64,000 nucleotides of DNA from a virus, in the UHGV virus genome UHGV-0253196. One strand, 5' to 3'. This document shows, in pieces, positions 1 to 64,000 of the stretch (position 1 is the stretch's first letter; each line of letters opens with the position of its first letter). Below the pieces are notes generated by a model. The model saw only the letters and a list, made by a program, of their open reading frames with translations, did no database searches and was not told the DNA's origin. The translations under genes and the position numbers were made by a program.

Positions 1-530
1 TACAGTATATCAACCTTCCGTTGATTGAGCAGGTGAAAATTAAGCGGCAGAATACACAGTCCGGGATTGAAGCAATAAACCGTTTAATAATTCTTATCAG
101 TGAGATAGAGGGACTTATTGAACACCCTACGTCTGTTACTATCACAACGAAGGAAGAAGACGAAGTGACCGGGGAAATTATAGAGACCACAGAAACAGTC
201 CCGGTGTCAAACAAAGAGTTCTACACAACGGAAGTAAGACTTCCAGACACCTTACCTAAAGATATGCTGTTAGAGTTACAGCAGATTCAGATGGAAATGA
301 AGATGGGACTTGAAGATAGACGCGGTGCTTTAATAAGACTTAAGAGAGAAGACCCGGAAGCTAGGATTAAAGCCATAGACAAAGACAGAGCAGAGCACCC
401 AGATGTGTATGGTATCAATCCGCAGATGGGAGAACAAGACCCCCAGTTGAACAGTGGGTTCACGAATGGACAAACACCTGTAGAGCAGGTAAGAACAGAA
501 ATAACAGGCAGTAACGGTATGTCTAATTAG
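1..530 (+). CDS. head morphogenesis protein, C-terminal fragment (portal or minor head protein); ORF is open to the window edge
   Basis: Frame is open from nt 3 with no stop upstream of the TTG at 21. It lies directly upstream of the scaffold and major capsid genes. Confidence 0.4.
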   Translation, partial: QYINLPLIEQVKIKRQNTQSGIEAINRLIILISEIEGLIEHPTSVTITTKEEDEVTGEIIETTETVPVSNKEFYTTEVRLPDTLPKDMLLELQQIQMEMKMGLEDRRGALIRLKREDPEARIKAIDKDRAEHPDVYGINPQMGEQDPQLNSGFTNGQTPVEQVRTEITGSNGMSN

Positions 531-652
531 TGCGATTGAACACCTTCCAAGTGAGGGTGTTCTTTCTTTTTATAGTCAAACCTCTTTACAACACCGTAAA
601 ATAATGGTATCATAACTGACATACAATAAACCATATGGAGGTAGAAGTAAAA

Positions 653-1453
653 ATGTATAAAGGACTTGTACAGAAAGCAGAAGATACTGTTAAAAGACTG
701 ATTGACAAGTTGGTTGTTGGAATGACCCTGGACGTATTCGCAGAAGGTGAGGAACCCGCGAAGACTGAACCGCCCGCAGACCCGGCCCCTGTTACTGCTC
801 CCGCTCCGTCCGTTGACATTGCCGCTCTCATAGCGCAGGTAAGGACAGAGGAAAAGAACAAGTTATATCCTCAGATTACAAAACTCAAAGAGGAAGTAGC
901 AAAGTATAAAGGTCTTTACGAGACAGTGACCGCCGGGAAGGTTGAGTTAGGGAAAGAGGTCAAAGCACTCAAAGAAAAGCTAGAAGGTGTTGAAGACCCG
1001 GAGTTAATCCAGACCTTGAACGCCAAGATTGCGGAACTTGAAGGTAAACTTGCAGAGAAACCGGACGAAACTGCTATTCGTGCAGAGATTCGCGCTGAAC
1101 TGGAAAAAGAGCAGGAGGTTAAAGACTACATAAAGAAGGTCAAGGACGAGAACAGTAATGTTCTGCTTTCAGTGTTTGCGGACAACATCAAAGGAACTAC
1201 AGTAGAAGAAGTGGACACTGCTTTAGCGGACGCTATTGAGAAGTCCAAGAAGACCCGCAAAGATTTAGGTCTGCCAGAGGAAGGTACTGCTACTAAGAAG
1301 ACCAACACCAAGAAGCAGACCACCGAACAGCCCCCAGTCGCTAACCCGCAGGTTACTACTACGTCCCCGGCAGTAGCATTAAGTGTTCTTAAGAACATGG
1401 ACGTGCGTTCTGACGAGTACAAAGAGTACCGCAAAAAGATGGGATTTAAGTAA
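653..1453 (+). CDS. scaffolding protein
   Basis: GGAGGT RBS 9 nt upstream of ATG 653. Protein is highly charged and coiled-coil (KLKEEVAKYK, ELEGKLAEK) with a Pro/Ala-rich linker. It sits directly upstream of the capsid gene. Confidence 0.55.
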   Translation: MYKGLVQKAEDTVKRLIDKLVVGMTLDVFAEGEEPAKTEPPADPAPVTAPAPSVDIAALIAQVRTEEKNKLYPQITKLKEEVAKYKGLYETVTAGKVELGKEVKALKEKLEGVEDPELIQTLNAKIAELEGKLAEKPDETAIRAEIRAELEKEQEVKDYIKKVKDENSNVLLSVFADNIKGTTVEEVDTALADAIEKSKKTRKDLGLPEEGTATKKTNTKKQTTEQPPVANPQVTTTSPAVALSVLKNMDVRSDEYKEYRKKMGFK

Positions 1454-1483
1454 ACCACAACACCAAGGAGGTAAAGATTTAAC

Positions 1484-2548
1484 ATGAAGAAAAACAAGTT
1501 ATTTAACAGTGTAGCAGACATTCTGACGGGTCTGTTTACTATGGACGTACACGCCGAAGGAATGGTTGCTACAGCAGTGGTAGAAACAGATGACAATTCC
1601 GCCGCTGATAAGCTGGACTACGGCACTCGTGAAGTATGGTCTAAAGAGATTGAGTACAAGGCCATGCCTTTGATGATGTTCTATCAGTTCGCCACGATTA
1701 AGACAGAGTTAGGAGTTGAGCCGGGACTTACCATCAATATGCTGACCTGGGACAACCTTAAGCTGGGTGGTGCTTTAACTGAGTTGACGGACATGAAGAC
1801 CCAGGCGTTAAGCAATTCCTTGAAGCAGATTACCGTACAGGAATACGGCAATGCTGTAAGTGCTTCTGAACTGCTTATCCGTTCTTCTTTCCTGGACGTT
1901 ATGCAGAACACCACTACCCTGTTAGGACGTGACTACGCCCTTGTCCTGGACACCGAGTTAAGAGACTGTGCGTTGACTGGTATGAACCGTGTGTATGCGT
2001 CCAAAGGTGATGGCACCAAAGTGGCCGCAAGAAAAGACCTGGACGAGACCTGTAAGCTGAAAGTTGCCACCATCAAAGACTGTATCGAGATTCTGGCTAC
2101 TAACAATGCACCTATGTACAACGGTACTGACTGGATTTGTTTCGTACACCCACATCAGGCCAGAGATATTCGTGACGACGCCGCATGGATTAACACCTCC
2201 AATTATGGTGCACCTACACTTCCGTTCACTGGGGAAATTGGTCGTATTGACAACACACGTTTCATCCAGACTACTTTAATGTGCAATGGTGCCGCACCTG
2301 AGGACGACCCTGGCTACAAAGCTGAGCTTAAGAAAGGTGCCGGTGATGGTGGCTCTCAGAATAAGACTAATATATATCAGGCAGTTATTTTTGGTGAAGC
2401 TTACTATGGTCTTGCACAGTCTTTACCTGTCGAACTAAGAGATAATGGTGTAGAAGATTTTGGGCGTAAGAGAAGCCTTGCATGGTACTCCATCTTTGGT
2501 GTTGGCAAACTGCATGACAACTACGGTGTTGTAATCGAGACCGCATAA
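1484..2548 (+). CDS. major capsid protein (HK97-fold type)
   Basis: AGGAGG RBS. 354 aa. Position after scaffold and before the head-tail genes. Size and composition are typical of a major capsid protein. Confidence 0.7.
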   Translation: MKKNKLFNSVADILTGLFTMDVHAEGMVATAVVETDDNSAADKLDYGTREVWSKEIEYKAMPLMMFYQFATIKTELGVEPGLTINMLTWDNLKLGGALTELTDMKTQALSNSLKQITVQEYGNAVSASELLIRSSFLDVMQNTTTLLGRDYALVLDTELRDCALTGMNRVYASKGDGTKVAARKDLDETCKLKVATIKDCIEILATNNAPMYNGTDWICFVHPHQARDIRDDAAWINTSNYGAPTLPFTGEIGRIDNTRFIQTTLMCNGAAPEDDPGYKAELKKGAGDGGSQNKTNIYQAVIFGEAYYGLAQSLPVELRDNGVEDFGRKRSLAWYSIFGVGKLHDNYGVVIETA

Positions 2549-2562
2549 GAAGGAGGTACACA

Positions 2563-2793
2563 ATGGCCTATTCGTTAGCAGAAATTAAAAGAGCGTGTTT
2601 ATACGCTGGCACTAAGCCGGACGATTTAGCAAAAATCATCAACACTTTGCAGACCAGCGGAACACCCGGTGTAGGTGTAAAGACCATTACAGGTACGATT
2701 GACGCGAGTAATAAACTTACGTTGACTTTTACACTGACCGATAACACTACACAGACCGTTGAGGGTACTATCACACCTACACCAGCGGCTTAA
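2563..2793 (+). CDS. hypothetical small head protein (possible decoration protein)
   Basis: AAGGAGG RBS. 76 aa, Thr-rich beta-type sequence, directly after the capsid gene. Confidence 0.4.
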   Translation: MAYSLAEIKRACLYAGTKPDDLAKIINTLQTSGTPGVGVKTITGTIDASNKLTLTFTLTDNTTQTVEGTITPTPAA

Positions 2794-2827
2794 AATTTGA
2801 ACGAGAAGCAGAAAGGAAGGACGTATC

Positions 2828-3289
2828 ATGGCAAAGCCACCCAGGAGAAAAGTTCCAGCACCAAATACCAACACCACAGGAGAAGCATACGTTGACGACA
2901 CAGAGTTAGAAGACGGTGCCGACAATGTAGAAGATACCATCACAGAAGGATTTTCCGAAGATACAGCAGAAGACGGGGAAGTAGCCCCCGCCGTAGAAGA
3001 CATCGAAGACGAGACAGAAGCCGAGACTGGCGTTACCTTTAACTACCCCACTATGGAAGAAATGGATGAGGAAGAAGACGAAGACACAGAGACCGAAGCT
3101 GGTGTTCACTTTGTAGGTTCTACACCTAAGAAAGACACCCCGGACGCACTTGTCAAAGTCCGTATTTCCTGTCACAAGCAGTTTGTAGTCGGCGGTGAGA
3201 GGTATGATATGTACCCCGGAAAGACCTACCTTGTTCCCAAGAATGTTAAAGACGTTTTGCGGGAGAATGACCTGTTAAGACCTCTTTAA
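2828..3289 (+). CDS. hypothetical highly acidic head-module protein
   Basis: RBS GAAAGGAAGG. 153 aa with a long Asp/Glu-rich N-terminal half. Confidence 0.45.
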   Translation: MAKPPRRKVPAPNTNTTGEAYVDDTELEDGADNVEDTITEGFSEDTAEDGEVAPAVEDIEDETEAETGVTFNYPTMEEMDEEEDEDTETEAGVHFVGSTPKKDTPDALVKVRISCHKQFVVGGERYDMYPGKTYLVPKNVKDVLRENDLLRPL

Positions 3290-3310
3290 TCAAGTAAGAA
3301 AGGGGAAGTA

Positions 3311-4126
3311 ATGACTGTAAAAGACCTTATTGATTATCTGAGGTTATCAGTCAGTGTTTCTACCCCAGGGGATGTTGTGGAAAGTACGGATTTCTTAAGC
3401 ATGACTGATGAAGACCTAACCCTGTTCTTGCAGATTGCAATGACAAGGGACTTTCCACAGATACCTACTTTGGAACGTTTACCTGCTGAGAGTGTCTACC
3501 CGTTAATGTTGCTTGCTAAAAAGGAGTTGTACTACACCATGGCGTGTAAGTTCGCACCCCAGTTTAGTTTAGTGGCAGACAATAACAACCAGTTAATGAG
3601 AAAAGGTAAATTTGACTCTATTATGAAACTTATTGCGCAAGTTGATAAAGAGTATCAAGATTACCTTGAAGACGGTGGAGGGAGCGGAACAAATGGAACA
3701 CTATCAACTTATAATGTACTGTTACCGAGTAGGTACGACACCAAGTACAATTATGAGCATGGTTCCGTTCCATTCCCTCTTATTTATGTAGACAGGGTGT
3801 ATGAGGACAAAGTAGAAATTAGCTGGACGTGCTCGTTTAGCAAATTCGCTTGTTACCGTGTGTATTTTTCCAGCAAACCCATTGTTGACAAGTACGCCGA
3901 GAGCAAGAATTTAATCACCCCAGGTTCAACACTGATTAAGACCATCAAGGACGTACACCAATGTAAGTGTCGTATAAGTAACCTGTTACCGGGTACTGAA
4001 TACCACATTGCTGTAGCGGGTGTTGAAATGAGCGGGTTAATTGGTGCAGATGAAGTAACAATAAACACACTTCCCACAGTACAGGACGTAGAGCCGTTAG
4101 TTGACTATACGGACGTTAGTATTTAA
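3311..4126 (+). CDS. head-tail connector-like protein with C-terminal FN3/Ig-like domain
   Basis: RBS AAAGGGGAAG. Position between head and tail genes. C-terminal TEYHIAVAGV-type beta-sandwich motif. Confidence 0.35.
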   Translation: MTVKDLIDYLRLSVSVSTPGDVVESTDFLSMTDEDLTLFLQIAMTRDFPQIPTLERLPAESVYPLMLLAKKELYYTMACKFAPQFSLVADNNNQLMRKGKFDSIMKLIAQVDKEYQDYLEDGGGSGTNGTLSTYNVLLPSRYDTKYNYEHGSVPFPLIYVDRVYEDKVEISWTCSFSKFACYRVYFSSKPIVDKYAESKNLITPGSTLIKTIKDVHQCKCRISNLLPGTEYHIAVAGVEMSGLIGADEVTINTLPTVQDVEPLVDYTDVSI

Positions 4127-4138
4127 GGGGGTGTTGTC

Positions 4139-4561
4139 ATGGCACAAGACCTGTCCATACAGAAAGCGTTTCTTGACGGCATGAAAGAGTTGTGGGACAC
4201 AGTATTCACAACTGTAGACCTAGTTCTCCTGGACACAGACAACACCATCATAAATGAAGTGTATAGCGAAGTCGTGGGAGATAAAATATACTTACCACCT
4301 TTAACGTTACCAGCGAAGGTAGATTTATCGTTGCATAAACTGAGTGACGATACAGAAGGTAAAAGTTATAATGCAACGTTTAGATTCCCCACAAAGGTAT
4401 TTTTAGACAATAACATTGACCTATCTGTTAAGGGACTTGATACATTGCGGAAAGCAAAGATTGAGTACCAAGGTGCAGGGTATGAGATTCAAGACATAAA
4501 GCCACAAACAAATATACAAGGTGTGTATCTGTTCTATCAGTTCTTATGCAACGAGGTGTAG
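4139..4561 (+). CDS. head-tail joining protein (hypothetical)
   Basis: RBS AAGGGGGTG. 140 aa, located in the head-tail joining block. Confidence 0.4.
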   Translation: MAQDLSIQKAFLDGMKELWDTVFTTVDLVLLDTDNTIINEVYSEVVGDKIYLPPLTLPAKVDLSLHKLSDDTEGKSYNATFRFPTKVFLDNNIDLSVKGLDTLRKAKIEYQGAGYEIQDIKPQTNIQGVYLFYQFLCNEV

Positions 4562-4563
4562 CC

Positions 4564-5049
4564 ATGGCGAATACAGTGAGTTTCAAAAAGACTGGACAGT
4601 GGCAGAAAGCGGGTGTTGTGTTAAAGCATACTAGCGCAAGACTGAATCCCGCATTTAAAGCCAAGCTGTACGAGAACGGGGACATGATACTTGAACGTAT
4701 CAAAGGACACATAGACGCACAAGACCTACCGTGGACACCATTAAGCCAGCAGACAATACAACGTAAAGGTCATGACACAATTTATGTAGAAACCGGGTTT
4801 TTAAGGGATAACTTAGAAGTCCGAAAAGTAAAGTCTACGACATATGGTGTTACACTGTTTGTAGGTGCAAGCGCGTGGAAAAGAACACCAAAGGGTGTTA
4901 AACTAAGTGACCTAATGATATGGTTAGAGTATGGCACATCACGTATACCGCCCAGACCCTTAATAAGACCCACGTTTGAAGAAGTGGAAGGACTTATTAA
5001 AAATGAGTGGGCCGACCTATTAAAAGACATAGTAGAAGGGAGGGTGTAA
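4564..5049 (+). CDS. head-tail adaptor / minor capsid protein (HK97 gp10-like)
   Basis: GAGGTG RBS before ATG 4564, translationally coupled to the upstream gene. Position and size fit this family. Confidence 0.35.
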   Translation: MANTVSFKKTGQWQKAGVVLKHTSARLNPAFKAKLYENGDMILERIKGHIDAQDLPWTPLSQQTIQRKGHDTIYVETGFLRDNLEVRKVKSTTYGVTLFVGASAWKRTPKGVKLSDLMIWLEYGTSRIPPRPLIRPTFEEVEGLIKNEWADLLKDIVEGRV

Positions 5050-5104
5050 CATCATAGCAGAGTATTTCCCTAATACTGTAGACAGACAAGAAATTGACCG
5101 GGCC

Positions 5105-5653
5105 TTGATTGAATACATCAAGTCCAAAGTCAAAGTGAACGGTAAGATTATAAATGTGTTTGTGCGCAAGTATGACACAGATTTTAAGAAGGTAACTAAA
5201 CCGTGTGCTTCTGTCTATGTCACCGGGTTTACAAAAGACCCAACAAGACAATCACCATTCGGCACTGAAATAGTGTTAGGCAAAGATAAAGTGAATAAGA
5301 CCGTATCAATGCAGAAAAGCGGAACCGCAGTAGAATACACCTACAGCATTGACTTCTGGTCTGATACACAGAGCGAGTTTAACATAATGACAGAGCAGTG
5401 GTTGTTGTCCAGCAGTTTCAGTAAATGGTTTAATCTTCCCGTGAAAGACAGCAAAGGACTTGATACAACGCTTTTGTGTTTAGAGCGCACAGGTGTTGTA
5501 TCACAGACAGAGGTGGAAGAAAATAAAGAAGCAGATAACTACAGGTTGTTCCATAGTTCACAAGTGTACAGTATATACACCTACTATGAAGGTGAAGTAT
5601 ATGACGCACCTATGGTAACAGACGTTTCATTTGACACGGAGGTATTAAAGTGA
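5105..5653 (+). CDS. tail completion / sheath-terminator-like protein (hypothetical)
   Basis: 182 aa ORF upstream of the sheath gene. Only a TTG start and a weak RBS, so the start is uncertain. Confidence 0.3.
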   Translation: MIEYIKSKVKVNGKIINVFVRKYDTDFKKVTKPCASVYVTGFTKDPTRQSPFGTEIVLGKDKVNKTVSMQKSGTAVEYTYSIDFWSDTQSEFNIMTEQWLLSSSFSKWFNLPVKDSKGLDTTLLCLERTGVVSQTEVEENKEADNYRLFHSSQVYSIYTYYEGEVYDAPMVTDVSFDTEVLK

Positions 5654-5865
5654 TTGTAAGAGAGATTAAAGGTTGCTATCACTGTATCACGCTTTCCGAC
5701 AAGACCACGTTAAGGTTATTTCCCCGTAAGACCGTAGAAGTCGCGGACGCTCTTGTATCTAAAGAGATTCACGACCTTGAAGACGCGGGCGAAGTGATGT
5801 TAAGTGCTTCACCGAAGAAAGCACCAGTACAGAATGACGACAACAAAGAAGGAGGTAAGAAATAA
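5650..5865 (+). CDS. hypothetical protein
   Basis: GGAGGT RBS, GTG start overlapping the upstream stop. 71 aa. Confidence 0.35.
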   Translation: MIVREIKGCYHCITLSDKTTLRLFPRKTVEVADALVSKEIHDLEDAGEVMLSASPKKAPVQNDDNKEGGKK

Positions 5866-7364
5866 TGGCAGGAGAGTATTTAACACCGCAGGTCAAAGTT
5901 ATCAACACTAAGACCTCAAAGTCCCCCAACAAGGGTTCCAGTGCAACTACTGGTGTTCTGATTGGTGTTACGCAGAGAGGACCGATTGGTGTTCCAACGA
6001 AAGTGTCGTCCTGGGAAGAATACATTGAGAAGTTTGCTTATGGCATGGAAACACCGTTCCTGGTGGACAGCTACTTAGCATACTCCGTGTATGGCTTTTT
6101 CCAGAACGCCAACGCTGTGTTGAACGCGGGCGAAGTGAGTAAGGGTGCAGACCTTTATATCATGCGTGTAGCGTCCACTACTGCAAAGGCTTCTACATTC
6201 AGTGCAACGTCCGATGAATCACCTTTGGTTATCAATGCCAAAGACAAAGGTAAGTGGGGCAATAAAGTCAAAGTCGTGTTACAGGTGAACAAAGAAGAAT
6301 CTACACTGGTTGACTGTATCGTGTATATCGGTGCTGAGAAGAAAGAGCAGTTTTCCCGGCTGACAAAGACAGCCTCCAGTCCCAAGTTCTATGAGACCTG
6401 GATTAACGATAACAGCCAGTTTATCAATGTAGTTGCTGGCAACTTTACAGCGAACACCTATGACACAGCCTTTGCACTCGCTGGTGGTGCTGATGGCACC
6501 GAAGATTTAACAGACGAGATTTACAAAAGTATGCTTGTGAACCTGGACGAGATTGAAGACGAAAGACCTATCGCAATTCCGGGAGAGACAAGCGAAGGTC
6601 TCACCACAGCTTTGATTGACTATTGTAGTAACCGTAGAAACGGAGACCTGTTCCCTGTACTTGATGGTGCAAAGACAGCAGACGTTGACGCAATCAAGAC
6701 GTACAAGACAGCTATTGCTGGAACGCCCGGTGCTTTGTACTATCCGTGGTTGAAAGTGTCTGACCCGCTGTCCGTGTCTTCCAGTGCTACCATTGATTGT
6801 CCTACCTGCGGTCATGTGATGGGTGTCATTGCAAGAATCGCTAACAGTCGTGGTGTGTGGAAAGCACCTGCCGGGACAGAAGCCGTAGTCGTAGGTGCTG
6901 TAGGTCTTACCCGTAAGTTAAAGATTGGCGAAGACACAGACCAGTTAAGCCATAACGGTATCAACGCTATCCTTGTTAAGCCAGAGTACGGCATTGTTGT
7001 ATGGGGTGCAAGAACAATGGACAGCGAAGATATGGAGTATGTGTCCGACCAGTTGTTTAATATGTACTTAAGAACCACGCTGGACACACAGACACAGTGG
7101 GCCGTGTTTGAGCCGAACAAGGCAATTACCAGAACCAAACTTTCCACCCAGGTTGAAGGTATCATGTATGACCTGTTCAAACAGGGTGCTTTTGCTGGTG
7201 AAGCAGAAGACGGTTCTGATAGTTATTTTGTGCAGTGTGATGATTCCATCAATACCCAGCAGGTCATTGATAACCACAAGATTGTGTGTAAGGTGGGTTA
7301 CGCACTTTCCAAGCCAGCAGAGTTTGTGGTGTTCTACCTGTCCCACAACTTAGAGACACAGTAA
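5865..7364 (+). CDS. tail sheath protein
   Basis: AAGGAGG RBS. 499 aa, immediately upstream of the 157-aa tube gene and the chaperone-TMP block. Classic contractile-tail gene order. Confidence 0.75.
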   Translation: MAGEYLTPQVKVINTKTSKSPNKGSSATTGVLIGVTQRGPIGVPTKVSSWEEYIEKFAYGMETPFLVDSYLAYSVYGFFQNANAVLNAGEVSKGADLYIMRVASTTAKASTFSATSDESPLVINAKDKGKWGNKVKVVLQVNKEESTLVDCIVYIGAEKKEQFSRLTKTASSPKFYETWINDNSQFINVVAGNFTANTYDTAFALAGGADGTEDLTDEIYKSMLVNLDEIEDERPIAIPGETSEGLTTALIDYCSNRRNGDLFPVLDGAKTADVDAIKTYKTAIAGTPGALYYPWLKVSDPLSVSSSATIDCPTCGHVMGVIARIANSRGVWKAPAGTEAVVVGAVGLTRKLKIGEDTDQLSHNGINAILVKPEYGIVVWGARTMDSEDMEYVSDQLFNMYLRTTLDTQTQWAVFEPNKAITRTKLSTQVEGIMYDLFKQGAFAGEAEDGSDSYFVQCDDSINTQQVIDNHKIVCKVGYALSKPAEFVVFYLSHNLETQ

Positions 7365-7381
7365 GAAGGAGGATAAAGCAA

Positions 7382-7855
7382 ATGTTTAAGAGTATCAAAG
7401 ACCTGTTTGTGTTAGACGTACAGGCGGCTAGAACTACGGCAAGTGACCCGTTACAGAAGTTCATGTTCCGTGTCACCATTAACGGTATGCCGTCCTCAAT
7501 CGGATTCCAGAAGGTGTCCGGGCTGTCTAAAGAAATGGGTGTTGTAGAATACCAGGAAGGTGGGTATGACTACGCACACAAGCTGTCTGGAAGACCGAAG
7601 GTAGGGGAAGTCACAATGGAGCGTGGTGCTTTCGCAGACCGTTCCCTTGAAGAACTTTGGAAGAAGACCCTTATGGATTCCTCCGCAAGAAACACTATCA
7701 TCATTGAAATGTTAGACAGACAGGGTAATGTGTCCCGCACTTACAAACTTGCCGAAGCGTGGGTGAGTAAGTGGGAAGGTTCCGACCTTGACGCTACCAG
7801 TAATGATGTGGCAATCGAAAAGATTACCGTCCAGCATGAGTATTTCCTGGACTAA
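7382..7855 (+). CDS. tail tube protein
   Basis: GAAGGAGG RBS. 157 aa, placed between sheath and chaperone genes. Confidence 0.7.
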   Translation: MFKSIKDLFVLDVQAARTTASDPLQKFMFRVTINGMPSSIGFQKVSGLSKEMGVVEYQEGGYDYAHKLSGRPKVGEVTMERGAFADRSLEELWKKTLMDSSARNTIIIEMLDRQGNVSRTYKLAEAWVSKWEGSDLDATSNDVAIEKITVQHEYFLD

Positions 7856-7881
7856 TCTAATATAGCACTCTCCATAACAAG

Positions 7882-7920
7882 TCCCCTAATTAGTTGTTGC
7901 TAGTTAGGGGATTTTGGTTT
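7882..7920 (+). terminator. rho-independent terminator after tube gene
   Basis: Stem TCCCCTAA/TTAGGGGA followed by TTTTGGTTT. Confidence 0.6.
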
Positions 7921-7970
7921 ATAATAGGCTTAAAACAAAATAACAACCTTTCATCAAGGAGGACAAGAAA

Positions 7971-8783
7971 TTGAAGAAATTAGTACCTAAAAAGAAAGTA
8001 GCAGAAAAGACGGTTGAAAAGAGGGTTGATAGTGTTGCACAGAAATCCAACACTGGTAATCTTTCATTTCAAGTAGGTGTTAAAGACGAAGTGACAGGTG
8101 ACACTTATAAATACTATGACATTCGTGGTCTTACGGGTGCTGACGAAGAAGAACTTGCCAAACCAGAGTACAGAAACAACAAAGGTAAGTTCATCAACGT
8201 TATCCTGTCCCGGTGTATCACCCATATCGGCCCATATGACAAAAAGACGTTGGGCTTTAAGAAGTGGTATGAAGTGATACAGTCTTTAGTCATTGCAGAC
8301 CAGGACTTAGCCCTTATGGAAATCCGTAAGAAGCTGACAGGTGATAATATCACTACAGAATCTATGTGTCCTGCGTGTAGCGCACGTCTTAAGACGGAAA
8401 TGTCTATTGACGAGTTCCCCATCAAACCCTATCTGGGTGAGACTGAATGGGAGAATGACCTGCCAGATGGTGTTGAGATTAATGGAGAAATCCGTACTCA
8501 CTACACTATGAGACTTCCTAATGGTCTTGACCGTGAACTGTATATGCCAGTGGCAGATAAGAACGCCGCGAAGGGAACTACACTGTTACTGTCCAGGCTT
8601 GCTACTTTTGAGGGTGTCGTTACTAACGCTGAGACGTTCCGTAACATGGCATTATCAGACAGAAAGTATATGGAAGATGATTTAAACGAGCACAACTTTG
8701 GTTATGAGTTAATAGCTGAGGTTGAGTGTCCAGAGTGCGGTGAATCCTATAAGATTGCGGTGGGAAATGTAAATTTTACTTAA
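7971..8783 (+). CDS. tail assembly chaperone (XkdN/gpG-like) with two CxxC zinc ribbons
   Basis: AAGGAGG RBS and TTG start. Located between tube and tape measure genes. Contains CPACS...CPECG motifs. Ends just after a slippery heptamer. Confidence 0.55.
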   Translation: MKKLVPKKKVAEKTVEKRVDSVAQKSNTGNLSFQVGVKDEVTGDTYKYYDIRGLTGADEEELAKPEYRNNKGKFINVILSRCITHIGPYDKKTLGFKKWYEVIQSLVIADQDLALMEIRKKLTGDNITTESMCPACSARLKTEMSIDEFPIKPYLGETEWENDLPDGVEINGEIRTHYTMRLPNGLDRELYMPVADKNAAKGTTLLLSRLATFEGVVTNAETFRNMALSDRKYMEDDLNEHNFGYELIAEVECPECGESYKIAVGNVNFT

Positions 8784-9037
8784 ACACATTTTTCGCCCAG
8801 GAATTAGAGGGTGTGTGTGACCTAAAAGCGAGAGCATGGGAAATACACACCCTTGCTTATTGTTATCACTGGTCTTTAGCAGAAATAAAAGCACTTTCCG
8901 TTAAAGAAAGAAAAATGTGGTATTTAATGGTGCTTAAACAGAAAAGAGCAGAAGAAGTTGCATTGAAGGGCAAAGACAAAGTGGAACCATCACCACTTGA
9001 TGAAATGCTAGAAGAAGAAAAGGACTTTGTAATATAA
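8753..9037 (+). CDS. -1 frame extension of tail chaperone (gpGT-like frameshift product)
   Basis: The -1 frame is open from 8753 and overlaps the last 10 codons of the upstream ORF. X_XXY_YYZ heptamer A_AAT_TTT at 8771-8777 lies 1 codon before the zero-frame stop. An independent GTG start at 8813 is also possible. Confidence 0.45.
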   Translation, partial: DCGGKCKFYLNTFFAQELEGVCDLKARAWEIHTLAYCYHWSLAEIKALSVKERKMWYLMVLKQKRAEEVALKGKDKVEPSPLDEMLEEEKDFVI

Positions 9038-9056
9038 GAGAAAGGAGGTTAATACT

Positions 9057-12000
9057 ATGGGCGCATTTGGTCTAGGTTTAGTGCTTAATTTTACCGATAA
9101 CGCAACCGCAGGTATGAATAAAGTTTCTAACACCTTTAATTTAATGTCGCAAAACGCAGACGCTATGGTGTCGTCTGTAGAAGGTTCACTGAGTAGATTG
9201 TCGAACATGGGTATTATTGGTTCAACACTCATGCAGTTTGGTGATACCATGCAATCCGCAGGAGCGGGAATTTTAAACACCTACGAAAAAATCGGTAATA
9301 AAATAACTTCTATCGGTATGGATATGTACTCTGCAAGAGCACAGCTAACATCATTGTATGGTGGTGCTGACCCTGCCGAGGAACAGTTAAACAATATTAT
9401 GACTTATGCAAGAAAGTCGGTGTTTGCTTATCAAGACGTGTTAAAAGCCGTCATTATGATGAAAGCAAATGGTATTGAAGCACTAGAGGAAGTAACAAGC
9501 ACAAGTGGTAAGTCAACACAGAAGTTGATGGACTATGCTTCCGACCTAGCCGCATTTAACCCGCAAATGCGTAACTCATACGGAACTGGTGTTAGAGCCG
9601 CTATGGGTGCTATCAATGAGTACATAGCAGAAGGTAACGCTATTTCATTGAAACGTGGTGCGTCCCTAGATATTAACTCCATTCTGGGAGAAGATAAGGG
9701 TGCAACGATTGAAGAACGTACAAGACAGATAGCAGACCTCATGGAGAAGTTAAACATGGTTGGTCTTACTGCTGGTCTTGCAGGAACACCTATGCAACAG
9801 TTATCTAACATGGGCGACTTAGTGTTCCAGACGTTTTCAAAAATATCTGATAATGGTGTGTTTGAGAAGTTTAGTGAAATACTTGCAACTCTCACCACAC
9901 CTATACAAAGACTTGCGGACGAGACAGATATATTTGACCGTGTAGCAAGGTCTTTAGCTGACGCTATGTTAGCCATTATGAATCCTATTCAGAAGGTTGC
10001 AGAGTATCTAGCAACGTGGATAGAACCTATATTAGAGTTTGTAGCACAACACCCTAAACTTGTAGCCATGATAGGTGTCATTGGTGGTATAGCGGGTGTG
10101 TCATTACTCGCCGCAGGTATGTTACTCAAACTTGTAGGTAGTATTACCATGTTACAAGTAAGCCTGGGACTTTTAAGATTGAGCGGGTTAGGTGGTATAG
10201 GTATATTTAAGATGATGATTACCGCTGTAGGTGGTCTTATATCTGCAATAGCACCTTTTGTAGCCATAGCCTTTTTAATGTATGAAGCCTGGACTAATAA
10301 CATTCTGGGTATACGTGATGCGTTGACCGCGTTCATACAAGACGTTATGTTCTTAGGGACTGTGTTAGTAGACGCTTTGAGTGATGATACAATTTCCTAT
10401 GATATGTGGGTGAAAGCCCGTGACATGGGACTATTGCCCTTCATAGAAACAATACTTGACCTTAAGTATAACGTGATTGATTTTATCAATGGGTTTAAGC
10501 AAGGACTACAAGACATTAAGTCTTTTGTAGACCAAGTAGCAAACACCATGACACCGTTTGGATTCACGTTAAAAGACATTACAGACAAGGTTACAGAACT
10601 ACTTGATAAGTTTGTAGGGTTCAAGTTTTCGTCTGGCTGGGAAAGCGCGGGAAAGACATTCGCTATCATAGGAAGTGCTTTACTTGTAGCATTACCCGCA
10701 ATTAAGATAGTGTCTATACTGTTTGGTGCTATGACCTCACCTATTGGACTTATTGCCGCAGGAATAGCTTTAGTAGTCATGAACTTTGACAAGCTGAAAG
10801 AAGTCCTGGGTAATATACCGGGTATGATTGAAAACCTAGACCTTAAGTCTTTAGGAGGTTATATATCTGCCGCGTTGTTAGGACTTTTAGCAACTATCAA
10901 AGGTGGTTCATTCGCCTCTGGTTTTGCCAGTGTTACGTTGGGTGTGTTCAAAGGCGGGTTTGGGTTATTAATGAGTTTAGGCTCCTTCTTTGGCCCAATG
11001 ATAATTAAGTTCTTTCCTATGTTAGTCAAAGGTCTTTGGAGCATGATACCAGCAGGTATACAGTTATTTGCTGGTCTGTTTGCGGGTGTGTTTACAAAAA
11101 TGCTACCCCTGTTTGGTGCTAAAGTCATTGCGCTAGGCGGTAGAGTACTTGCACCTATACTGTCTATCTTTGGTGGTCTGGGCGCGAAGTTATTACCTTT
11201 ACTACTGAAAGTAGGAGGGACATTATTGGGTGCCATTGGTGCTATATTCGGGCCTATCATAAGTGCTATAGGCGGTGTTCCTCTGTTAATTGGTGGTGCT
11301 ATCATAGCCGCTATTGCTGTAGTAGTAGCGTTGATAACCAATAACGGTGAAGGAATAAAGAACGCCTTTGAGAAGATATGGAACGCAATACCAGAACCTA
11401 TACAGGGTGTTATCATTAAAGTAGGTCAAATGCTGTCCGGGTTAGCAAATAAGCTGATAGACGCATTAGGACTTAGACCTTTAATGAACACCATACAGCA
11501 GAACCTTCCACAGATTATTCAGTGGTTCAGTAACCTAGGAAACCAGATATTAGGTATATTCAGTAAGTTAATCACCTGGGTAAAGGGTGCATGGGACGGA
11601 TGGCTGGGAGACCTTATAAGAAACATTGGTTCCTTTGTGGGTAATGTAATCACAATCGTAGGTGGTCTGTTAGCTGTACTGATTCCTATAGTCATGGACT
11701 TAATCAGTGGTATACTTGATGTAGTGTTACCTATCGTTGACGGAATTGGTGCTATCATCAATGACGTTATGGACGTAGTGAACGGTATACTAGAGTTTAT
11801 CATTGGTGTGTTCACTGGTGACTGGGGTAAAGCCTGGGACGGTGTTGTGTCTACGTTCTCTGGCATATTCAACGCCGTGAAAGATATTTTTAAGACAGTT
11901 ATCAATGCAGTAATAGGTCTTGCGAATAAGTTTATCGGTGCACTGAATAAGATAAGTATTCCGGGAACAGATATAGGTGTTAATATTCCAGAGATACCGT

Positions 12001-12353
12001 TACTGAACACTGGTGGTTATGTAGAAAAAGAGGGCGCGGCAGTATTGCACCCGTCCGAGATTGTAGTCAATGCACCAATGACAAAGAAACTGGACGAGTT
12101 CTTGAATAACCAAGACAGAGCAGTGCCTAACGCTGGTGCCGTACCTACACAGGTAACACCGCCAGCAGTAACCGCAGATTCACATGACGATTACAGTGTT
12201 AAGTTTGAGCAAGGAAGTATTGTCATTCAAGCACAGAAGGGTATGTCCGAAGCTGAAATGCGTCAGATGGCAGAAACCATCATGAAGTATGCAGAGCGCA
12301 AGAGAGAAATAGACGCTATGGCAAGAAAGCCTAAAAAGGAGGTGTATGCTTAA
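9057..12353 (+). CDS. tape measure protein
   Basis: AAAGGAGG RBS. 1098 aa with many Gly/Ala-rich transmembrane-like segments in the middle and a charged C-terminus. Follows the chaperone pair. Confidence 0.85.
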   Translation: MGAFGLGLVLNFTDNATAGMNKVSNTFNLMSQNADAMVSSVEGSLSRLSNMGIIGSTLMQFGDTMQSAGAGILNTYEKIGNKITSIGMDMYSARAQLTSLYGGADPAEEQLNNIMTYARKSVFAYQDVLKAVIMMKANGIEALEEVTSTSGKSTQKLMDYASDLAAFNPQMRNSYGTGVRAAMGAINEYIAEGNAISLKRGASLDINSILGEDKGATIEERTRQIADLMEKLNMVGLTAGLAGTPMQQLSNMGDLVFQTFSKISDNGVFEKFSEILATLTTPIQRLADETDIFDRVARSLADAMLAIMNPIQKVAEYLATWIEPILEFVAQHPKLVAMIGVIGGIAGVSLLAAGMLLKLVGSITMLQVSLGLLRLSGLGGIGIFKMMITAVGGLISAIAPFVAIAFLMYEAWTNNILGIRDALTAFIQDVMFLGTVLVDALSDDTISYDMWVKARDMGLLPFIETILDLKYNVIDFINGFKQGLQDIKSFVDQVANTMTPFGFTLKDITDKVTELLDKFVGFKFSSGWESAGKTFAIIGSALLVALPAIKIVSILFGAMTSPIGLIAAGIALVVMNFDKLKEVLGNIPGMIENLDLKSLGGYISAALLGLLATIKGGSFASGFASVTLGVFKGGFGLLMSLGSFFGPMIIKFFPMLVKGLWSMIPAGIQLFAGLFAGVFTKMLPLFGAKVIALGGRVLAPILSIFGGLGAKLLPLLLKVGGTLLGAIGAIFGPIISAIGGVPLLIGGAIIAAIAVVVALITNNGEGIKNAFEKIWNAIPEPIQGVIIKVGQMLSGLANKLIDALGLRPLMNTIQQNLPQIIQWFSNLGNQILGIFSKLITWVKGAWDGWLGDLIRNIGSFVGNVITIVGGLLAVLIPIVMDLISGILDVVLPIVDGIGAIINDVMDVVNGILEFIIGVFTGDWGKAWDGVVSTFSGIFNAVKDIFKTVINAVIGLANKFIGALNKISIPGTDIGVNIPEIPLLNTGGYVEKEGAAVLHPSEIVVNAPMTKKLDEFLNNQDRAVPNAGAVPTQVTPPAVTADSHDDYSVKFEQGSIVIQAQKGMSEAEMRQMAETIMKYAERKREIDAMARKPKKEVYA

Positions 12354-12781
12354 TGGCAAAGATAACCAAAGGTTATTTAAAGAACATGGACACCGGGAGT
12401 ATTAAAAAGTTCCAGTATAACCCAACACACTTTCAACACGGGAAAAATGCAACCTACGTGAATATTGAAGCCGTAGGTATGCACCACCCCATCATTGCAT
12501 TTGTGAAAGGTGAAGCAGAAGAATTTCCTATGGAAATTTATATGTATGACAATCCGTCCACAGGTAAGATTGCGTCATTTGAGAAATTCATATTGAGTTT
12601 AATGCCGAAGGACAGAAACCCGTCCGTGTTTACAAAACCAGCTAGTGTTATTGTTGCATACGGACGCACAGTTAAAAAGTGTGTTGTGACCGGGTATACA
12701 GTAGACGAGACTATGCACGATAGAAAGCTGAATGTCATGGAAGCAACGTTCACAATAAACTTCAAAACGATAGGAGGGTGA
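12353..12781 (+). CDS. baseplate/tail protein (tube-initiator-like)
   Basis: ATG overlaps the tape measure stop (TAATG). 142 aa. Position matches the first baseplate gene. Confidence 0.35.
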   Translation: MAKITKGYLKNMDTGSIKKFQYNPTHFQHGKNATYVNIEAVGMHHPIIAFVKGEAEEFPMEIYMYDNPSTGKIASFEKFILSLMPKDRNPSVFTKPASVIVAYGRTVKKCVVTGYTVDETMHDRKLNVMEATFTINFKTIGG

Positions 12782-12786
12782 TTCCA

Positions 12787-13080
12787 GTGTTATTTCAAGG
12801 TAGTAGGTATCTTTCCTGTAAGCTACACTTACAGAGCGGGGAAACACCAATTCTGACGTTTAGAAGACCATACAAATTCAACATTGATAAAGCTACAACT
12901 TATGTGTTCAAGGAATTTGATACAATCGACTATATAGCGTATAAGACTTATGGTGATTCACGTCTGTATTGGGCTATACTTGACGCAAACCCACAGTATC
13001 AAAGTGAATTAGAAATACAGGTAGGGGACGTGTTAATAGTCCCCGCCTATGACGAGGTGGTGACATTGAGTGGCAAGTAA
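12787..13080 (+). CDS. LysM-like baseplate protein (XkdP-like)
   Basis: AGGAGG then GTG start. LysM-type motif DTIDYIAYKTYGD...WAILDANP...VGDVLIVP. Confidence 0.45.
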   Translation: MLFQGSRYLSCKLHLQSGETPILTFRRPYKFNIDKATTYVFKEFDTIDYIAYKTYGDSRLYWAILDANPQYQSELEIQVGDVLIVPAYDEVVTLSGK

Positions 13081-13900
13081 GTATGTAATGGCGGTGTATG
13101 ATATGACACTGAATGGCAGTGATTTAACTACCAAACAAAGAAGTTGTATTAATGCCGTAAACATCATGCACAGTAGTAAAGGTGCAGACACCATGACCGT
13201 GAATGTCACAGACCCGGACTTTGTATATATCAATGATGATATTTTCGTAGATGATGTGCCAATAACAGCGGACGTGTATTTCCTCAATAATAACACCAAA
13301 GATTCATTTTCTGGTTTTATATCCGCAATAGATATAACCTTCCCAGAAGACGGAAATCCGACACTGGTGTTGAACTGTATTGATGAAACATACCGTATGA
13401 CCCGTGGCAAGAAAAAGCGTTCCTGGACTAATACCACAAGTGCCGCAGTTGTACAGGCAATCGCCGCCGAATATGGTTATCAGTGTGTGACCGAAGCCGG
13501 GTATGCTTTTGAGACACAAGAGACCATAGCCCAAGACAACACAACAGACGCGGATTTTATAGATAAACTCGCGCAAGATGAAATAGAGGACTTCATGTTT
13601 AAGTTAGTAGGTAACACCTTGTACTACGTTAAACACGCTGTAATAGGTGAACCGTCAACACATCTTTATTACAGGAGTAATGACTACAGTGTAAAGTCTT
13701 TTAGTCCGCAGATTAATAAAGAGACAAAGAAGGTAGAAAGTAAGGCAGACGTTATAACACCTGCAACTAAAGCGAAAGACAGTGCTAGTGTTGCAGGAGG
13801 TGGTGAAGGTTCCGCGTCAACGTCTGGCGGTCAAGTAACACCAGACAGTCAAAAGAACATGAAGTACAATAACAAGACTGGAAAATGGAGTGAGGTGTAG
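13070..13900 (+). CDS. baseplate hub protein (XkdQ / gpD-like)
   Basis: 276 aa at the position of XkdQ / Mu-P-like hub genes. C-terminus carries a MKYNNKTGKW motif that is repeated at the start of the next gene. Confidence 0.4.
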   Translation: MASKYVMAVYDMTLNGSDLTTKQRSCINAVNIMHSSKGADTMTVNVTDPDFVYINDDIFVDDVPITADVYFLNNNTKDSFSGFISAIDITFPEDGNPTLVLNCIDETYRMTRGKKKRSWTNTTSAAVVQAIAAEYGYQCVTEAGYAFETQETIAQDNTTDADFIDKLAQDEIEDFMFKLVGNTLYYVKHAVIGEPSTHLYYRSNDYSVKSFSPQINKETKKVESKADVITPATKAKDSASVAGGGEGSASTSGGQVTPDSQKNMKYNNKTGKWSEV

Positions 13901-13903
13901 TTT

Positions 13904-14599
13904 ATGAGTGTTTCGTATAATGAACCAATAGGGCCAAGTAATAACCCTACAGGAATGAAGTATGACCCAAAGACAGGTAGTTGGACACCCTCATATGCAC
14001 CTACTTCCAAAGGCGGTAAATCAAACACTGCAAGTAACGGAACCGCTGGGGACAGTAATGGAGGTTTAGGTACTGATAAGAAAGACAGTGCCGCAGGTAA
14101 AGCCAAAAAAGAAGCGGTAGAAATTGAGAGTAACACCCTCACCGCAGAAGTACCTTTGGTTCCATCAAACAAGACACTTGCTATCAAAGTTAGAGATACT
14201 GTAGCAATAAACGGCGTGGGAAAGTATTTGAGTGGCAATTACTACGTGACTAATAAGACAGTGGCACTAGATACCAGTTCTGGTATCACTGTCTCAATCA
14301 GTGTTGTAAAGTCAAAGTTTGCGGATAACATGAAAACACCTACAGAGTTATCCGAGGACGATATAGTAACACTGAACGGGCCAGAACCAGAACCCAGGGT
14401 AGAACCCGTGGAATTAGAGTATGCAGATACTTTAAGAGTAGGTGATAAAGTAAAACTGTTTGACCCCAGTGAGTTAGGTGTATCAACACCTGTAGCAAAC
14501 GGTGTGTTGACCGTAAGTAAGATAAAAGAAGATAACACCAAAGTGTTACTGAGGGAGTTATTCTGCTGGGTAGAAACTGATTTTGTATATAAAGTGTAG
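13904..14599 (+). CDS. baseplate protein (hypothetical)
   Basis: GAGGTG RBS. 231 aa. N-terminal MKYDPKTGSW repeats the motif ending the previous gene. Confidence 0.35.
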   Translation: MSVSYNEPIGPSNNPTGMKYDPKTGSWTPSYAPTSKGGKSNTASNGTAGDSNGGLGTDKKDSAAGKAKKEAVEIESNTLTAEVPLVPSNKTLAIKVRDTVAINGVGKYLSGNYYVTNKTVALDTSSGITVSISVVKSKFADNMKTPTELSEDDIVTLNGPEPEPRVEPVELEYADTLRVGDKVKLFDPSELGVSTPVANGVLTVSKIKEDNTKVLLRELFCWVETDFVYKV

Positions 14600-14601
14600 A
14601 G

Positions 14602-15051
14602 GTGATTGCAATGAGTAGTAAAGTGTTAGCAGGAATGTACAGAGGAACAGTAGTAAGTGTAGACGACCCGGAGAACAGATACAGAGTTTTAGTGTGTGTC
14701 CCTAGCGTTACAGGTGAATATGCCGCTGGCTGGGCTGAACCGTGTTTTCAGTATTGTGCCGATACAGAAGGTGATTGTTTCCTTCCCGTAGTTGGTGACA
14801 CCTTATGGGTTATGTTTGAAGAAGGTAAGTTAAACAGACCTGTGTGGATTGGAAACTGGTATTCTACAGCTAAAGCACCACAGGACATTGCCACCAGTAA
14901 AACAAAACGTGTCATTATGTACCAGGGTACTAAAATTGTAATTGGTGGGGGTGTTGTAGAAGTAGTAGGAAACCTTGCAGTACAAGGCAACATTACCGCA
15001 ACAGGAAGTATAAGTGCAACCGGTACAGTGACGGGCAGTAATATAAGATAG
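14602..15051 (+). CDS. baseplate spike (gpV / Mu gp45-like)
   Basis: GAGGTG RBS. 149 aa. GDTLWVMFEEGKLNRPVWIGNWY motif typical of OB-fold spike proteins. Confidence 0.45.
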   Translation: MIAMSSKVLAGMYRGTVVSVDDPENRYRVLVCVPSVTGEYAAGWAEPCFQYCADTEGDCFLPVVGDTLWVMFEEGKLNRPVWIGNWYSTAKAPQDIATSKTKRVIMYQGTKIVIGGGVVEVVGNLAVQGNITATGSISATGTVTGSNIR

Positions 15052-15061
15052 AGGTGATTTA

Positions 15062-15460
15062 ATGAGTGAGAGAAAGCAGATACGGGGAATAAGTTTCCCG
15101 TTCCGTATCAACGTGAGAGGTGGTATTGCTATGAGTGTTACAAACACAAACACCTTTACGCATACGGACGAAGCTATACACCAGTTGTTGACTACAGAGC
15201 GGGGAGAACGTTTAATGGAGTTCTACCTGTATTCTGACTTAGACACATTGATATTTGAACCTAATGACGATACCACGAAAAGTCTTTTGGAGTTTGAAGT
15301 CAAGGACACGATACAGACACATTTAAGTGACACCCTAGAAATTGATGATATACAGGTGACACAAGATAAAAACCTCATATTTGCGGATATTACATACCAC
15401 CTTGTAAACTTCGGTGGTAATCTGCATACAACGAGGGTGCAGATAGGAGGTTATCAGTAA
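15062..15460 (+). CDS. baseplate wedge protein gp25/gpW-like
   Basis: GAGGTG RBS. 132 aa. RGISFPFRI N-terminal motif typical of gp25-like proteins. Confidence 0.5.
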   Translation: MSERKQIRGISFPFRINVRGGIAMSVTNTNTFTHTDEAIHQLLTTERGERLMEFYLYSDLDTLIFEPNDDTTKSLLEFEVKDTIQTHLSDTLEIDDIQVTQDKNLIFADITYHLVNFGGNLHTTRVQIGGYQ

Positions 15461-16947
15461 TGAGTAACGTAGGCAACAGTATGTTAGACTACACCAACAG
15501 GGATTATGAATCCGTGAGAAATGACCTTGTGTCCACTCTGCCAAAATACCTGCCAGAGTACACGGACACGTCAGAATTAGACCCTGGAATCGTCATACTA
15601 GAGTTAATCAGCCGGGGAATAGATATACTTAACTTCTACCAGGATTCACAAGCTAATGAAGTGTTTTTGCAGTATGCGCAACAAAGAGAAAATATACTTG
15701 CAAACAGCTATTCACTGGGTTACACCCCGGCAGAAGCAACACCATCTATATTTGACTTAGTTTTTGTGCTGAACAGTATACAGAAACAGGCTGTGATAAT
15801 ACCCATGGGATTTAAAGTGCACACTGTTAAGACAGAGGTTGACAGTGAAGTGTATTTTGAGACCACAGAAGACCTTGTTATTCCAGTGGGAAGTTTAGGT
15901 AATGAGAAAGACACCAGCGGTAATTATCTGTACACCGTAGAAGCAATACAGGGACAGACAATCGAAAGTGAATTAGTCGGAACCAGTACGGGTGCTGAGA
16001 ACCAGGAGTTTACACTTGCATACGCGCCTGTAATATACACCAGTGTTTCATTGCTGATTAATGAGGGTACTGGTTTTACACAGTGGGACAGAGTAGATAA
16101 TTTCATTGATAGTCTTCCAGACAGTAAGCACTTCCGTGTCGTACTGAATATGGATAACAAAGCAAAGATTATCTTTGGTAATGGTGTTAGTGGTAAAATA
16201 CCTAAACCTTACAAGAACGGTATCTACGCTTACTACAGAATCGGTGGTGGAACGATAGGTAATGTAGGTGAGAACACCATCACTGAAATGAATACCAGAC
16301 CAGCGGTAGTGAAAGAGTGTTTCAATCCTAAACGCGCAAGAGTACAAGCCACAGACAAGGAAACCAATGACGAGGTTAGAATAAACGCACCAAAGTATAA
16401 CATGACGAAGTATGCACCAGTGCGGGAGGAAGACCACTCTTATCTAGTGTTAAAGGAGTTCAAGACCAAACTTAAATTTGCGTCCGCGATAAGAGACCCA
16501 GATGATGTGGATTTAATTGACCTGTATGTGTTAGTCCGGGAAGAATACAGTGATACGTTCACACTTGATGATACACTTAAGGCAGAGATTGAATCCTACT
16601 TTGCAGAGTGTCAGATTGTGGGATGTAAACTGAAAGCATACCCGCCGACTTATAAGTCTATTGGTCTTGATTGTACACTTGAAGTAAAAGACACGTTTTT
16701 GCGGGACGAAGTGAAAGCTAATGTTGAGCAGTATTTAAGACAGTATTTCAAAATAGGTTATTATGATTTTGGACAAGAGTTATCCTTGACCGACCTTGAA
16801 GGTCTTGTGTATACCAACATTGACGGCATAAGGGTGTTCCGTATAAACACAACACCATTGACAATAGTCCCGGCTAAGAGTGAGATTTTAACTTTAGGTT
16901 CGTTGACTATATCCGCTACAGGAGGTGCTAAAGTTGTCACGAATTAA
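15460..16947 (+). CDS. baseplate J-like protein
   Basis: ATG overlaps the upstream stop. 495 aa, follows the gp25-like gene as in P2/Mu/PBSX baseplates. Confidence 0.5.
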   Translation: MSNVGNSMLDYTNRDYESVRNDLVSTLPKYLPEYTDTSELDPGIVILELISRGIDILNFYQDSQANEVFLQYAQQRENILANSYSLGYTPAEATPSIFDLVFVLNSIQKQAVIIPMGFKVHTVKTEVDSEVYFETTEDLVIPVGSLGNEKDTSGNYLYTVEAIQGQTIESELVGTSTGAENQEFTLAYAPVIYTSVSLLINEGTGFTQWDRVDNFIDSLPDSKHFRVVLNMDNKAKIIFGNGVSGKIPKPYKNGIYAYYRIGGGTIGNVGENTITEMNTRPAVVKECFNPKRARVQATDKETNDEVRINAPKYNMTKYAPVREEDHSYLVLKEFKTKLKFASAIRDPDDVDLIDLYVLVREEYSDTFTLDDTLKAEIESYFAECQIVGCKLKAYPPTYKSIGLDCTLEVKDTFLRDEVKANVEQYLRQYFKIGYYDFGQELSLTDLEGLVYTNIDGIRVFRINTTPLTIVPAKSEILTLGSLTISATGGAKVVTN

Positions 16948-19900
16948 GGCAGACGAATATCTTGAATACCTCTATGGTAGACTTCCCACACAATGGAGGT
17001 TATTAGACCAAGAAGAAGGTCTTCCTCTGTACAATTATCTTAAAGTGATTGTGTACGGAGGACTTGAAAAGAATATAGACCTTGCGAACAAGTTTACAGA
17101 ACTGACAGACCCGGTTAGGTGTCCTAGTCCGTTCTTTCCTACGTTATACGAATCCATAGGACTTAAGTATGACTGGGGAATCAGTGAAGTATATCAAAGA
17201 CGTGTGTTCCAGAATATCGGTGAGTTAATGCGGCGTAGAGGTTCCTATAACTCAATCAGATATTTAATCCGTGTGTTGACTGGAATGGAGTGTAACCTTG
17301 ACTACCAGAGAAATCCGGTAAAGAACTATGAGAACACAGACCTTGTAGCGTTCCAAGGATATAATAAAGGTGATATTACCGTCCTTGAAATGAAAGGTGA
17401 GACGACACAGGACACCACTGAGGGTTATAATGTACTTGATATAGTAGGTAAAACTGCTACAAGTGGTGATTGTCGTGTTAAAGTGTACGATAATGGTGTA
17501 ATGCAAGTAACTGGAACCCTTTTATCAGACAGTTCAGATATGTACATTAGTAATAACTACACTGCCGAGGAAAAGAAAAAACTTAAACCGGGAATATACA
17601 CTTTAATAGGAGGTAATAAAGTATATCCAACACCTTTTTTTAAGTTTAGCAATGGTGAAGGTTTTATAGAAATAAAAAATAATACTAACACGACAATGGA
17701 CGTAACACAGCGTATGTTAGACGCTGATTATAATGTTGTGTCTGGTGTGTGGGGTAGAAGAGGTGTCAAAGTAGTTCCGGGGTTATGTAGACCTTATGTA
17801 GTGTGTGATAGTGATAATCCTAATATATTCGACCATTGGGCGTTAAAGATATATGATAAGGCTACCTACACAATACAGAATAACTATGGCTTCACCGTAG
17901 TAGGAAATCCAGTATCATTTGATATGGTGCCAACTAAGAGATTTTCAGAGTATGCGGGGAAGACATTGTACATTAGTGGTGAGATAGTTAGTGAGACAAC
18001 TACCGCGGGCGTTCACACAGAAGTGTCTATAAACCACTATGACGGCACTGCATGGCAAGGTAGTAGTATCAAGTTAGGTGTTGGTAAGTTTAGAAACGTT
18101 GCATACACTGTACCAATGACAGCAGAAGGTTCCTATACACGTCTGATATTTAGACCTAGAAATGGCACCATGGTGTTAAATAATATCCGGGTTACTGAAA
18201 AACCTTACGTTGATGATAACAAAGTAAGTACAGGTGTTCAATTAATAAATTCGGATATGTTACCTAGTGTAAATAACAACGGTGTTACGATAAATAACAA
18301 CGGTGATGGTAGTTTTACAGTCAAAGGTACTGCTACAGGATATATTACCAGTATCTATAATCTATCCTTATCACCCGGAACTTACTGTGTAAGCGGAAGG
18401 AAAAATAATACTCAATTTTTTATCCGTGTTAGCAAAGACGGTCAGAATTATGTCAATTATACCAATTCTTTTGAGATAAAGGGTGACGAAGCCTGGGTGA
18501 AAGCCTTTATCCAAGTAGACAATGGTAAGACAGCAAACGACACAATATGGCCCATGCTTAATACAGGTTCCGTAGCAAAGCCATGGGAACCGTTCACACA
18601 TGGTATTCCAGTGAAAGGACACGTAACACCGACTGAACCATTTGAACCTTATTCAAAGGGCGCACCATCACCAAGTATAGAGTTTAGACAGCCGTTTCAT
18701 AATGTAGGAGACCCGGTAAATTTAATCAAGTTAAGGTTATCATCTAAATCATTAAACGGTATATCATACACCAACAACGGTGACGGAACGTTCAGTATTG
18801 TTGGTACTAACACTCTTGCCGCAGAAAACACCACTTTCAGAATAGACCAGACAGATGGTAATACGTCTGATATAACCACTTACGAGCCGGGTTATTATTC
18901 AATGCATTTTGAAGTGTTGGAAGGGGATAACACATCAGAAGAAATAGGTCTTGCGCTGTACTCACCCGGCATGAATAAGACATACGTGAGTGAAGCAACA
19001 ACACCTATGTACGTGAGGGAGACAATCAAAGATGGAACTATAGTCCTTATCGTTAAAGGTGGTAAGACTGTAAATTCCAGAATAAGAGTACAGCTACAGA
19101 AGGGGTGTTTCTGTACAGACTGGAAACCTTATTCAGAAGGTGGTGTATACGAGTTCATCACCAGTAAGGGAAGACGTAACCTGTTATCACACACCAACAT
19201 GGGTTACTACGGTTTTTACGCAACACAGTATTCACGTTTGGAACGTGTGCAGACCCCTACTGATAAAAACGCTGTAAAAGCAATATGCACTAAAGCGGGA
19301 CAGAATTACGGTATAAGAAACAGGGTACCAGACTTTAAGGCAAACACCATTAAACCAAACACTATATATCAAGTGTCTTTTGATTACTACTTAAGCACAA
19401 ACAACAATGTAGAGCTAAGGTGTGATTTACAGCGTGACAAAGATTGGGTCAAAGTTGTAGAATTTAATGCTAAGGCTACAGAAGTACAGAAGTGGAATAG
19501 TGTAGAATTTAATGCTAAGGCTACAGACTTTTTACAGATAAACACTGATTTAATATTGACCTTATATGTAAGTAGTGGCAGTAATGCTGTAGGTGATTAT
19601 ATCACCATTCAGAATCTACAGTTACACGAAACAGACTTACCTAACGAGTGGGTGCCAGCGTTAGAAGACCATACAGCAGGAACACCAAACAATGATGATG
19701 TACAGTTATTTGACGCGTCACAGTTACGTCCTTTACACACAGATAAAACTACTGTGACAGTGGCAAGTAATGTTATCACCATAACCACTACAGAAGCGTG
19801 GGGTGGTGCTAAGTACGAAATCACAGAGTTAGTGAGAGGCAGAGAAGTATTTATAAGTGGTGTTAAGAAGTCTGTAACGCCCGGTAGTACAGGAGAAACC

Positions 19901-20959
19901 GCATTGCAAGTTAAAATCACTAAAGCAGATGGCACCAAGTCATATACCTCAGAGGGACACAGTGTTGTAGTGGAAGACGATATTAAGTCTGCTATCGTTG
20001 AATTAGTAACTAATAATACCGGGTCAGACTTAGAAGCACCTAAAACGGCTACTTTCACTGATGTAATGTTGAACTTTGGTAACAGAGCATACCCATGGAG
20101 ACCTTATGACCCGTCCACTGCAATAATACCAAAACCGGAATCAGTGAGTGATTATATCCAGCGGGCAATGATTAATTTAACAGCACCTTTAAGAAGTTGT
20201 GGACTAATCAATCCTGTACGTGATAGAATTGTAAGGACAGGTACTAAAGACGCGTACAAGTGGAAAGTGCATAGACGTGTAGGTGTTCAAGTATTAAATG
20301 GTACTGAGAGTTGGGAAGTGTCTTTCGTGCAAGGTAGTTATATCCGTTTCGCGTTGATTAACAATGACCTGTACGATATTGCGGGGCCAAGAATGTGTGA
20401 TGGTCTTCCTTATGAATCAGTGTATGACAACACTATGACACATGAGTGTGTACACAGCAGTTTAGAGGACGGTCGGATAGGAATAACAGTCCTTTTAAGC
20501 AGATTAGCAACGTCTGATGTAGCCGGGTTTAAATCGTGGCTGACAAGTAATAATCTGACCGTGTTATATGGTAAAGCACAGATTGACTATGAAGACCTGG
20601 ACGCAACGTCACAAAGACAACTGAGTGCGATAGAAGCATATAACAGTGAACACACAACCTATATGTATACCATGGATAGTGTGAATCCGGAACTGCTTGT
20701 AGAATACACAGGTTTTGGACGTTATCTGTTTATTGCAATGTTAGCGGCGGATATAGAGCAGTTAAGGAATATGGACAATAGTGTTAAACTCGTAGAGAGG
20801 TTCTTAACACAGTTCGTACCGTACTATATAACACCTGTAGTAAGTGGTGAAGTTGCACAGCAAGAAATAACAGGTACACACCATATGGGTGTTATTGTCA
20901 CTGAATCAAAGATATACACACTTGTACAGTACAGGTCAGATAACCTAACACCACAGTAA
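16925..20959 (+). CDS. gpI-like baseplate protein fused to large tail fibre / receptor-binding region
   Basis: 1344 aa. N-terminus (LPTQWRLLDQEEGLPLYNYLKVI) resembles P2 gpI-type baseplate proteins. The rest is beta-rich with internal domain repeats (NNGDGSF/NNGDGTF). Confidence 0.5.
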   Translation: MLKLSRIKADEYLEYLYGRLPTQWRLLDQEEGLPLYNYLKVIVYGGLEKNIDLANKFTELTDPVRCPSPFFPTLYESIGLKYDWGISEVYQRRVFQNIGELMRRRGSYNSIRYLIRVLTGMECNLDYQRNPVKNYENTDLVAFQGYNKGDITVLEMKGETTQDTTEGYNVLDIVGKTATSGDCRVKVYDNGVMQVTGTLLSDSSDMYISNNYTAEEKKKLKPGIYTLIGGNKVYPTPFFKFSNGEGFIEIKNNTNTTMDVTQRMLDADYNVVSGVWGRRGVKVVPGLCRPYVVCDSDNPNIFDHWALKIYDKATYTIQNNYGFTVVGNPVSFDMVPTKRFSEYAGKTLYISGEIVSETTTAGVHTEVSINHYDGTAWQGSSIKLGVGKFRNVAYTVPMTAEGSYTRLIFRPRNGTMVLNNIRVTEKPYVDDNKVSTGVQLINSDMLPSVNNNGVTINNNGDGSFTVKGTATGYITSIYNLSLSPGTYCVSGRKNNTQFFIRVSKDGQNYVNYTNSFEIKGDEAWVKAFIQVDNGKTANDTIWPMLNTGSVAKPWEPFTHGIPVKGHVTPTEPFEPYSKGAPSPSIEFRQPFHNVGDPVNLIKLRLSSKSLNGISYTNNGDGTFSIVGTNTLAAENTTFRIDQTDGNTSDITTYEPGYYSMHFEVLEGDNTSEEIGLALYSPGMNKTYVSEATTPMYVRETIKDGTIVLIVKGGKTVNSRIRVQLQKGCFCTDWKPYSEGGVYEFITSKGRRNLLSHTNMGYYGFYATQYSRLERVQTPTDKNAVKAICTKAGQNYGIRNRVPDFKANTIKPNTIYQVSFDYYLSTNNNVELRCDLQRDKDWVKVVEFNAKATEVQKWNSVEFNAKATDFLQINTDLILTLYVSSGSNAVGDYITIQNLQLHETDLPNEWVPALEDHTAGTPNNDDVQLFDASQLRPLHTDKTTVTVASNVITITTTEAWGGAKYEITELVRGREVFISGVKKSVTPGSTGETALQVKITKADGTKSYTSEGHSVVVEDDIKSAIVELVTNNTGSDLEAPKTATFTDVMLNFGNRAYPWRPYDPSTAIIPKPESVSDYIQRAMINLTAPLRSCGLINPVRDRIVRTGTKDAYKWKVHRRVGVQVLNGTESWEVSFVQGSYIRFALINNDLYDIAGPRMCDGLPYESVYDNTMTHECVHSSLEDGRIGITVLLSRLATSDVAGFKSWLTSNNLTVLYGKAQIDYEDLDATSQRQLSAIEAYNSEHTTYMYTMDSVNPELLVEYTGFGRYLFIAMLAADIEQLRNMDNSVKLVERFLTQFVPYYITPVVSGEVAQQEITGTHHMGVIVTESKIYTLVQYRSDNLTPQ
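19456..19527 (+). repeat. in-frame 27-bp tandem duplication (TGTAGAATTTAATGCTAAGGCTACAGA x2, 45 bp apart) inside the fibre gene
   Basis: Direct repeat read in the sequence. It encodes VEFNAKAT twice. Confidence 0.7.
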
Positions 20960-20978
20960 AGAAAGGAGCGGTAAAGAA

Positions 20979-21914
20979 ATGGCAACATGGAGAACAGACT
21001 GTACGTTCATTACTAATGAAGGGTTAGCTTTAATAGCAAAACTCGCGTTAGGTGACAAGCAGTTAGAATTAACAAGGTCTGCCTTTGGTAGTGGTAGAGT
21101 ACCAGAAGCTATGCTGGCAAGACAGACAGCCTTAACAGACGAGGTGAAAAACCTCGTCTTCACTGATAAGAGAGTGGTAGATAACAGCACCGTGATACAG
21201 ACACAGATAACCAATGAAGGTGTTACCGCACAGACAAACATCAACCAGTTAGGGTATTTTGCAAATGACCCGGATAAAGGTGAGATACTCTATCTGATAA
21301 CACAGTGTGACCAGGACACAGCAGATAAGTTACCAGCGTATGCAGATACTCCTACGGTGCTGTCCTACAGCATACAGTTATTCCACGAAAATGGTGTGCA
21401 GATAAATGCTACTGTAGACCTTGCCGGGTATGTAAATAATATGCGGTTTAATGAGTATAAAGCCGAGGTAACAGAGACACTTAATAACTACGTGTTGAAG
21501 ACCGGGACGCTTAACCTTAACACCGTGGAGTTTAGTATGGCTTCAAGTAAGGTTCTGCCCGTATCCGCAGAAACGTTACCAAATATTATCGGTAAGATAA
21601 CAAAATACCTCCATGATTGGGAGCGGTCATATTTAATGACCCTACCAGCCTCTGGCTGGGCCGGTTCCGCTGATTCCGGGTGGACACAGCGGATAAGGGT
21701 AAGTGGTATAGATAACACCACAGATGAATATAAATTCTACAGGACAATACCAGATGACGTGAACACACCGGCACTTGCAAAGACCTATAAGAAGTCTGCC
21801 GGGTTTGTTGATGAAATGTACCCTGTGAACGTGAGTGGCACAGTGTATGTAGAAGCAAAGTGTTGGAACAAAGTTCCTACAGTAAACCTTGTGTTTACAC
21901 TAGAAGGGAGGTAA
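20979..21914 (+). CDS. tail fibre / baseplate-associated protein
   Basis: GAAAGGAG RBS. 311 aa located in the fibre block. Confidence 0.45.
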   Translation: MATWRTDCTFITNEGLALIAKLALGDKQLELTRSAFGSGRVPEAMLARQTALTDEVKNLVFTDKRVVDNSTVIQTQITNEGVTAQTNINQLGYFANDPDKGEILYLITQCDQDTADKLPAYADTPTVLSYSIQLFHENGVQINATVDLAGYVNNMRFNEYKAEVTETLNNYVLKTGTLNLNTVEFSMASSKVLPVSAETLPNIIGKITKYLHDWERSYLMTLPASGWAGSADSGWTQRIRVSGIDNTTDEYKFYRTIPDDVNTPALAKTYKKSAGFVDEMYPVNVSGTVYVEAKCWNKVPTVNLVFTLEGR

Positions 21915-21919
21915 TCATT

Positions 21920-23053
21920 ATGAAGTATATAAATGCGTCTGGCGGTGGTGGAGGTGGTACTGGTTCTGATGATGTGACAGCACTCAACAAACACGTACTG
22001 GAACCGTACACAGCAGTAACAAAAGAGAGTGATGATGACCCCGCAAAAGGAACTATGAAGAATTTAGTAGACCGGGCCACAATAACGCACACATCAGATA
22101 ATGCAACAAAGGTGTTGTTAGCAGATGAAGCCTATATAGCAGAAAACTCAGATGGTGTTAGACGTGTTGAGTTACGTTACAACGGTGATGAAGGTTTTAT
22201 AAAGCCTAACACATTAGTTGCATACCCAGAATCACAAGCAGGAGCAAAGTTTGGTATTACAGCAGACAAGATAGCAAACGGTCAAGTAGTGTTGGGAATG
22301 ACCGGGACGTATAAAGGTTTAGGTAATGCTACAGCCGCACAAGTCCTTAGTGGTTATTCGTTTTCTTCTGCCGCTTTAAGTAATGCCTCTGGTTCTATGC
22401 CAGATAGAGGTGCATGGGGTGCGACACTTGCAATCAACGGCAGTGTTACAATACCTGCCGGGTATCACAATGGTTCTGGACGAATAACACAAAGTATTGC
22501 CACAAAAGGAGCAACCACTATAACACCCATGTCTGCACAGCAGACAGCCGTAAGTGCTGGCACCTATTGTAGTGGCAATATAATCGTTGCTGGGAACGGC
22601 AACTTTGTAGCAGGAAACATTAAAAAGGGAGTAAACATCTGGGGTGTGGTAGGAACTTTTGAAGGTTGGGTACCTACACCACAGGACTGGTATTACAACG
22701 GTGTAAACACCTATGGAGTAGGATGTAATAATGCATACTTCCGATTTGAGAATACCCGCATATACTGTTTTTCTACTTCGTCTTCTAGGGTAAATAGTAT
22801 CCAATTCAGAAGAGCCTACAACGTACAATCGTATTCAAGACTTAATTTTAATGGACATTTTATAAGTAACGCGGTGACTATTAAAGTAGACTTAGGAGGA
22901 AGTAATATAAGCACCACAGTTACTAATGTACCAAATGGAGCGGGTTCTTTTAGTATTGATATATCACAGATATCCTCTTTTTCTGGTTCAGAAGTCCTAT
23001 GGATACGTGACCTTAAAGAAGGTCTGTTCTTTAATAGAATATCACTATCTTAG
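21920..23053 (+). CDS. tail fibre protein with poly-Gly N-terminus (XkdV-like position)
   Basis: GGGAGG RBS before ATG 21920. GGGGGGTGS run followed by a beta-rich domain. Confidence 0.45.
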   Translation: MKYINASGGGGGGTGSDDVTALNKHVLEPYTAVTKESDDDPAKGTMKNLVDRATITHTSDNATKVLLADEAYIAENSDGVRRVELRYNGDEGFIKPNTLVAYPESQAGAKFGITADKIANGQVVLGMTGTYKGLGNATAAQVLSGYSFSSAALSNASGSMPDRGAWGATLAINGSVTIPAGYHNGSGRITQSIATKGATTITPMSAQQTAVSAGTYCSGNIIVAGNGNFVAGNIKKGVNIWGVVGTFEGWVPTPQDWYYNGVNTYGVGCNNAYFRFENTRIYCFSTSSSRVNSIQFRRAYNVQSYSRLNFNGHFISNAVTIKVDLGGSNISTTVTNVPNGAGSFSIDISQISSFSGSEVLWIRDLKEGLFFNRISLS

Positions 23054-23092
23054 ACCTTTGCTTTTGAAGGTTGTGGTATCCATTACGTAAGT

Positions 23093-23154
23093 GTTTATTA
23101 ATTAATCTCCATCTGTGTTGGTATCTACCATGCAAGTGGAGATTAATTAATAAA
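23093..23154 (+). terminator. long perfect inverted repeat (19-bp arms), bidirectional terminator
   Basis: GTTTATTAATTAATCTCCA ... TGGAGATTAATTAATAAAC with a 24-nt loop, lying between convergent genes. Confidence 0.7.
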
Positions 23155-23191
23155 CGTCCATATTTTAATAACACACCCCAAAAGTTATAGG

Positions 23192-23569
23192 CTATTCTAC
23201 ATAGATGTGGTAAATCATTAGTTGGTTATTTGGGACATACCAATTTGAGACAATTAACTCAAAAATTGAGGTTTGATGAAATGCGGATATATCTGTAATT
23301 ATAAAGGTATCATCTTTATTGATAACGAAGTTATTGTAGTTTGCTATCTCTACACCATTAAGTTTTTCAATAAATTTAAATTTACCGATTGTGTCGGCGG
23401 ACGTACATCTTGTCCTTATACAAAGTTTATTAAATGGAGAAAAATTAAATGCAGAACTTGCAGTTAATTTTACACTCGTTTTATACGGAATATTTAGTAG
23501 GATACACCCACTCTCAAATGTCACATCTTGTCCGCTAGTTACGTGTAGACCTACTACGTTATTACCCAT
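23192..23569 (-). CDS. hypothetical protein (AT-rich moron, only minus-strand gene)
   Basis: 125-aa ORF, convergent with the fibre operon and ending at the bidirectional hairpin. The region is about 10% lower in GC than its surroundings. RBS is weak. Confidence 0.35.
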   Translation of the reverse strand: MGNNVVGLHVTSGQDVTFESGCILLNIPYKTSVKLTASSAFNFSPFNKLCIRTRCTSADTIGKFKFIEKLNGVEIANYNNFVINKDDTFIITDISAFHQTSIFELIVSNWYVPNNQLMIYHIYVE

Positions 23570-23639
23570 CTTGTATAAGTCCCAAGAGCTAGGTACCCAA
23601 CCTTCAAAAGTTCCTGTAATAGGAACTAGAAATGTGACT

Positions 23640-23656
23640 TAGAGTGTGGTATAATG
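23640..23656 (+). promoter_or_regulatory. extended -10 promoter (TGgTATAAT)
   Basis: TGTGGTATAAT sits 30 nt upstream of the GAAAGGAGG RBS of the next gene. Confidence 0.4.
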
Positions 23657-23685
23657 AAAGACATATGAGAAAGGAGGTTACAGCC

Positions 23686-24099
23686 ATGGACGGTGACGAT
23701 ATCGTAAAAGTAGTAGAAGGTGAGCCGATAGTGACAGACCCCTTAGACATATGGGTGTTAGACGACCCCGCCAGAAACGGTCACGGTGAAATAGTGTGTT
23801 TAAGAGAAAATTCCACAGGTGATGATTCCTTGACACACTACGTCATAGACCAGTCGCAAATGTTTGCGGGAAAGTGTGATGATTATATCTTAGGTTACTG
23901 TTACGAAGTGACGAAAGACAAAGACGGGAAAGTGTTACAGACCAGTGTGTATCCCTACAAAGACTGGGAGACACTGAACACTATTCAGAGACTTTGGGAA
24001 GAATCACAGCGCAACAAAAGAAATCTGGATATGACAAGTGAAACACTCGTTGACCTTGACTACAGACAGACAATGATGGAGTTAGGTCTTACACCATAA
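23686..24099 (+). CDS. hypothetical protein (XkdW-like position)
   Basis: GAAAGGAGGT RBS. 137 aa. Confidence 0.45.
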   Translation: MDGDDIVKVVEGEPIVTDPLDIWVLDDPARNGHGEIVCLRENSTGDDSLTHYVIDQSQMFAGKCDDYILGYCYEVTKDKDGKVLQTSVYPYKDWETLNTIQRLWEESQRNKRNLDMTSETLVDLDYRQTMMELGLTP

Positions 24100-24120
24100 T
24101 ATGAGGAAGGAGGTCTAAAA

Positions 24121-24306
24121 ATGCCGAGTGAAGTTACCTACAAGAATTGCAAGACATTGTATATCTTGCGCAAGGAGAGTGGAGGTCTTACTGCTCAGTT
24201 TGTGGAACAGCAGAGCAATATCCTTGACACATTTTTAATGGCAGGACGTATCACTGAAGAACAGTACACAGAACTGAACGGTATTCTCGCAAATACAGCA
24301 CAGTAA
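24121..24306 (+). CDS. XkdX-like small protein
   Basis: GGAGGT RBS. 61 aa. C-terminal GRITEEQYTELNGI matches the ITxEEYxxITG signature of PBSX XkdX-like proteins (recalled from memory). Confidence 0.5.
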   Translation: MPSEVTYKNCKTLYILRKESGGLTAQFVEQQSNILDTFLMAGRITEEQYTELNGILANTAQ

Positions 24307-24324
24307 AGACAGGAGGAAGGAACA

Positions 24325-24558
24325 ATGAAGTTAAGACCAAATATCAACAAAGGCTATGTCAATGCGGGGCCTGGAACACCAGATAAGAAACCTGGAACTG
24401 GTGTTGATGTGAAATCAACTCACGTTGCAAAAGACCCTTACACTGGTAGTAAGAATCCCGGTAAGGGAAAAGACGAACCGAACCATATTGAAGCTGGCCC
24501 TGGGGACGAACAGAAAAGACCCGGCACAGGCAAACCGAAAAAGCCCGTAAAGAAATAA
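24325..24558 (+). CDS. Gly/Pro/Lys-rich disordered protein
   Basis: AGGAGGAAGG RBS. 77 aa with repeated PGTG and KPG motifs. Confidence 0.4.
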   Translation: MKLRPNINKGYVNAGPGTPDKKPGTGVDVKSTHVAKDPYTGSKNPGKGKDEPNHIEAGPGDEQKRPGTGKPKKPVKK

Positions 24559-24626
24559 AAGACGGTCTTATACAAAAGACAAAGACGTGGAGGACACGTA
24601 AACCAGTATAAAGCGAGGTGATAAAG

Positions 24627-24983
24627 TTGATACAAATGGAAACGTTAATCACAATTATTTCCTTGATTGTAGCTGGTGTGTCTTGTATAGGCGGCCTTTA
24701 CTTTAATACTCGTAATTCCAGCAAAGCTGATACAGACCGGGTGATTGAAGAAGCAAAAAAGGACGCTAAGTTGGAAGTAAAAATGGAGGAAGTTGTAAGG
24801 AGCAATGCTCAGTTGTCCACTGACGTTAAATCGTTACTGTCTGAATTTCAGAAGACCAGCGAAAGAATGGCATTAAACGAATCGTCTATGAGGTCTTTAC
24901 ACAAGCGCGTTGATTACCTTTTCGATAAGATGGGTATTGACCGCCGAATAACAGACACGGTGCCGGACAATAAGACAGTTTAG
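24627..24983 (+). CDS. XhlA-like membrane-anchored coiled-coil protein (lysis accessory)
   Basis: GAGGTG RBS. N-terminal transmembrane segment followed by a coiled coil, placed directly before the holin as in xhlA-xhlB. Confidence 0.45.
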   Translation: MIQMETLITIISLIVAGVSCIGGLYFNTRNSSKADTDRVIEEAKKDAKLEVKMEEVVRSNAQLSTDVKSLLSEFQKTSERMALNESSMRSLHKRVDYLFDKMGIDRRITDTVPDNKTV

Positions 24984-24998
24984 GAGGTGTAAAGTAAA

Positions 24999-25274
24999 AT
25001 GCAGACGCAGGATTTAGGACAATTCATTGTCGAGAATAAGCAGATTATCGTTCCTGTAGTGTACGTGTTAGGTATGTTCCTTAAGAAAACACCGAAAGTC
25101 CTTGATTGGATTATTCCGTGGATTCTTTTAGCAGTGTGCATTGCGCTGTCTATCGGAATTGACCTGTATACACCAGAACCGATTAATTTTGCGGTAGCAA
25201 TCATGCAGGGTATTCTCTGTGCGGGTGAAGCTGTCCTGGTTAATCAGTTAATCAAGCAGACGAAAAACAAATAA
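24999..25274 (+). CDS. holin (XhlB / phage_holin_4-like, two transmembrane segments)
   Basis: AGGAGGTG RBS. 91 aa, two hydrophobic helices, charged C-terminus, upstream of the endolysin. Confidence 0.6.
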   Translation: MQTQDLGQFIVENKQIIVPVVYVLGMFLKKTPKVLDWIIPWILLAVCIALSIGIDLYTPEPINFAVAIMQGILCAGEAVLVNQLIKQTKNK

Positions 25275-25294
25275 GCCGAAAGACCTGTACAGAA

Positions 25295-25480
25295 ATGTAT
25301 GGGTCTTTTATGTTATGGGTGTTGTTTATGAAAATTGTATGTAACAAGAACTGTAGAAAGTGCGGAAAATTAAACGCAAAGACAGACGATAAAGGTTATC
25401 CATGGGCGTGGGAGTGCTTGAAATTTAATGAGCGCATACCACAGGAGAGATTAGAACGTTCAAAGACATTTGTAAGATAA
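25295..25480 (+). CDS. small zinc-ribbon-like protein (start uncertain, maybe ATG ~25328)
   Basis: CNKNCRKCGK...C motif. Lies between holin and endolysin. A hairpin (AAGACC...GGTCTT) precedes it. Confidence 0.25.
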   Translation: MYGSFMLWVLFMKIVCNKNCRKCGKLNAKTDDKGYPWAWECLKFNERIPQERLERSKTFVR

Positions 25481-25494
25481 GGAGAGTGTGTTTA

Positions 25495-26394
25495 ATGGCG
25501 ATTTATGTATCTAAGGCACCGTTAGCCTATCCAATCATTCAGAAGGTCACAGACGAGCATTTTAAGTGGCTGGATTATTGCGAGAAAGACTACCAGAAAT
25601 ATTTAGGAACCTATGATAACCCAGAAGATTATCAGCAACACGCCGGGGACGGCAATATGACCGTGTTTGCTAAACTGTACAAAGAGAAGACAGGTATTGA
25701 TGTACAGGGACAGCCATGGTGTGACAGTTATCAAGACACTGTACTGATTCATCTGTTTGGTGTTGATAAAGCAAAGCAGTTATTAGGTGGTTTTAGTGCT
25801 TATACACCTACCAGTGCGAATTTTTTTAAACAGATGGGAAGATGGTTCAAAGACCCTAATGTCGGTGTACAGGTTTTCTTTAAGAACAGTACACGTATAT
25901 ACCATGTAGGATATGTGTACGATTGGGACGAAAAATATATTTACACCATTGAAGGTAACACGTCTTCTGCACCGGGAGTTATTGCAAATGGCGGGTGTGT
26001 TGCTAAAAAGAAGTATTTAAGAACAGACCCCAAAATTGCAGGTTACGGATTCCCAGACTATTCTATTGTGAATGTGTTTGAAGAAGGTTGGGTACGTGCC
26101 GCAGACGGTGTACGCTGGTGGTATCAGACCAGAGAGGGCAAATATCCTGCAAACGTGTGGTGTATTATCAATCACCACTGGTATCTGTTTGACAAAGAAG
26201 GTTATATGCTCACTAACTGGCACACATGGGACGGGAAGAATTGTGATGTACCGGGTGATGAAAACTGGTACTTCCTTGAAACTTCCACTAAACACAACCT
26301 TGAAGGTGCTATGTACGGTCAAAGACCAGATAGCGCAGTTGGTCTTTTATCCCCGCTTTACGTTAGTGACAGTAACTTGATTCCTGTCCCTTAG
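25495..26394 (+). CDS. endolysin: N-terminal Cys/His peptidoglycan hydrolase (Amidase_5/CHAP-like) + C-terminal aromatic cell-wall-binding repeats
   Basis: AAGGAG RBS. QPWCDSY...IYHVGYVY catalytic-like motifs. C-terminal repeats WYLFDKEGYMLTNW / NWYFLE resemble choline-binding-type CW_binding_1 repeats. Confidence 0.7.
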   Translation: MAIYVSKAPLAYPIIQKVTDEHFKWLDYCEKDYQKYLGTYDNPEDYQQHAGDGNMTVFAKLYKEKTGIDVQGQPWCDSYQDTVLIHLFGVDKAKQLLGGFSAYTPTSANFFKQMGRWFKDPNVGVQVFFKNSTRIYHVGYVYDWDEKYIYTIEGNTSSAPGVIANGGCVAKKKYLRTDPKIAGYGFPDYSIVNVFEEGWVRAADGVRWWYQTREGKYPANVWCIINHHWYLFDKEGYMLTNWHTWDGKNCDVPGDENWYFLETSTKHNLEGAMYGQRPDSAVGLLSPLYVSDSNLIPVP

Positions 26395-26513
26395 AAATAC
26401 CCGCTGTGCGCGGGCGTGAGGCATAATTTATATAAATATATTTAATACACATAATTAAATGTTTTATATATATATATATTTATTCTTTTCTTTGTAACAC
26501 TTTCTTTTCTTAA

Positions 26514-26540
26514 GCCCGGTCTAACCCACCGGGTTTTTGT
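26514..26540 (+). terminator. rho-independent terminator ending the late/lysis operon
   Basis: CCCGGT-ctaaccc-ACCGGG followed by TTTTT, preceded by an (AT)n tract. Confidence 0.65.
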
Positions 26541-26570
26541 TTGCAATAAAATTGATTCAGTGTTACACTA
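26541..26570 (+). promoter_or_regulatory. putative sigma-A-type promoter (TTGCAA-18-TACACT)
   Basis: Hexamers read in the sequence about 30 nt upstream of the helicase start. Confidence 0.35.
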
Positions 26571-26599
26571 TATCCAAAACTAAAACGAGAGGTGACGAA

Positions 26600-29248
26600 G
26601 TGTTAAAAGTAAAACCCGTAGGAAAAGAAAGACACCTATATTTATCAGAGTGCGCGACATTAACAAACCCCACCAAGAAAGAAGTAAAATCAATTAAATC
26701 GGCAACCACCTTTACGAATCCAGCATATGAGCGGGCAAAGAAATATACTCATTACACGTCCTATAAGATTCCCCAAACACTATGCTTTAGTAGTGTAGGT
26801 TATTTTAGAGGTGTTCCAGCTATCAGATTCCCTATAGGTCTTAGATTTGAGGTATCAGAAGACAGACCGATACATAAGGTCATAGACTACAGGGTGTTTG
26901 AAAAACCAAAACATAGACCGCCAGAGTTTAAATTAACTTTGCGGGAAGACCAAGAAAGAGCGTTGCTACAGTACGTGAGTATAAACGCATGGCAAGAAAA
27001 ACAGCCTTGTGGTCTTGTACAGTTGCCGACCGGGAAAGGAAAGACTATATTATCTTTAGCGATAGTGAATGAGTTTAAGTTAAAGACGTTAGTCATAGTG
27101 CACACCAATGGTCTTGTTAAAGCCTGGACTGACGATATAAAGAAAGCCTTTGATGGTAAAGTTGTGCCGGGTCTTATAAAAGCTAAAAGCAAGACTGTAG
27201 GGGACTATATAACCATAGCAACCATACAGACGCTTAATAACATACCAGAGGACGAATTAGAGACCTTATTTGATACCTTTGGGCTTATTATACAGGACGA
27301 GTGCTTGGTTGGTGATACCTTAATCACCATGCAAGACGGTTCATATAAACCCATTAGAGACATTAGAAACGGGGATAAAGTTGCTGTAGGCGGCACCGTT
27401 AGTAATGTGTTTAGTAGGAAGTCTGAGATATATGAATTAGTATGCAGACATTCCACTATAAAAGGTAGTCCTACACACAAGACATGGTGTGTTAAAAAGA
27501 AAAACGATAAACACAATTACTATAGTAAGGAAGACCTTGTACAACTTCCGCTAAAAGACATAACCACGGACTATTTAATACCTGTTAGAGTAGAAGAACC
27601 AATAAAGAAACCTAACACTTTAGGCAGTAATTTATGTGCTTTTATCGCACTCATAATCTGTAGTGGACACCTAGATAAAAAAAGTAATCGGGTTGTTGTA
27701 AATGTATCAAAAAACACTGACTTCTATAGAAGTGTATTTGAAGAAGGGTGTAAGTGTTTTGGTGTTACTGCAAGTACCAGTTATGATTGCCGAGGAAACT
27801 TAAGAATGTGGACAAACAACATAGATATAAGATATTTTCTTGAAACCACTATGAATATAAACAAAGGTAAAAAGAACAATGTTGTTAGTGTCCCACGCTG
27901 GATACTTAATGCGTCAAACACAGAGGTTAAATCCTTTATAGAAACGTGTTTTAACTGTAGCGGTGATTTACAGGAAAACAAAGCAATGCACTTTAACTGC
28001 GCGTCACAATCGTTTTCTATGGGACTTGTGTTATTACTTAAAAGGTTTGGTGTATTAAGCACTATTCACTGTGTTAATAAACGTAAAGGTGTTAAAATTC
28101 AATACCGTGTTACTGTAGGAGGTAAGAACTTTAATAAGTTTATGGACACATTTAATCTGCTGTCATATAAAATGACCGATAGCAGAAATACAGGTAAACG
28201 CACGTTCAATAACAGATATGCGGGTAACTACTTTCTTAGTGATGTAGTGAGTTGTAAGTCTTTAGGTTACACAGAGGACGTATATGATTTCACTGTGAGT
28301 AAAGATAACCATAGTTTTATAGCAAATGGCGTTCTAACTCATAATTGCCATCACTGCCCTAGTACAAGCTATGAGTTAGTGAATAGATTCAGAGCCACCT
28401 ATAGATTAGGTCTCACAGCAACACCAGAAAGAAATGACGGTCTCACATTCTTAATGACTTTATATTTTGGCGGGTTCTGTTATGAGTACAACAAAGAGTT
28501 ACAGAAAGACCAGAAGAAAGACAAAGACATTTTACCCTTTGAGGTGATACACCGGGCCATGAAATATTCCTTTACGCCTATGTTACGTCCAGTGGGACAA
28601 AGAGGGTATAAAGTATTGCCATTTGACTATCCCGTGAATAAATATGGCCCGGAAGATATACCTATTGATTCTATACCTTATAGAGACAGACCGAAAGTAA
28701 AGTACAACGAGGTATCAGACCTTGTGATGTTAGATGAAAATAATATCAAACAGGTGTTACATGATGTGTATACAGAAGGTGTTATTAATAACCGTAGTTG
28801 TGTGGTGTTCTTTACCAGTCGTGTGCACTGTGAACACTATTTCCAGAAGTTCAAAGAAATGGTGACACGCACCACTAGGTATACGTCTGGGAATACAAAG
28901 TTTAGTAATATAGCACAGTTATACACAGGTGCCACAAAAGATGATGAAACGTGTTTAAAACGTGCAATAGACCGAGAAGTGATAGTTACCTTCACCACCT
29001 TTGGTAAGAGCACAGAGGGGACTAATATACCGTGTTTAGAAGTAGCGTTTTTAGTTACGTCTATTAATGACGGTAAAAACACCGAACAGGCCGTAGGACG
29101 TATTCGCCGCAAATGTGACACCTACCAGAAATTAGGGCGCGTAAGAGTGTATGACTATGACTATAACAAAGTGTATATGTTGAGGTCTCACTACAGAACA
29201 CGACTTGAAAGATATAAGACCTTGAAAGGTAAAATCATTGATGTATAA
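26600..29248 (+). CDS. SF2 DNA helicase (ResIII/DEAH-like) precursor containing an intein
   Basis: GAGAGGTG RBS and GTG start. Motif I QLPTGKGKT. Motif II IIQDE|CHH is split by a 348-aa insert. Motif III LGLTATPER. Motif VI QAVGRIRR. Confidence 0.75.
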   Translation: MLKVKPVGKERHLYLSECATLTNPTKKEVKSIKSATTFTNPAYERAKKYTHYTSYKIPQTLCFSSVGYFRGVPAIRFPIGLRFEVSEDRPIHKVIDYRVFEKPKHRPPEFKLTLREDQERALLQYVSINAWQEKQPCGLVQLPTGKGKTILSLAIVNEFKLKTLVIVHTNGLVKAWTDDIKKAFDGKVVPGLIKAKSKTVGDYITIATIQTLNNIPEDELETLFDTFGLIIQDECLVGDTLITMQDGSYKPIRDIRNGDKVAVGGTVSNVFSRKSEIYELVCRHSTIKGSPTHKTWCVKKKNDKHNYYSKEDLVQLPLKDITTDYLIPVRVEEPIKKPNTLGSNLCAFIALIICSGHLDKKSNRVVVNVSKNTDFYRSVFEEGCKCFGVTASTSYDCRGNLRMWTNNIDIRYFLETTMNINKGKKNNVVSVPRWILNASNTEVKSFIETCFNCSGDLQENKAMHFNCASQSFSMGLVLLLKRFGVLSTIHCVNKRKGVKIQYRVTVGGKNFNKFMDTFNLLSYKMTDSRNTGKRTFNNRYAGNYFLSDVVSCKSLGYTEDVYDFTVSKDNHSFIANGVLTHNCHHCPSTSYELVNRFRATYRLGLTATPERNDGLTFLMTLYFGGFCYEYNKELQKDQKKDKDILPFEVIHRAMKYSFTPMLRPVGQRGYKVLPFDYPVNKYGPEDIPIDSIPYRDRPKVKYNEVSDLVMLDENNIKQVLHDVYTEGVINNRSCVVFFTSRVHCEHYFQKFKEMVTRTTRYTSGNTKFSNIAQLYTGATKDDETCLKRAIDREVIVTFTTFGKSTEGTNIPCLEVAFLVTSINDGKNTEQAVGRIRRKCDTYQKLGRVRVYDYDYNKVYMLRSHYRTRLERYKTLKGKIIDV
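27302..28345 (+). mobile_element. intein (Hint domain + homing-endonuclease-like insert) within helicase motif II
   Basis: Starts CLVGDTLITM (block A) and has GSPTHKTW (block B). Ends DVYDFTVSKDNHSFIANGVLTHN followed by a +1 Cys. The middle carries two degenerate LAGLIDADG-like motifs (LCAFIALIICSGHL, SFIETCFNCSGDL). Confidence 0.65.
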
Positions 29249-29319
29249 CTATGTTCATATTGACTAATACTTATAATGAAGCTATAATTAACGTTAGTAT
29301 AATTTAAGGAGGTAAAATT

Positions 29320-29805
29320 GTGGCATTAAGCATAAGGGACATAAAAAGACAGACCTTAGAAGGTAAAGTAGCACGTTACGACCAGATAAGGTCACAGATG
29401 AAAGCACTCAGCGAGGAAAAAGACGAATTGTCCAAAGAGATTAAAGAGTTTGCGTCCAAAGAGGGTGTTAAAGATTCCTCCGGGTCTTATTACTATGACA
29501 ATGACGGGTTTGTGTTCGGCAGTGTTGCAAAGACCGTGAGAAAGATAAACCAGGAGAAAGCGATTGCCTTTTTTAAAGAAATGGGTTATTTAAGGTGTAT
29601 CAAGAAAGTAGAAGTTGTCAATGAAGCCATGGTAGAAAGATACCTTGATGAAGGTAAGTTGACTGTAGAAGACCTGGAAGACATAACAGACAGCACAACA
29701 ACCTACAGTGTTTCAGTAACACGCAAGGAAGAAATGCCAGAGGTTGAACAGACCTCTTTCTCCATGGCGGCGTCCAGAAAACCAAAGTTAAGAGTAAGGA
29801 GGTAA
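29320..29805 (+). CDS. hypothetical coiled-coil protein
   Basis: AAGGAGG RBS and GTG start. 161 aa. Confidence 0.45.
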   Translation: MALSIRDIKRQTLEGKVARYDQIRSQMKALSEEKDELSKEIKEFASKEGVKDSSGSYYYDNDGFVFGSVAKTVRKINQEKAIAFFKEMGYLRCIKKVEVVNEAMVERYLDEGKLTVEDLEDITDSTTTYSVSVTRKEEMPEVEQTSFSMAASRKPKLRVRR

Positions 29806-29810
29806 TGTAT

Positions 29811-30146
29811 ATGCCATTCAAAGGGCCTGTCAAAGTTAAAGTACCGTCTGGTGAAGTAGTGAATTGCTACTATTTATATGAGTTAGCAGAGAGACTAGGT
29901 AGACAGTCCCAGACAGTGAGAAAGTGGGAGATTGCAGGGACTATACCACAAAGCGGGTTCCGTGATAAATTTAATTGCCGTCTGTATTCCGAGGAACAAA
30001 TGCAGATTATAATTGAAGAAGCGGAACGCGCCCATTTAAGACCGGGTAGACACCCCGCACACACTACGTTTGCTATGCATGTAAGTAGACGCATGAAGGA
30101 GTTATCAGACCGTTACATGACACCAAAGAAAAGTGTTGCGGTATGA
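29811..30146 (+). CDS. putative HTH DNA-binding protein (MerR/excisionase-like helix)
   Basis: AAGGAGG RBS. ELAERLGRQSQTVRKWEIAGTIPQ resembles a MerR-type recognition helix. Confidence 0.4.
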   Translation: MPFKGPVKVKVPSGEVVNCYYLYELAERLGRQSQTVRKWEIAGTIPQSGFRDKFNCRLYSEEQMQIIIEEAERAHLRPGRHPAHTTFAMHVSRRMKELSDRYMTPKKSVAV

Positions 30147-30175
30147 AATAAATTTGTAGAAGGGAAAGAATAAGT

Positions 30176-30307
30176 ATGAAATTTAAAGAAGCATATAGAC
30201 TTATGAGAGAAGACAAGAAAGTGAAGTTGCCTAGCTGGTCTGGATTTTGGTGTTGGGATAAAACAAAGAAAGTATTATCATGCACACTAAAGAAGGAGAA
30301 GTGTTAG
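30176..30307 (+). CDS. DUF2829 (Tad2-like) N-terminal fragment. Appears frame-shifted relative to the downstream ORF
   Basis: MKFKEAYRLMREDKKVKLPSWSG matches the N-terminal motif of the DUF2829 family (from memory). 43 aa, then a stop inside the next ORF. Confidence 0.35.
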   Translation: MKFKEAYRLMREDKKVKLPSWSGFWCWDKTKKVLSCTLKKEKC

Positions 30308-30633
30308 ACATACGAGACACCAAGAACGTAGGGTATACACTTACGAATATCTTTAGTGATGAATGGGAAGAAGCAACACCAATAAACACCCCGCTGATTG
30401 GCGGTTCATTAGCAATGTCATTTGAAACGGCATTAATGTTAATGAAGTGTAAGAAACGTCCTATGAGAAGAAACACCTGGGAAGACGGGACGTATATTAT
30501 TACATGGGACAGTGCAGAAGGACCGAGACTTAAAAAGACTACGGCTAAATCATGTAGCTTTAAAGTATATACACCAACACAAGAAGATATGTTCACAGAT
30601 GATTGGACATATTTTGTACACAAGGAGGACTAA
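30280..30633 (+). CDS. DUF2829 (Tad2-like) protein. Carries the C-terminal remnant of a first domain plus a complete second domain
   Basis: NIFSDEWEEATP (end of a first domain), then MSFETALMLMKCKKRPMRRNTWEDG ... TPTQEDMFTDDWTYFV (a full domain). Its frame is open upstream to 30262. Confidence 0.45.
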   Translation: MHTKEGEVLDIRDTKNVGYTLTNIFSDEWEEATPINTPLIGGSLAMSFETALMLMKCKKRPMRRNTWEDGTYIITWDSAEGPRLKKTTAKSCSFKVYTPTQEDMFTDDWTYFVHKED

Positions 30634-30636
30634 ACA

Positions 30637-30957
30637 ATGAAAGTACCTGTTAAGAAAAAGACTGAGGATAAGGTGAAGAAAAGCATTAAGCAATTAAATG
30701 CACCAAACCTTACACCAGAGGAAACAGAAGCACTTGAAGACATGTTACAGGAGACAGAACCCAGTGGGGTTCCTATTGACCGTCTTAATAAAGTGGTCGA
30801 GTTTGTGTTTAACCGTTTCAATCTGCAAGACAAGGACTATCAAATTGATTCTTATGCAGAGAAGAATGGTAAGGTGAAATTGAGTGTTAGTAATCCGCAG
30901 TACACCGTGGCTGTTACAATCAATGACCGGGAAGAGCACCCAGAACTTGTGTATTAA
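30637..30957 (+). CDS. hypothetical protein
   Basis: AAGGAGG RBS. 106 aa. Confidence 0.5.
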   Translation: MKVPVKKKTEDKVKKSIKQLNAPNLTPEETEALEDMLQETEPSGVPIDRLNKVVEFVFNRFNLQDKDYQIDSYAEKNGKVKLSVSNPQYTVAVTINDREEHPELVY

Positions 30958-30992
30958 CAAAGAGGAATACGCATGGCTGTAAAAGTGATTGA

Positions 30993-31005
30993 GTATGGCA
31001 TAATG
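30993..31005 (+). promoter_or_regulatory. extended -10-like element (TGgCATAAT) at start of an AT-rich mini-gene island
   Basis: Read in the sequence. The region 30958-31760 has lower GC and only mini-ORFs. Confidence 0.3.
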
Positions 31006-31094
31006 ATGGGGTTGCCGTGAATTATGAATACAACATTACAGAGAGAAAACTGAATTGCTATAGAGTCAGCGAATATTAAGATTTGGAGGATTAT

Positions 31095-31241
31095 GTGGAA
31101 GAAAAATGTCTTGATTGTAAATGGTGTGAAATCATTGAGAATGGTGCATATGGATTTTTGGGTGAATCGCTATTGACGTGTGCAATAGATGAAGAAGATA
31201 CGGAAGATATTGCAGTATGCTTTGAACCGAAAGAAAATTAA
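31095..31241 (+). CDS. small Cys-rich protein (48 aa, CxxCxxC)
   Basis: GGAGG RBS 5 nt before a GTG start. Contains CLDCKWC. Confidence 0.25.
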   Translation: MEEKCLDCKWCEIIENGAYGFLGESLLTCAIDEEDTEDIAVCFEPKEN

Positions 31242-31274
31242 AATTTCCGAGAGAACCGGAAGAAAGGAACAGAG

Positions 31275-31556
31275 ATGAAAAAGTCTGATGCGAAATGGAA
31301 AGCGAGAATTTTTAAAGACAAGGTATTAAAACCTGCTATCAAAGACCAATTACAAATTCTTTCTCAGGTGGTGCTTTGTAGCAAAGAATTAAAAATAGAG
31401 TATTACAAAGATGCTGTTTATGCAGATGGAAAGACAAAATTATTTGAACAATACCCATCATGTAAACAATGGGAACATAGATATTGTCCAGCTAAAGGAA
31501 AGAAATATAGGGGTTATGTAACGCCTGGTGGGTATATGTTTTTTTGGAGACAGTGA
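31275..31556 (+). CDS. hypothetical protein
   Basis: 93-aa ORF with a weak RBS (AAAGGAAC). Confidence 0.4.
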   Translation: MKKSDAKWKARIFKDKVLKPAIKDQLQILSQVVLCSKELKIEYYKDAVYADGKTKLFEQYPSCKQWEHRYCPAKGKKYRGYVTPGGYMFFWRQ

Positions 31557-31761
31557 AATAGAAATATATTGTAAAGTGATTGCGGCATTTGCTAGTGAGG
31601 AATCACCATTAATCATTCCTTTTAGCGAAACGTAAATTAGCTAAACTGACATTTTGGAGGATGCGAATGTATCAATATTATATATCGGCGGCAACCAATG
31701 TTGGTTATGTATCTTTTGTGTATAAACTTGATTTTAAGATGGATATAGTAGTGAAGGAGCG

Positions 31762-32109
31762 TTGAAAGTGAAAAGAAAGTTAAGCAACCCACAGTTAAGA
31801 ACACAGACACAGAAGAATGTAAGAAAAGGTAACACCACCGTAACCAGAAAGCGTGACGGTGTAGAAGATTTAATAGAAAAAGGTGCTGTAGCAGAACTTC
31901 CTATTAAGAGACAGTCCAACACAGAACCACTTGTCGGTATGAGTAAGGGTATCACCAAGAATATGCAGAACTATGAAAGCCTGCGACTGGACGTGTGGTA
32001 TAGTGATGTTGTCAGAAAAGGTGAAACACCACAAGACGCATTACAGCGTGTAGAAGCGGTTATAGATACCGTCCTTGAAAACACTGTAGCGTACTATCTG
32101 GACGATTGA
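31762..32109 (+). CDS. hypothetical protein
   Basis: GAAGGAG RBS and TTG/GTG start. 115 aa. Confidence 0.45.
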   Translation: MKVKRKLSNPQLRTQTQKNVRKGNTTVTRKRDGVEDLIEKGAVAELPIKRQSNTEPLVGMSKGITKNMQNYESLRLDVWYSDVVRKGETPQDALQRVEAVIDTVLENTVAYYLDD

Positions 32110-32120
32110 GAGGTGTACCT

Positions 32121-32318
32121 ATGAAATACTCCGATAAAGTGTTAGATGGTGTTAAAAGACTACTCTGGTGCGATTTACACACCATCAACGTTAAGAGACA
32201 GAGAGCAGAAAAGCAGGACAACAAAGAACTTGCTAAAATGTACAAAGACCAGGGAGAATTGATAGCCACACTCATTGCCAATACACCTGGGCTACAGGAT
32301 AAATTAGGCCAGTCATAA
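32121..32318 (+). CDS. hypothetical protein
   Basis: GAGAGGTG RBS before ATG 32121. 65 aa. Confidence 0.4.
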   Translation: MKYSDKVLDGVKRLLWCDLHTINVKRQRAEKQDNKELAKMYKDQGELIATLIANTPGLQDKLGQS

Positions 32319-32334
32319 GACTGGTCTTCTTTTG
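32308..32334 (+). terminator. rho-independent terminator
   Basis: CCAGTC-ataa-GACTGG followed by TCTTCTTTTG. Confidence 0.55.
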
Positions 32335-32375
32335 ACCTTATATGTGTTTATGTGTTAAAATGCTAATATAATAAA
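32332..32375 (+). promoter_or_regulatory. promoter with conserved motif TTGACC-n6-GTGTTTATG ... CTAATAT (copy 1)
   Basis: The same motif appears at 41976-42004. Confidence 0.4.
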
Positions 32376-32400
32376 TAAGTGTGAGAGAGGGGAATTAAAT

Positions 32401-32988
32401 ATGAACGACATTGACGGTCTTTTGAGCGAGTTTAGAAATGCCAGAGGACAGGAGTTAAAGCCGCCCCAAAAGAATGATGGTGTTGTAAACAGCGTACACG
32501 CTGAGTATGACAAGGGTAAGACACATTCCGCAAGCAAGTGGTATAATCATTTTCTTGCACTGTATGACGATATGGAAAACACCATAGACGATTGGACAGT
32601 AAGAGACTTAATGTACTACTTCCGGGAAAAATCCCGTGAGAATGGGTGTAACTATGTTATACACAACATGAGACGTGATATGGGAATCTTCAAGACACTA
32701 TGTAGTAATTTTAGTAATCGGGACATAGTGTTGATGATTGAATTTCTGTATGAGAGCGGGCAAAAGTATTTATCATTAGACACCCTACAGCCTACGGTGT
32801 TATCTAGTAATTGGGTTATTACTATACAACGTGACGCACACCTGTGGTTAGACGATAAGTTTGACCCGGACAAGAAGAACGTTGATAAAAAGAAACCTTC
32901 CTTATATAATAAGAAAGCAACACCTTCCAGAGAGTACACAAAGCCAAACACTGGAGAGAGTAAAGTTAGAATAGGAGCGTGGAAGTAG
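32401..32988 (+). CDS. putative replication initiation / primosome organiser protein (DnaD-like position)
   Basis: GAGAGGGG RBS. 195 aa, immediately upstream of and translationally coupled to the DnaC-like loader. Confidence 0.35.
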   Translation: MNDIDGLLSEFRNARGQELKPPQKNDGVVNSVHAEYDKGKTHSASKWYNHFLALYDDMENTIDDWTVRDLMYYFREKSRENGCNYVIHNMRRDMGIFKTLCSNFSNRDIVLMIEFLYESGQKYLSLDTLQPTVLSSNWVITIQRDAHLWLDDKFDPDKKNVDKKKPSLYNKKATPSREYTKPNTGESKVRIGAWK

Positions 32989-33611
32989 TGAGACCAAGAA
33001 GAACAAGTTACAAACAGTCAAGTCTTTTGATGGTGGGTATTCCTAAAAAATTCTGTGAGTGCACACTAAAAGACTACAACACCTTTGGGTCTACAGACTT
33101 AGTGGCATTGAAAGACTACATTAGATTTTACATTGAGAATGTAGAAGACACTTTCAAAGAGTGCCATGGTCTTTATATGTATGGTAGTAACGGTGTGGGT
33201 AAAACCATGTTAGCGTCTATTATCCTACGTGAAGCATTTATGTGTCGTTTCACTGTCAGACGGTGCACCTTTGCTGATTATATCGCAGAGTACACCAGAG
33301 CGTGGTCTTGCACCGGGAAAGACGAAAAAGACGCAATGGAAGATAACCTGTTTACATACTACAAGGGTGTTGAGTTCCTTGTGTTAGAAGAAGTGGGGAA
33401 AGAGATTGACACAAAGATAGCGCGACCGATATTAGAAGACCTTTTGAGGTATAGAGAAGAAAAGGGCCTTGTAACCATCATGTGTTCCAACATAACCCCG
33501 GAGGACTTCTTTGAGAGATACGGCAACAGTATAATGTCTTTAATGCAGGGTAACATGACCCCTATCGAGATTGTGGGGAAAGACCGCCGAGAAGTTAAAG
33601 ACCACTATTAA
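32988..33611 (+). CDS. DnaC/IstB-like AAA+ helicase loader
   Basis: Walker A YMYGSNGVGKTMLAS and Walker B LVLEEVG. GTG start overlaps the upstream stop. Confidence 0.65.
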   Translation: MRPRRTSYKQSSLLMVGIPKKFCECTLKDYNTFGSTDLVALKDYIRFYIENVEDTFKECHGLYMYGSNGVGKTMLASIILREAFMCRFTVRRCTFADYIAEYTRAWSCTGKDEKDAMEDNLFTYYKGVEFLVLEEVGKEIDTKIARPILEDLLRYREEKGLVTIMCSNITPEDFFERYGNSIMSLMQGNMTPIEIVGKDRREVKDHY

Positions 33612-33622
33612 GGAGGAAAGCA

Positions 33623-33982
33623 TTGTTAAAGCTGAAAGTAAGAAAGAAGGTCTCCGAGACAAAACCGAACACGCATGACTGGGAGTTAATATCCAGTCTT
33701 GCAAGACAGATGGTAGATATTGAGCGGGAGATAAACACCCTCAAAGAGAAGTACAACGAGGTCAGAAAGCAGTTAGCGTGTGCGAAGTACAACAACCTGC
33801 AGTTAGGCAAGAAGTACAGTTACAGGACAGACAAGAGTGTTGTAGAGGGTATATTAAGATACCGCACCACCTACGATAATCGAAACGAATACTTTGAGTT
33901 GCAGGTAGTAAAGAAAGACGGTCTGATAGGTGAAGTAGTCCGCGTAGTGTTAAACCCGGACGGCCTCACTTTGATAGAGTAG
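33623..33982 (+). CDS. hypothetical coiled-coil protein
   Basis: AGGAGG RBS and TTG start. 119 aa. Confidence 0.45.
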   Translation: MLKLKVRKKVSETKPNTHDWELISSLARQMVDIEREINTLKEKYNEVRKQLACAKYNNLQLGKKYSYRTDKSVVEGILRYRTTYDNRNEYFELQVVKKDGLIGEVVRVVLNPDGLTLIE

Positions 33983-33994
33983 TTTGTGGCACAC

Positions 33995-34050
33995 AAATAA
34001 GTATGATATAATAGCGCATAGTGCAAACAACCATTATGCGCTAATTTTAC
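33995..34050 (+). promoter_or_regulatory. extended -10 (TGaTATAAT at 34004-34012) followed by palindrome AGCGCATA-n14-TATGCGCT
   Basis: Read in the sequence. The TGATATAAT element recurs at 37548 and 53886. Confidence 0.35.
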
Positions 34051-34070
34051 ATAGAGAGAAGGTGTTATAA

Positions 34071-34499
34071 TTGTTACACGGAAACATATCTAACCAGTCC
34101 GGCACAACCATAGCGTTCCGCTGTGAAGACTTCCTTATTAAGTTCCACAATGACACATTGACTGATAGAGTTGTGTCTTTCTTTGCGGGTAAAGAGAAAC
34201 GCGCGGAGGTAGATAACAAAGTGTTAAGTGTCATGGAACACTTGTACAGAAACACAGAGTACAACGTGGACTTAGTGATTGAGAGAAAAAACTACACTGA
34301 TAAGCTAAAATCCATGGTAGAAGATATGCCATGTAGTCGTGTGGTGTTGATTGATAGTCTCAATAACATAGGGTCACGCATTTTAATAGGTGATTTAAGC
34401 TACTATGTTGATGACGATTATGAACGTAGGCGGCAGATAAACAGTAACTATGCAGTGACGCTAAACGAACTTAGAAGTATGACAAGAATAGGACGGTAA
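34071..34499 (+). CDS. hypothetical protein
   Basis: GAGAAGGTG RBS and TTG start. 142 aa. Confidence 0.4.
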   Translation: MLHGNISNQSGTTIAFRCEDFLIKFHNDTLTDRVVSFFAGKEKRAEVDNKVLSVMEHLYRNTEYNVDLVIERKNYTDKLKSMVEDMPCSRVVLIDSLNNIGSRILIGDLSYYVDDDYERRRQINSNYAVTLNELRSMTRIGR

Positions 34500-34504
34500 T
34501 CGTT

Positions 34505-35842
34505 TTGAGTGACAAGAACCTAGATAAACTCAATGTTGAGCGGGGTCTTATATCAAAGCTGATAGAGACACGGGACATTGAGACCATAACTACATTAGAT
34601 ATAGACACCAGATTCTTTACCGGGGAACACAGACGGGTGTTCAGCTACATAACAAAGTTTGTGTTAGAGAATGGCGAGGTGCCAACACCACGTGTTGTAA
34701 AGAAGAACTTCCCAAACTACATCATTGAACGATATTACAATGACGACCGGGGAGAAAAGATTTACGGCACAGCAGAACCACTTGACTATTGGTGTTCAGA
34801 GATACGCCGAAAGTTGAAACACAACACCCTTGCAGAAATGATAGAAAAAGCGGGAGAGACGTTAGGTGAATTTGATACTGAGGAAGCGTATAAGCAGATT
34901 AAGAAAGCTATCTCCTATGTTGATAGTGAGGTAGAAATAACTAAGTCGGTAGACATTACAGACAGCACCGATAAGCGAAAAGAAGTTTATGAAAAGAAGA
35001 AGTTAAACCATGGTATTGTCGGTCTTGAAACAGGTATAATACCTTTAGACAGAATCCTAAGAGGTCTTCCAGACGAAACACTGACTATGATAATAGCCAC
35101 CACCGGAGTGGGAAAAACCTTTATGCAAGTTTTAATTGGTTCTTATCTTGCATTAGAGGGTTACAAGGTACAACACTTCATAACTGAAATGTCTGATAAT
35201 CAAATGCGAGACAGGTATGAAATGATGTTGTACTCAATGACCGTGGGACACATAAGCTACAAGCAGTTTAAAGAAGGTAAACTTCCATTTAAGCAGGAGA
35301 AGTCTTACTATGAATTTTTAGACGAGATACTACCAGACATAACCCCGGTGATTCTTACACCCGCAAAGGGTGTTCTTGCAATGAGAGCAGACATAGAGAA
35401 AGAGAAACCAGACCTTGTTATGATTGACGGTGTTTACCTCATGCAAGACGACCAGGGGGCAAAAGACGATTGGTTAAGGGTAGCGCACATTACCCGTGAC
35501 TTAAAGACCGCCTGTAAAGATTTACACCTACCGTTTTTAGGTAACACACAAGCAAGTCAAACTACGTCAAAGAAGACCGGGCCAGGACTTGATTCGATTA
35601 TGTACACACAAGCCATAGGACAAGACTGTGATAACATCATAGCCATGTGGCGTGATGAAGTGATGTATAATGAGAAAGAAATGGGTGTTAAAGTCTTAAA
35701 ACAAAGAGAAGGTGAACAAGGTCAGTTCATAATGACCTGGGACTTTGAGACAATGACCTTTAAGCCCATTTACAGTGTAGACCAAGACGGTAATTCCAAT
35801 CCAGAAGAAGATGAAGACGCAGAAGACGCTTTACTGGATTAA
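34505..35842 (+). CDS. DnaB-like replicative helicase
   Basis: C-terminal RecA-like domain with Walker A TGVGKTFMQV. Motifs MIDGVYL and LGNTQASQ. 445 aa. Confidence 0.75.
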   Translation: MSDKNLDKLNVERGLISKLIETRDIETITTLDIDTRFFTGEHRRVFSYITKFVLENGEVPTPRVVKKNFPNYIIERYYNDDRGEKIYGTAEPLDYWCSEIRRKLKHNTLAEMIEKAGETLGEFDTEEAYKQIKKAISYVDSEVEITKSVDITDSTDKRKEVYEKKKLNHGIVGLETGIIPLDRILRGLPDETLTMIIATTGVGKTFMQVLIGSYLALEGYKVQHFITEMSDNQMRDRYEMMLYSMTVGHISYKQFKEGKLPFKQEKSYYEFLDEILPDITPVILTPAKGVLAMRADIEKEKPDLVMIDGVYLMQDDQGAKDDWLRVAHITRDLKTACKDLHLPFLGNTQASQTTSKKTGPGLDSIMYTQAIGQDCDNIIAMWRDEVMYNEKEMGVKVLKQREGEQGQFIMTWDFETMTFKPIYSVDQDGNSNPEEDEDAEDALLD

Positions 35843-35851
35843 TAGCATTAG

Positions 35852-35886
35852 ACGGTGTTTGAATAGCACCGTTTTTGTTGTATAAT
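35852..35886 (+). terminator. terminator (ACGGTG...CACCGT-TTTTT) overlapping a TTGAAT-16-TATAAT promoter
   Basis: Hairpin and hexamers read in the sequence. Confidence 0.5.
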
Positions 35887-35915
35887 GACACATATTTGAA
35901 AGAGAGGTGATTGTA

Positions 35916-36107
35916 TTGTTTACTCGTTATAGAATCATGAAGACCCTGGACACGTTAAAAGGTGAATGTCATGTTCGGTGTGTTTCATGCGGGAAACTAA
36001 TGACACCAAAAGAAGTGTATTATTTTGGAACCACCTGTGAAAAGTGTGAGCAAAAACAGTTAAAGAGGTTAGAGAATGAGCGAGTTATTGACGAAAGAAC
36101 AAGTTGA
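35916..36107 (+). CDS. small zinc-ribbon protein (CxxC...CxxC)
   Basis: GAGAGGTG RBS. CVSCGK...CEKCE motifs. Overlaps the primase start. Confidence 0.35.
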   Translation: MFTRYRIMKTLDTLKGECHVRCVSCGKLMTPKEVYYFGTTCEKCEQKQLKRLENERVIDERTS

Positions 36108-37080
36108 GGACTTATTAGATTACATAAGTGTTGATAAAGTAGGGGTGTGGAAGGGTAGTAATATCCAGTTTTGTTGTCCTATACACGGTGAATCACACCC
36201 ATCATGCGGAATCACTACGGAAGCTATAGACAGAGACACGGGCAGAACATTTCAAGCGTTTAACTGTCTTGCGTGTGGTGCACACGGTAACTTAGTTAAA
36301 TTCCTGTGGAAAAGTATGCCAGACGATTTCAAGACATATTGGGACGCCGCTTACTTTATGCAGGAGCGTTATAATCTGTTTTATGAGTTTGACCCGGACA
36401 GTGTTGAATCAGTTGCGCGCTATGATGAACAATACGAGGACAATGACGATTCAGAAAGAAGAATAATTAAGCCAAAGTATTTCATAGCACCATTTGAGAG
36501 CGGCAAGAAGACCTATAGATATTTCTTTGAGCGGGGATTTACAAAGTCCGAAATGAAAGAATACATGATAGGTCTTGACCGTGAGAGTAAGACCATCACT
36601 ATACCCGACTTTTGGGAAGACGGTCAGTTAGCGGGTGTTATTGGTCGTTATGTGTCACCACACAGAAGACACAATGAGCGGTATAAAATATACGACTATC
36701 CCAAGAATGATTTAATATACCCGCTGGACAAAATTAAGCCTGTCAACAACACCATTATCATTATGGAATCCATGCTAGATACAATACGTGTTAGACGACT
36801 GGGTTATGAGAACGCCGGGTGCATTAAAGGTATGTTAATGTCTGCAAGACAAGCTAGATGGCTACGCGAGAATTGCGCGTGTGTCATAGACCTGTTTGAT
36901 AATGATAGTGGTGGTATTAAAGCTCGGAAGATTGCAAAAGAACGTCTTTATGATATAAACTATAAAACGTGTGTTTATCCAGAGTACGGGAAAGACCCGT
37001 GCGACTGGGAAGACGAGGATTTAATAGAAACTATTGAGAGTGCAAAAACTATGCACGTATTTAAAGTACCACGATTATAA
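36076..37080 (+). CDS. DNA primase (DnaG-like zinc finger + TOPRIM)
   Basis: CPIHGESHPSCG...CLACG zinc-binding motifs. TOPRIM motifs IIMESMLD and DLFDNDSGG. Confidence 0.7.
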   Translation: MSELLTKEQVEDLLDYISVDKVGVWKGSNIQFCCPIHGESHPSCGITTEAIDRDTGRTFQAFNCLACGAHGNLVKFLWKSMPDDFKTYWDAAYFMQERYNLFYEFDPDSVESVARYDEQYEDNDDSERRIIKPKYFIAPFESGKKTYRYFFERGFTKSEMKEYMIGLDRESKTITIPDFWEDGQLAGVIGRYVSPHRRHNERYKIYDYPKNDLIYPLDKIKPVNNTIIIMESMLDTIRVRRLGYENAGCIKGMLMSARQARWLRENCACVIDLFDNDSGGIKARKIAKERLYDINYKTCVYPEYGKDPCDWEDEDLIETIESAKTMHVFKVPRL

Positions 37081-37092
37081 GGAGGTAGTGTA

Positions 37093-37518
37093 ATGGCTGT
37101 ATATGCATATGAGAAAGTAAAAACACCAAAAGAAAAAGCAGAGTTATATAAGTCACAACTTAGGTCATTCTACGGGTCTTTAGAAAATGCTGTAAACTAT
37201 CGTGTGTGTTCATTGGACTATTCCGTCATAGACAAAGGTATAGTGGATTGTGTGAACACCTTCAATCAACATGGTCTGCACACCATATACTCATGTTCGG
37301 GACATAGTGAGACTGATAATGCCTTTGTGGTGTTTGCGACATATGTCACCCGCGAAAAGATAGAGCACGAGTTTGAGTTGTTAGGTATCAAGAAAGGTGT
37401 GTATGAGATAGAGAAGAAGTCCATGTTCCAAGGTGAAGTAACCACACTAAAGGTAACAATACCACCAGACAGTAAAGAGTATTTCTATATCTGTAGTTTT
37501 CCAAAACACCGGAAATAG
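37093..37518 (+). CDS. hypothetical protein
   Basis: AAGGAGG RBS. 141 aa. Confidence 0.45.
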   Translation: MAVYAYEKVKTPKEKAELYKSQLRSFYGSLENAVNYRVCSLDYSVIDKGIVDCVNTFNQHGLHTIYSCSGHSETDNAFVVFATYVTREKIEHEFELLGIKKGVYEIEKKSMFQGEVTTLKVTIPPDSKEYFYICSFPKHRK

Positions 37519-37600
37519 AAGGGATTGTTGCACTTTGTAAATTGCCATGATATAATGCAATAGTCAATTCAAAACCATAAGATAAAAGGAGAGTGACACA

Positions 37601-38605
37601 ATGAGTAGAAAACTGTTTAACACGGGGTATACCGCTGTTAAAGAGGAAAAAGAACGTCAAGAGAGAAACCGCGAGAAAGTAAAGGGTAAACTTTGGGACT
37701 TCTACCTGTCTGATGATGGTGACGAAGCACAAGTACGTTTCTTGACCGAGGAACCTGTAAACTACTATGCACATTCTGTTCCAGAAAAAGGCGGCAGGTA
37801 TCAAGAACACATATGCACCCAAGATGATGATTGTGAGTATTGCAACGAGGGTGACAAACCGCAGTTCAAGAGTGCGTACCTTATCTGGGACAAGCGGGAG
37901 TATGAGACCACCAACGAAAAGGGTAAGAAAGTTAAGAAGTCCGGGTGCTTAAGACTGTACACCCAGGGGACTAAAGTAACGTCACAGCTTGCCCGCATTT
38001 CATCAAAGAGTGGTATCACTGTGAAAGACCTTAATATTGTTCGTTCCGGGAAAGGGACACAAACGTCCTATATGTTTGAAAACGATTTTGAGCGGGAACC
38101 TTTAACTGCTGATGAAGTTCGTGAAATGCTGGCAGTGTTGCCAGAAGAACAGCAAGCTATGTATAAGGGTGACGTTAAGAAGGGTAACAAGTCCTTGCTT
38201 AATGTAGTCATGGCACAGCTTGAAATGCGTATGGACGATTACGAAGAAGACAAGAACACCAATTATGATGAAGACGAGGATTATGACGAATCAGACGGTG
38301 ATGAAGACGAGGAAGAAACACCCAGAAGGTATTCAAAGTCCAGCACAAAAAAGACTTCTAATAAACGTACATCATCAAACAAACGTAAGCGTTACGAAGA
38401 CGAGGACGAAGAAGATGAAGACGACTATGAGGAAGATTATGACGAAGATGAAGACGAGGACGATTACTACATTCCAGATGATGAAGACGAGGAAGACGAT
38501 TTTCCAATGAACAGTCCCCGGTCTTCCAGAAAGTCCGCACCAGCAAAGAGAACACCCGCACCCAAGAGTAACAAGGGACGTTCAAAGGGTCTGTTCAGAA
38601 AGTAA
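37601..38605 (+). CDS. gp32-like ssDNA-binding protein with long acidic/basic low-complexity tail
   Basis: AAAAGGAGAG RBS. GDEAQVRFLTEEP and the Zn-site-like HICTQDDDCEYC resemble the T4 gp32 core (GNGQAVIRFLP, H/C3 site). C-terminus is a poly-D/E tract followed by a basic tail. Confidence 0.45.
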   Translation: MSRKLFNTGYTAVKEEKERQERNREKVKGKLWDFYLSDDGDEAQVRFLTEEPVNYYAHSVPEKGGRYQEHICTQDDDCEYCNEGDKPQFKSAYLIWDKREYETTNEKGKKVKKSGCLRLYTQGTKVTSQLARISSKSGITVKDLNIVRSGKGTQTSYMFENDFEREPLTADEVREMLAVLPEEQQAMYKGDVKKGNKSLLNVVMAQLEMRMDDYEEDKNTNYDEDEDYDESDGDEDEEETPRRYSKSSTKKTSNKRTSSNKRKRYEDEDEEDEDDYEEDYDEDEDEDDYYIPDDEDEEDDFPMNSPRSSRKSAPAKRTPAPKSNKGRSKGLFRK

Positions 38606-38657
38606 AACTACACACTGTATAGTGTAGAAATAAAACACACATAAGGAGAAAAAAGAC

Positions 38658-38936
38658 ATGAGTAAATTAGGAATCAAGGAAGTAGCTGAGAGAGTTGCAG
38701 AGAAGACCGGGAAAAGTGTGAAACTGTCCAAAGACGTTATCAATGCCACACTTGAAACAATCCAGGAGGAACTTGCCGAGGGCAATGACGTTGCGTTTGT
38801 GGGCTATGTGTCCTTTAACGTTGAAGAAGTTGCCGCACGTTCCGGCAGTTGTGCAGGACGGAAATGGTCTAAACCCGCACACTCTGTAGTGAAAGCAAAG
38901 CTGGGAGCAAAACTGAAAAACGCTGTAGAGGAATAA
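38658..38936 (+). CDS. HU/IHF-family DNA-binding protein (TF1-like)
   Basis: AAGGAG RBS. 92 aa. GFGKF-type beta-arm motif FVGYVSFNVEEVAARSG...G. Confidence 0.7.
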   Translation: MSKLGIKEVAERVAEKTGKSVKLSKDVINATLETIQEELAEGNDVAFVGYVSFNVEEVAARSGSCAGRKWSKPAHSVVKAKLGAKLKNAVEE

Positions 38937-39022
38937 GTCTTTCGTGTTTGACTGATTGTAGGTGTTATGCTATGATAACAACGTAGTGTAGCACCTATTT
39001 TTATTGTAGAGAAGGTGAGAGA

Positions 39023-41221
39023 ATGAAAGACGAAAGACTTAGAATGATGAAGCCCGTGGTCTACAATTCGTTATTCTCCAAGTGGTATCCTGTAAGACCG
39101 CGAATAGAAAAATACACCATTGTAGACACCATTCCAAAACTTAGGAAGTTGGCGAAAAAAGCAAAGAAACAGACTGAATTTTCTTTTGATACAGAGACCA
39201 ACGGGTTAAGAGCATACGGGCCAGACAAGAATTTCAGATGTGTGTGTATCACAATGAGCTGGGGGCCTAGAAATAACTATTATATCCCGCTTGCACACTT
39301 GCGTGACGAGGACATAGATAGAAACCTTGATTTAAGTGTTGCACGTCCTTTGTTAAATAAGATACTGGGCCGCAAAGACGTAAGATTGATAGGACATAAC
39401 ATAAAATTTGATATGCACGTATTAGCGCGTATTGGCGTTTATGTAAAGACAAGAGACTTATTCGACACAATGGTAGGTGTTTGGCTATGTGATGAAAACA
39501 CACCTAACGGTTTGAAAGAATCTTCAAAGATTAAGATGGATATAGACCAGACCCATTTTGCAGACGCAGTGGCTACAGTTCCAAAAGAAGTTAAAAAGCG
39601 TTTTGGTCTTAAGCCTAACAGTAAAGCCACGTATGACCTTGTGCTGATAGACGAAGGTGCACCATACGCGTTAGATGATAGTTACTTTACCTGGGAACTG
39701 TACTTAGGTTTGTTAGAAGAACTTGAACATGAAGAAATGGATAAGATTTTCTACAAACACTATATGCCGTTCATATGGACACTGTATCATATGGAAGAAC
39801 GAGGTATCACCGTTGATGTAGACAAGCTTAGACACATGGGTGTTGATATGGACAAAGACCTTGAAGACCTCATGTATCAGATGGTAGAGATTGCAGGTAT
39901 ACAGTTTAATCCGTCTTCACAGCAGTTAGGTGAATTATTGTTTGGTTATGTTAAAGAAGACAAGCTGAACGAAAAGACAGGTAAGATAACCAAAGCAAAC
40001 CCAAACTGGGACATTATCAAGCGTTCCTTTAAGTTCCGTATCATAAGCACCACACCAAAAGGTGCACCACAAGTTAATAATGACGTGTTGTGGAAATTAT
40101 CGCGCTTAGAATATAAAAAGAATAAGCGCAAACAGCAAGGTGTAGAATTTGTAAAGCTGTTAATGTCCTACAACAAAATCAAAAAGTTAAAGAGTGCTTT
40201 TGTTGACGGTCTGTTAGACCAGATATATGATGATGGGAAAGCACACCCTTCCTATAACATCATAGGGACAGACACGGGACGTTTAAGCTGTACAAGCCCT
40301 AACCTACAGCAGTTGCCGAAAGCAGAGGAAGAAGACCAGTACCAGATTAGAAGTGTGTTTATCGGTAGCTTAGATAAGTTCACGGGTAAACGTAAAAAGT
40401 TAATCGCGTGTGATTATGCTAACCTGGAAATGCGTGTTCTTGCACACTTCTCAAAAGACAAGAATTTGATAGATATGTTCTTGTCCGGGGCAGATACACA
40501 TGGTGCCACTGCTGTTAATATGTTCAATCTTGACTGTGAACCGAATGAGGTAAAGAAGAAGTATCACCATTTGAGACAAGCCGCGAAAACCATTAACTTT
40601 ATGTTGATGTATGGCGGCGGTAGATTCAGACTATATACTGCACTTAAGGACGACCAATCTTCACCTATTGATTTAGGTAGTGAGGAATACACCACACTGT
40701 ATGCTAAACAGATAGCAGAGTTCAAGCGCAATTTCCGGGGACGTAAAGTACCTAGTGACGGGGAGATAGTAGCACAGATTTACATTGACCGTTACTTTGA
40801 TTCATACAAGGGTGTTGCTGAGTTCATTAAAAGAGAAAAACGCTATGCACATAGACATGGGTATGTGTACACCTTAAAACGCCGTAAAAGACGTATCCCA
40901 GACATTAACAGTGATAACTTTGGTACTGTAGGGTATTGTGAACGTGTTAGTGTTAATGCACCTATCCAAGGTAGCGCGGCAGACATAACGTCCAGTGCAC
41001 AGAACCGTGTTGACCTTGACGAGTTTTTTGTAGAACACGGTGCACTGTTATTACTCCAAGTGCATGATGAACTTGTCATGGAATGTCCAGAAGAACACGT
41101 AGAGGTAGTCACTAAACGTCTGCAAGAGTTAATGGCACACCCATTCGGTGATAACATTGAACTGAACCTACCACTTAGAGCAGACGCAGATTCAGGGGAT
41201 TCCTACCAGGATGCCAAGTAA
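39023..41221 (+). CDS. DNA polymerase I family (PolA) with 3'-5' exonuclease domain
   Basis: Exo I motif FSFDTETNGL and exo II motif HNIKFDM. Polymerase motif A DYANLEMRVLAH, motif B RQAAKTINFMLMYGGG, motif C QVHDELV. Confidence 0.85.
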   Translation: MKDERLRMMKPVVYNSLFSKWYPVRPRIEKYTIVDTIPKLRKLAKKAKKQTEFSFDTETNGLRAYGPDKNFRCVCITMSWGPRNNYYIPLAHLRDEDIDRNLDLSVARPLLNKILGRKDVRLIGHNIKFDMHVLARIGVYVKTRDLFDTMVGVWLCDENTPNGLKESSKIKMDIDQTHFADAVATVPKEVKKRFGLKPNSKATYDLVLIDEGAPYALDDSYFTWELYLGLLEELEHEEMDKIFYKHYMPFIWTLYHMEERGITVDVDKLRHMGVDMDKDLEDLMYQMVEIAGIQFNPSSQQLGELLFGYVKEDKLNEKTGKITKANPNWDIIKRSFKFRIISTTPKGAPQVNNDVLWKLSRLEYKKNKRKQQGVEFVKLLMSYNKIKKLKSAFVDGLLDQIYDDGKAHPSYNIIGTDTGRLSCTSPNLQQLPKAEEEDQYQIRSVFIGSLDKFTGKRKKLIACDYANLEMRVLAHFSKDKNLIDMFLSGADTHGATAVNMFNLDCEPNEVKKKYHHLRQAAKTINFMLMYGGGRFRLYTALKDDQSSPIDLGSEEYTTLYAKQIAEFKRNFRGRKVPSDGEIVAQIYIDRYFDSYKGVAEFIKREKRYAHRHGYVYTLKRRKRRIPDINSDNFGTVGYCERVSVNAPIQGSAADITSSAQNRVDLDEFFVEHGALLLLQVHDELVMECPEEHVEVVTKRLQELMAHPFGDNIELNLPLRADADSGDSYQDAK

Positions 41222-41260
41222 AATCTGACAGTTATCAAGACGCAAAGTAAGAGGTGTTAT

Positions 41261-41428
41261 ATGAAAGACCAAAAATGGGTTGACCTGTGTGGTAATTGTG
41301 CTAATATTAATATGTGTGAATCTTATTGTTATGGTTCCATGTACAGAAGGAGCACGGTTAAGTATTTGCGCTTTAAGTTTAGTGTTTGGTTACAACACCA
41401 GATTGACAAGGTGTTTGCAATAAGGTAA
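41261..41428 (+). CDS. small Cys-rich protein (55 aa)
   Basis: GAGGTG RBS. Contains CGNCANINMCESYCYG. Confidence 0.3.
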   Translation: MKDQKWVDLCGNCANINMCESYCYGSMYRRSTVKYLRFKFSVWLQHQIDKVFAIR

Positions 41429-41516
41429 TTTGACAAGTTTCTTTGTTGATGTTATATTTCACCTATCAGCAAATAAGCTGTCACAAAATACAAAAGTAGA
41501 AAAGGAGATTGAAAAC

Positions 41517-41945
41517 ATGGCAACAACGACAAGTAAGTTATCAGGAAACGCAGTAAAGAAGAATGTAGGTGCACAGGCACCGAAAGCAACACCAGCACCC
41601 GCACCACAGGCGACACCCGCACCCGTCCAGGATAAGACTTCCAGTGTTGACCCTAAAGGTGTATCAAAGTTCCTTGAAAGTGTTCGCACGAATAATGTAG
41701 AGGACATTGTGTGGGCGATTGTGACCGCCGGGGAATTTGACACCCTCACCAATGAAGCTATTGAGGAAGCTGTACAGAACGTAAGTAATGCTTTAGGTGT
41801 TGTCGATATGGAACACCGTACAGAGATTGACAACCTTTCTAAAGAACTGGACGCTATGCGTGAGCAGTTAGAAGGTGCACTTGCAGAACGTGACAAAGCA
41901 AATGACCGTGTAAAAATGCTGTGCGGTATTATTGCTGATATGTAA
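41517..41945 (+). CDS. hypothetical protein with Pro/Ala-rich linker and C-terminal coiled coil
   Basis: AAAAGGAG RBS. 143 aa. Confidence 0.45.
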   Translation: MATTTSKLSGNAVKKNVGAQAPKATPAPAPQATPAPVQDKTSSVDPKGVSKFLESVRTNNVEDIVWAIVTAGEFDTLTNEAIEEAVQNVSNALGVVDMEHRTEIDNLSKELDAMREQLEGALAERDKANDRVKMLCGIIADM

Positions 41946-41975
41946 GACGTATTACAATTTACATGAAGTAGGGTA

Positions 41976-42023
41976 TTGACCTCCTAGTGTGTTTATGCTA
42001 ATATGTACGTGTGATTAACACAC
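41976..42023 (+). promoter_or_regulatory. promoter TTGACC-17-TAATAT (motif copy 2) plus GTGTG-attaa-CACAC dyad
   Basis: Shares TTGACC...GTGTTTATGCTAATAT with the 32332 promoter. Confidence 0.45.
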
Positions 42024-42057
42024 TCGTACAACGCTAAACATATTAGGAGGTTTTCAT

Positions 42058-42777
42058 ATGAAAGACAAGAAAGAGAAGTCGATGTTTAGTGACGAGAGGA
42101 CAAAGTTTATTTATTTCGACTTTGTTATAATTAGTGCGATACTTGCTTTTATCAGTATACGAGGTGAGTATGTACACGCTGTATTGTGGGCCGTTGTTGA
42201 ATTGATTGTGACCCCGTTCATTGTGAGAAAAGGTGTTCGTTTACAGCTTATGTTGTTCACCATAATAGCGTTTTTCGCTCTCACAGTAGCGGGCGTGTCA
42301 GTCAACAAAATGTTTAAGACAGCCCAAGCTAGTTCAAGTGCTGTAATATCTGAGAGTGTAGCGGCAGAAATGTCCTCCATGAACGCCGAACTTGAAAGAC
42401 TAAAGAAAGAGTCCGAAAAGCAGAGCGAGCGCGAGAGCGTCCGAGAATCATTAGACGCATATTATACCGCCGAATACCCCGGAGAAACGCCTACAGACAC
42501 CGTAGAAGACGCTACAGATACCACAGCGAACCAGCAAACAGAAACACCAGAAACAACCACAAAAGAGTTTGATGGCAAGATACCTACAAGCAGAATGATT
42601 TACACAGGTTCCGACTTGTTCTGGACAGCCACAAACGACTACTACGGTCACGTACTTAAAACAACATTGAATGAAATAACCATTGAGTTAGCAAACGGTG
42701 ATGTTGTAGTACAGCCTAGAAAGTCAATCATGCAAGCTGATTTATATGGGTATAACCCAAACAATGTAGACCAGTAA
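42058..42777 (+). CDS. membrane protein (three transmembrane segments) with coiled-coil and Thr/Glu-rich segment
   Basis: AGGAGG RBS. 239 aa. Confidence 0.5.
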   Translation: MKDKKEKSMFSDERTKFIYFDFVIISAILAFISIRGEYVHAVLWAVVELIVTPFIVRKGVRLQLMLFTIIAFFALTVAGVSVNKMFKTAQASSSAVISESVAAEMSSMNAELERLKKESEKQSERESVRESLDAYYTAEYPGETPTDTVEDATDTTANQQTETPETTTKEFDGKIPTSRMIYTGSDLFWTATNDYYGHVLKTTLNEITIELANGDVVVQPRKSIMQADLYGYNPNNVDQ

Positions 42778-42820
42778 GCACACAAAAGAAATAAGCGTTG
42801 TATAGGTGTTAATCACATTG

Positions 42821-42847
42821 GGCGGGACTTAATTGTCCCGTCTTTTT
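42821..42847 (+). terminator. rho-independent terminator
   Basis: CGGGAC-ttaatt-GTCCCG followed by TCTTTTT. Confidence 0.55.
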
Positions 42848-42855
42848 ACGTGAAA

Positions 42856-42884
42856 TTGACTTATATTTTGAAAAATGTTATGAT
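42856..42884 (+). promoter_or_regulatory. sigma-A-type promoter TTGACT-17-TATGAT
   Basis: Read in the sequence. Confidence 0.45.
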
Positions 42885-42923
42885 TGTATTACTAAATTAC
42901 AATACATAAGGAGGAAGTGTTAA

Positions 42924-43115
42924 ATGGCTAATGAAAGATACACCATCCTGGTAGAACCATGTCTTACAGACCGGGCCGCACAGACCTACAAGAAAAGATA
43001 TAACACACTGTCTGAGTTCTACACCACAGCGATTTTAAATCAGCTTGAAAATGATGGGGACTTTGATATTCGTGATGAATACCAGGAGGTGTTAGAACGT
43101 GCCGAAGAAAATTAG
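42924..43115 (+). CDS. hypothetical protein
   Basis: AAGGAGG RBS. 63 aa. Confidence 0.45.
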   Translation: MANERYTILVEPCLTDRAAQTYKKRYNTLSEFYTTAILNQLENDGDFDIRDEYQEVLERAEEN

Positions 43116-44238
43116 TTTAAAGACAAAAGGTAGTGTTGGTGTTTCCAGAAACCAGCAGACAGAAAAGAGTACACCAAAACCACAGAACAAAGCAATAACC
43201 CCGGCTCAAAAGAAGTTGTTAGACGAACTGTCAAAGAAGTTCGGAGAGAATGTAGTATTATTAGGTGTTCCAGAAAAGCGCATAGTGATACAGAGAATAA
43301 GAACAGGGTCATTATCACTTGACATAGACTTAGGTGGTGGTATACCTTGCGGTAGATATACAGAGATTGCAGGGCCGTTGTCTTCTACTAAAACTACAAC
43401 GTCCTTGCATATTTTGCGCAACGCGCAGAGAATGGGTAAAGTGTGTGTTTTAGTAGACGCAGAGGGAACTACAGACCCAGAGTATTTAGAGCGTTTAGGT
43501 ATTAACCCTAATATGCTTTACTATTCCCGTCCAGACAGTTTAGAGGAAGCGGCACAGTTGTTGTTAGACCTACAAAAAAGTGGTCTTGTACAAGTTGGTC
43601 TTTTAGACAGTATCGCCGCTTTAGGTGCCAACAAAGAGAATGAGAGTGAAATGCAAGACACCACCCAATTAGGTGTTACACAGAAGTTGTGGGGAGAGTT
43701 TTTCCGTAAATACCAGATGAACAACAATCGTTTAGAACGAATGGGTAATGAAGCGTTCACCTTAATCGGTCTTAACCAGTTGCGTGAGAAGATAGGTGTT
43801 ATGCACGGAGACCCGGAATACAGTCCAGGAGGACGTGCAAAAGGTTTTACTGCAAGTGTTGAACTTAGATTCCGCACAGGTGATTGGATTTATGAAGGTA
43901 AGGGACAAGACAAGAAACCAGTAGGTCAAGTAGTCAAGTATAAGATAACCAAGAACAAGACCTACGCGAGAATGAGAAGTGGGGAGTTTGACTTTTACTT
44001 TGAAGAAAATGAAGCGGGTGTTCCTAAAAGTTATGTTGATAACCAGAAAGAAATAGTTGTGTTAGGATACAAGTATAACGTCATTGAAAGAAGTGGCGGG
44101 TGGTTCAAATATAACGGTGAGAAGTACCAGGGACTTGATTCTATTATTTCCGCGCTGAAAGAGCAACCACACCTGTTAGAAGAAATCAGGGAGAAGATTT
44201 ACAAAGTTGCTATTGTAGGTAACCATTATGAAGCATGA
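43099..44238 (+). CDS. RecA-family recombinase
   Basis: Strong colinear match to the RecA core: TGSLSLDIDLGGGIPCGRYTEIAGPLSSTKTT...CVLVDAEGTTDPEYLERLGINPNMLYYSRPDS...LLDSIAAL. The P-loop reads GPLSSTKT rather than GPESSGKT. Confidence 0.7.
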   Translation: MPKKISLKTKGSVGVSRNQQTEKSTPKPQNKAITPAQKKLLDELSKKFGENVVLLGVPEKRIVIQRIRTGSLSLDIDLGGGIPCGRYTEIAGPLSSTKTTTSLHILRNAQRMGKVCVLVDAEGTTDPEYLERLGINPNMLYYSRPDSLEEAAQLLLDLQKSGLVQVGLLDSIAALGANKENESEMQDTTQLGVTQKLWGEFFRKYQMNNNRLERMGNEAFTLIGLNQLREKIGVMHGDPEYSPGGRAKGFTASVELRFRTGDWIYEGKGQDKKPVGQVVKYKITKNKTYARMRSGEFDFYFEENEAGVPKSYVDNQKEIVVLGYKYNVIERSGGWFKYNGEKYQGLDSIISALKEQPHLLEEIREKIYKVAIVGNHYEA

Positions 44239-44473
44239 GTTTAATATAGGTTATGACGCAATAATAGACCGTCTGGAAAAGAGTAGTCAGTATTTAATGT
44301 CGTGTTATAATTGTAGATACTTTCAGAAGTGTAAAGGTGATACTGAGGAAGTATGTCAGAATGAAGACGTGCTAGAGTATGACATGATGATGAACGGTAA
44401 CAACATTTGTTGTCTTAGGTGGAAACCACCAGAAAGAGCAAACAAGAAACGTTACAAGCTGTTAGGAAGGTAG
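44228..44473 (+). CDS. small Cys-rich protein
   Basis: 81 aa with 7 Cys (CYNCRYFQKC...C...CC). Confidence 0.35.
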   Translation: MKHEFNIGYDAIIDRLEKSSQYLMSCYNCRYFQKCKGDTEEVCQNEDVLEYDMMMNGNNICCLRWKPPERANKKRYKLLGR

Positions 44474-44475
44474 TT

Positions 44476-44667
44476 ATGAAATACGTAAAGGTAGAAAAGA
44501 CCTGTGCTGTATGCAAGTGTGTTAGATGTGAGCACAACAGTCTTATAAACAGGGACTGTTTTAATTGCATTAAGTGTTACGGGTTTGCCAATTATGTTGA
44601 TAAACATGGTGAGGGGTGTACCTATGATAAGAACAAAGAAAGAACGTTCAAAGAGACAGGAGAGTAG
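44476..44667 (+). CDS. small Cys-rich zinc-ribbon protein
   Basis: GGAAGG RBS. CAVCKCVRCEH...CFNCIKC. Confidence 0.35.
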   Translation: MKYVKVEKTCAVCKCVRCEHNSLINRDCFNCIKCYGFANYVDKHGEGCTYDKNKERTFKETGE

Positions 44668-45145
44668 AGTTGCAAGAGAAGTAAACGGGCGTGTTACACT
44701 TGCCAGCGGCGCATTGTGGATGGCAAAAGGTGATGTGCGCAGTAGTGATTACTTAGTAGAGTGTAAGACCACAGAAAAGAAAGTATACCCGTTAAGTATT
44801 AAGACGTGGTTAAAGATAACAGATGAAGCTACAAGTGATGGGTTCCGTATTCCTGTTATGTGTATTGACCTTGAAGACGGGGTGCACAAGAAAGCAGTGT
44901 TTAAGTGTTCAGACTTCTTTGAGGACAAACCGCGTAGGGTAGTAAGAAGTTCTGGTCTATTCTACGAGGAAGATGATACCATAGAATCAGAACGTTATTT
45001 GACCGCAAAACAAGTACCTGTCACTGAAAAGGATAAGGTGTTTTATGTGTCCGGGAAAATAGAACACGTTACCATGTCTTTTGAATTATGTGTTGTAGAC
45101 TGGGACGTGTTTGTAAGACGAGTTATAGAGAAGGAGGTATCATAA
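44624..45145 (+). CDS. PD-(D/E)xK nuclease, Hjc/RecU-like (possible Holliday junction resolvase), copy 1
   Basis: ESRVAREVNGRVTLASGA...GDVRSSDYLVECKTT fits the Hjc pattern E..v...G..v.r.SG...D...iE.K. Confidence 0.4.
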   Translation: MIRTKKERSKRQESRVAREVNGRVTLASGALWMAKGDVRSSDYLVECKTTEKKVYPLSIKTWLKITDEATSDGFRIPVMCIDLEDGVHKKAVFKCSDFFEDKPRRVVRSSGLFYEEDDTIESERYLTAKQVPVTEKDKVFYVSGKIEHVTMSFELCVVDWDVFVRRVIEKEVS

Positions 45146-45525
45146 TGAATGTTAAGCACTTGAACATTGCGGTCGTGTGTAATGGGCGCAGAGAGTTAAA
45201 CGCCGCTATGTTTGATATAATAGAGGCTGAAAATTCAAAAGGTGCTATCGTCCAGAAATATATTAAAGGACAGGAATTGCGTGTTATGTACCCAGAACTT
45301 ATAGTCATCTTTAAAGCAATACTCGTAGGTGATTACAGAAACGCACACGGTATGCGTTATGATGGTGTATTGTACGAGACAGGCAGTTTCTACGCCAGAG
45401 AGTTTGCATTAGAGGTGGTGGAGTGTTGCACACTGAAAAGCAAGATAGCAGAGGCGTTTCATTTAATGGAAATATCACAGTATTTGAGAAGTAAACACAT
45501 TTACAGGTGTGTAAAAGGAGACTAG
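45145..45525 (+). CDS. hypothetical protein
   Basis: GAAGGAGG RBS. 126 aa. Confidence 0.4.
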   Translation: MNVKHLNIAVVCNGRRELNAAMFDIIEAENSKGAIVQKYIKGQELRVMYPELIVIFKAILVGDYRNAHGMRYDGVLYETGSFYAREFALEVVECCTLKSKIAEAFHLMEISQYLRSKHIYRCVKGD

Positions 45526-45528
45526 CAG

Positions 45529-46425
45529 ATGGCTTTAAAAGACTACTATTCGGCAATGAATAAGACAGACAGTTTTGTCATTAAACCGCTGGACATTTAC
45601 CTTATGTCCTTGAATAAAGAAGACAATGACAGGGCTATTGATGTTAATGCACCTTCACAGATTGGGACGTGTATGCGCGCTAGATACTATGCGCGTACCA
45701 AGACCGAGAAAGACGGGTGTGCAGTGAGCGCAAGAGCAAGACGAATATTTGATAACGGGAGCGGTATGCATGAAAGAATACAGCACTACCTCACAGAACA
45801 AGGTATGCTGGTGTTAGACGAGATACCCGTTGTTAATGACAAGTACAACATACAGGGACACACAGACGGTCTTCTTGACTGTGTAGACGCGCACCGTGTG
45901 TTAGAGTTAAAGTCCATGAATGACCGGGAATTTAATAATCTTAAGAAACCAAAAGACGAACACGTTATGCAGGGTCTTGTGTACGTGTTCTGTATTGAAA
46001 CCCGGAGGAAATATTTACACCAGAGATACAAGACCTATGAGCAGTTTTTAATCTGTAAAGCGGCACGTATGAGAAGTTACGCTAAATACTATCAGCATTT
46101 GAAAGGAGGTAGAAAACACACCCGTGAAGAAAAGATTAGGTTCCAGTGTGAGTTACACAATAAGATGGACAGAATCTTAATGAAAGTGAACAAGCCTATC
46201 ACTGATGTGGTGTTTCTTTATGAGAACAAGAACAACCAGGACTTGAAAGAGTTCCTTGTAAGCACCAAAGAGGCCCAATCAAAGGTCATTCTCAAAAACA
46301 TACTTGATGATTGTGTTTATCTCAATGAGTGTGTGCGGCGTAAGAAAGTACCACAGAGAGAATTTGAAAGCAGGTCAAGTCAAGGGTGTAAGTATTGTAA
46401 CTACAAGACAGAGTGTTGGCTATAA
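45529..46425 (+). CDS. Cas4-like / RecB-family PD-(D/E)xK exonuclease with 4-Cys cluster
   Basis: AAAGGAG RBS. One N-terminal Cys (QIGTCMRARYY) plus C-terminal CKYCNYKTEC. D/E/K nuclease core (LELKSMNDRE...QGLVY). Confidence 0.6.
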   Translation: MALKDYYSAMNKTDSFVIKPLDIYLMSLNKEDNDRAIDVNAPSQIGTCMRARYYARTKTEKDGCAVSARARRIFDNGSGMHERIQHYLTEQGMLVLDEIPVVNDKYNIQGHTDGLLDCVDAHRVLELKSMNDREFNNLKKPKDEHVMQGLVYVFCIETRRKYLHQRYKTYEQFLICKAARMRSYAKYYQHLKGGRKHTREEKIRFQCELHNKMDRILMKVNKPITDVVFLYENKNNQDLKEFLVSTKEAQSKVILKNILDDCVYLNECVRRKKVPQREFESRSSQGCKYCNYKTECWL

Positions 46426-46442
46426 GAAAGGAGAATTAAGTT

Positions 46443-46718
46443 ATGACAAGAGAATTAAAGGCGGCAATAGAAGACCTCAAAGAAGGTATTAATTTAATGT
46501 CAGAAGCCATTATCACTATAGTTACAGAGGTAGCAAAAGTGATTGACGAGGAAGACATAGATATTGACAGTGAAGAAGACCTTGAAGGATTTGTAGAAAG
46601 ATTTTTAGAGACACCAGAAGAAGACCTTCCAGAGTTAGAGGAAATCACGGACGAAAACCCTGTAAACTCACGCGAAACACTGATAATTGAAGACGAGGAT
46701 ATAAGAGCATGGGACTAA
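46443..46718 (+). CDS. hypothetical highly acidic protein
   Basis: AAAGGAG RBS. 91 aa with Asp/Glu-rich runs. Confidence 0.45.
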   Translation: MTRELKAAIEDLKEGINLMSEAIITIVTEVAKVIDEEDIDIDSEEDLEGFVERFLETPEEDLPELEEITDENPVNSRETLIIEDEDIRAWD

Positions 46719-47266
46719 AGCCGAAACAGAAACAGCCACCTAACACCCCTACCAAAAAAGTTAATCCCCACCAGCTACACAAAAACTACATGGCAAACAT
46801 GGAAGAACAGCTTAACAAAGAAGACATAGTGTTGTTTGACGAGGAACTACTAAACGTAGACCAGGACTTTTTAAGTCTTCCATCACGTATCACAGAAGTA
46901 CACCCAAAAGAACTAGGTGAATACTTAAGTGCATTTACACAGTACAAAATGTACGTGAGGACTATACTGTCCCGCACTGAATTGTGTATCGAGGAAAAGA
47001 AAAGGGTATATACAGACGTGAGTAATCCTTACTACCGGGAATACACACAGTCCAGGTTATCAGAACGCGCAAAAGACCAGCTTGTGCAGAGTGAGCCGGA
47101 GGTGCAAGAAAGCTACTATGAATTGGTAGACTACATCAATAAGTCTAACACCCTAAAGAGTGTGTTAGAAAACATAGAGGACGCTATCTTTTTAATAAGT
47201 CGTGAAATATCCCGCAGAACAGGTGATATGAAGGACGAGAATAGACAGCACAATGTAGGTAGATAG
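46709..47266 (+). CDS. hypothetical protein
   Basis: ATG overlaps the upstream gene. 185 aa. Confidence 0.45.
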   Translation: MGLKPKQKQPPNTPTKKVNPHQLHKNYMANMEEQLNKEDIVLFDEELLNVDQDFLSLPSRITEVHPKELGEYLSAFTQYKMYVRTILSRTELCIEEKKRVYTDVSNPYYREYTQSRLSERAKDQLVQSEPEVQESYYELVDYINKSNTLKSVLENIEDAIFLISREISRRTGDMKDENRQHNVGR

Positions 47267-47306
47267 TCAGTGTTTTAGTGCGTCTGAAATATGACGCACT
47301 TTTCAT

Positions 47307-47335
47307 TTGCTTAAATACATATAATGCGGTATAAT
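47307..47335 (+). promoter_or_regulatory. promoter TTGCTT-17-TATAAT
   Basis: Read in the sequence upstream of the GAAAGGAG RBS. Confidence 0.4.
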
Positions 47336-47371
47336 GATAACCACAATAAAGTGCAGAAAGGAGTTAAGAAA

Positions 47372-47848
47372 TTGCCAAAGTTAAAGATTAACAGTAAGGG
47401 TGCAGAGAACAAAGAAAAAGTGCACAGAGAAGCCCAGAGAAGGGGAAAGAGAAACAAAGTCAAAGGTGGTGAGTATGAACGCAAAGTTGCTGAAATACTC
47501 AAAGGTATGTTAGGTGTTGAGTTTGTGAGAACACCGCAGAGCGGAGGGTTTGCAAAGAAATCGGACGCAAACACCAAAGACTTTAGAGGTGACATTATAC
47601 CGCTTGACGCAGACGTTGAGACGGTCTTGCATATAGAGTGCAAGAACTATAAGAACTGGGCCATGCCAAAGTGGGTAGCACAGGCTGAGAGTGATTGTCC
47701 CAAAGGTAAGATTCCTTGTATTATCTTCCACAAGTACGGAACCTCACGGGACTATATCGTGTTAGACCTCAAACACTTCTTAAAACTTATCCATATCCCG
47801 GAGGTTATCATAAAGACCGTGACAAAGAAAAGGGGTGCTAGTAAATGA
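47372..47848 (+). CDS. PD-(D/E)xK nuclease, Hjc/RecU-like, copy 2
   Basis: GEYERKVAEILKGMLGVEFVRTPQSGG...GDIIPLDADVETVLHIECK follows the same pattern as the 44624 protein. TTG start after AAAGGAG. The start is uncertain. Confidence 0.4.
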   Translation: MPKLKINSKGAENKEKVHREAQRRGKRNKVKGGEYERKVAEILKGMLGVEFVRTPQSGGFAKKSDANTKDFRGDIIPLDADVETVLHIECKNYKNWAMPKWVAQAESDCPKGKIPCIIFHKYGTSRDYIVLDLKHFLKLIHIPEVIIKTVTKKRGASK

Positions 47849-48219
47849 TGGTGTTGTTAAATGTAAGCTGGGCTATTGTAGCGTGTGTGATTGCGCGATA
47901 CCTTTACAAACACCCAATTTTAAGAATACATGGTCGTTCAATGTACCCCACATACAAAGATGGTGATGTTGTGCTGGGCTTAAGATACAACTACAAACAC
48001 TGTGACATAAGACAAGGTTCTGTAGTTGTAGTGAATAGTCCGAATGGTGTTAAAGCCATAAAGAGAGCCACAGCGTTTAAGTACAAAGAAGGTATTATGT
48101 ATGTGTGGGTTGAGGGTGATAACCCCAGTGAAAGTTATGACAGCAGAAACTACGGGTGGTTGACTACAAAAGACATTGTAGCGATTGACCCTAAACCAAG
48201 AGTAAAGGAGAAAGTATAA
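47845..48219 (+). CDS. type I signal peptidase (S26 family, minimal 124 aa form)
   Basis: N-terminal transmembrane segment. Box B GRSMYPTYKDGD (Ser), box D AIKRATA (Lys), box E GDNPSESYDSRNYG. ATGA overlap with the upstream gene. Confidence 0.55.
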   Translation: MMVLLNVSWAIVACVIARYLYKHPILRIHGRSMYPTYKDGDVVLGLRYNYKHCDIRQGSVVVVNSPNGVKAIKRATAFKYKEGIMYVWVEGDNPSESYDSRNYGWLTTKDIVAIDPKPRVKEKV

Positions 48220-48221
48220 CC

Positions 48222-48521
48222 ATGGGTAAGACAGAAAACACCAACACCGAAGGAGTTACCATTGTCCATGTTTCCTCAGACACCAACGTGCAGAAGTTGG
48301 CAGGTAGTCTTTTAACTGCCATTGAAAATAGCACCGCTGTAGAGGTGAGAGCGATTGGTGCCGGGGCAGTGAACCAGATGTATAAAGCTATCGCAAGTGC
48401 GAGAGGTTATGTTGCGCGTAAAGGACGTGACCTGTATATAAGACCCGGCTTTGATGAAGTCATTGAAGAAGGTTCTGAAAAGACAAAGACCGTCATGGTC
48501 GCAAGACTTATTGTGATGTAA
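48222..48521 (+). CDS. spoVS: SpoVS-like protein (stage V sporulation protein S homologue)
   Basis: AAAGGAG RBS. AIGAGAVNQMYKAIASARGYVARKGRDLYIRPGF...G.E.T aligns with the B. subtilis SpoVS core (AIGAGALNQAVKAVAIARGFVAPSGVDLICIPAF). Confidence 0.75.
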   Translation: MGKTENTNTEGVTIVHVSSDTNVQKLAGSLLTAIENSTAVEVRAIGAGAVNQMYKAIASARGYVARKGRDLYIRPGFDEVIEEGSEKTKTVMVARLIVM

Positions 48522-48541
48522 GACCGAAAGGAGAAGTCATA

Positions 48542-48751
48542 ATGAGCAAGATATTGGGGTATTTCACAGAAGACGAGATTTATTACCACGGAAAGAAACA
48601 ACCACCTAGAAAGACCAAAATAATAGCCATAGGGTGTAACCCAATGTTTAGTATTGAAGACTACGCCGAAGATGAAGATATACAGGTGTTAAGTGAAGAC
48701 GAAAATTGGTACACCATAAAGAAGAAAGACATAATATTAGGGGAGTGTTAA
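48542..48751 (+). CDS. hypothetical protein
   Basis: AAAGGAGAAG RBS. 69 aa. Confidence 0.45.
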   Translation: MSKILGYFTEDEIYYHGKKQPPRKTKIIAIGCNPMFSIEDYAEDEDIQVLSEDENWYTIKKKDIILGEC

Positions 48752-48752
48752 T

Positions 48753-49139
48753 ATGAAAACGAGTATTACAAAAATGTTCACCTTTGAAGCGGCACACAGA
48801 TTACCTAACTATGTAGGTGCGTGCGCTAATCTTCACGGTCATTCTTATAAACTTGCCGTGACTGTCACCACAGATAAGCCTTTAAATAAAGACCGCAACG
48901 CAACGGGTATGATAATGGATTTTAAAGTCCTCAAAGACATTGTGAACCGAAAGGTTGTCGGCCCGTTAGACCATTCACTGTTAAATGACTTTTACTACAA
49001 CCCCACCGCCGAGATTATGGTAGAAGACTTTGCCGCGAATATACAGGCAGGACTTGATGATTTTGATGAAAGTGTGTACGTTTCAAACATTAAGTTGTGG
49101 GAGACCGAAGACAGCTATGCAGAGTGGTCGAGAGACTAG
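48753..49139 (+). CDS. queD: 6-carboxy-5,6,7,8-tetrahydropterin synthase QueD
   Basis: FEAAHRLPNY...CANLHGHSYKL (T-fold fingerprint with CxxxHGH). 128 aa. Confidence 0.7.
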   Translation: MKTSITKMFTFEAAHRLPNYVGACANLHGHSYKLAVTVTTDKPLNKDRNATGMIMDFKVLKDIVNRKVVGPLDHSLLNDFYYNPTAEIMVEDFAANIQAGLDDFDESVYVSNIKLWETEDSYAEWSRD

Positions 49140-49156
49140 AGAAAGAGGTGTTGTAT

Positions 49157-49798
49157 ATGATGTTCTATCATGAGATATTTTTATCTATACAGGGTGAATC
49201 CAGTGACGCAGGACGCCCTTGTATATTTGTAAGAATGTACGGCTGTCCGATTGGGTGTTCATATTGCGACCAGCCCCAGGAAAAGAGTGACAGAAAGCGT
49301 ATTGGTGTTGACACCATGTTATCAAAGATATACGCATTGAAGTGTAAGAACGTGTGCTTCACAGGTGGAGAACCTATGATTTACGCGCAGGAACTTATAC
49401 CCGTGTTTATCGAACTTACCGACCGGGGCTACACCGTGTCCGTAGAGACCAGCGGGTGTGTAGAGTTAGAGTCTTACCCCGTGAGAAGGTCATTTAAGTA
49501 CGTGATGGATATTAAATGCCCCAGTAGTGAGGTGTCAGAGAAGAACATTTACAGAAACCTTGCGTACTTACAGCCACATGACGAGGTGAAGTTTGTCGTG
49601 GCAGACGAGAAGGACTACCAATTTGCCCGTAACGTGTTAAAGCGTTATAATACCAGTGCGCAAATTTTATTTAGTCCCATGTTTGACACAGACGGCAAAG
49701 CAGTGATAGGACAAGAACTTGTGAACTGGATTTTGAGAGACAAGCTGTTTAATGCCCGGGTTCAGATTCAGTTACACAAAATTCTGTCAGTGAGGTAA
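49157..49798 (+). CDS. queE: 7-carboxy-7-deazaguanine synthase QueE (radical SAM)
   Basis: AAGAGGTG RBS. LSIQGESSDAGRPCIFVRMYGCPIGCSYCD is the QueE N-terminal cluster motif. Confidence 0.7.
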   Translation: MMFYHEIFLSIQGESSDAGRPCIFVRMYGCPIGCSYCDQPQEKSDRKRIGVDTMLSKIYALKCKNVCFTGGEPMIYAQELIPVFIELTDRGYTVSVETSGCVELESYPVRRSFKYVMDIKCPSSEVSEKNIYRNLAYLQPHDEVKFVVADEKDYQFARNVLKRYNTSAQILFSPMFDTDGKAVIGQELVNWILRDKLFNARVQIQLHKILSVR

Positions 49799-49802
49799 AC
49801 AC

Positions 49803-50525
49803 ATGATTGGAAAACGTAACCCAGAAAAAGACCAAGACTATTACAATGGTCTGATTGAGAGTATATGGTATAATCTAGTAGAGGTTAAATCAGAACTTAC
49901 AGGTATTAAAGAGGAAGTAAACAAAGACCATCCATTTAAAGAAGACCCAGGACACCTTAGTGCTGAAAGATTACCCGTAAAGAAAAATACTATTAGGGAG
50001 CACTTAAAGGAGGGTTATCTTCCTAAAAGACCCGTTAAGGTGTTCAGTAACCGGGACGAAGCATATGATTGTTTATACTACTGGTTAGAGAAGTTATATC
50101 TTACCGATTGGGCCATAAAACTTAAATTCGTGCGGATAAATGAAGAACCACTTAATGACGAACAGTCTGGCGACGTACGCAGAGTATTTGAGCAGAAAGC
50201 GGCGATAATCACCCTTCCATTGCCAGACGATAACTTTCTTGACGCTTGCAAAAGCAGTGTTGCGAGAGTGGGCCACGAACAGTCTTTGGTGCATGAGTTA
50301 TTGCACTTAAAGGAAGACCCTGTACAGTTTGTAGAAGATGGTGATTATACCGCCGGGTTCTATAACATACACAAACACAATGAAGTTGAAATGATGGCAA
50401 GAACACTGTTAATGGTGAAGTACAACTTATCGCCGTCTTACTTCAATAACGTAGACAGAAAGGAGAACGACAATGGCTTGTGGCACAAAGAAACCGAAGA
50501 CACCGAAGAAACCCAAAAAGAATAA
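49803..50525 (+). CDS. hypothetical protein with HExxH motif (VHELLHL)
   Basis: GAGGT RBS. 240 aa embedded in the deazaguanine cluster. Function unknown. Confidence 0.4.
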   Translation: MIGKRNPEKDQDYYNGLIESIWYNLVEVKSELTGIKEEVNKDHPFKEDPGHLSAERLPVKKNTIREHLKEGYLPKRPVKVFSNRDEAYDCLYYWLEKLYLTDWAIKLKFVRINEEPLNDEQSGDVRRVFEQKAAIITLPLPDDNFLDACKSSVARVGHEQSLVHELLHLKEDPVQFVEDGDYTAGFYNIHKHNEVEMMARTLLMVKYNLSPSYFNNVDRKENDNGLWHKETEDTEETQKE

Positions 50526-50541
50526 GAAGTAGGACAACCGA

Positions 50542-50571
50542 AGACCTGTGCTAATAAAGACAGGTCTTTTC
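50542..50571 (+). terminator. rho-independent terminator / attenuator inside the Que cluster
   Basis: AGACCTGT-gctaataaag-ACAGGTCT followed by TTTT. Confidence 0.5.
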
Positions 50572-50591
50572 GTATGAAAGGAATACATGAC

Positions 50592-50900
50592 ATGGGACAG
50601 ATATCAAAATTAGCTGAAAATGCGTATGAAACCGCAGTTGCGCACGGTTGGTATGACACACCAGTTTCGTTTGGTGAGGAAGTTGTGTTGTGTCACAGTG
50701 AGTTATCCGAAGCACTACAGGAGTTTAGAGTAGGAGGGTTTGGAACACGTAAAGACAAGATAACTGAGGAACTAGCAGACACAGTTATAAGGATTTTTAC
50801 TCTAAGTTCAAGACACCAGCTTGACATTGAAGCGGCAATATTAAAGAAGATGGAAAAGAACAAAGACAGACCATACAGACATGGAGGAAAGTTACTATGA
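50592..50900 (+). CDS. MazG-like nucleoside triphosphate pyrophosphohydrolase
   Basis: Small all-alpha protein with an EExxE-like motif LCHSELSEALQE...ELADTVIRIF. Confidence 0.5.
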   Translation: MGQISKLAENAYETAVAHGWYDTPVSFGEEVVLCHSELSEALQEFRVGGFGTRKDKITEELADTVIRIFTLSSRHQLDIEAAILKKMEKNKDRPYRHGGKLL

Positions 50901-52612
50901 GTAAACCAGTTGTAGTATTAAATAGTGGAGGTTTTGACAGCACCGTATTGTTACATTATGTAAAAGAGGTTGAAGAAGACAGTCTTGTATACTCACTGTT
51001 TTTTGAATACGGTCAGCGTTCCATGGAACAAGAAAGACGCTGTGCGCGTAAAAACTCTGTAGACCTTGACGCGCAGTATATAGGTGTCAGTCTTCCAAAG
51101 ATATACTGGACTGGCAGTGACTTCTATAATGAGGGAGGGTTTAAGGTAGACAAGCAGTATCTTGAAATGAGAAATTTAATTTTTCTGTCATATGCTCTTT
51201 CCTTTGCAGAGAGTGTAGGTGCAGAAAAGGTTTATCTTGCAGTGCTGAAATCACACCACGGGTATCCAGACACATCACCTAGATTTATTAGTGCTATGAA
51301 TGAGGTATCGAATATAATAGGTGTTAGTATTGAAGCACCATTTATAGAGAGTGACAAATACAACCTTGTTGGTCTTGCTTACAAGTACGGCATTACTGAA
51401 AACGACTTTCACAGTTGTGATAAACCTACTACAGACGGGAAACCGTGTGGCGTGTGTGATGATTGTGAGGTAGTAAAAGAAATCATGTCCCAGTTAGAGT
51501 TAAAACACCCACGGGACGTAAAGTTTAGTCCAAGAGGAACACATGAACAGTATGAGACCGTCTATAAAGAGTACCCGGTGAGTGAGTTAAGATTCACCAT
51601 AAATAACAGGTGCCAGTTTAGTTGCGCTCATTGTTACTACGGATATGAGACTTCACACCGGGAAGACCTATCAGAGAAGGAACTTACTGAATTTGCTATC
51701 AGACTTCACAAGCAGTTTGGGTTTAAGAGTATTCACTATTGCGGCAAAGAACCTATGATTGATAGCGCGATATTTGATTCCATAAGGACACTTAGGAAGG
51801 TGTTACCCGTTGACATTGAATACAGTGTTGTAACAAACGGCTTAACTGTGACTGAATACTATGAGCAGTTAGTGAATGAAAGGTTGTTAGACAAGGTGTT
51901 CCTGTCCGTTGATGATATTGAGACAGTGACGGATAAAGAACAGAAGTTACGAAACACCAGTAGGCATATATTAAATGCTATAGACTTCCTGGTTACGAAT
52001 AAAGTTCCGTTACAAGTGTTTATTGACCTTCACAAAGGTAACTACAACTACATCAATGAAATGTTGTATCAGTTAGTGAAGTTAGGTGTTAGAGAGTTTT
52101 TCGTCCGGGCAATAATGCCAATAGGTAACGCCGAAGACCTTGAACCTCTGTCCATAGCAGAGATAGCGGAAGTGTACAGTAAACTTAAGAGGTTGACAAA
52201 CTATTACCACACCACCGTTAAAGACTTTAAAGTACTTCTTACTTTAGGTAAAGACGTTATAGTCCGTATGCAGGAGCGTGACATTGACGATATGACAAAA
52301 GACGAGGAAGACTTAATAGAAATGGTTGCAAAGTCTTTAGAGTATAACACAGACGTTGTTGTGCCGGGAATGAGTATATACCCGGAGGAAGTTTGCACAC
52401 AGTTTCTTGATACTCTTACCCTTACATCAGACGGGTATGTGTTAGGCTGTACTTCCGCTGTAAGCTGTAGTGAGTACTGGAAACACAGCGCGTTTGATAT
52501 AAATACACCAGACGAGGACTTCAAGAATCGTTTGATTGAAGCAAGAAGTAAGGTGTTAGAGTATGACGGTGAAAATTGTCCATTTTCTTGTCCCAAAAGT
52601 ATTGACATTTAA
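50897..52612 (+). CDS. queC: QueC (7-cyano-7-deazaguanine synthase) fused to a C-terminal radical SAM / SPASM-like domain
   Basis: N-terminal PP-loop VVVLNSGGFDSTVLL and zinc site CGVCDDCEVV (QueC). Then FTINNRCQFSCAHCYY (CxxxCxxC), CGKEPM, VVTNG, and a C-terminal Cys-rich tail (CTQ...C...C...CPFSC). 571 aa versus about 220 aa for stand-alone QueC. Confidence 0.7.
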   Translation: MSKPVVVLNSGGFDSTVLLHYVKEVEEDSLVYSLFFEYGQRSMEQERRCARKNSVDLDAQYIGVSLPKIYWTGSDFYNEGGFKVDKQYLEMRNLIFLSYALSFAESVGAEKVYLAVLKSHHGYPDTSPRFISAMNEVSNIIGVSIEAPFIESDKYNLVGLAYKYGITENDFHSCDKPTTDGKPCGVCDDCEVVKEIMSQLELKHPRDVKFSPRGTHEQYETVYKEYPVSELRFTINNRCQFSCAHCYYGYETSHREDLSEKELTEFAIRLHKQFGFKSIHYCGKEPMIDSAIFDSIRTLRKVLPVDIEYSVVTNGLTVTEYYEQLVNERLLDKVFLSVDDIETVTDKEQKLRNTSRHILNAIDFLVTNKVPLQVFIDLHKGNYNYINEMLYQLVKLGVREFFVRAIMPIGNAEDLEPLSIAEIAEVYSKLKRLTNYYHTTVKDFKVLLTLGKDVIVRMQERDIDDMTKDEEDLIEMVAKSLEYNTDVVVPGMSIYPEEVCTQFLDTLTLTSDGYVLGCTSAVSCSEYWKHSAFDINTPDEDFKNRLIEARSKVLEYDGENCPFSCPKSIDI

Positions 52613-52718
52613 TACTCATGGTGTATAATTGTATTCAGAGATTTAGGAATGGCGTAGGTCTTCCGTATTTACCTACAGCCTAGTCCCTTGCTCACAATAC
52701 GATAAGGAGGTAAACACC

Positions 52719-52895
52719 ATGATGAATGTTTACGCAGAATCCCCCAAAGGTGGCGGGCGTGCCGCTGGTGGTAATGCACAGCAGACTGCACCCGCACCGA
52801 CCAGAGGTGGAGTAAGAGCCACACTGGGTAGAGCGGCTACAGGTGCAAGAAACGCGCTGAACAGGATTATTCGTCCCAGAGGACGTAACCGTTAA
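52719..52895 (+). CDS. small Arg/Gly/Ala-rich peptide (58 aa)
   Basis: AAGGAGG RBS 8 nt upstream. Highly basic and disordered (GGGRAAGG...RGGVRATLGRAATGARNALNRIIRPRGRNR). Confidence 0.35.
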   Translation: MMNVYAESPKGGGRAAGGNAQQTAPAPTRGGVRATLGRAATGARNALNRIIRPRGRNR

Positions 52896-52997
52896 TCAGT
52901 CCCGCACCAAGAAAGAGAGAAGTCCTAATAAACTGGGACTTCTTTTCTTTTACCCGGATTTATGTTATACTGTCTTAAAAAGAAAGGAGACAACACA

Positions 52998-53252
52998 ATG
53001 TATATTGAATCACCAAGAGACAAAGAAGGAGTTAGAGACTGGGAAGCAGAAGAAGACGCACAGGCTTTATTAAAAGCCCGCCAAATTAACTCAGACCCCG
53101 TGAGAAAAGCGAAAGCACAGGCGGTTATAAGGAGTACCCAGGCCACGTTACAAGGTGCGTTGACTGGGACACCTCCTGTAAACACACCGAGTTCAAGAAA
53201 TAACCCCGCCACTATCGGACAGTTAAACATTCCCGGCAGAAACAAAAGATAA
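52998..53252 (+). CDS. hypothetical protein
   Basis: AAAGGAG RBS. 84 aa. Confidence 0.4.
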   Translation: MYIESPRDKEGVRDWEAEEDAQALLKARQINSDPVRKAKAQAVIRSTQATLQGALTGTPPVNTPSSRNNPATIGQLNIPGRNKR

Positions 53253-53307
53253 CACCAGAACACCACAAACACATTATATACTTACAGAAGACAGAAAGGA
53301 ATCGCGC

Positions 53308-53859
53308 ATGAACGATAAATACAATTTGAGTTCAAAAGAGCAGGAGATAGCCAGCCATATAAAAGGTATAATGAGTTTGCTAGGTATTGAGGAAACACCA
53401 TCAAACATAGACACCCCAAAGCGGATAGCGAAAATGTATAGCCGCGAAGTGTTTAGCAGTGAAGGTAAAGACCTAGCCGAACTTGACGCACAAATGACTA
53501 CTTTCATTAACACGGATTTAAGTTCAATGCCCGTGACAATGACCGGGATTAAGTTTAGTTCCATGTGTGCACACCACTGGCTACCATTTTTCGGTGAAGT
53601 AGAGATAAGCTACACACCGTTTACCAAAGTGATTGGGTTGTCAAAACTGCCGCGAGTTGTGAAGTGGTTCAGTAAAAAGCCACAGACCCAGGAAGAAATG
53701 ACGAAAGAGATAGGGAACTACTTAGCAGTGTTCCTTAATCCCCGTAAACTGTCCGTGAAGGTAACAGCATTGCATACTTGCGTAGCGTGTAGGGGAATTG
53801 AGAGCGTAGGGACAGAGACCATAACTGAATACAGATATAACAGAGGGGAAGACGCTTAA
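53308..53859 (+). CDS. folE: GTP cyclohydrolase I FolE
   Basis: AAAGGAA RBS. SMCAHHWLPFFGEVEISY matches the FolE active-site motif CEHHLVPF. Confidence 0.75.
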   Translation: MNDKYNLSSKEQEIASHIKGIMSLLGIEETPSNIDTPKRIAKMYSREVFSSEGKDLAELDAQMTTFINTDLSSMPVTMTGIKFSSMCAHHWLPFFGEVEISYTPFTKVIGLSKLPRVVKWFSKKPQTQEEMTKEIGNYLAVFLNPRKLSVKVTALHTCVACRGIESVGTETITEYRYNRGEDA

Positions 53860-53875
53860 CGGCGTCTTTTCTTTT
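53849..53875 (+). terminator. rho-independent terminator
   Basis: AAGACGC-ttaacg-GCGTCTT followed by TTCTTTTG. Confidence 0.5.
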
Positions 53876-53923
53876 GCGCGCAATATGATATAATAAGTAC
53901 ATAACTTATGAAAGAGGTGAACC

Positions 53924-54505
53924 ATGAAGGTAGCAATATTTAATGGCAGTTCAAGACAGCATAGTAACAGTGAACTAATCTCAGGTGAATTAAGACGTAT
54001 ATTTGAGCGTCTAGGGTATGACACCGTAGTGCTCAATGCAAGTGACATGACAGGCTGTAGACCATGTAATCAATGTGGATTCTGTAGTTCAGTAGGTAGC
54101 TGTATATATGAAAGAGATACTCTGGGACAACACCATATTAAATGTATATGGGCTAGTGACATATGGGTGATTGTAACACCTGTGTATTGCTTTTCCATGT
54201 CCCCGCCGACCTTGACGTTACTGTCCCGGTTTTATTCTTATGGCCCAGAAGTGTTGCAAGATAAAGTTGTGTCTTCTGTGATAGTAAGTGGCAGTAGCGG
54301 TAGATATGGTGGAAAGAGCCTTGTAAATGAATCCTTTAAGCGATACTTTGAATATACAGGTGCTAACTATACAAACAAGCCCATAGGTATCACTACAAAC
54401 GACACCGTGTTAGAAGACCTGCATACACTTACACCACGGTTAAGACTATTTTGTAAAGACTTGATAAGGAGAGCGAAAAATGCTGAAAATAGTACCAAGG
54501 ACTAA
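53924..54505 (+). CDS. iron-sulfur flavoprotein (Isf / NADPH-dependent FMN reductase-like) with compact Cys cluster
   Basis: Flavodoxin-like N-terminus MKVAIFNGSSRQHSNSEL. CRPCNQCGFCSSVGSC = C-x2-C-x2-C-x2-C-x5-C. Confidence 0.5.
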   Translation: MKVAIFNGSSRQHSNSELISGELRRIFERLGYDTVVLNASDMTGCRPCNQCGFCSSVGSCIYERDTLGQHHIKCIWASDIWVIVTPVYCFSMSPPTLTLLSRFYSYGPEVLQDKVVSSVIVSGSSGRYGGKSLVNESFKRYFEYTGANYTNKPIGITTNDTVLEDLHTLTPRLRLFCKDLIRRAKNAENSTKD

Positions 54506-56648
54506 AAAGAAACCCGTACCAAAGAAAAAGGTTCCACCAAAAAAGAAGACCACCACGCCCGTAGAGATAGACGAGACCCCGGAAGTAGAGGAAGAACCAA
54601 AAAAGAACTATAGTTCTCTGCATGATGTAATGGACACTAACAGACCTTTTAAGTTAGTGTTTTCTGGCGTTGAGAATGAAAGCTACTATGACATACTTTT
54701 TGATTGCGGCGTGCGTAGCTTTCTAATGTCCTATCACTATATCCAGAGCAAGCACATTAAAATGCGTGATAGGTTTGATGGGACGGGTGTTAAACTGTTT
54801 ATTGATAGTGGCGCGCATACATACCAGAATGACCCTAAATATCTGGAACTTCCGTTAGAGTATTGGGAGAAGCACTTGCAGAAGTACCTTAACTGGGTTG
54901 AGCGGAATAGAAAGTATATATTTGCCATAGCAAGTTTTGACTTTGAGAACATTGTAGGTGCAGACACAGTAGATAGGTGGAACCGAGAATACTTAGAACC
55001 GTTCATGTTGCGCACAGGTATACCAGTGTGTTTCGTGTGGCACCAAAATTCAAAGTATGACTGGGAGTTCTATTGCAAGCGTTATCCCTATGTGGGATTT
55101 TCGTCTGTCAATACAGAAGGTGAAGCCATAGAACTATCAGAGTATAAACAAAGACTGAAAGTGGCAGAGAAGAACGAAGCACTTGTACACGGGTTCGGTA
55201 TGACGCGTACAGGTATGTTGACTGAACTTCCCTTCTACACCTCAGATAGTACGACATGGCTTGTGGGTTTGCAGTATGGGGAAATGAACTACTGGAATGG
55301 CACCAAAATGAACCGCCTTAAGAAAGACAAGTGGAAATCACCTGCTGTACTATCAGAGTTTGAGAGAAGGTATAACTCAGACCAAACACTGTTAGAGCAG
55401 GAAGACATAACCGAGGTGATAAAAGTCAATGTGTTTGCTTTCCTTGACGCAGAGGATTATATCGTCACCAAGCTACGTTCTCAAATGTACTGGTTAAAAG
55501 CAAAGACAACTAAACGGGACGTGAATAACTTACCGCCAGACTTCTTTCCAGACCCTGACATGGTGATGGTGTGTTTAGACGAAGGTGATAAAAGTGTAGT
55601 GTCATATGCTCAGAAATTTAATATCAACCCGGAATATGCTGACGCTGACTTTTTAGTGTGTTGTGCTACATTGTTCCTTAACTGGGATAACTCAATATAC
55701 AGTGACTGTAAGGACATACTCATTGAGGACGAAGCAGTGATTAAATCCCTCCATGACACACTGATAAACAGGATAGTCCCAGGTGTTGATGAAATGGTCG
55801 AAGACCTAACGCAGTTATTCAAAGAGTGCATAAGCGGCGAGAATGACAAGCTATTACAGATAGGCACCAACTTTGACCGCGCACAGAAAGAGCGTGAACA
55901 CTATATAGAGGAAGAAGACGAGTATGAGGAAGTAGAAGTATCAGAAGGTGAGATAAGGGCCGCTGTGTATAACAACATTCCTAAAGACCGTCTTCTTACC
56001 GCAGGTGAAGATTCCGCGCCAGAGATTACGGAACTTGACGCAGAAATATTTAACGGCACAGGTATAACACCACGTTTTGATGATAGAGGTAAATTCCTTA
56101 AAGGTGTTAGACAAGTAAAGAAACCAAAGTCCGTGTACAGTAAGAAGTTCCCTAAACTGGCGTGTGCTACGTGTTTCGCGGCAAGTACGTGTCCAGAATA
56201 CAAAGACGGCTATGTGTGTGCTTATAATAAGCTGTTCAGCAACTATGACACACGTAACATGGGTGACATTGTAGAAGCTATGCAATCCATGGCAAGTGTG
56301 AACATGGGCCGCCTACAGAAAGCAATGCTGTTTGAGACACTAGGTGGTGCATTAGACCCACAGGTATCACAGCTTATTAATCAGAACGTCACTTTGCTGA
56401 ACAACCTTAAGTCAATGTATGAGAACACCAACGCAATGGTGCTTAAACAGACCCGCAATATAAGACAGGACGGAAGTGTAGAAGAATCTGTGCAAGTAAC
56501 CAATCCTCAGAGCATGGGTATTATGGAACAGTTACTATCAAAGATAATGCCTAGTAGTGATAAAGAAGACGAGGTTATAGTTGAATCAGAGGACGTAACA
56601 CCCAAAAAGAAAAGCAGTGCATATGCAGACCTGGAAGAAGACGATTAA
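54480..56648 (+). CDS. candidate DpdA-like DNA-guanine transglycosylase (TGT fold) with basic N-terminal linker and large C-terminal extension
   Basis: KLFIDSGAHTYQ resembles the TGT ILTDSGGFQ motif. IFAIASFDFEN resembles MMAFDEC. Downstream Cys cluster CATCFAASTCPEYKDGYVC. Co-located with preQ0 synthesis genes. Confidence 0.5.
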   Translation: MLKIVPRTKKKPVPKKKVPPKKKTTTPVEIDETPEVEEEPKKNYSSLHDVMDTNRPFKLVFSGVENESYYDILFDCGVRSFLMSYHYIQSKHIKMRDRFDGTGVKLFIDSGAHTYQNDPKYLELPLEYWEKHLQKYLNWVERNRKYIFAIASFDFENIVGADTVDRWNREYLEPFMLRTGIPVCFVWHQNSKYDWEFYCKRYPYVGFSSVNTEGEAIELSEYKQRLKVAEKNEALVHGFGMTRTGMLTELPFYTSDSTTWLVGLQYGEMNYWNGTKMNRLKKDKWKSPAVLSEFERRYNSDQTLLEQEDITEVIKVNVFAFLDAEDYIVTKLRSQMYWLKAKTTKRDVNNLPPDFFPDPDMVMVCLDEGDKSVVSYAQKFNINPEYADADFLVCCATLFLNWDNSIYSDCKDILIEDEAVIKSLHDTLINRIVPGVDEMVEDLTQLFKECISGENDKLLQIGTNFDRAQKEREHYIEEEDEYEEVEVSEGEIRAAVYNNIPKDRLLTAGEDSAPEITELDAEIFNGTGITPRFDDRGKFLKGVRQVKKPKSVYSKKFPKLACATCFAASTCPEYKDGYVCAYNKLFSNYDTRNMGDIVEAMQSMASVNMGRLQKAMLFETLGGALDPQVSQLINQNVTLLNNLKSMYENTNAMVLKQTRNIRQDGSVEESVQVTNPQSMGIMEQLLSKIMPSSDKEDEVIVESEDVTPKKKSSAYADLEEDD

Positions 56649-56662
56649 ACCCGTCTTCTTTT
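56637..56662 (+). terminator. rho-independent terminator
   Basis: GAAGACG-attaaacc-CGTCTTC followed by TTTT. Confidence 0.5.
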
Positions 56663-56679
56663 CCATTTTACAGGATTAC

Positions 56680-56707
56680 TTGACAGTTTCCTTATTAAAG
56701 CTATAAT
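56680..56707 (+). promoter_or_regulatory. consensus sigma-A promoter TTGACA-16-TATAAT
   Basis: Both consensus hexamers read in the sequence. Confidence 0.55.
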
Positions 56708-56745
56708 AATGCCATTAAACACCCAATACGAAAGCGAGGAACACC

Positions 56746-57489
56746 ATGAAGAAATCAACTCTATTTAAAATGACAAGGCCGCACCCAATTAAAGCATTTT
56801 TAGACCGCATAACCCGCAAGTTTATGGACTGGGTAAATAACCTGCTTTTAGCCATGACTAAACACCCGCTCTTTGGGAAGTTCGTAAAACTGCATGAGAA
56901 AAGAACTGTACACCCCTTTAGAAATCTGTCTGATGGCATAATGCACTTAGGGACTGTTAGTGATTCATATATGACCTGGACAGCCACAGGTATTCTTGAG
57001 TGTGTAGAAACCAGCATTAAATCACACATAACCATATTTGACCGGGGCCGTTTCTTTGAACATGAGCAGTGCTGGGTAGACAAGAACGTGCGTTGCAAGT
57101 TAGGTATAACAAGACTTACCGTGTTGTTGAACGGCGAAATTAAAGAGATAGAAGCGCGAGGTAAAAGACAATGGTTTAATATCTATAACACCCATACTAC
57201 ATTAGCACCATTTGACCTTCATGATGGCAATACTAAAGAGGTGCGAGAAGAAAGAGTGGTCGTTAATTTCAGTGAGGTGATGGGATATAACTTTAGAATA
57301 CCCGTAACAATAGGTAGTATGTGTAACATGACCGAGGATGATATTATAGTCGAGACAATGATGTGTATTAGACATTTCGCAGAAAACAACTATGAGTTAT
57401 ACCGGGAAGTGTTTGATAAGTGTGTTATACCCAATGACTTAACATGGATAACACCCATTCCAGAAATTAGGCCACTGAGAAAGGAATAA
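56746..57489 (+). CDS. hypothetical protein
   Basis: GAGGAA RBS. 247 aa. First gene downstream of the consensus promoter. Confidence 0.5.
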   Translation: MKKSTLFKMTRPHPIKAFLDRITRKFMDWVNNLLLAMTKHPLFGKFVKLHEKRTVHPFRNLSDGIMHLGTVSDSYMTWTATGILECVETSIKSHITIFDRGRFFEHEQCWVDKNVRCKLGITRLTVLLNGEIKEIEARGKRQWFNIYNTHTTLAPFDLHDGNTKEVREERVVVNFSEVMGYNFRIPVTIGSMCNMTEDDIIVETMMCIRHFAENNYELYREVFDKCVIPNDLTWITPIPEIRPLRKE

Positions 57490-57491
57490 CT

Positions 57492-57520
57492 TTGACAGCA
57501 TTTACCATATGTGCTACACT
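57492..57520 (+). promoter_or_regulatory. promoter TTGACA-17-TACACT
   Basis: Read in the sequence. Confidence 0.4.
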
Positions 57521-57567
57521 GTACCAGTATCACTATTAAACAACCACATACAAAAGGAGGAAAAGAA

Positions 57568-58248
57568 ATGGCAGTAATCAGAACAAGTACAGGTGAGAAG
57601 CCCAAGAGAGGAGAGCTGTACTACGTCTATCCGCAGATGGCGTGGGACAATGATGATTCTGAGAAAGGGACAAGCAGAACTGATGTAAAGAGTGGGAGAC
57701 CCGCTATCATTATTGGTAATGACGCTGGGAATGGTGCTTCTGATATGTGTGTTATTGCGTGGCTTACACGTCAAGACAAAGCACCTTTACCAGAACACGT
57801 TACAGTACCTTCCGGCCCCGCCAAAGAATCAACTATGTTGCTGGAACACCCCATCACCGTGTCTCAATCGCGTTTAGGTGAAAAGATTAGCACCTGTTCC
57901 ACACCATTAATGAAGAAAGTTGATTCTGCATTGCTGGTATCTATAGGTATATGTGATACCTTACAAGACGCTGAATATCTGTTAAAATGTCGTGCTATGG
58001 TGTATGACTTGCAAGCGCAGGTAGATACATATAAGCACGAACTTAAAGAGAAAGACGCGGAAATTAAATCATTAAAAGATAAACTTGAAGTTAGTGACAC
58101 CAATATAAGGGATTTAAGTAACAGGTTAGAGTGTGCAGAAAATCAGAACACCTATAACCCAAGTGATTTAAAACTTGAATTGGTGTTAAATGAGCGGGAT
58201 TATTTGAGGGACCTTGTTAAGCTGTCAATGACAGGAGGTATTATCTAA
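57568..58248 (+). CDS. MazF/PemK-like domain fused to C-terminal coiled-coil domain
   Basis: AAAAGGAGG RBS. PKRGELYYVYP...GRPAIIIGNDAGNGASDMCVIAWLTRQDK follows the MazF pattern (GDiv.v.f....RPAvVls....n...MClcvPcTtq.K). The C-terminal 110 aa are heptad-rich. Confidence 0.45.
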   Translation: MAVIRTSTGEKPKRGELYYVYPQMAWDNDDSEKGTSRTDVKSGRPAIIIGNDAGNGASDMCVIAWLTRQDKAPLPEHVTVPSGPAKESTMLLEHPITVSQSRLGEKISTCSTPLMKKVDSALLVSIGICDTLQDAEYLLKCRAMVYDLQAQVDTYKHELKEKDAEIKSLKDKLEVSDTNIRDLSNRLECAENQNTYNPSDLKLELVLNERDYLRDLVKLSMTGGII

Positions 58249-58309
58249 TGAGTGTGAGAAGGGACGTATATTTAAGTAGACACGTTATACAGTGAAAGGG
58301 GGCATACAT

Positions 58310-58615
58310 ATGACAAATAAACAGCGAGAGGATTATGCCCGTTATATTTCACGATTGACAATACAAGAATTGGGCGAAGAATGGGACAGCGTAACAGAAG
58401 ACATTTTAAGAAAGGCACACAAGAAGCGCAAGACCAATGATAAAATTGTAATTGAATACCCATGGGTAAAGAAGCAGGAAGAAACACCATCTAAAAAGGT
58501 GTTGAAAGTCAGAAAAAAGAAAAAACATAAACCTTCTTTGTGTGCGAAAAAGAAGGGAAAGAAGAAATGCAAAAGATTTATACCCCCCGTACCAGGGAGA
58601 AAGCGCAACAATTAA
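58310..58615 (+). CDS. Lys-rich nucleic-acid-binding-like protein
   Basis: AAAGGGGG RBS. 101 aa. C-terminal KKKKHKPSLCAKKKGKKKCKRF. Confidence 0.4.
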   Translation: MTNKQREDYARYISRLTIQELGEEWDSVTEDILRKAHKKRKTNDKIVIEYPWVKKQEETPSKKVLKVRKKKKHKPSLCAKKKGKKKCKRFIPPVPGRKRNN

Positions 58616-58812
58616 TATCGTATTACATTTCAAAGTGGGAACAGTCTAATCACCCGGTAGTCATTAAAGACGCAGACTTAGAAGACCTTGTAAAAGCTAT
58701 TTACAGACGGGCCGCGAACACAAAGACTACAGAACGTGAAGCAGTATGGGACTATTTGACAGAGTTCTACACAGATACACCAGAAGATGATGATTGGTTC
58801 ATTGAAGATTAA
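58567..58812 (+). CDS. hypothetical protein overlapping the previous ORF in another frame
   Basis: 81 aa. Shares an A-rich run and a C6 run with the upstream ORF's 3' end. Confidence 0.35.
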   Translation: MQKIYTPRTREKAQQLISYYISKWEQSNHPVVIKDADLEDLVKAIYRRAANTKTTEREAVWDYLTEFYTDTPEDDDWFIED

Positions 58813-58856
58813 GTAGTTCATGTAGGATATGCACAGATGGAAGTTTGTGTGTATCC

Positions 58857-58865
58857 TATTTTTGT
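58857..58865 (+). promoter_or_regulatory. extended -10 (TGtTACAAT)
   Basis: Read in the sequence. Confidence 0.35.
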
Positions 58866-58950
58866 GTTACAATACTTTGTAGAAACACCACACCGTTACA
58901 TTAAGGGTCATTAGTGACCCACCATGAAATACATATAAGGAGGCCATATA

Positions 58951-59130
58951 ATGAGTAAGAAAGACGGAAACGCCCACGTAGTCCCTAACTGCACGATAAC
59001 AAGGATGTTAAGTGCGAATGAGAGCAAAACACCTTTACCTACACTTGATAGTAAAGGAGTGTGCTCAGGTGTTATGAAAGGTAAAACACCATACGCGCTG
59101 TGTCAGCAGTGCCGAGTATTTAAGAAGTAA
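58951..59130 (+). CDS. small protein (59 aa)
   Basis: AAGGAGG RBS 6 nt upstream. Followed directly by a terminator hairpin. Confidence 0.35.
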   Translation: MSKKDGNAHVVPNCTITRMLSANESKTPLPTLDSKGVCSGVMKGKTPYALCQQCRVFKK

Positions 59131-59132
59131 GA

Positions 59133-59166
59133 AACAACGCCCTATATTGTACAGGGCGTTGTTTAT
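59133..59166 (+). terminator. hairpin terminator AACAACGCCCT-n9-AGGGCGTTGTT
   Basis: 11-bp perfect stem. Confidence 0.45.
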
Positions 59167-59185
59167 CAAAGGAGGAAATAAATGT

Positions 59186-59713
59186 ATGCCAATGACATAC
59201 GAACAAGAATGGTGTGCCGATAAAGAAACACTTAACAAAGTAGAGGCGTTAAGAATAACCTTTGATATTGAAGTAGGTAATAGTAATGTTAAAGGTGTGA
59301 TGTGCACCAATGAACCAGAGTGTTTAGGTATACAGTCCAGTGTTACCTCTGAGTTCATAGAGAGATTAACACTAGGTATGATTTATTATGTAGCCGACAA
59401 ATTAGACGCTAAAGGAGACATACACATAAACTGTGCTACTATGGGTGTTAAGCGTAACAACCACTCTAAATACCATCACTACAGCATTGAAGCGTGTTGG
59501 GATAATGTACTGTGCAAAAACACGCCGCCGTATAATAGGAGTGCAACCATAAATGTAAAAGACAGCTATATCTATGAGGTAGAACCGCTACAGTTTAAAG
59601 AGACTGTGCGGGAGTATATTGCAGATAACCTTGTAACCATAACAGCAACAACACAGGAGGATAATAATGACAGCAGACCAGATAATCCAGCAGTTGGAGT
59701 TAGTGAAACTTAA
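59186..59713 (+). CDS. hypothetical protein
   Basis: AAAGGAGG RBS 10 nt upstream of ATG 59186. 175 aa. Confidence 0.45.
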   Translation: MPMTYEQEWCADKETLNKVEALRITFDIEVGNSNVKGVMCTNEPECLGIQSSVTSEFIERLTLGMIYYVADKLDAKGDIHINCATMGVKRNNHSKYHHYSIEACWDNVLCKNTPPYNRSATINVKDSYIYEVEPLQFKETVREYIADNLVTITATTQEDNNDSRPDNPAVGVSET

Positions 59714-60674
59714 GCACAAAGATAAGTGCGTAGGTGTAGGTGAATTAAGTATATACCATATGTGTGACGATTGCGCGTAAGTTAAAAGAGACTACACAGT
59801 TTAAGCTGGAAAGTAGCGATAATACAGATATGACATTAGAATGTAAGAATGGTATCTATACAGTGTATGATAAACATGGTGCCGTAGTAGCTGAGTTTTT
59901 AGCTTACCACTAACACCTCACAAATTTTAAAATCGAGCCGGGTTAAAAGTAAAAGACCTTACACAATAAAAAGGAGATAGAGAAGACTATCATAGACCTT
60001 TAAATGTGTAGGGTCTTTCTTTGTGCAAATAACCGCGCATTTAATGAATAACCCTATTAAAATTTAAAAATGGGCCGGGTAAAGATTAATTAGTGAACTA
60101 AAATGAATAAAGAGAGTATCTATATAAGCCATACAAGCTCATTTAACACATATTCTCATGACCTCTTTGAGGTCTATCATACCATTACCGCGGACGGAAG
60201 TTCCGCAATTTTGGTGTTTTGAGACCATTTTTGAGGACATTTAAGGTGTGTTTGTCCGTACAGGAAAGACGTGTCTATTTTTCACCTATTCAATTTTCAA
60301 AAAAAGACCAAAAGTTTACATCTATTGTTATCTCACCCCGGGAATTTTCGACACTTTTATCAAAAAATAACAGTAATACTAAACTTTACATAGGACTGGG
60401 TTATAAGTGTTTCTAACACCATGAGGAAACACCAAAGTGTGTTAGAATGGTGTTTTTGTACGCCAGAGAAAGACACAGGTGTAAACACCAAACCAACACC
60501 AAAACGAGGACACCTAACACAGTCATTGATTGGGTTGGTGTTGTCCTAACACTGTGTTGACACACTAAAAGACCAACACGAAAATACTAGACAAACACCA
60601 AAAAGGATGATACACTAAACACTATATAGTACCTTTACAACCACACATCTACTATTGAAAGAGAGGGTCTAGTT
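59714..60674 (+). other. long non-coding region with hairpins, GCCGGGT(T)AAA repeats and AACACCAAA iterons (candidate origin / regulatory hub)
   Basis: No ORF with an RBS across about 900 bp. AACACCAAA at 60428, 60484, 60495 and 60594. Hairpin terminator-like structures near 59990 and 60190. Confidence 0.5.
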
Positions 60675-61004
60675 ATGAAAATTAAATCACCCGGCACACT
60701 TTTACACACAAACACCGAAACACCTGTAAAACCTAGTGTTATAACACCAGATAACACACCGCCAGACACTATTGAGTGGTGTCAATGTCGTTGTTACGAA
60801 CGTGTTATGAGGTGTTGTGATTGTCACCAAAAGATAGACACTGCTTTTCATTATAATCACTACTTGTCCAAACACAGTGACGACCAGGGTTATTGGTGGC
60901 GTTTCTTTTGTCCCGCGTGTTATGAAAAACACAAAGATGATACAGACCTAGAGACACTGTATAGGACACACGAAAGTTGTTGTTTACCAGATGAATTTGA
61001 GTAA
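60675..61004 (+). CDS. Cys/His-rich zinc-finger protein
   Basis: AGAGAGGG RBS. CQCRCYERVMRCCDCH...FCPACYEKH. Confidence 0.5.
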   Translation: MKIKSPGTLLHTNTETPVKPSVITPDNTPPDTIEWCQCRCYERVMRCCDCHQKIDTAFHYNHYLSKHSDDQGYWWRFFCPACYEKHKDDTDLETLYRTHESCCLPDEFE

Positions 61005-61189
61005 TACCATTAAAGCGGCGCACATTTAATTTAGTGTGACCGCTTTTCTTATGCCCGCCAGACGCACTAGAACGTCCATAAAGACCGGGAACAGCAGTGT
61101 TTAACACAATGTACGTGGGTTTGCATAATGTGTGTATTTGTGCTATACTATGTGTAGTTGATAGAGACGTAGAAAAGGAGAGCGATACA

Positions 61190-61885
61190 ATGAAAAAGAC
61201 ACTTAAACCTAGAGAGACCAGCACAGACTTTACAGACACATGGGTCATAATTAAAGGACAATATAGCAACCTAAAAGGTGTTGATTCCTTTGACCCAGAA
61301 GACCCAGATACACATGAGTGGTATCAAGCACTAGACAGAAACACCTATCACACAGTGGCGTGTGGGTCTAACTTTGAAAATGTTATTCGTGGCCTAATGA
61401 ATAATGTGAAGGGATTTAAGACACAAGAGGCGTACTATAAGTTCCTGGGTGAGACCACCACTGAGGACTACTACCGTGTACACTTTTTAGGTATGCCACC
61501 ATACAGTGTGAGAGAGAAAGAGGTGATGGCGAAGGAAGGTGTTTCGTGTGCTGTGTCAACACCCATGAAAGACCTGTACAAGCAGGTGGTGGACGCGTAT
61601 GGTGATTACTACTACGAAGAAGTAGAAGACGCTGTGGCGAGGGCTTACCGTGAGTTATACGCAAGTACACGAAAGACCGCCAGGGGCAGTGTTAAGAAGA
61701 CCAAACTGGTGGCAAAGAAAACACCCAAGCCTACACCAACACCACAGAGGAACGGAGCGGCTAAGAAGACTGTGTTAAAGCCAAAGAAGGAGCCGGAGTA
61801 TTTAATATTAGAAGAACCTGCAACACCAAAGGTAACACTTAAAAAGAATAAGATTAAGTTGTCCTTGAAACACAGGAGGACATAA
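61190..61885 (+). CDS. hypothetical protein with Lys/Pro-rich basic C-terminal tail
   Basis: AAAAGGAGAG RBS. 231 aa. Confidence 0.5.
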   Translation: MKKTLKPRETSTDFTDTWVIIKGQYSNLKGVDSFDPEDPDTHEWYQALDRNTYHTVACGSNFENVIRGLMNNVKGFKTQEAYYKFLGETTTEDYYRVHFLGMPPYSVREKEVMAKEGVSCAVSTPMKDLYKQVVDAYGDYYYEEVEDAVARAYRELYASTRKTARGSVKKTKLVAKKTPKPTPTPQRNGAAKKTVLKPKKEPEYLILEEPATPKVTLKKNKIKLSLKHRRT

Positions 61886-61891
61886 CACCAC

Positions 61892-61930
61892 AAGACCATC
61901 TTACTGTATAGGTAGGGTGGTCTTTCTTAT
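61892..61930 (+). terminator. hairpin terminator AGACCA...TGGTCT + T-rich
   Basis: Read in the sequence. Confidence 0.45.
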
Positions 61931-61932
61931 TA

Positions 61933-62140
61933 TATACGCGCACACGCGTATACGCGTGTTTAGTGTGTTTTGTGCAATGTGTCCAGTGTTTGTGAGTGTG
62001 TTTGTGCACTTGTACTAAAAGCGATAAAACACCAAAAAACACATTGACAAACACCAAAATGGTCTATATACTTGACGTAGAAACACCAAACAACACAACA
62101 CAAAGAGCGTGAGAAACGCTAGAAAGAGAGAGAGAAGACC
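61933..62140 (+). promoter_or_regulatory. regulatory hub: overlapping palindromes, GT-rich repeats (GTGTTTGTG), AACACCAAA iterons flanking a TTGACA-17-TATACT promoter (62044-62072)
   Basis: Palindromes TATACGCG-caca-CGCGTATA and ACGCGTATACGCGT at 61933-61957. Iterons at 62026, 62051 and 62082. Confidence 0.5.
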
Positions 62141-62374
62141 ATGGCTGAATTTTGTGAGTACACAACACCTTTAACAGCTGATGAAATGACCGCACTCGCT
62201 GAGATTATCGCCTCCGTGAAAGCGCGTGTCGAAAAAGAAGTAAAAGAACTTTATCCGCAGAACATGACAGACCCGGTTAAGTCAAAGTATTTTGTTCGTT
62301 CTTTTACCATTGATTCTATTCATCAGCAGACCATGACGCTGTACAAGTTTCTTGATAATAACAAATTGATTTAA
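62141..62374 (+). CDS. hypothetical protein
   Basis: 77-aa ORF immediately downstream of the consensus promoter. Confidence 0.5.
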   Translation: MAEFCEYTTPLTADEMTALAEIIASVKARVEKEVKELYPQNMTDPVKSKYFVRSFTIDSIHQQTMTLYKFLDNNKLI

Positions 62375-62435
62375 CACCAAAAGACCGGGCGGGTTGAAAC
62401 ACACCCGCTCAAACACCAGAAAAGGAGATTAGATT

Positions 62436-62912
62436 ATGCAAGACTTTGGAATGTTAGCACATTGTGTTAGAAACAACAAGACCAGTGACAAGACCGCAAG
62501 CGGTTCCGTTATGAACACCACCATGTATGCGAAGGTAGGTAAAGAGAAACGTTCCGTGTGCGAAGTGAACCAGTTTTCAAGTGGCAATGAGCATGTGTCA
62601 CAGTTCTCATTTAGTGACCGGGCAGGTATTAGTTCCGCACTCACTGTCATTGTGAATGATGAAACAGGTATCACCACCTGTAAACACCCTCATGTTGTGT
62701 GTGAGGACAGATGGGTGTTAAAGAACCTCGACATATTCCAGAAGGTGTATCTAGTGACAGACCCCGCAGATGTACCCAAGTGGTTTAATGATATGTTCCT
62801 TGAAATTATGGACAGATTACTGTATGATTGTGAGTGTGACGATTTACCGGAAATTCTTGTGAACGTCCGTGACTATATCAGTGGGTTATCAAGACCCGTA
62901 GGAAAGGAGTAG
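62436..62912 (+). CDS. hypothetical protein
   Basis: AAAAGGAG RBS. 158 aa. Confidence 0.5.
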   Translation: MQDFGMLAHCVRNNKTSDKTASGSVMNTTMYAKVGKEKRSVCEVNQFSSGNEHVSQFSFSDRAGISSALTVIVNDETGITTCKHPHVVCEDRWVLKNLDIFQKVYLVTDPADVPKWFNDMFLEIMDRLLYDCECDDLPEILVNVRDYISGLSRPVGKE

Positions 62913-62914
62913 TT

Positions 62915-63334
62915 ATGAGTAAAGACTACATTAAAATCTCACCCCAACATGGTGTGAATCCCTCAATGATTATTTGCCCGTATTGCAGAGAGCCGAAAGG
63001 TATTGCACTCATGGGAAGACTACCACAAGACCGTGAAGCACCAAAAGAGGTCATTGCAGACTATGAACCGTGTGACAACTGCAAGAAGTTGTTTGCCGGA
63101 GGTGTGTTGTGTTTGGACGTTGTAGAAACACCAACGTTTGAAAACCAGCAACCCGTGTTTGAGGACAAGAATATTAAACTCTATCCGACATTCCGTTTCA
63201 TGGTGTTAAATAGAGAGTTTGCGCGGGAGAATTTTAATCTGAGTGAAGACCAAGACACCATGGTTATGGCGCATAGTGCTTTTGACCATTTATATAGTCA
63301 GATACAGTCTTTCATGGAACCCGCCGAAAATTAA
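62915..63334 (+). CDS. hypothetical zinc-ribbon protein (CPYC...CDNC)
   Basis: AAAGGAG RBS. 139 aa. Confidence 0.5.
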   Translation: MSKDYIKISPQHGVNPSMIICPYCREPKGIALMGRLPQDREAPKEVIADYEPCDNCKKLFAGGVLCLDVVETPTFENQQPVFEDKNIKLYPTFRFMVLNREFARENFNLSEDQDTMVMAHSAFDHLYSQIQSFMEPAEN

Positions 63335-63468
63335 GCGTTTTAACGTGCACACTATTGACAGTGTTTTAGGACGTGTGTTATAGTGTGTACTGTAAAGCAC
63401 TTAACGAGTGCTAGGTAACACAACCACATATTATATAGTGCGCAAGAGTGCGCAGAAAGGACAAGACT

Positions 63469-63879
63469 ATGTTAAAATCAAAGAAATTGAAACCGAGGTT
63501 AAATGTAAAGAGAGCGTTAGACGTGGAAAAAGAAACACCAAAAGCAGAGCCTAAGAAAAAGACCAAGTTTGAGGATAAGTACACACCAGAGTTTGACCCG
63601 GTAGAGGTAGTCATGAGTGATAAGTACAAACTTATCTTAACTGTCCAGCGTGACAACGAAAATGGTCTTTTAGAGTTAGACATTCGCACATACCAGACCA
63701 CAGACTTGTACACCGGGTTCACCAAGAAGGGTGTTCGTGTCCCGTTAGAGAAAGTGGCTAACCTTGAATCCGCATTATATGACATATTAGAGAAGTGCGA
63801 GGAACATGACCTCATGGAAGAGGCATTTGAGTATGAAGAATGTGGTGCCAGAGAGTATGCGGAATCAGACGAGGAATAA
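63469..63879 (+). CDS. hypothetical protein
   Basis: AAAGGA RBS before ATG 63469. 136 aa with an acidic C-terminus. Confidence 0.5.
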   Translation: MLKSKKLKPRLNVKRALDVEKETPKAEPKKKTKFEDKYTPEFDPVEVVMSDKYKLILTVQRDNENGLLELDIRTYQTTDLYTGFTKKGVRVPLEKVANLESALYDILEKCEEHDLMEEAFEYEECGAREYAESDEE

Positions 63880-63900
63880 TTGAATAAAGTACCTATAACA

Positions 63901-63946
63901 GACACGCTATGAGCACAAGAAAGACCGCCATAGCGTGTCTTTTTGT
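63901..63946 (+). terminator. strong rho-independent terminator (11-bp stem GACACGCTATG/CATAGCGTGTC + TTTTTG)
   Basis: Read in the sequence. Confidence 0.65.
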
Positions 63947-64000
63947 TGTCTTGCTACACCATAGCCCACACAACGCATTACAAGTCATTTCCAGCCCTTT

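Follow-up and report, generated by a model that had tools for sequence, protein, structure and literature searches.

What base does a phage install in its DNA when its QueC, an enzyme of the 7-deazaguanine (preQ0) pathway, carries an additional radical-SAM domain? We addressed this question in a 64,000-nucleotide stretch of UHGV-0253196, the genome of an uncultured phage from the human gut (hereafter, the window), in which an island on the + strand (48753–56648) encodes QueD, QueE, a QueC–radical-SAM fusion, FolE, an Isf-like flavoprotein and a 722-aa DpdA-family protein. Every gene that an earlier, sequence-only reading had named was found where that reading placed it, and the gene identifications are far above chance level, judged by their E-values.

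A BCD7-type 7-deazaguanine operon in a myovirus-like phage

The features of the island are as follows.

48753–49139, +: QueD (6-carboxytetrahydropterin synthase), 128 aa; PF01242, E 3e-29; TIGR03367, 91.5 bits, exceeding the cut-off of 89.25
49157–49798, +: QueE (7-carboxy-7-deazaguanine synthase, radical SAM), 213 aa; TIGR04349, E 3e-57, below the equivalog cut-off; phrog_2076, E 3e-38; the ORF runs from GTG 49097, and ATG 49157 was adopted as the start following gene calls in identical contigs
49803–50525, +: HExxH protein, 240 aa; LVHELLH motif; conserved HExxH...H domain in the C-terminal ~135 aa
50592–50900, +: MazG-like NTP pyrophosphatase, 102 aa; phrog_3301, E 2e-26; PF12643 and PF03819 slightly under their cut-offs
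50897–52612, +: QueC–radical-SAM fusion, 571 aa; PF06508 over residues 5–193 (E 2e-33) and PF04055 over residues 235–381 (E 9e-14)
50897–51496, +: QueC domain of the fusion, residues 1–200; invariant QueC motifs
51560–52612, +: radical-SAM core and twitch-type auxiliary-cluster domain of the fusion, residues 222–571; invariant motifs
52602–52629, +: sigma-70-type promoter-like site, TTGACA-16-TATAAT; 12/12 consensus matches, as a pattern match only
52719–52895, +: Arg/Gly/Ala-rich basic peptide, 58 aa; position between QueC and FolE conserved
52998–53252, +: 84-aa protein with a C-terminal ...NNPATIGQL motif; homologues in related loci
53308–53859, +: FolE (GTP cyclohydrolase I), 183 aa; PF01227, E 3e-44; phrog_2197, E 6e-49
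53924–54505, +: Isf-like iron-sulfur flavoprotein (FMN_red fold, compact 4-Cys motif), 193 aa; PF03358, E 7e-16
54480–56648, +: large DpdA-family DNA-guanine transglycosylase, 722 aa; TGT-fold homologue of DpdA
54630–55499, +: TGT-like TIM-barrel catalytic domain of DpdA, residues ~51–340; pLDDT about 90
55500–56648, +: conserved C-terminal half of DpdA; invariant C562-x2-C565-x5-C571-x8-C580 cluster

The same window encodes a major head protein, tail sheath, tape measure, DnaB-like helicase, primase, PolA and UvsX-like recombinase, and the genome is that of a myovirus-like phage. The homology of FolE, QueD, QueE, QueC and DpdA in this phage genome bears out the earlier claim of a phage with a complete preQ0 pathway and DpdA. 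On the basis of well-characterised families, FolE, QueD and QueE would convert GTP to 7-carboxy-7-deazaguanine (CDG).

The backbone of the island is of a known type. Bacillus phage BCD7 has been listed as a phage with DpdA and FolE/QueDEC and no further tailoring gene (Hutinet 2019). In BCD7 (Becedseptimavirus; gp021–gp028), the gene order QueD-QueE-QueC-FolE-DpdA is that of the window, and both share upstream SpoVS-like, RusA-like and Cas4-like genes and two small ORFs between QueC and FolE, whereas similarity between the two at the DNA level was not found. The large DpdA of BCD7 (757 aa) is 41.7% identical to that of the window, with four cysteines in the C-terminal half of both. Because gene order and large DpdA match BCD7, the long DpdA was already known, and the proposal that its C-terminal extension is a new component does not hold: BCD7 gp021, a DpdA according to Hutinet 2019, has the same one. 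BCD7 differs in that its QueC, of 215 aa, has no radical-SAM domain, its FolE–DpdA interval lacks an FMN_red/Isf gene, and its cluster includes neither the HExxH nor the MazG gene.

The 722-aa ORF had no Pfam match, but its product is a homologue of DpdA with the TGT fold. The protein is closer to DpdA1 (E 8e-18), with the DNA-modifying DpdA structure 7ui4 as near as any TGT. Residues D109 (DSGA), D154, H188 and D256 (DSTTW) are invariant and fit the D95/D130/H181/D256 set of bacterial DpdA (PMC10164549), three aspartates and one histidine in each, with D109 and D256 alone placed by alignment, to phage DpdA1. In one relative (L038), an intein interrupts DpdA exactly at the DSTTW motif, between YTSDS and TTW. 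Compared with bacterial DpdA (12% identity), the window protein carries a 380-aa C-terminal extension, and the DpdB ATPase and DpdC of the bacterial Dpd system are absent from the island. The C-terminal half is kept in 14 of 14 aligned relatives, BCD7 included, and possibly binds DNA; residues 554–703 match phrog_6902 ('terminase small subunit'; E 7e-7), and pLDDT is low around the cysteines.

The QueC–radical-SAM fusion

The fusion is a conserved family comprising at least 200 clusters (defined at 90% identity, the count being a lower bound), with members at 33–40% identity, and all Fe-S and PP-loop ligands are invariant in the family alignments. The AF2 model is confident (pLDDT 94.1, pTM 0.91). 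In the QueC domain, the SGGFDS loop, R92-N93, K154 and the zinc cysteines C174/C184/C187/C190 are invariant, and Foldseek matched the QueC structures 2pg3 and 3bl5. BCD7-like QueC domains, fused or plain, lack the canonical H39 and Y189 (E. coli numbering); because the E. coli Y189A variant is inactive, the QueC product in this clade is a prediction only.

Invariant in the radical-SAM half are C239-x3-C243-x2-C246, GKEP (283–286), C500-x12-G513-x4-C518 and one distal cysteine (C561 or C565). The closest structures were SkfB (E 8e-12, TM 0.61), SuiB, CteB, DesII, viperin and MoaA (Foldseek). With the twitch/SPASM enzymes (SkfB, SuiB, CteB, anSME, BtrN, MoaA and AhbD/NirJ), it shares the CX3CX2C core and, C-terminal to it, the CX9-15GX4C hairpin in which an auxiliary cluster is bound. 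It differs from them in having only three invariant auxiliary cysteines, in reaching none of the family cut-offs, in having QueC in place of an N-terminal peptide-recognition domain and, presumably, in acting on a small heterocycle. A search of 1.84 billion representatives gave 46 matches below E 1e-30, nearly all QueC fusions; the nearest stand-alone relatives are likewise uncharacterised. The uncharacterised relatives and the scores below every curated family cut-off count against the radical-tailoring explanation that we favour below.

No NCBIfam cut-off was reached by the domain. Its top match there, MoaA (E 3e-17), its best PDB sequence matches (viperin-like enzymes and MoaA) and a match to the PADLOC pVip model (E 1e-13) raise the question of whether the domain acts on a nucleoside triphosphate, as MoaA does on GTP and viperin on CTP, for instance to manipulate nucleotide pools with the adjoining MazG-like protein and with no relation to the deazaguanine side chain. 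We consider this very improbable: the matches are limited to the generic radical-SAM core and fall far under the cut-offs (MoaA, 62.6 versus 325 bits; viperin, 44.3 versus 180 bits), the MazG-like gene is confined to contigs almost identical to the window, and the fusion to QueC in a fixed que-operon slot favours a deazaguanine substrate.

Two other described systems are comparable in part. The Gat-QueC of phage 9g is a QueC with a tailoring domain, associated with dG+ modification; its chemistry, amidine formation, needs neither an Fe-S cluster nor a reductant. As in the window, QueC in 9g and its relatives (dG+ pathway) has a second catalytic domain as fusion partner, in this case a glutamine amidotransferase rather than a C-terminal radical-SAM/twitch domain. 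Enterobacteria phage 9g encodes FolE/QueD/QueE alongside this fusion, and its transglycosylase is of the DpdA1 type (PMC6884629, PMC10516641). The only radical-SAM enzyme described downstream of preQ0 is RaSEA (PMC11298593); in the ArcS–RaSEA system for archaeosine in Euryarchaeota, unlike that of the window, it requires ArcS-made preQ0-lysine and works on tRNA. Family searches of the island found no ArcS-like gene, none recurred among the clustered related loci, and RaSEA was not among the best 25 NCBIfam matches of the fusion. The QueC–radical-SAM fusion appears to be undescribed: it is not mentioned in the literature searched, nor is the Isf-like flavoprotein, as expected from the suggestion that both lie outside described systems.

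Genes accompanying the radical-SAM domain

The flavoprotein co-occurs and is co-lost with the fusion. It is present in 9 of 19 lineages with the extra radical-SAM domain and in none of 15 without (one-sided Fisher p 0.0018, lineages counted without phylogenetic correction), and is the sole gene family exclusive to such loci among the clustered related loci. Its motif C48-x2-C51-x2-C54-x5-C60 is invariant in the family, and profile matches in the PDB were flavodoxin-like FMN reductases. Its absence from about half of the radical-SAM lineages counts against the tailoring explanation. Two sibling phages (L012 and L029) are ~93% identical through the end of QueE, after which one encodes the QueC–radical-SAM fusion and flavoprotein and the other a plain QueC. 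Where BCD7-like phages carry the fusion, it always occupies one and the same operon slot, and the relatives L073 and L111–L113 encode a paralogous stand-alone radical-SAM protein between FolE and DpdA.

Neither the MazG nor the HExxH protein is linked to the radical-SAM domain. Their presence and that of the basic peptide were correctly reported in the earlier reading, yet they are no evidence for extra base chemistry, as MazG is found in the lineage of the window only and the others occur also without the radical-SAM domain. The HExxH gene is in 5 of 16 radical-SAM loci and 1 of 15 others. Its product matched no Pfam or PHROG family and only weakly the profile of MJ1213 selecase (E 0.018); H87-E-L-L-H91 and H115 are invariant (numbering of alignment A7), and the C-terminal domain is a putative mini-zincin. 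Peptides analogous to the 58-aa peptide lie at the corresponding position in BCD7-like loci irrespective of the radical-SAM domain, and the 84-aa protein, which matched no Pfam family, has homologues in 8 radical-SAM and 7 plain loci.

These genes bear on whether the island modifies, wholly or partly, a peptide or protein. The small basic peptides of the QueC–FolE interval would then receive deazaguanine from QueC-like and TGT-like enzymes, the twitch domain would mature the peptide and the HExxH protein would be its processing peptidase. Cap9/Cap10 and QatC attach deazaguanine to proteins, and Cap9 and Cap10 are among the structural matches. The RiPP maturases SkfB, SuiB and CteB are the nearest structural neighbours of the radical-SAM half, small peptide genes lie within the operon of every relative (in the window, preceded by the consensus promoter-like site), and the island includes the mini-zincin-like gene. 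We nevertheless give this idea hardly any chance: the peptides and large DpdA also accompany plain QueC, most radical-SAM loci lack the HExxH gene, the 58-aa peptide contains neither Cys nor Trp for known cross-links, a RiPP recognition element is missing from the radical-SAM half (QueC holds that N-terminal position), and DpdA resembles DpdA1 and 7ui4.

Proposed role of the radical-SAM module

We put at about even odds that the island is a BCD7-type operon for 7-deazaguanine DNA modification with a mobile, acquired radical tailoring module. The QueC domain would activate CDG with ATP and, by amidation/dehydration, yield 7-amido- or 7-cyano-7-deazaguanine (ADG or preQ0). The twitch domain has one auxiliary Fe-S cluster, held by only three invariant cysteines, whose open iron site possibly binds the base; by 5'-deoxyadenosyl-radical chemistry, the domain may turn this product into a derivative of 7-deazaguanine different from preQ0. 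Low-potential electrons for SAM cleavage in an anaerobic Clostridia host would come from the adjacent Isf-like [4Fe-4S]/FMN protein. The large DpdA would replace guanine by the deazaguanine base in duplex DNA (D256 as nucleophile, D109 as general acid/base), which would protect from restriction. We infer the substrate and reaction of the radical-SAM domain, its timing relative to DpdA and the electron-donor role of the flavoprotein; a further-modified, possibly new base is plausible. One chemical point counts against radical tailoring: in preQ0, ADG and CDG there is no obvious sp3 C-H from which hydrogen could be abstracted.

Related phages all have the large DpdA with or without the radical-SAM domain, no column of its catalytic domain segregates with that domain, and phages of both kinds interleave in clustering; this lack of co-variation weakens the inference of a new base. 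With a different inserted base, a constant DpdA would not be expected, unless the enzyme is promiscuous, as was shown for DpdA2 (PMC10516641). The same constancy fits an unlikely alternative in which the final base is the one predicted for BCD7, dPreQ0 (or dADG), and the radical-SAM domain and flavoprotein only help the standard pathway to run in strict anaerobes, for example through another amide-to-nitrile route or Fe-S/cofactor supply. The module does appear dispensable, being gained or lost between near-identical phages, plain-QueC relatives are common (11 lineages), and a nitrile-formation helper is conceivable given that all phage QueC domains of the clade lack H39 and Y189. However, plain-QueC siblings with identical substitutions cope without the domain, a 350-aa domain with cluster ligands invariant over the whole family indicates a specific catalytic role, and the second radical-SAM paralogue in some phages looks like pathway elaboration, not housekeeping.

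The constancy of DpdA also fits an unchanged inserted base that is modified after insertion: DpdA would insert preQ0, and the fusion would then act on it within DNA. Such tailoring has precedents in bacterial DpdC, which converts preQ0-DNA to ADG-DNA (PMC10164549), and in ArcS/RaSEA on tRNA (PMC11298593). We regard modification after insertion as decidedly unlikely here, as the partner QueC is a free-base enzyme, suggesting consecutive free-base steps, and Pfam, NCBIfam and structure searches detected no DNA-binding domain in the fusion. If radical tailoring of the QueC product is the correct explanation, the phage would alter its 7-deazaguanine base beyond the known gene set, by means of a radical-SAM domain and a flavoprotein.

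Genome context and the que/dpdA island

The window is a segment of a phage genome in which nearly all genes lie on the plus strand. In addition to the proteins listed below, it encodes helicases, a DnaB-like helicase, a primase, a UvsX-like recombinase, Holliday-junction resolvases, a Cas4-like nuclease and the products of signal-peptidase-like and SpoVS-like genes; no tRNA genes were found in the window. The phage is known from metagenomes only: over the fusion protein, L007, an IMG/VR contig, matches the window at 100% identity, and a human-gut metagenome contig (L051) is 97% identical. Related contigs are 76-91 kb, and those that are binned belong to MAGs with Clostridia, Eubacteriales or Thermosipho labels. 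Given these labels and the anaerobic ribonucleotide reductase encoded by relatives, the hosts are probably anaerobic Firmicutes.

Features of the window
1484-2548, major head protein
5865-7364, tail sheath
9057-12353, tape measure
39023-41221, family-A DNA polymerase
48753-49139, +, QueD
49157-49798, +, QueE
49803-50525, +, HExxH protein, 240 aa
50592-50900, +, MazG-like pyrophosphatase
50897-52612, +, QueC-radical-SAM fusion, 571 aa
52719-52895, +, Arg/Gly-rich peptide, 58 aa
52998-53252, +, 84-aa protein with C terminus NPATIGQL
53308-53859, +, FolE
53924-54505, +, FMN_red-family flavoprotein
54480-56648, +, large DpdA ORF, 722 aa

Gene calls, domain searches and translations confirmed the island gene content as first described from the sequence. 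Pfam, NCBIfam and PHROG matches place FolE, QueD, QueE and QueC together in one virus genome, in the same window as phage structural and replication genes. The MazG-like protein scores just below the Pfam cut-offs (PF03819, 21.9 versus 22; PF12643, 22.5 versus 27) and matches phrog_3301, 'pyrophosphatase' (E = 2e-26). By homology to established families, conversion of GTP to 7-carboxy-7-deazaguanine (CDG), the reaction of QueC and DpdA-mediated base exchange would all be encoded here. Gene order is that of Bacillus phage BCD7—SpoVS-like gene, QueD, QueE, small ORF, QueC (215 aa), two small ORFs, FolE and DpdA—and this order is repeated in more than 100 loci. At the DNA level, none of 50,697 phage records matched the island in a Megablast search. 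The preQ0 pathway with DpdA is a known, ordinary part of a BCD7-like phage, to which the window adds a radical-SAM domain on QueC, a flavoprotein, the HExxH protein and MazG.

Two matches to the sigma-70 consensus (TTGACA-16-TATAAT, 12/12) lie at 52602-52629, the very end of the fusion gene and 5′ of the Arg/Gly-rich peptide gene, and at 56680-56707, just 3′ of dpdA; with these putative sites, the island would be transcribed as two separate units. Two genes 3′ of dpdA lies a PemK/MazF-like toxin-family gene (57568-58248; phrog_1936, E = 9e-19; PF02452 in the identical contig), preceded by a family-less 247-aa ORF. Pfam searches of ten other ORFs in the window turned up neither QueF nor a methyltransferase nor any other tailoring gene. 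The DNA polymerase of a near-identical relative (L002:1-318) contains an intein that is absent from the 732-aa polymerase of the window.

The large DpdA

The 722-aa protein had been proposed as a DpdA candidate, and profile-profile comparison bears this out: 53 homologues matched three DpdA1 proteins with 99% probability (E = 8e-18), aligning the motifs FxDSGA, HGFGxT and PxYxxDSxxW. The protein also has a full-length match to phrog_887 (E = 1e-72), and tblastn retrieved BCD7 gp021 (41.7% identity) and, more weakly, DpdA of the 9g-like phages JenP1 and SE1 (E = 4e-6) and of mycobacteriophages (E = 6e-8). It has no Pfam domain; PDB sequence searches with the 722-aa query and with a 14-sequence profile returned noise only, and a Foldseek search of the PDB with the AF2 model, which is confident over residues ~45-470, returned only weak, generic TIM barrels. 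D109 (DSGA), D154, H188 and D256 (DSTTW) are invariant in the 53 and in 14 homologues, and D109 and D256 align with D72 and D215 of DpdA1. Compared by motif rather than by structural superposition, the four fit the catalytic residues D95/D130/H181/D256 of Salmonella DpdA, in which the three aspartates serve as general acid/base, in base recognition and as nucleophile (PMC10164549). Judged by these matches and motifs, the protein encoded beside the preQ0 pathway is a DpdA-family (TGT-fold) transglycosylase, on the DpdA1 (9g-type) rather than the DpdA2 side.

The C-terminal half of the protein is kept in every relative, including BCD7, and contains an invariant C562-x2-C565-x5-C571-x8-C580 motif and a weak terminase-small-subunit-like match. 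Inteins typically insert at catalytic cores; in one relative, LAGLIDADG inteins lie in DpdA exactly between YTSDS and TTW (L038:12023-15475) and in FolE at the CEHH zinc motif (L038:9937-11499). Inteins with LAGLIDADG endonucleases also occur in FolE/DpdA of L066. The long C-terminal extension, first set outside the described systems, did not prove to be new: Supplementary Data 1 of Hutinet 2019 enters gp021 under 'DpdA' and not under DpdA2, so that a DpdA of this length was already on record. Proteins of 680-760 aa annotated as 'hypothetical' in this clade (at least 657 clusters, no Pfam domain) are DpdA transglycosylases.

The QueC-radical-SAM fusion

A homologue search with the fusion protein gave 202 clusters, of which the 120 listed all contain QueC, measure 544-575 aa and are nearly all annotated as QueC plus radical-SAM; their identity to the fusion is 33-41%, apart from four near-identical clusters, and their names refer to QueC only. 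Two alignments, one of 40 and one of 118 members, show that the QueC half retains an invariant PP-loop (S10-G-G-F-D-S15), R92-N93, K154 and the zinc cysteines C174/C184/C187/C190, so that both SGGxDS and C-x(8-10)-CxxCxxC are present. Invariant in the radical-SAM half are C239-x3-C243-x2-C246, H245, H280 and G283-K-E-P286, and in the auxiliary domain C500-x12-G513-x4-C518 and one more distal cysteine (C561 or C565). The fusion thus shares CX3CX2C and a C-terminal CX9-15GX4C hairpin with twitch/SPASM enzymes but, with three distal cysteines, lacks the full seven-cysteine SPASM motif for two auxiliary clusters. Given that only three cysteines beyond the radical-SAM core are invariant, the domain is of the twitch type, with three protein ligands to one predicted auxiliary cluster and possibly an open iron site. 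A divergent fusion (L017:7998-9665), from a locus without the flavoprotein, has Gln in place of C518 (…FLLGQASEYS…).

The AF2 model of the fusion (pLDDT 94.1, pTM 0.91) matched QueC and Cap9 over its N-terminal half and SkfB (E = 8e-12), SuiB, CteB, DesII, viperins, MoaA, BlsE, EpeE and anSME over its C-terminal half in Foldseek searches; together with the twitch motif, this upholds the suggested relationship of the C-terminal half to radical-SAM/SPASM families. No NCBIfam model came near its cut-off for the radical-SAM half, the best being archaeal MoaA (62.6 versus 325 bits). The viperin model scored 44.3 bits against a cut-off of 180, and the MoaA and viperin matches were limited to the radical-SAM core; that the domain is an NTP-directed enzyme seems to us very improbable. 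A PADLOC scan of the island proteins gave generic QueC and viperin-like matches only. Among 1.84 billion representatives searched, nearly all 46 matches below E = 1e-30 were QueC fusions, and the nearest stand-alone relatives of the domain were SPASM/twitch enzymes of 22-29% identity that matched no curated family. An ArcS-RaSEA module was also considered: family searches found no ArcS/DUF5591 match in the island proteins, and, by comparison of family models, RaSEA was not among the NCBIfam matches listed. The literature searched, including two surveys of phage 7-deazaguanines and one of the QueC family from 2026, does not mention a QueC-radical-SAM fusion.

The QueC domain itself departs from canonical QueC, scoring 98.8 bits with TIGR00364, below the cut-off of 150.3. 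The sequence that we take to be E. coli QueC agrees with the published numbering at the motif positions. Of the canonical motifs (YxQxHxxE, VPxRN, YPDC and Y189; PMC13329287), the clade keeps Y, Q, R-N, Y and D, and replaces H39 by S/N and Y189 by D/N; V-P has become L/I-E in most members, and C134 is T in most fusions. These substitutions are common to fused and plain QueC of the clade, and motif differences between the two forms did not segregate cleanly. As H39 and Y189 are missing, the QueC product (preQ0 or 7-amido-7-deazaguanine, ADG) is only putative.

Accompanying genes and the predicted base

To score what travels with the radical-SAM domain, QueC was clustered at 85% identity into lineages, three further loci were added by hand and all genes from QueD to DpdA were compared. 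The flavoprotein was present in 9 of 19 lineages with an extra radical-SAM and in none of the 15 without (Fisher one-sided p = 0.0018, uncorrected for phylogeny), and no other gene family was restricted to radical-SAM loci. It matches PF03358 (58.6 bits, cut-off 24) and, as a profile, FMN reductases in the PDB (1rli, E = 5e-11), and C48-x2-C51-x2-C54-x5-C60 is invariant in five divergent homologues, inside the FMN_red fold. A compact CX2CX2CX4-7C [4Fe-4S] motif in this fold is what we take to be the signature of iron-sulfur flavoproteins (Isf) of anaerobes; the protein is of this type by sequence, with predicted [4Fe-4S] and FMN content. FMN_red was the sole recurrent partner gene in the clustered representative lineages, with no ArcS-like partner. 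The sequence-only reading was mostly right in setting a radical-SAM domain on QueC and a flavoprotein beside the preQ0 pathway and DpdA. MazG is confined to the window's lineage, and the HExxH protein occurs in 5 of 16 radical-SAM loci and 1 of 15 others; on these co-occurrence counts both were rejected as partners of the radical-SAM. The HExxH family has an invariant HELLH, a downstream His and weak similarity to selecase. A conserved 197-aa protein without a Pfam family (MRILSIDFDYF…IDFHHDMY…) accompanies fused and plain QueC alike, between QueC and FolE (L004:12097-12687, L010:10101-10694, L064, L068) or after DpdA (L043, L084), and was rejected as a partner because it is not specific to radical-SAM loci. 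The QueC-radical-SAM fusion with its flavoprotein is widespread, conserved and apparently undescribed.

Gain and loss can be followed in two close relatives, L012 and L029, which share ~93% DNA identity up to the end of QueE and then differ, L012 having QueC-radical-SAM and the flavoprotein, L029 plain QueC and nothing. Identity collapses in the QueC region, the flavoprotein is a clean 520-bp insertion and DpdA is only 78% identical: a recent cassette swap. Between QueE and DpdA, the slot varies combinatorially and holds QueC by itself, QueC joined to a 240-aa domain of no known family, QueC-radical-SAM, QueC-radical-SAM with Isf, or QueC-radical-SAM with a second radical-SAM, with or without Isf. 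The second is a stand-alone paralogue of ~270-290 aa that retains the twitch motif and lies after FolE and before the flavoprotein or DpdA, found with plain QueC in L073 (2196-3125) and alongside the fusion in L111 (7001-7810), L112 (6053-6910) and L113 (7001-7864), giving the latter operons three radical-SAM enzymes, counting QueE. The 446-aa QueC variant (L025:7998-9338, also L026-L028, L085, L088-L099) carries an unrelated ~240-aa C-terminal domain and occurs in four lineages, none with the flavoprotein. That domain has no CxxxCxxC and no Pfam match, and hhalign matched only the QueC part and not the radical-SAM domain, and on these grounds a decayed radical-SAM was rejected.

Other insertions and irregularities were seen among relatives. 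ORFs of ~225-230 aa with Cys-rich N termini and an HNH-like motif, probably homing endonucleases, sit at varying sites inside the que/dpdA operons (L004:8956-9624, L010:6905-7600, L011:10044-10718); the L004 ORF, the only one scanned, matched HNH weakly and below the cut-off (E = 6e-4). Loci on a 137-kb contig in a Mogibacterium-labelled MAG (L040/L041/L044/L045/L070/L100) point to two que/dpdA copies, in which all genes are broken into short ORFs (QueE 147 aa, QueC 126-303 aa, radical-SAM 80-253 aa); this could reflect misassembly, pseudogenes or stop-codon recoding.

The fusion, its conservation, its fixed operon slot and its gain and loss together with a predicted low-potential electron carrier, as well as the precedent of Gat-QueC, lead us to propose that the extra domain would tailor the QueC product by radical chemistry to a base other than preQ0, with the Isf-like protein supplying electrons. 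Several observations count against this. Radical-SAM-positive and -negative phages interleave in DpdA clustering and no DpdA pocket residues were found to track the domain, and this lack of co-variation speaks against a new base; the domain might instead be ancillary and dPreQ0 or dADG the final base, which we judge unlikely. Action of the domain on DNA, after base insertion, also seems to us unlikely. The candidate substrates have no obvious hydrogen to abstract. Half of the radical-SAM lineages lack the flavoprotein, against Isf-linked tailoring, and the absence of canonical H39 and Y189 from all clade QueC, fused or plain, also weighs against the proposal. Small basic proteins are encoded between QueC and FolE in all BCD7-like phages, whether or not these have the radical-SAM (as in L001, L010, L012, L013, L019, L025 and L029), the first of 50-70 aa, Arg/Gly/Asn-rich and mostly opening M-(x)-K/N-V/A-Y/F-A, the second of ~85-130 aa and ending in R(R/N)NPATIG(Q/R/S)L. 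These are not specific to radical-SAM loci, and we give very little credence to peptide rather than DNA modification. Radical tailoring of the base remains the reading that we tentatively adopt, at about even odds. A bolder reading, to which we give somewhat less than even chances, is that in this clade of human-gut and other anaerobe phages it yields one or more never-observed 7-deazaguanine DNA bases, and that the slot is a hot-spot of diversification under pressure from host defences against modified guanines.

To our knowledge, eight natural 7-deazaguanine DNA bases exist, all made by non-radical tailoring of CDG, preQ0 or preQ1. If QueC has a conserved radical-SAM extension served by its own low-potential flavoprotein, radical chemistry would enter DNA hypermodification. 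The variant thus predicts, concretely and in testable form, that new DNA base chemistry exists, with one or more new bases expected in the abundant Clostridia phages of the gut. The fusion family is large (at least 200 sequence clusters), and there are near-isogenic phage pairs with and without the module. Such bases would bear on restriction and CRISPR evasion, on nanopore base-calling of gut viromes and on efforts to find defence systems, for instance glycosylases, directed at modified guanines.

Follow-up and report, generated by a model that had tools for sequence, protein, structure and literature searches.

The window, that is, the whole analyzed stretch of 64,000 nucleotides of the virus genome UHGV-0253196, carries at positions 50897–52612 of the plus strand an ORF for a protein of 571 aa, exactly as claimed in an earlier sequence-only reading of this DNA. 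The ORF lies among genes of 7-deazaguanine metabolism, all of them on the plus strand. Upstream are located the genes of QueD (6-carboxytetrahydropterin synthase; 48753–49139; PF01242, E = 2.9e-29) and QueE (CDG synthase, radical SAM; 49157–49798; PF04055 and Fer4_12), the latter with an alternative GTG start at 49097. Downstream follow FolE (GTP cyclohydrolase I; 53308–53859; PF01227, E = 3.4e-44), an FMN_red/flavodoxin-fold protein (53924–54505; PF03358, E = 7e-16), and a long DpdA-type DNA guanine transglycosylase of 722 aa (54480–56648; phrog_887 'queuine tRNA-ribosyltransferase', E = 1e-72) with catalytic-core residues invariant in 25 sequences. FolE, QueD, and QueE make CDG (7-carboxy-7-deazaguanine) from GTP, and DpdA replaces guanine in DNA by a 7-deazaguanine base. 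FolE, QueD, QueE, a QueC-family enzyme, and DpdA are thus all encoded within 48753–56648, and this set is kept in more than 20 related loci, with QueD, QueE, and FolE present in all of them. The gene order QueD, QueE, QueC-radical SAM (rSAM), FolE, (FMN_red), DpdA is maintained at 35–40% protein identity. The N-terminal half of the 571-aa protein constitutes the sole QueC of the module, and neither a second QueC nor a QueF was found in the loci that share the fusion module (the present locus, L001, L003, L004, L007, L008, and L015–L024). Judged by this gene content, the gene belongs to a DpdA-dependent 7-deazaguanine DNA-modification module of a BCD7-like myovirus. A MazG-like pyrophosphatase gene (50574–50900; phrog_3301, E = 2e-26, with weak Pfam MazG matches) is translationally coupled to the fusion gene, is missing from other loci, and was regarded as accessory. 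A candidate sigma-70-like promoter (52602–52629, plus strand; 12/12 to TTGACA-16-TATAAT, a consensus match alone) overlaps the stop codon of the fusion gene and points at FolE, FMN_red, and DpdA.

The start of the fusion gene is preceded by GGAGG located 9 nt 5' of the ATG and overlaps the stop of the MazG-like ORF as ATGA. Pfam detected two domains within the single ORF, QueC (PF06508, aa 5–193, E = 1.9e-33, 116 bits vs. a cut-off of 22) and Radical_SAM (PF04055, aa 235–381, E = 9e-14, 52.4 bits vs. a cut-off of 29.5), which bears out the reported fusion. The protein was divided into a QueC-like PP-loop ATPase domain (50897–51541, aa 1–215), a radical SAM core (51572–52351, ~aa 226–485), and a twitch-type auxiliary-cluster domain (52352–52609, ~aa 486–571). 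Structure prediction and a search for further QueC–rSAM fusions had been proposed as checks of this architecture. The AF2 model was confident through the linker (pLDDT 94.3, pTM 0.90); the pTM implies that the QueC and rSAM domains are probably held in a fixed mutual arrangement. The search yielded the same architecture in ~190–200 protein clusters (90% identity), all full-length fusions of 544–585 aa. The exact 571-aa protein corresponds to UniProt A0A8S5QS09, annotated there as QueC only; its own cluster comprises 63 members from independent assemblies, and the identical protein occurs in assemblies from NCBI, JGI, ENA, and Logan.

With these data, an assembly or annotation artefact, in which the loss of a stop codon or a chimeric contig had merged adjacent genes, is extremely improbable, and conservation already rules it out: about 200 clusters with one continuous architecture, the recovery of the protein from four sources, and the confidence of the model across the linker all speak against it. 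A missing stop had been named beforehand as an outcome that would undo the fusion. Frameshifts do arise in assemblies, as illustrated by a single split case (P0140 in L006), the sole apparent stand-alone form among close relatives. The break in L006 falls within the QueC domain, away from the domain boundary, and P0140 was therefore rejected as a natural split.

Motif conservation was scored over 116 aligned homologues, and most of the named motifs were invariant. In the QueC half, the PP-loop residues S10, G11, G12, D14, and S15 (SGGFDS) and the zinc-site residues C174, C184, C187, and C190 were identified; the SGGxDS PP-loop, the C(x)8-9CxxCxxC zinc motif, and a Pfam score above the gathering threshold place this half in the broad QueC family (PF06508). 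In E. coli QueC, Y35, R99, Y131, and the zinc-region tyrosine Y189 are experimentally essential, and the full motifs of the canonical preQ0 synthase signature are YxQxHxxE, VPxRN, and YPDC (Libby et al., 2026, PMC13329287). Three of the four essential residues are kept and are (nearly) invariant in the family, as Y38 (YGQ), R92 (MRN), and Y123 (YPD). The Y189 equivalent is absent: an Asp follows the first zinc Cys (C174–D175), and this residue is Asn or Asp throughout the BCD7-like lineage. In the motifs, His is changed to Ser/Asn, VP to LE, and YPDC to YPDT. The QueCs of the whole BCD7-like lineage lack both C-Y and VPxRN, unlike the phage QueCs of known product, all of which retain them. The score against the NCBIfam equivalog TIGR00364 was 98.8 bits, below the cut-off of 150.3. 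The half had been described as a complete QueC; the PP-loop and the zinc site agree with this description, while the sub-threshold equivalog score and the lost zinc-region Tyr do not, and by its motifs the half is a divergent, lineage-specific, non-canonical QueC. Since the zinc-region Tyr essential in E. coli QueC is absent, the half's own product is uncertain.

The radical SAM core contains the cluster motif C239-x3-C243-x2-C246, a GKEP motif aligning with the GGEP SAM motif of MoaA (G283, E285, and P286 invariant, K284 in 98% of the 116 homologues), N314 of VVTNG, and LSVD. The CQFSCAHC, CGKEPM, and VVTNG motifs read from the sequence alone are real, and most of their residues were invariant. 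Along with the CxxxCxxC and GGE-type motifs, the Pfam score above threshold and a partial TIM-barrel fold are those of the radical SAM superfamily. Across ~200 protein clusters all cluster ligands and SAM motifs remain unchanged, despite an identity of only ~31% in the rSAM half, indicating that this half is under purifying selection.

Among the cysteines of the C-terminal region only C500, C518, and C561 are invariant, as is G513; C522 and C565 vary across the homologues. A CX9-15GX4C hairpin opens SPASM/twitch domains and ligates an auxiliary Fe-S cluster. The stretch C500-x12-G513-x4-C518 fits this pattern, the AF2 model shows the twitch hairpin (strands 506–509 and 514–516) with helices after it, and the region aligns weakly with the auxiliary-cluster hairpin of MoaA. 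Two-cluster SPASM domains have a seven-cysteine motif including CX2CX5CX3C. This motif was not found, the fourth C-terminal Cys being variable, and Pfam returned no PF13186 (SPASM) match in the 571-aa protein. With no more than three invariant C-terminal Cys and no PF13186, we predict a twitch-like domain with a single auxiliary cluster. From the proposed SPASM/twitch-like Cys cluster the twitch part therefore stands, and the SPASM part, together with C522 and C565, does not. As far as motifs can tell, nothing expected in the sequence of an active radical SAM enzyme is missing from the C-terminal half.

Assignment of this half to a well-characterized radical SAM family, which would have spoken against a role in nucleobase chemistry, was not obtained. 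Among the best-scoring families, MoaA reached 62.6 bits vs. the NCBIfam cut-off of 325, and the tungsten-cofactor maturase, NirJ/AhbD, PqqE, viperin, and NrdG were rejected with scores far under their cut-offs; the protein likewise fell far below every curated cut-off for the twitch/SPASM enzymes BtrN, BlsE, SkfB, and anSME. No RaSEA model appeared among the best 25 NCBIfam matches. At the aligned GTP-binding positions of MoaA, only R17 has a kept equivalent (R232), and five of the six are replaced (K69, R71, N124, K163, and N165 by N/S, H280, F/L, E, and F375, respectively). The rSAM half also differs from MoaA in auxiliary Cys spacing, the second auxiliary Cys of the MoaA pattern CxxC-x13-C being missing, as well as in its fusion to QueC and its confinement to phage DpdA modules. 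The nearest solved structures were peptide maturases and MoaA, and all enzymes close to this half in structure have small molecules or peptides as substrates. Both halves of the protein are acidic (median pI ~5; net charge −9 for the QueC half, −12 for the rSAM half, and about −21 for the whole), and Pfam recognized no nucleic-acid-binding domain in it.

The FMN_red protein contains the motif C48-x2-C51-x2-C54-x5-C60, the four Cys of which were invariant in 7 orthologues; its solved-structure matches were generic flavodoxin-fold FMN reductases without the Cys insert. By the Cys motif alone it is a candidate Isf-like FMN/[4Fe-4S]-type flavoprotein. FMN_red was present in 8 of 14 fusion loci and in 0 of 12 non-rSAM loci; counted by independent lineages, the ratio was ~6/12 vs. 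0/4, which is suggestive only. In two loci with a stand-alone rSAM gene (L045 and L053) it is directly 3' of that gene. We regard it as a candidate for supplying electrons to the rSAM unit.

In sibling phages, among them the isolated Bacillus phage BCD7, a plain QueC stands in place of the fusion within the same module. The present locus shares with BCD7, its closest syntenic relative among isolated phages, the order S24/S26 peptidase-like, SpoVS-like, QueD, QueE, QueC, FolE, and long DpdA (identity 42% for DpdA and 35% for QueC); unlike BCD7, it has QueC with a 350-aa radical SAM/twitch extension and FMN_red between folE and dpdA. Literature on DNA modification in BCD7 was not found. Rare phages encode the rSAM unit separately: in L045 and L053 the gene has its own Shine-Dalgarno sequence and stands in the order FolE, rSAM, FMN_red, DpdA, and in L055 it is followed by DpdA. 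In all, three arrangements occur (QueC-fused, FolE-rSAM-FMN_red-DpdA, and rSAM-DpdA), the split-form gene lying beside dpdA and not beside queC. Since plain-QueC siblings and separate-gene forms exist, the rSAM unit is a modular add-on to the pathway, and its gene context marks it as a pathway component, not a passenger. A near-identical pair of phages, L023 with the fusion and L036 with a plain QueC, had DNA 93–96% identical on either flank; between the flanks, queC was unalignable, FMN_red was found in L023 only, and dpdA was 79% identical. This pattern is the one expected of an exchangeable 'modification type' cassette. No positions separating fusion from plain-QueC phages were found in the DpdA core (12 vs. 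13 sequences) or in the QueC domain (129 vs. 13 sequences), nor were fusion-specific residues found in QueE, QueD, or FolE.

The fusion phages have genomes of ~70–90 kb and originate from gut and anaerobic metagenomes. In GenBank phages (50,697 records), megablast found no same fusion and tblastn returned QueC-half matches only. In 185,579 species genomes, there were three true fusion matches, all on MAG contigs, two of which were of phage-genome size; a cellular origin of the fusion was rejected on these grounds. Distant stand-alone rSAM relatives (P0224, P0259, and P0296) were located in contexts unrelated to 7-deazaguanine. An alternative QueC fusion of 446 aa (L032–L035), considered as a possible degenerate rSAM form, gave a Foldseek alignment of 522 columns, while hhalign showed no relationship (probability 0.4%). 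Campylobacter phages of the CP220 type, which have dADG in DNA, encode SPASM-type rSAM proteins; in CP20, no such gene was present within 12 kb of QueC.

The same five functions, FolE-QueD-QueE-QueC-DpdA, form the dPreQ0 module of, for example, Escherichia phage CAjan and Mycobacterium phage Rosebush. The minimal FolE/QueD/QueE/QueC/DpdA set gives dPreQ0, and Gat-QueC in place of QueC gives dG+, the conversion occurring before or after insertion, a timing that is not settled (PMC6884629). Gat-QueC of phage 9g and archaea resembles the present protein in that a QueC fusion stands in for the plain form in a phage DpdA module; with Gat-QueC this changes the final DNA base, and the extra domain of Gat-QueC, thought to act on the QueC product, is an N-terminal class-II glutaminase, in contrast to the C-terminal radical SAM/twitch extension described here. 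Pfam detected no Gat domain in the fusion protein, in which QueC begins at residue 5. Because the extra domain is a radical SAM/twitch unit and not a glutaminase, the chemistry must differ from that of Gat-QueC. A further parallel is the ArcS-RaSEA pair of Euryarchaeota, where a radical SAM enzyme is likewise obligatorily tied to the preceding 7-deazaguanine enzyme downstream of preQ0. RaSEA complexes with ArcS, acts on tRNA-bound preQ0-Lys, and removes the lysine skeleton by radical chemistry; it is a separate polypeptide and not a QueC fusion, as the sequence-only reading had noted, has a TGT-like partner rather than QueC, and is set apart by both partner and substrate. Apart from DpdA, no ArcS, TGT-PUA, or lysine-transfer candidate was found in the module. 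Other QueC-family enzymes, namely Cap9 and QatC (deazaguanylation), which ligate CDG to protein N-termini, and the RoyL-type CDG-amino acid amide synthetases, which join CDG to Lys, Orn, or Dab, belong to defence systems or secondary-metabolite clusters without DpdA; the fusion, unlike them, has a complete DNA-modification pathway as its context.

We tentatively propose, with a confidence slightly below even, that the protein is a bifunctional enzyme adding one extra radical step on a free 7-deazaguanine intermediate, so that an altered base would appear in the DNA. The QueC half would adenylate CDG, form the amide and from it the nitrile (preQ0), or alternatively a related amide, and hand the product to the rigidly attached rSAM active site, where reductive cleavage of SAM would drive one more radical change of the free compound. 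The co-occurring FMN/[4Fe-4S]-type flavoprotein or a host flavodoxin could supply the electrons, and DpdA would place the resulting base into phage DNA, giving a final derivative unlike the dPreQ0 expected for the plain-QueC siblings. As preQ0 has no sp3 C–H to abstract, the candidate derivatives would be those with a reduced or amidine-type 7-substituent, or a radical-addition product. The sequence-only reading had suggested chemistry on the 7-substituent, which may apply here. The acidity of both halves fits a small-molecule substrate better than DNA, and the Gat-QueC precedent, by analogy, counts for a changed base in the fusion phages. Several points count against such a step. ADG and preQ0 offer no sp3 C–H to the 5'-deoxyadenosyl radical; a changed base should re-shape the DpdA pocket, of which no trace was seen, unless DpdA is promiscuous like VH7D DpdA2; the FMN_red association, itself only suggestive, is not universal; and the QueC half lacks the essential zinc-region Tyr. 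A bolder version is possible, though we lean against it: the rSAM unit and a dedicated Fe-S flavoprotein would produce a 7-deazaguanine derivative new to nucleic acids by a new type of radical SAM reaction. That reaction would be reductive or additive radical chemistry at the nitrile or C8 of a substrate without sp3 C–H, with the three-Cys auxiliary cluster serving as the binding site of the base, in analogy to guanine binding by the MoaA cluster.

The radical step could also be placed after insertion, the QueC half making preQ0, DpdA inserting it, and the rSAM half modifying dPreQ0 within DNA. The uniform DpdA and QueC positions fit one inserted base in both kinds of phages, the split-form rSAM gene adjoins dpdA and not queC, RaSEA, complexed with the enzyme of the step before, acts on a base that is part of a polynucleotide, and the undecided timing of the Gat-QueC conversion leaves room for this order. 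We nevertheless consider it unlikely for a strongly acidic protein that has no recognizable nucleic-acid-binding domain and whose close structural relatives all use small-molecule or peptide substrates; moreover, fusion to a free-base enzyme, with a transglycosylase acting in between, is less natural than a fusion of consecutive steps. Rather less credence is given to a nitrogen-delivery role, in which the rSAM half would act on the compound that donates nitrogen to the QueC reaction or to amidine formation, the final base being preQ0 or the known G+. Two routes were envisaged, radical dealkylation of an amino-acid adduct of CDG or preQ0, and radical deamination of an amine with release of ammonia, comparable to the glutaminase of Gat-QueC. 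The use of amines beyond ammonia by QueC-family enzymes (RoyL-type, Cap9, QatC) and the radical stripping of the lysine skeleton from preQ0-Lys by RaSEA provide models for this, an amino-acid adduct would supply the sp3 C–H missing in the free bases, and unchanged DpdA and QueC positions fit a (near-)unchanged product. On the other side, another nucleophile should alter the QueC pocket, and the QueC domains of fusion and plain forms are indistinguishable; repeated cassette exchange between near-identical phages also resembles arms-race diversification of a mark more than metabolic convenience.

It is improbable that the substrate of the rSAM half is unrelated to 7-deazaguanine (for example a protein, a peptide, or a nucleotide such as GTP, as in MoaA) and that the fusion reflects co-expression or a decaying remnant. 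Invariant ligands and SAM motifs over ~200 clusters, which denote purifying selection, are hard to reconcile with decay, the unit stays within DpdA modules in three different arrangements, five of six aligned MoaA GTP-binding positions are replaced, and the module contains no conserved partner resembling a precursor peptide. What can be said for such a substrate is that the nearest solved relatives are peptide maturases and MoaA, that the distant stand-alone relatives occur in unrelated operons, and that sibling phages have lost or exchanged the domain with no other change to be seen.

Phage DNA is known to contain eight 7-deazaguanine derivatives, each of which was found via an extra enzyme beside the core preQ0 genes, e.g., Gat-QueC, QueF, DpdM, DpdN, or DpdL. 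The rSAM unit is another such extra enzyme, from a chemically far more powerful class. The QueC–rSAM architecture, which the sequence-only reading had supposed to be undescribed, was indeed absent from the literature searched; among the works covered were a NAR survey (2023) of phage enzymes for 7-deazaguanine, a Biochem J survey (2026) dealing with the entire PF06508 family, and a genome-mining preprint from 2026. Although the fusion is common (~200 clusters), it is invisible in annotation, since every named copy is called '7-cyano-7-deazaguanine synthase'. The near-identical pair L023/L036 and the isolated phage BCD7 make the question of the final base directly testable. If a known base (G+ or preQ1) is made by a radical route, the fusion would carry out a known step in a new, non-homologous way. 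If a new base is made, the repertoire of natural DNA chemistry would become wider and a new radical SAM reaction would be added; in that case widespread phages of the gut and of anaerobes would carry a new DNA base, and phages would gain further means of withstanding restriction enzymes, CRISPR, and the defence glycosylases described recently.

The gene at 50897-52612 (+) encodes a protein of 571 aa. Its ATG lies 9 nt downstream of a GGAGG sequence and overlaps, as ATGA, the stop codon of a MazG-like ORF. Two Pfam domains were detected over the gathering thresholds: QueC (PF06508, residues 5-193, E=1.9e-33) and Radical_SAM (PF04055, residues 235-381, E=9e-14). Invariance was assessed in an alignment of 116 full-length homologues of the fusion. 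The PP-loop (S10, G11, G12, D14, and S15) and all four zinc cysteines (C174, C184, C187, and C190) of the QueC half were invariant, as were the radical SAM (rSAM) cysteines C239, C243, and C246, the GKEP residues G283, E285, and P286, and the VVTNG residue N314. On the ORF, its domains, and motifs, the sequence-only reading was accurate; of the C-terminal cysteine cluster it had described, exactly three residues (C500, C518, and C561) proved invariant, along with G513, while C522 and C565 were not conserved. The arrangement C500-x12-G513-x4-C518 matches the CX9-15GX4C hairpin opening SPASM/twitch domains. The AlphaFold2 model (pLDDT 94.3, pTM 0.90) predicted two well-folded domains with a defined mutual arrangement.

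The virus is a myovirus with genes for tail sheath, baseplate J, DnaB, primase, PolA, RecA, and an intein-bearing helicase; the intein splits the ResIII/DEAD-type helicase gene (26537-29248, +) and contains a LAGLIDADG homing-endonuclease domain. The fusion gene is located inside a 7-deazaguanine DNA-modification module containing QueD (48753-49139), QueE (49157-49798), a 240-aa ORF without a family match between queE and the fusion gene (49803-50525, +), a MazG-like pyrophosphatase translationally coupled to the fusion gene (50574-50900, +), FolE (53308-53859), an FMN_red-family protein (53924-54505), and a DpdA-type transglycosylase of 722 aa (54480-56648, +). This gene order was repeated at every related locus examined, and no second QueC or QueF was present at these loci. 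Neither the MazG-like gene nor the 240-aa protein is conserved across the family; partial homologues of the latter occur in loci L015 and L020-L022. S24/S26 peptidase-like and SpoVS-like genes were always found 5' of queD (window 47845-48521 (+), L001-L037, including Bacillus phage BCD7, L005), which points to Firmicutes hosts and perhaps to a conserved regulatory pair. Perfect 12/12 sigma-70 consensus matches (TTGACA-16-TATAAT) overlap the fusion-gene stop codon (52602-52629, +) and lie just past the dpdA stop (56680-56707, +); they suggest that the module is divided into separate transcription units.

A search of 5.8 billion proteins for other QueC-rSAM fusions, the check proposed in the sequence-only reading, gave about 200 clusters at 90% identity. 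Among the matches listed, all but one were full-length fusions of 544-585 aa with 33-40% identity, and many fusion homologues sit on 70-90 kb contigs. An exhaustive profile search yielded 134 representatives at 50% identity (E<=1e-30). The protein's own cluster comprised 63 members from NCBI, JGI, ENA, and Logan assemblies. The sole non-fused match among close relatives, protein P0140, is not a natural split and has a frameshift within the QueC domain. An assembly artefact such as a missing stop, for which the earlier reading had allowed, was ruled out by the recurrence of full-length fusions in about 200 clusters and by the 63-member multi-assembly cluster, and its probability is negligible. 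UniProt A0A8S5QS09 ("Myoviridae sp. ctgXL3") is the exact protein, annotated solely as 7-cyano-7-deazaguanine synthase, and IMG/VR contig UViG_3300006487_000005 does not differ from the window at the fusion locus. The fusion was not found in any GenBank phage; 185,579 species-representative genomes gave only 3 matches, all on MAG contigs, 2 of them of phage-genome size.

Compared with the canonical QueC signature defined by Libby et al. 2026 (PMC13329287), the QueC half retains SGGxDS, the zinc cysteines, K165, and equivalents of the essential Y35, R99, and Y131. It has Ser for His in YxQxHxxE, LE for VP, YPDT for YPDC, and Asp for the essential zinc-region Tyr. The earlier designation "complete QueC" holds only in part. 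The deviations extend across the BCD7-like lineage as a whole, including its plain QueCs, with Asp or Asn at the zinc-region position throughout (window 50897-51541, L005:7820-8467, L026-L037), and do not occur in phage QueCs whose products are known (Rosebush-type dPreQ0, CP220-type dADG, VH7D, and 9g). The zinc-region tyrosine is essential in E. coli QueC (PMC13329287), and all phage QueCs for which the DNA product is known retain it. Among QueC homologues, RoyL-type proteins couple CDG to amino acids, and Cap9 and QatC couple it to protein N-termini. Judged in context, the predicted role of the QueC half is certainly that of a CDG-activating QueC-family enzyme; it may stop at the nitrile, the amide, or a different amide.

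In sequence-profile comparison, the C-terminal half matched MoaA best among solved relatives (E=2e-17); alignment of its twitch hairpin with the auxiliary-cluster hairpin of MoaA was weak. The GTP-binding residues of MoaA (K69, R71, N124, K163, and N165) are replaced, and scores for all NCBIfam rSAM families were far under the cut-offs (e.g., MoaA, 62.6 vs. 325 bits). On these sequence grounds, the rSAM half is placed in a distinct clade outside the characterised families, and the match to a well-characterised enzyme of unrelated chemistry, named in the sequence-only reading as refuting it, was not obtained. Stand-alone relatives of the rSAM unit turned up in the exhaustive profile search, the closest being P0179 (369 aa, E=3e-89). 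Those inside DpdA modules had 318-369 aa (L045:3054-4163, L053:265-1371, and L055:67-1023), possessed their own ribosome-binding sites, and adjoined FMN_red and/or dpdA. For P0179 (L045 and L053), the order was FolE, rSAM, FMN_red, and DpdA, a module position different from that in the fusion, with a Shine-Dalgarno sequence before the rSAM gene and FMN_red directly 3'. In L055, of a more divergent lineage, the 318-aa unit was directly 5' of dpdA. The rSAM unit, occurring both fused and stand-alone in DpdA modules, is therefore a separable, bona fide, independently folding component known in three arrangements. In L045, an IS605/TnpB element and a resolvase gene occupy the expected queC position. 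More distant stand-alone relatives belong to operons unrelated to DpdA modules. SPASM relatives in L047-L049 and L052 share a conserved operon of three genes, the other two of which encode ~380-aa proteins; in L047, an MmeI-type restriction-modification gene is close by. This operon may constitute an uncharacterised system of its own.

The FMN_red gene was present at 8 of 14 fusion loci vs. 0 of 12 loci lacking the rSAM unit, and in the split form it neighbours the rSAM gene. QueE alone does not account for FMN_red, because plain-QueC phages also carry QueE. A C-x2-C-x2-C-x5-C motif, invariant in 7 FMN_red orthologues, resembles the [4Fe-4S] site of iron-sulfur flavoproteins. Solved homologues are generic FMN reductases without the Cys insert. 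The protein would serve as electron supplier to the rSAM unit. The DpdA proteins of the lineage (window 54480-56648 (+) and homologues) have 670-760 aa, about double the usual size; their N-terminus is rich in Lys, and an extension at the C-terminus carries invariant C562, C565, C571, and C580. This extension weakly matched a "terminase small subunit" PHROG. In locus L008, intein-like insertions with a terminal VHN and C or T as the next residue were observed in FolE (L008:11398-12942, 514 aa in total) at the CEHH active-site motif and in DpdA (L008:13481-16918, 1145 aa in total) at the invariant D-S-T-T-W motif, which, because of this insertion, is probably the DpdA catalytic centre.

The nearest isolated phage, BCD7, has the same synteny and a plain 215-aa QueC. 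Plain-QueC siblings occur in IMG/VR (L026-L031, L036, and L037), as does a third cassette type (L032-L035) with QueC joined to an unrelated ~240-aa C-terminal domain (e.g., L032:9998-11338; UniProt A0A8S5LXK5). This domain has neither a Pfam match nor a CxxxCxxC motif, and no sequence similarity with the rSAM half was detected; by Foldseek, the whole protein aligned with the fusion model over 522 columns. Loci L023 (fusion) and L036 (plain QueC) represent a natural experiment. Their DNA is 93-96% identical upstream through queE and again from about 1 kb past dpdA; between these stretches, queC is essentially unalignable, folE is 86% and dpdA 79% identical, and FMN_red is present in L023 only. 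QueC type, FMN_red, and DpdA variant thus move together as one exchangeable cassette. HNH/AP2-type homing endonuclease genes at various module points (L001, L017, L018, e.g., L018:12044-12721, and L029) are consistent with frequent cassette exchange. No alignment column separated fusion from non-fusion phages in the conserved core of DpdA, in the QueC domain (129 fusion vs. 13 non-fusion sequences), or in QueE, QueD, and FolE.

We tentatively favour an extra radical step before insertion, a reading that is plausible but far from assured: the QueC half would make a free 7-deazaguanine compound, the rSAM half would modify it, DpdA would then insert the product into DNA, and the fusion phages would thereby carry a base other than dPreQ0. 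This is supported by the joining of would-be consecutive steps in one protein, by the low pI (about 5) of both halves, by cassette exchange that brings a co-diverged DpdA, and by the putative dedicated reductant, FMN_red. As a precedent, Gat-QueC takes the place of QueC and the base becomes dG+ (PMC6884629). Counting against such a step are the lack of DpdA re-specification and the missing sp3 C-H in ADG and preQ0. Action of the rSAM half on dPreQ0 already in DNA is an unlikely alternative; RaSEA-like or deaminase-like nitrogen delivery, with the product staying preQ0 or G+, is somewhat less likely again. We demonstrate pathway membership, intact catalytic motifs in both halves, modularity, and linkage to FMN_red and dpdA; an unrelated substrate of the rSAM half is improbable.

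The sequence-only reading treated this architecture as not known to be described, and the searchable literature, including phage 7-deazaguanine surveys of 2019 and 2023 as well as a PF06508 family survey and a genome-mining preprint, both of 2026, gave no description of a QueC-radical SAM fusion or of an rSAM component of phage DpdA modules. Overall, the system is of a known kind, and the added rSAM enzyme is new. Because the zinc-region tyrosine is replaced lineage-wide, the plain-QueC phages of the BCD7-like lineage, BCD7 included, may carry a base other than preQ0.
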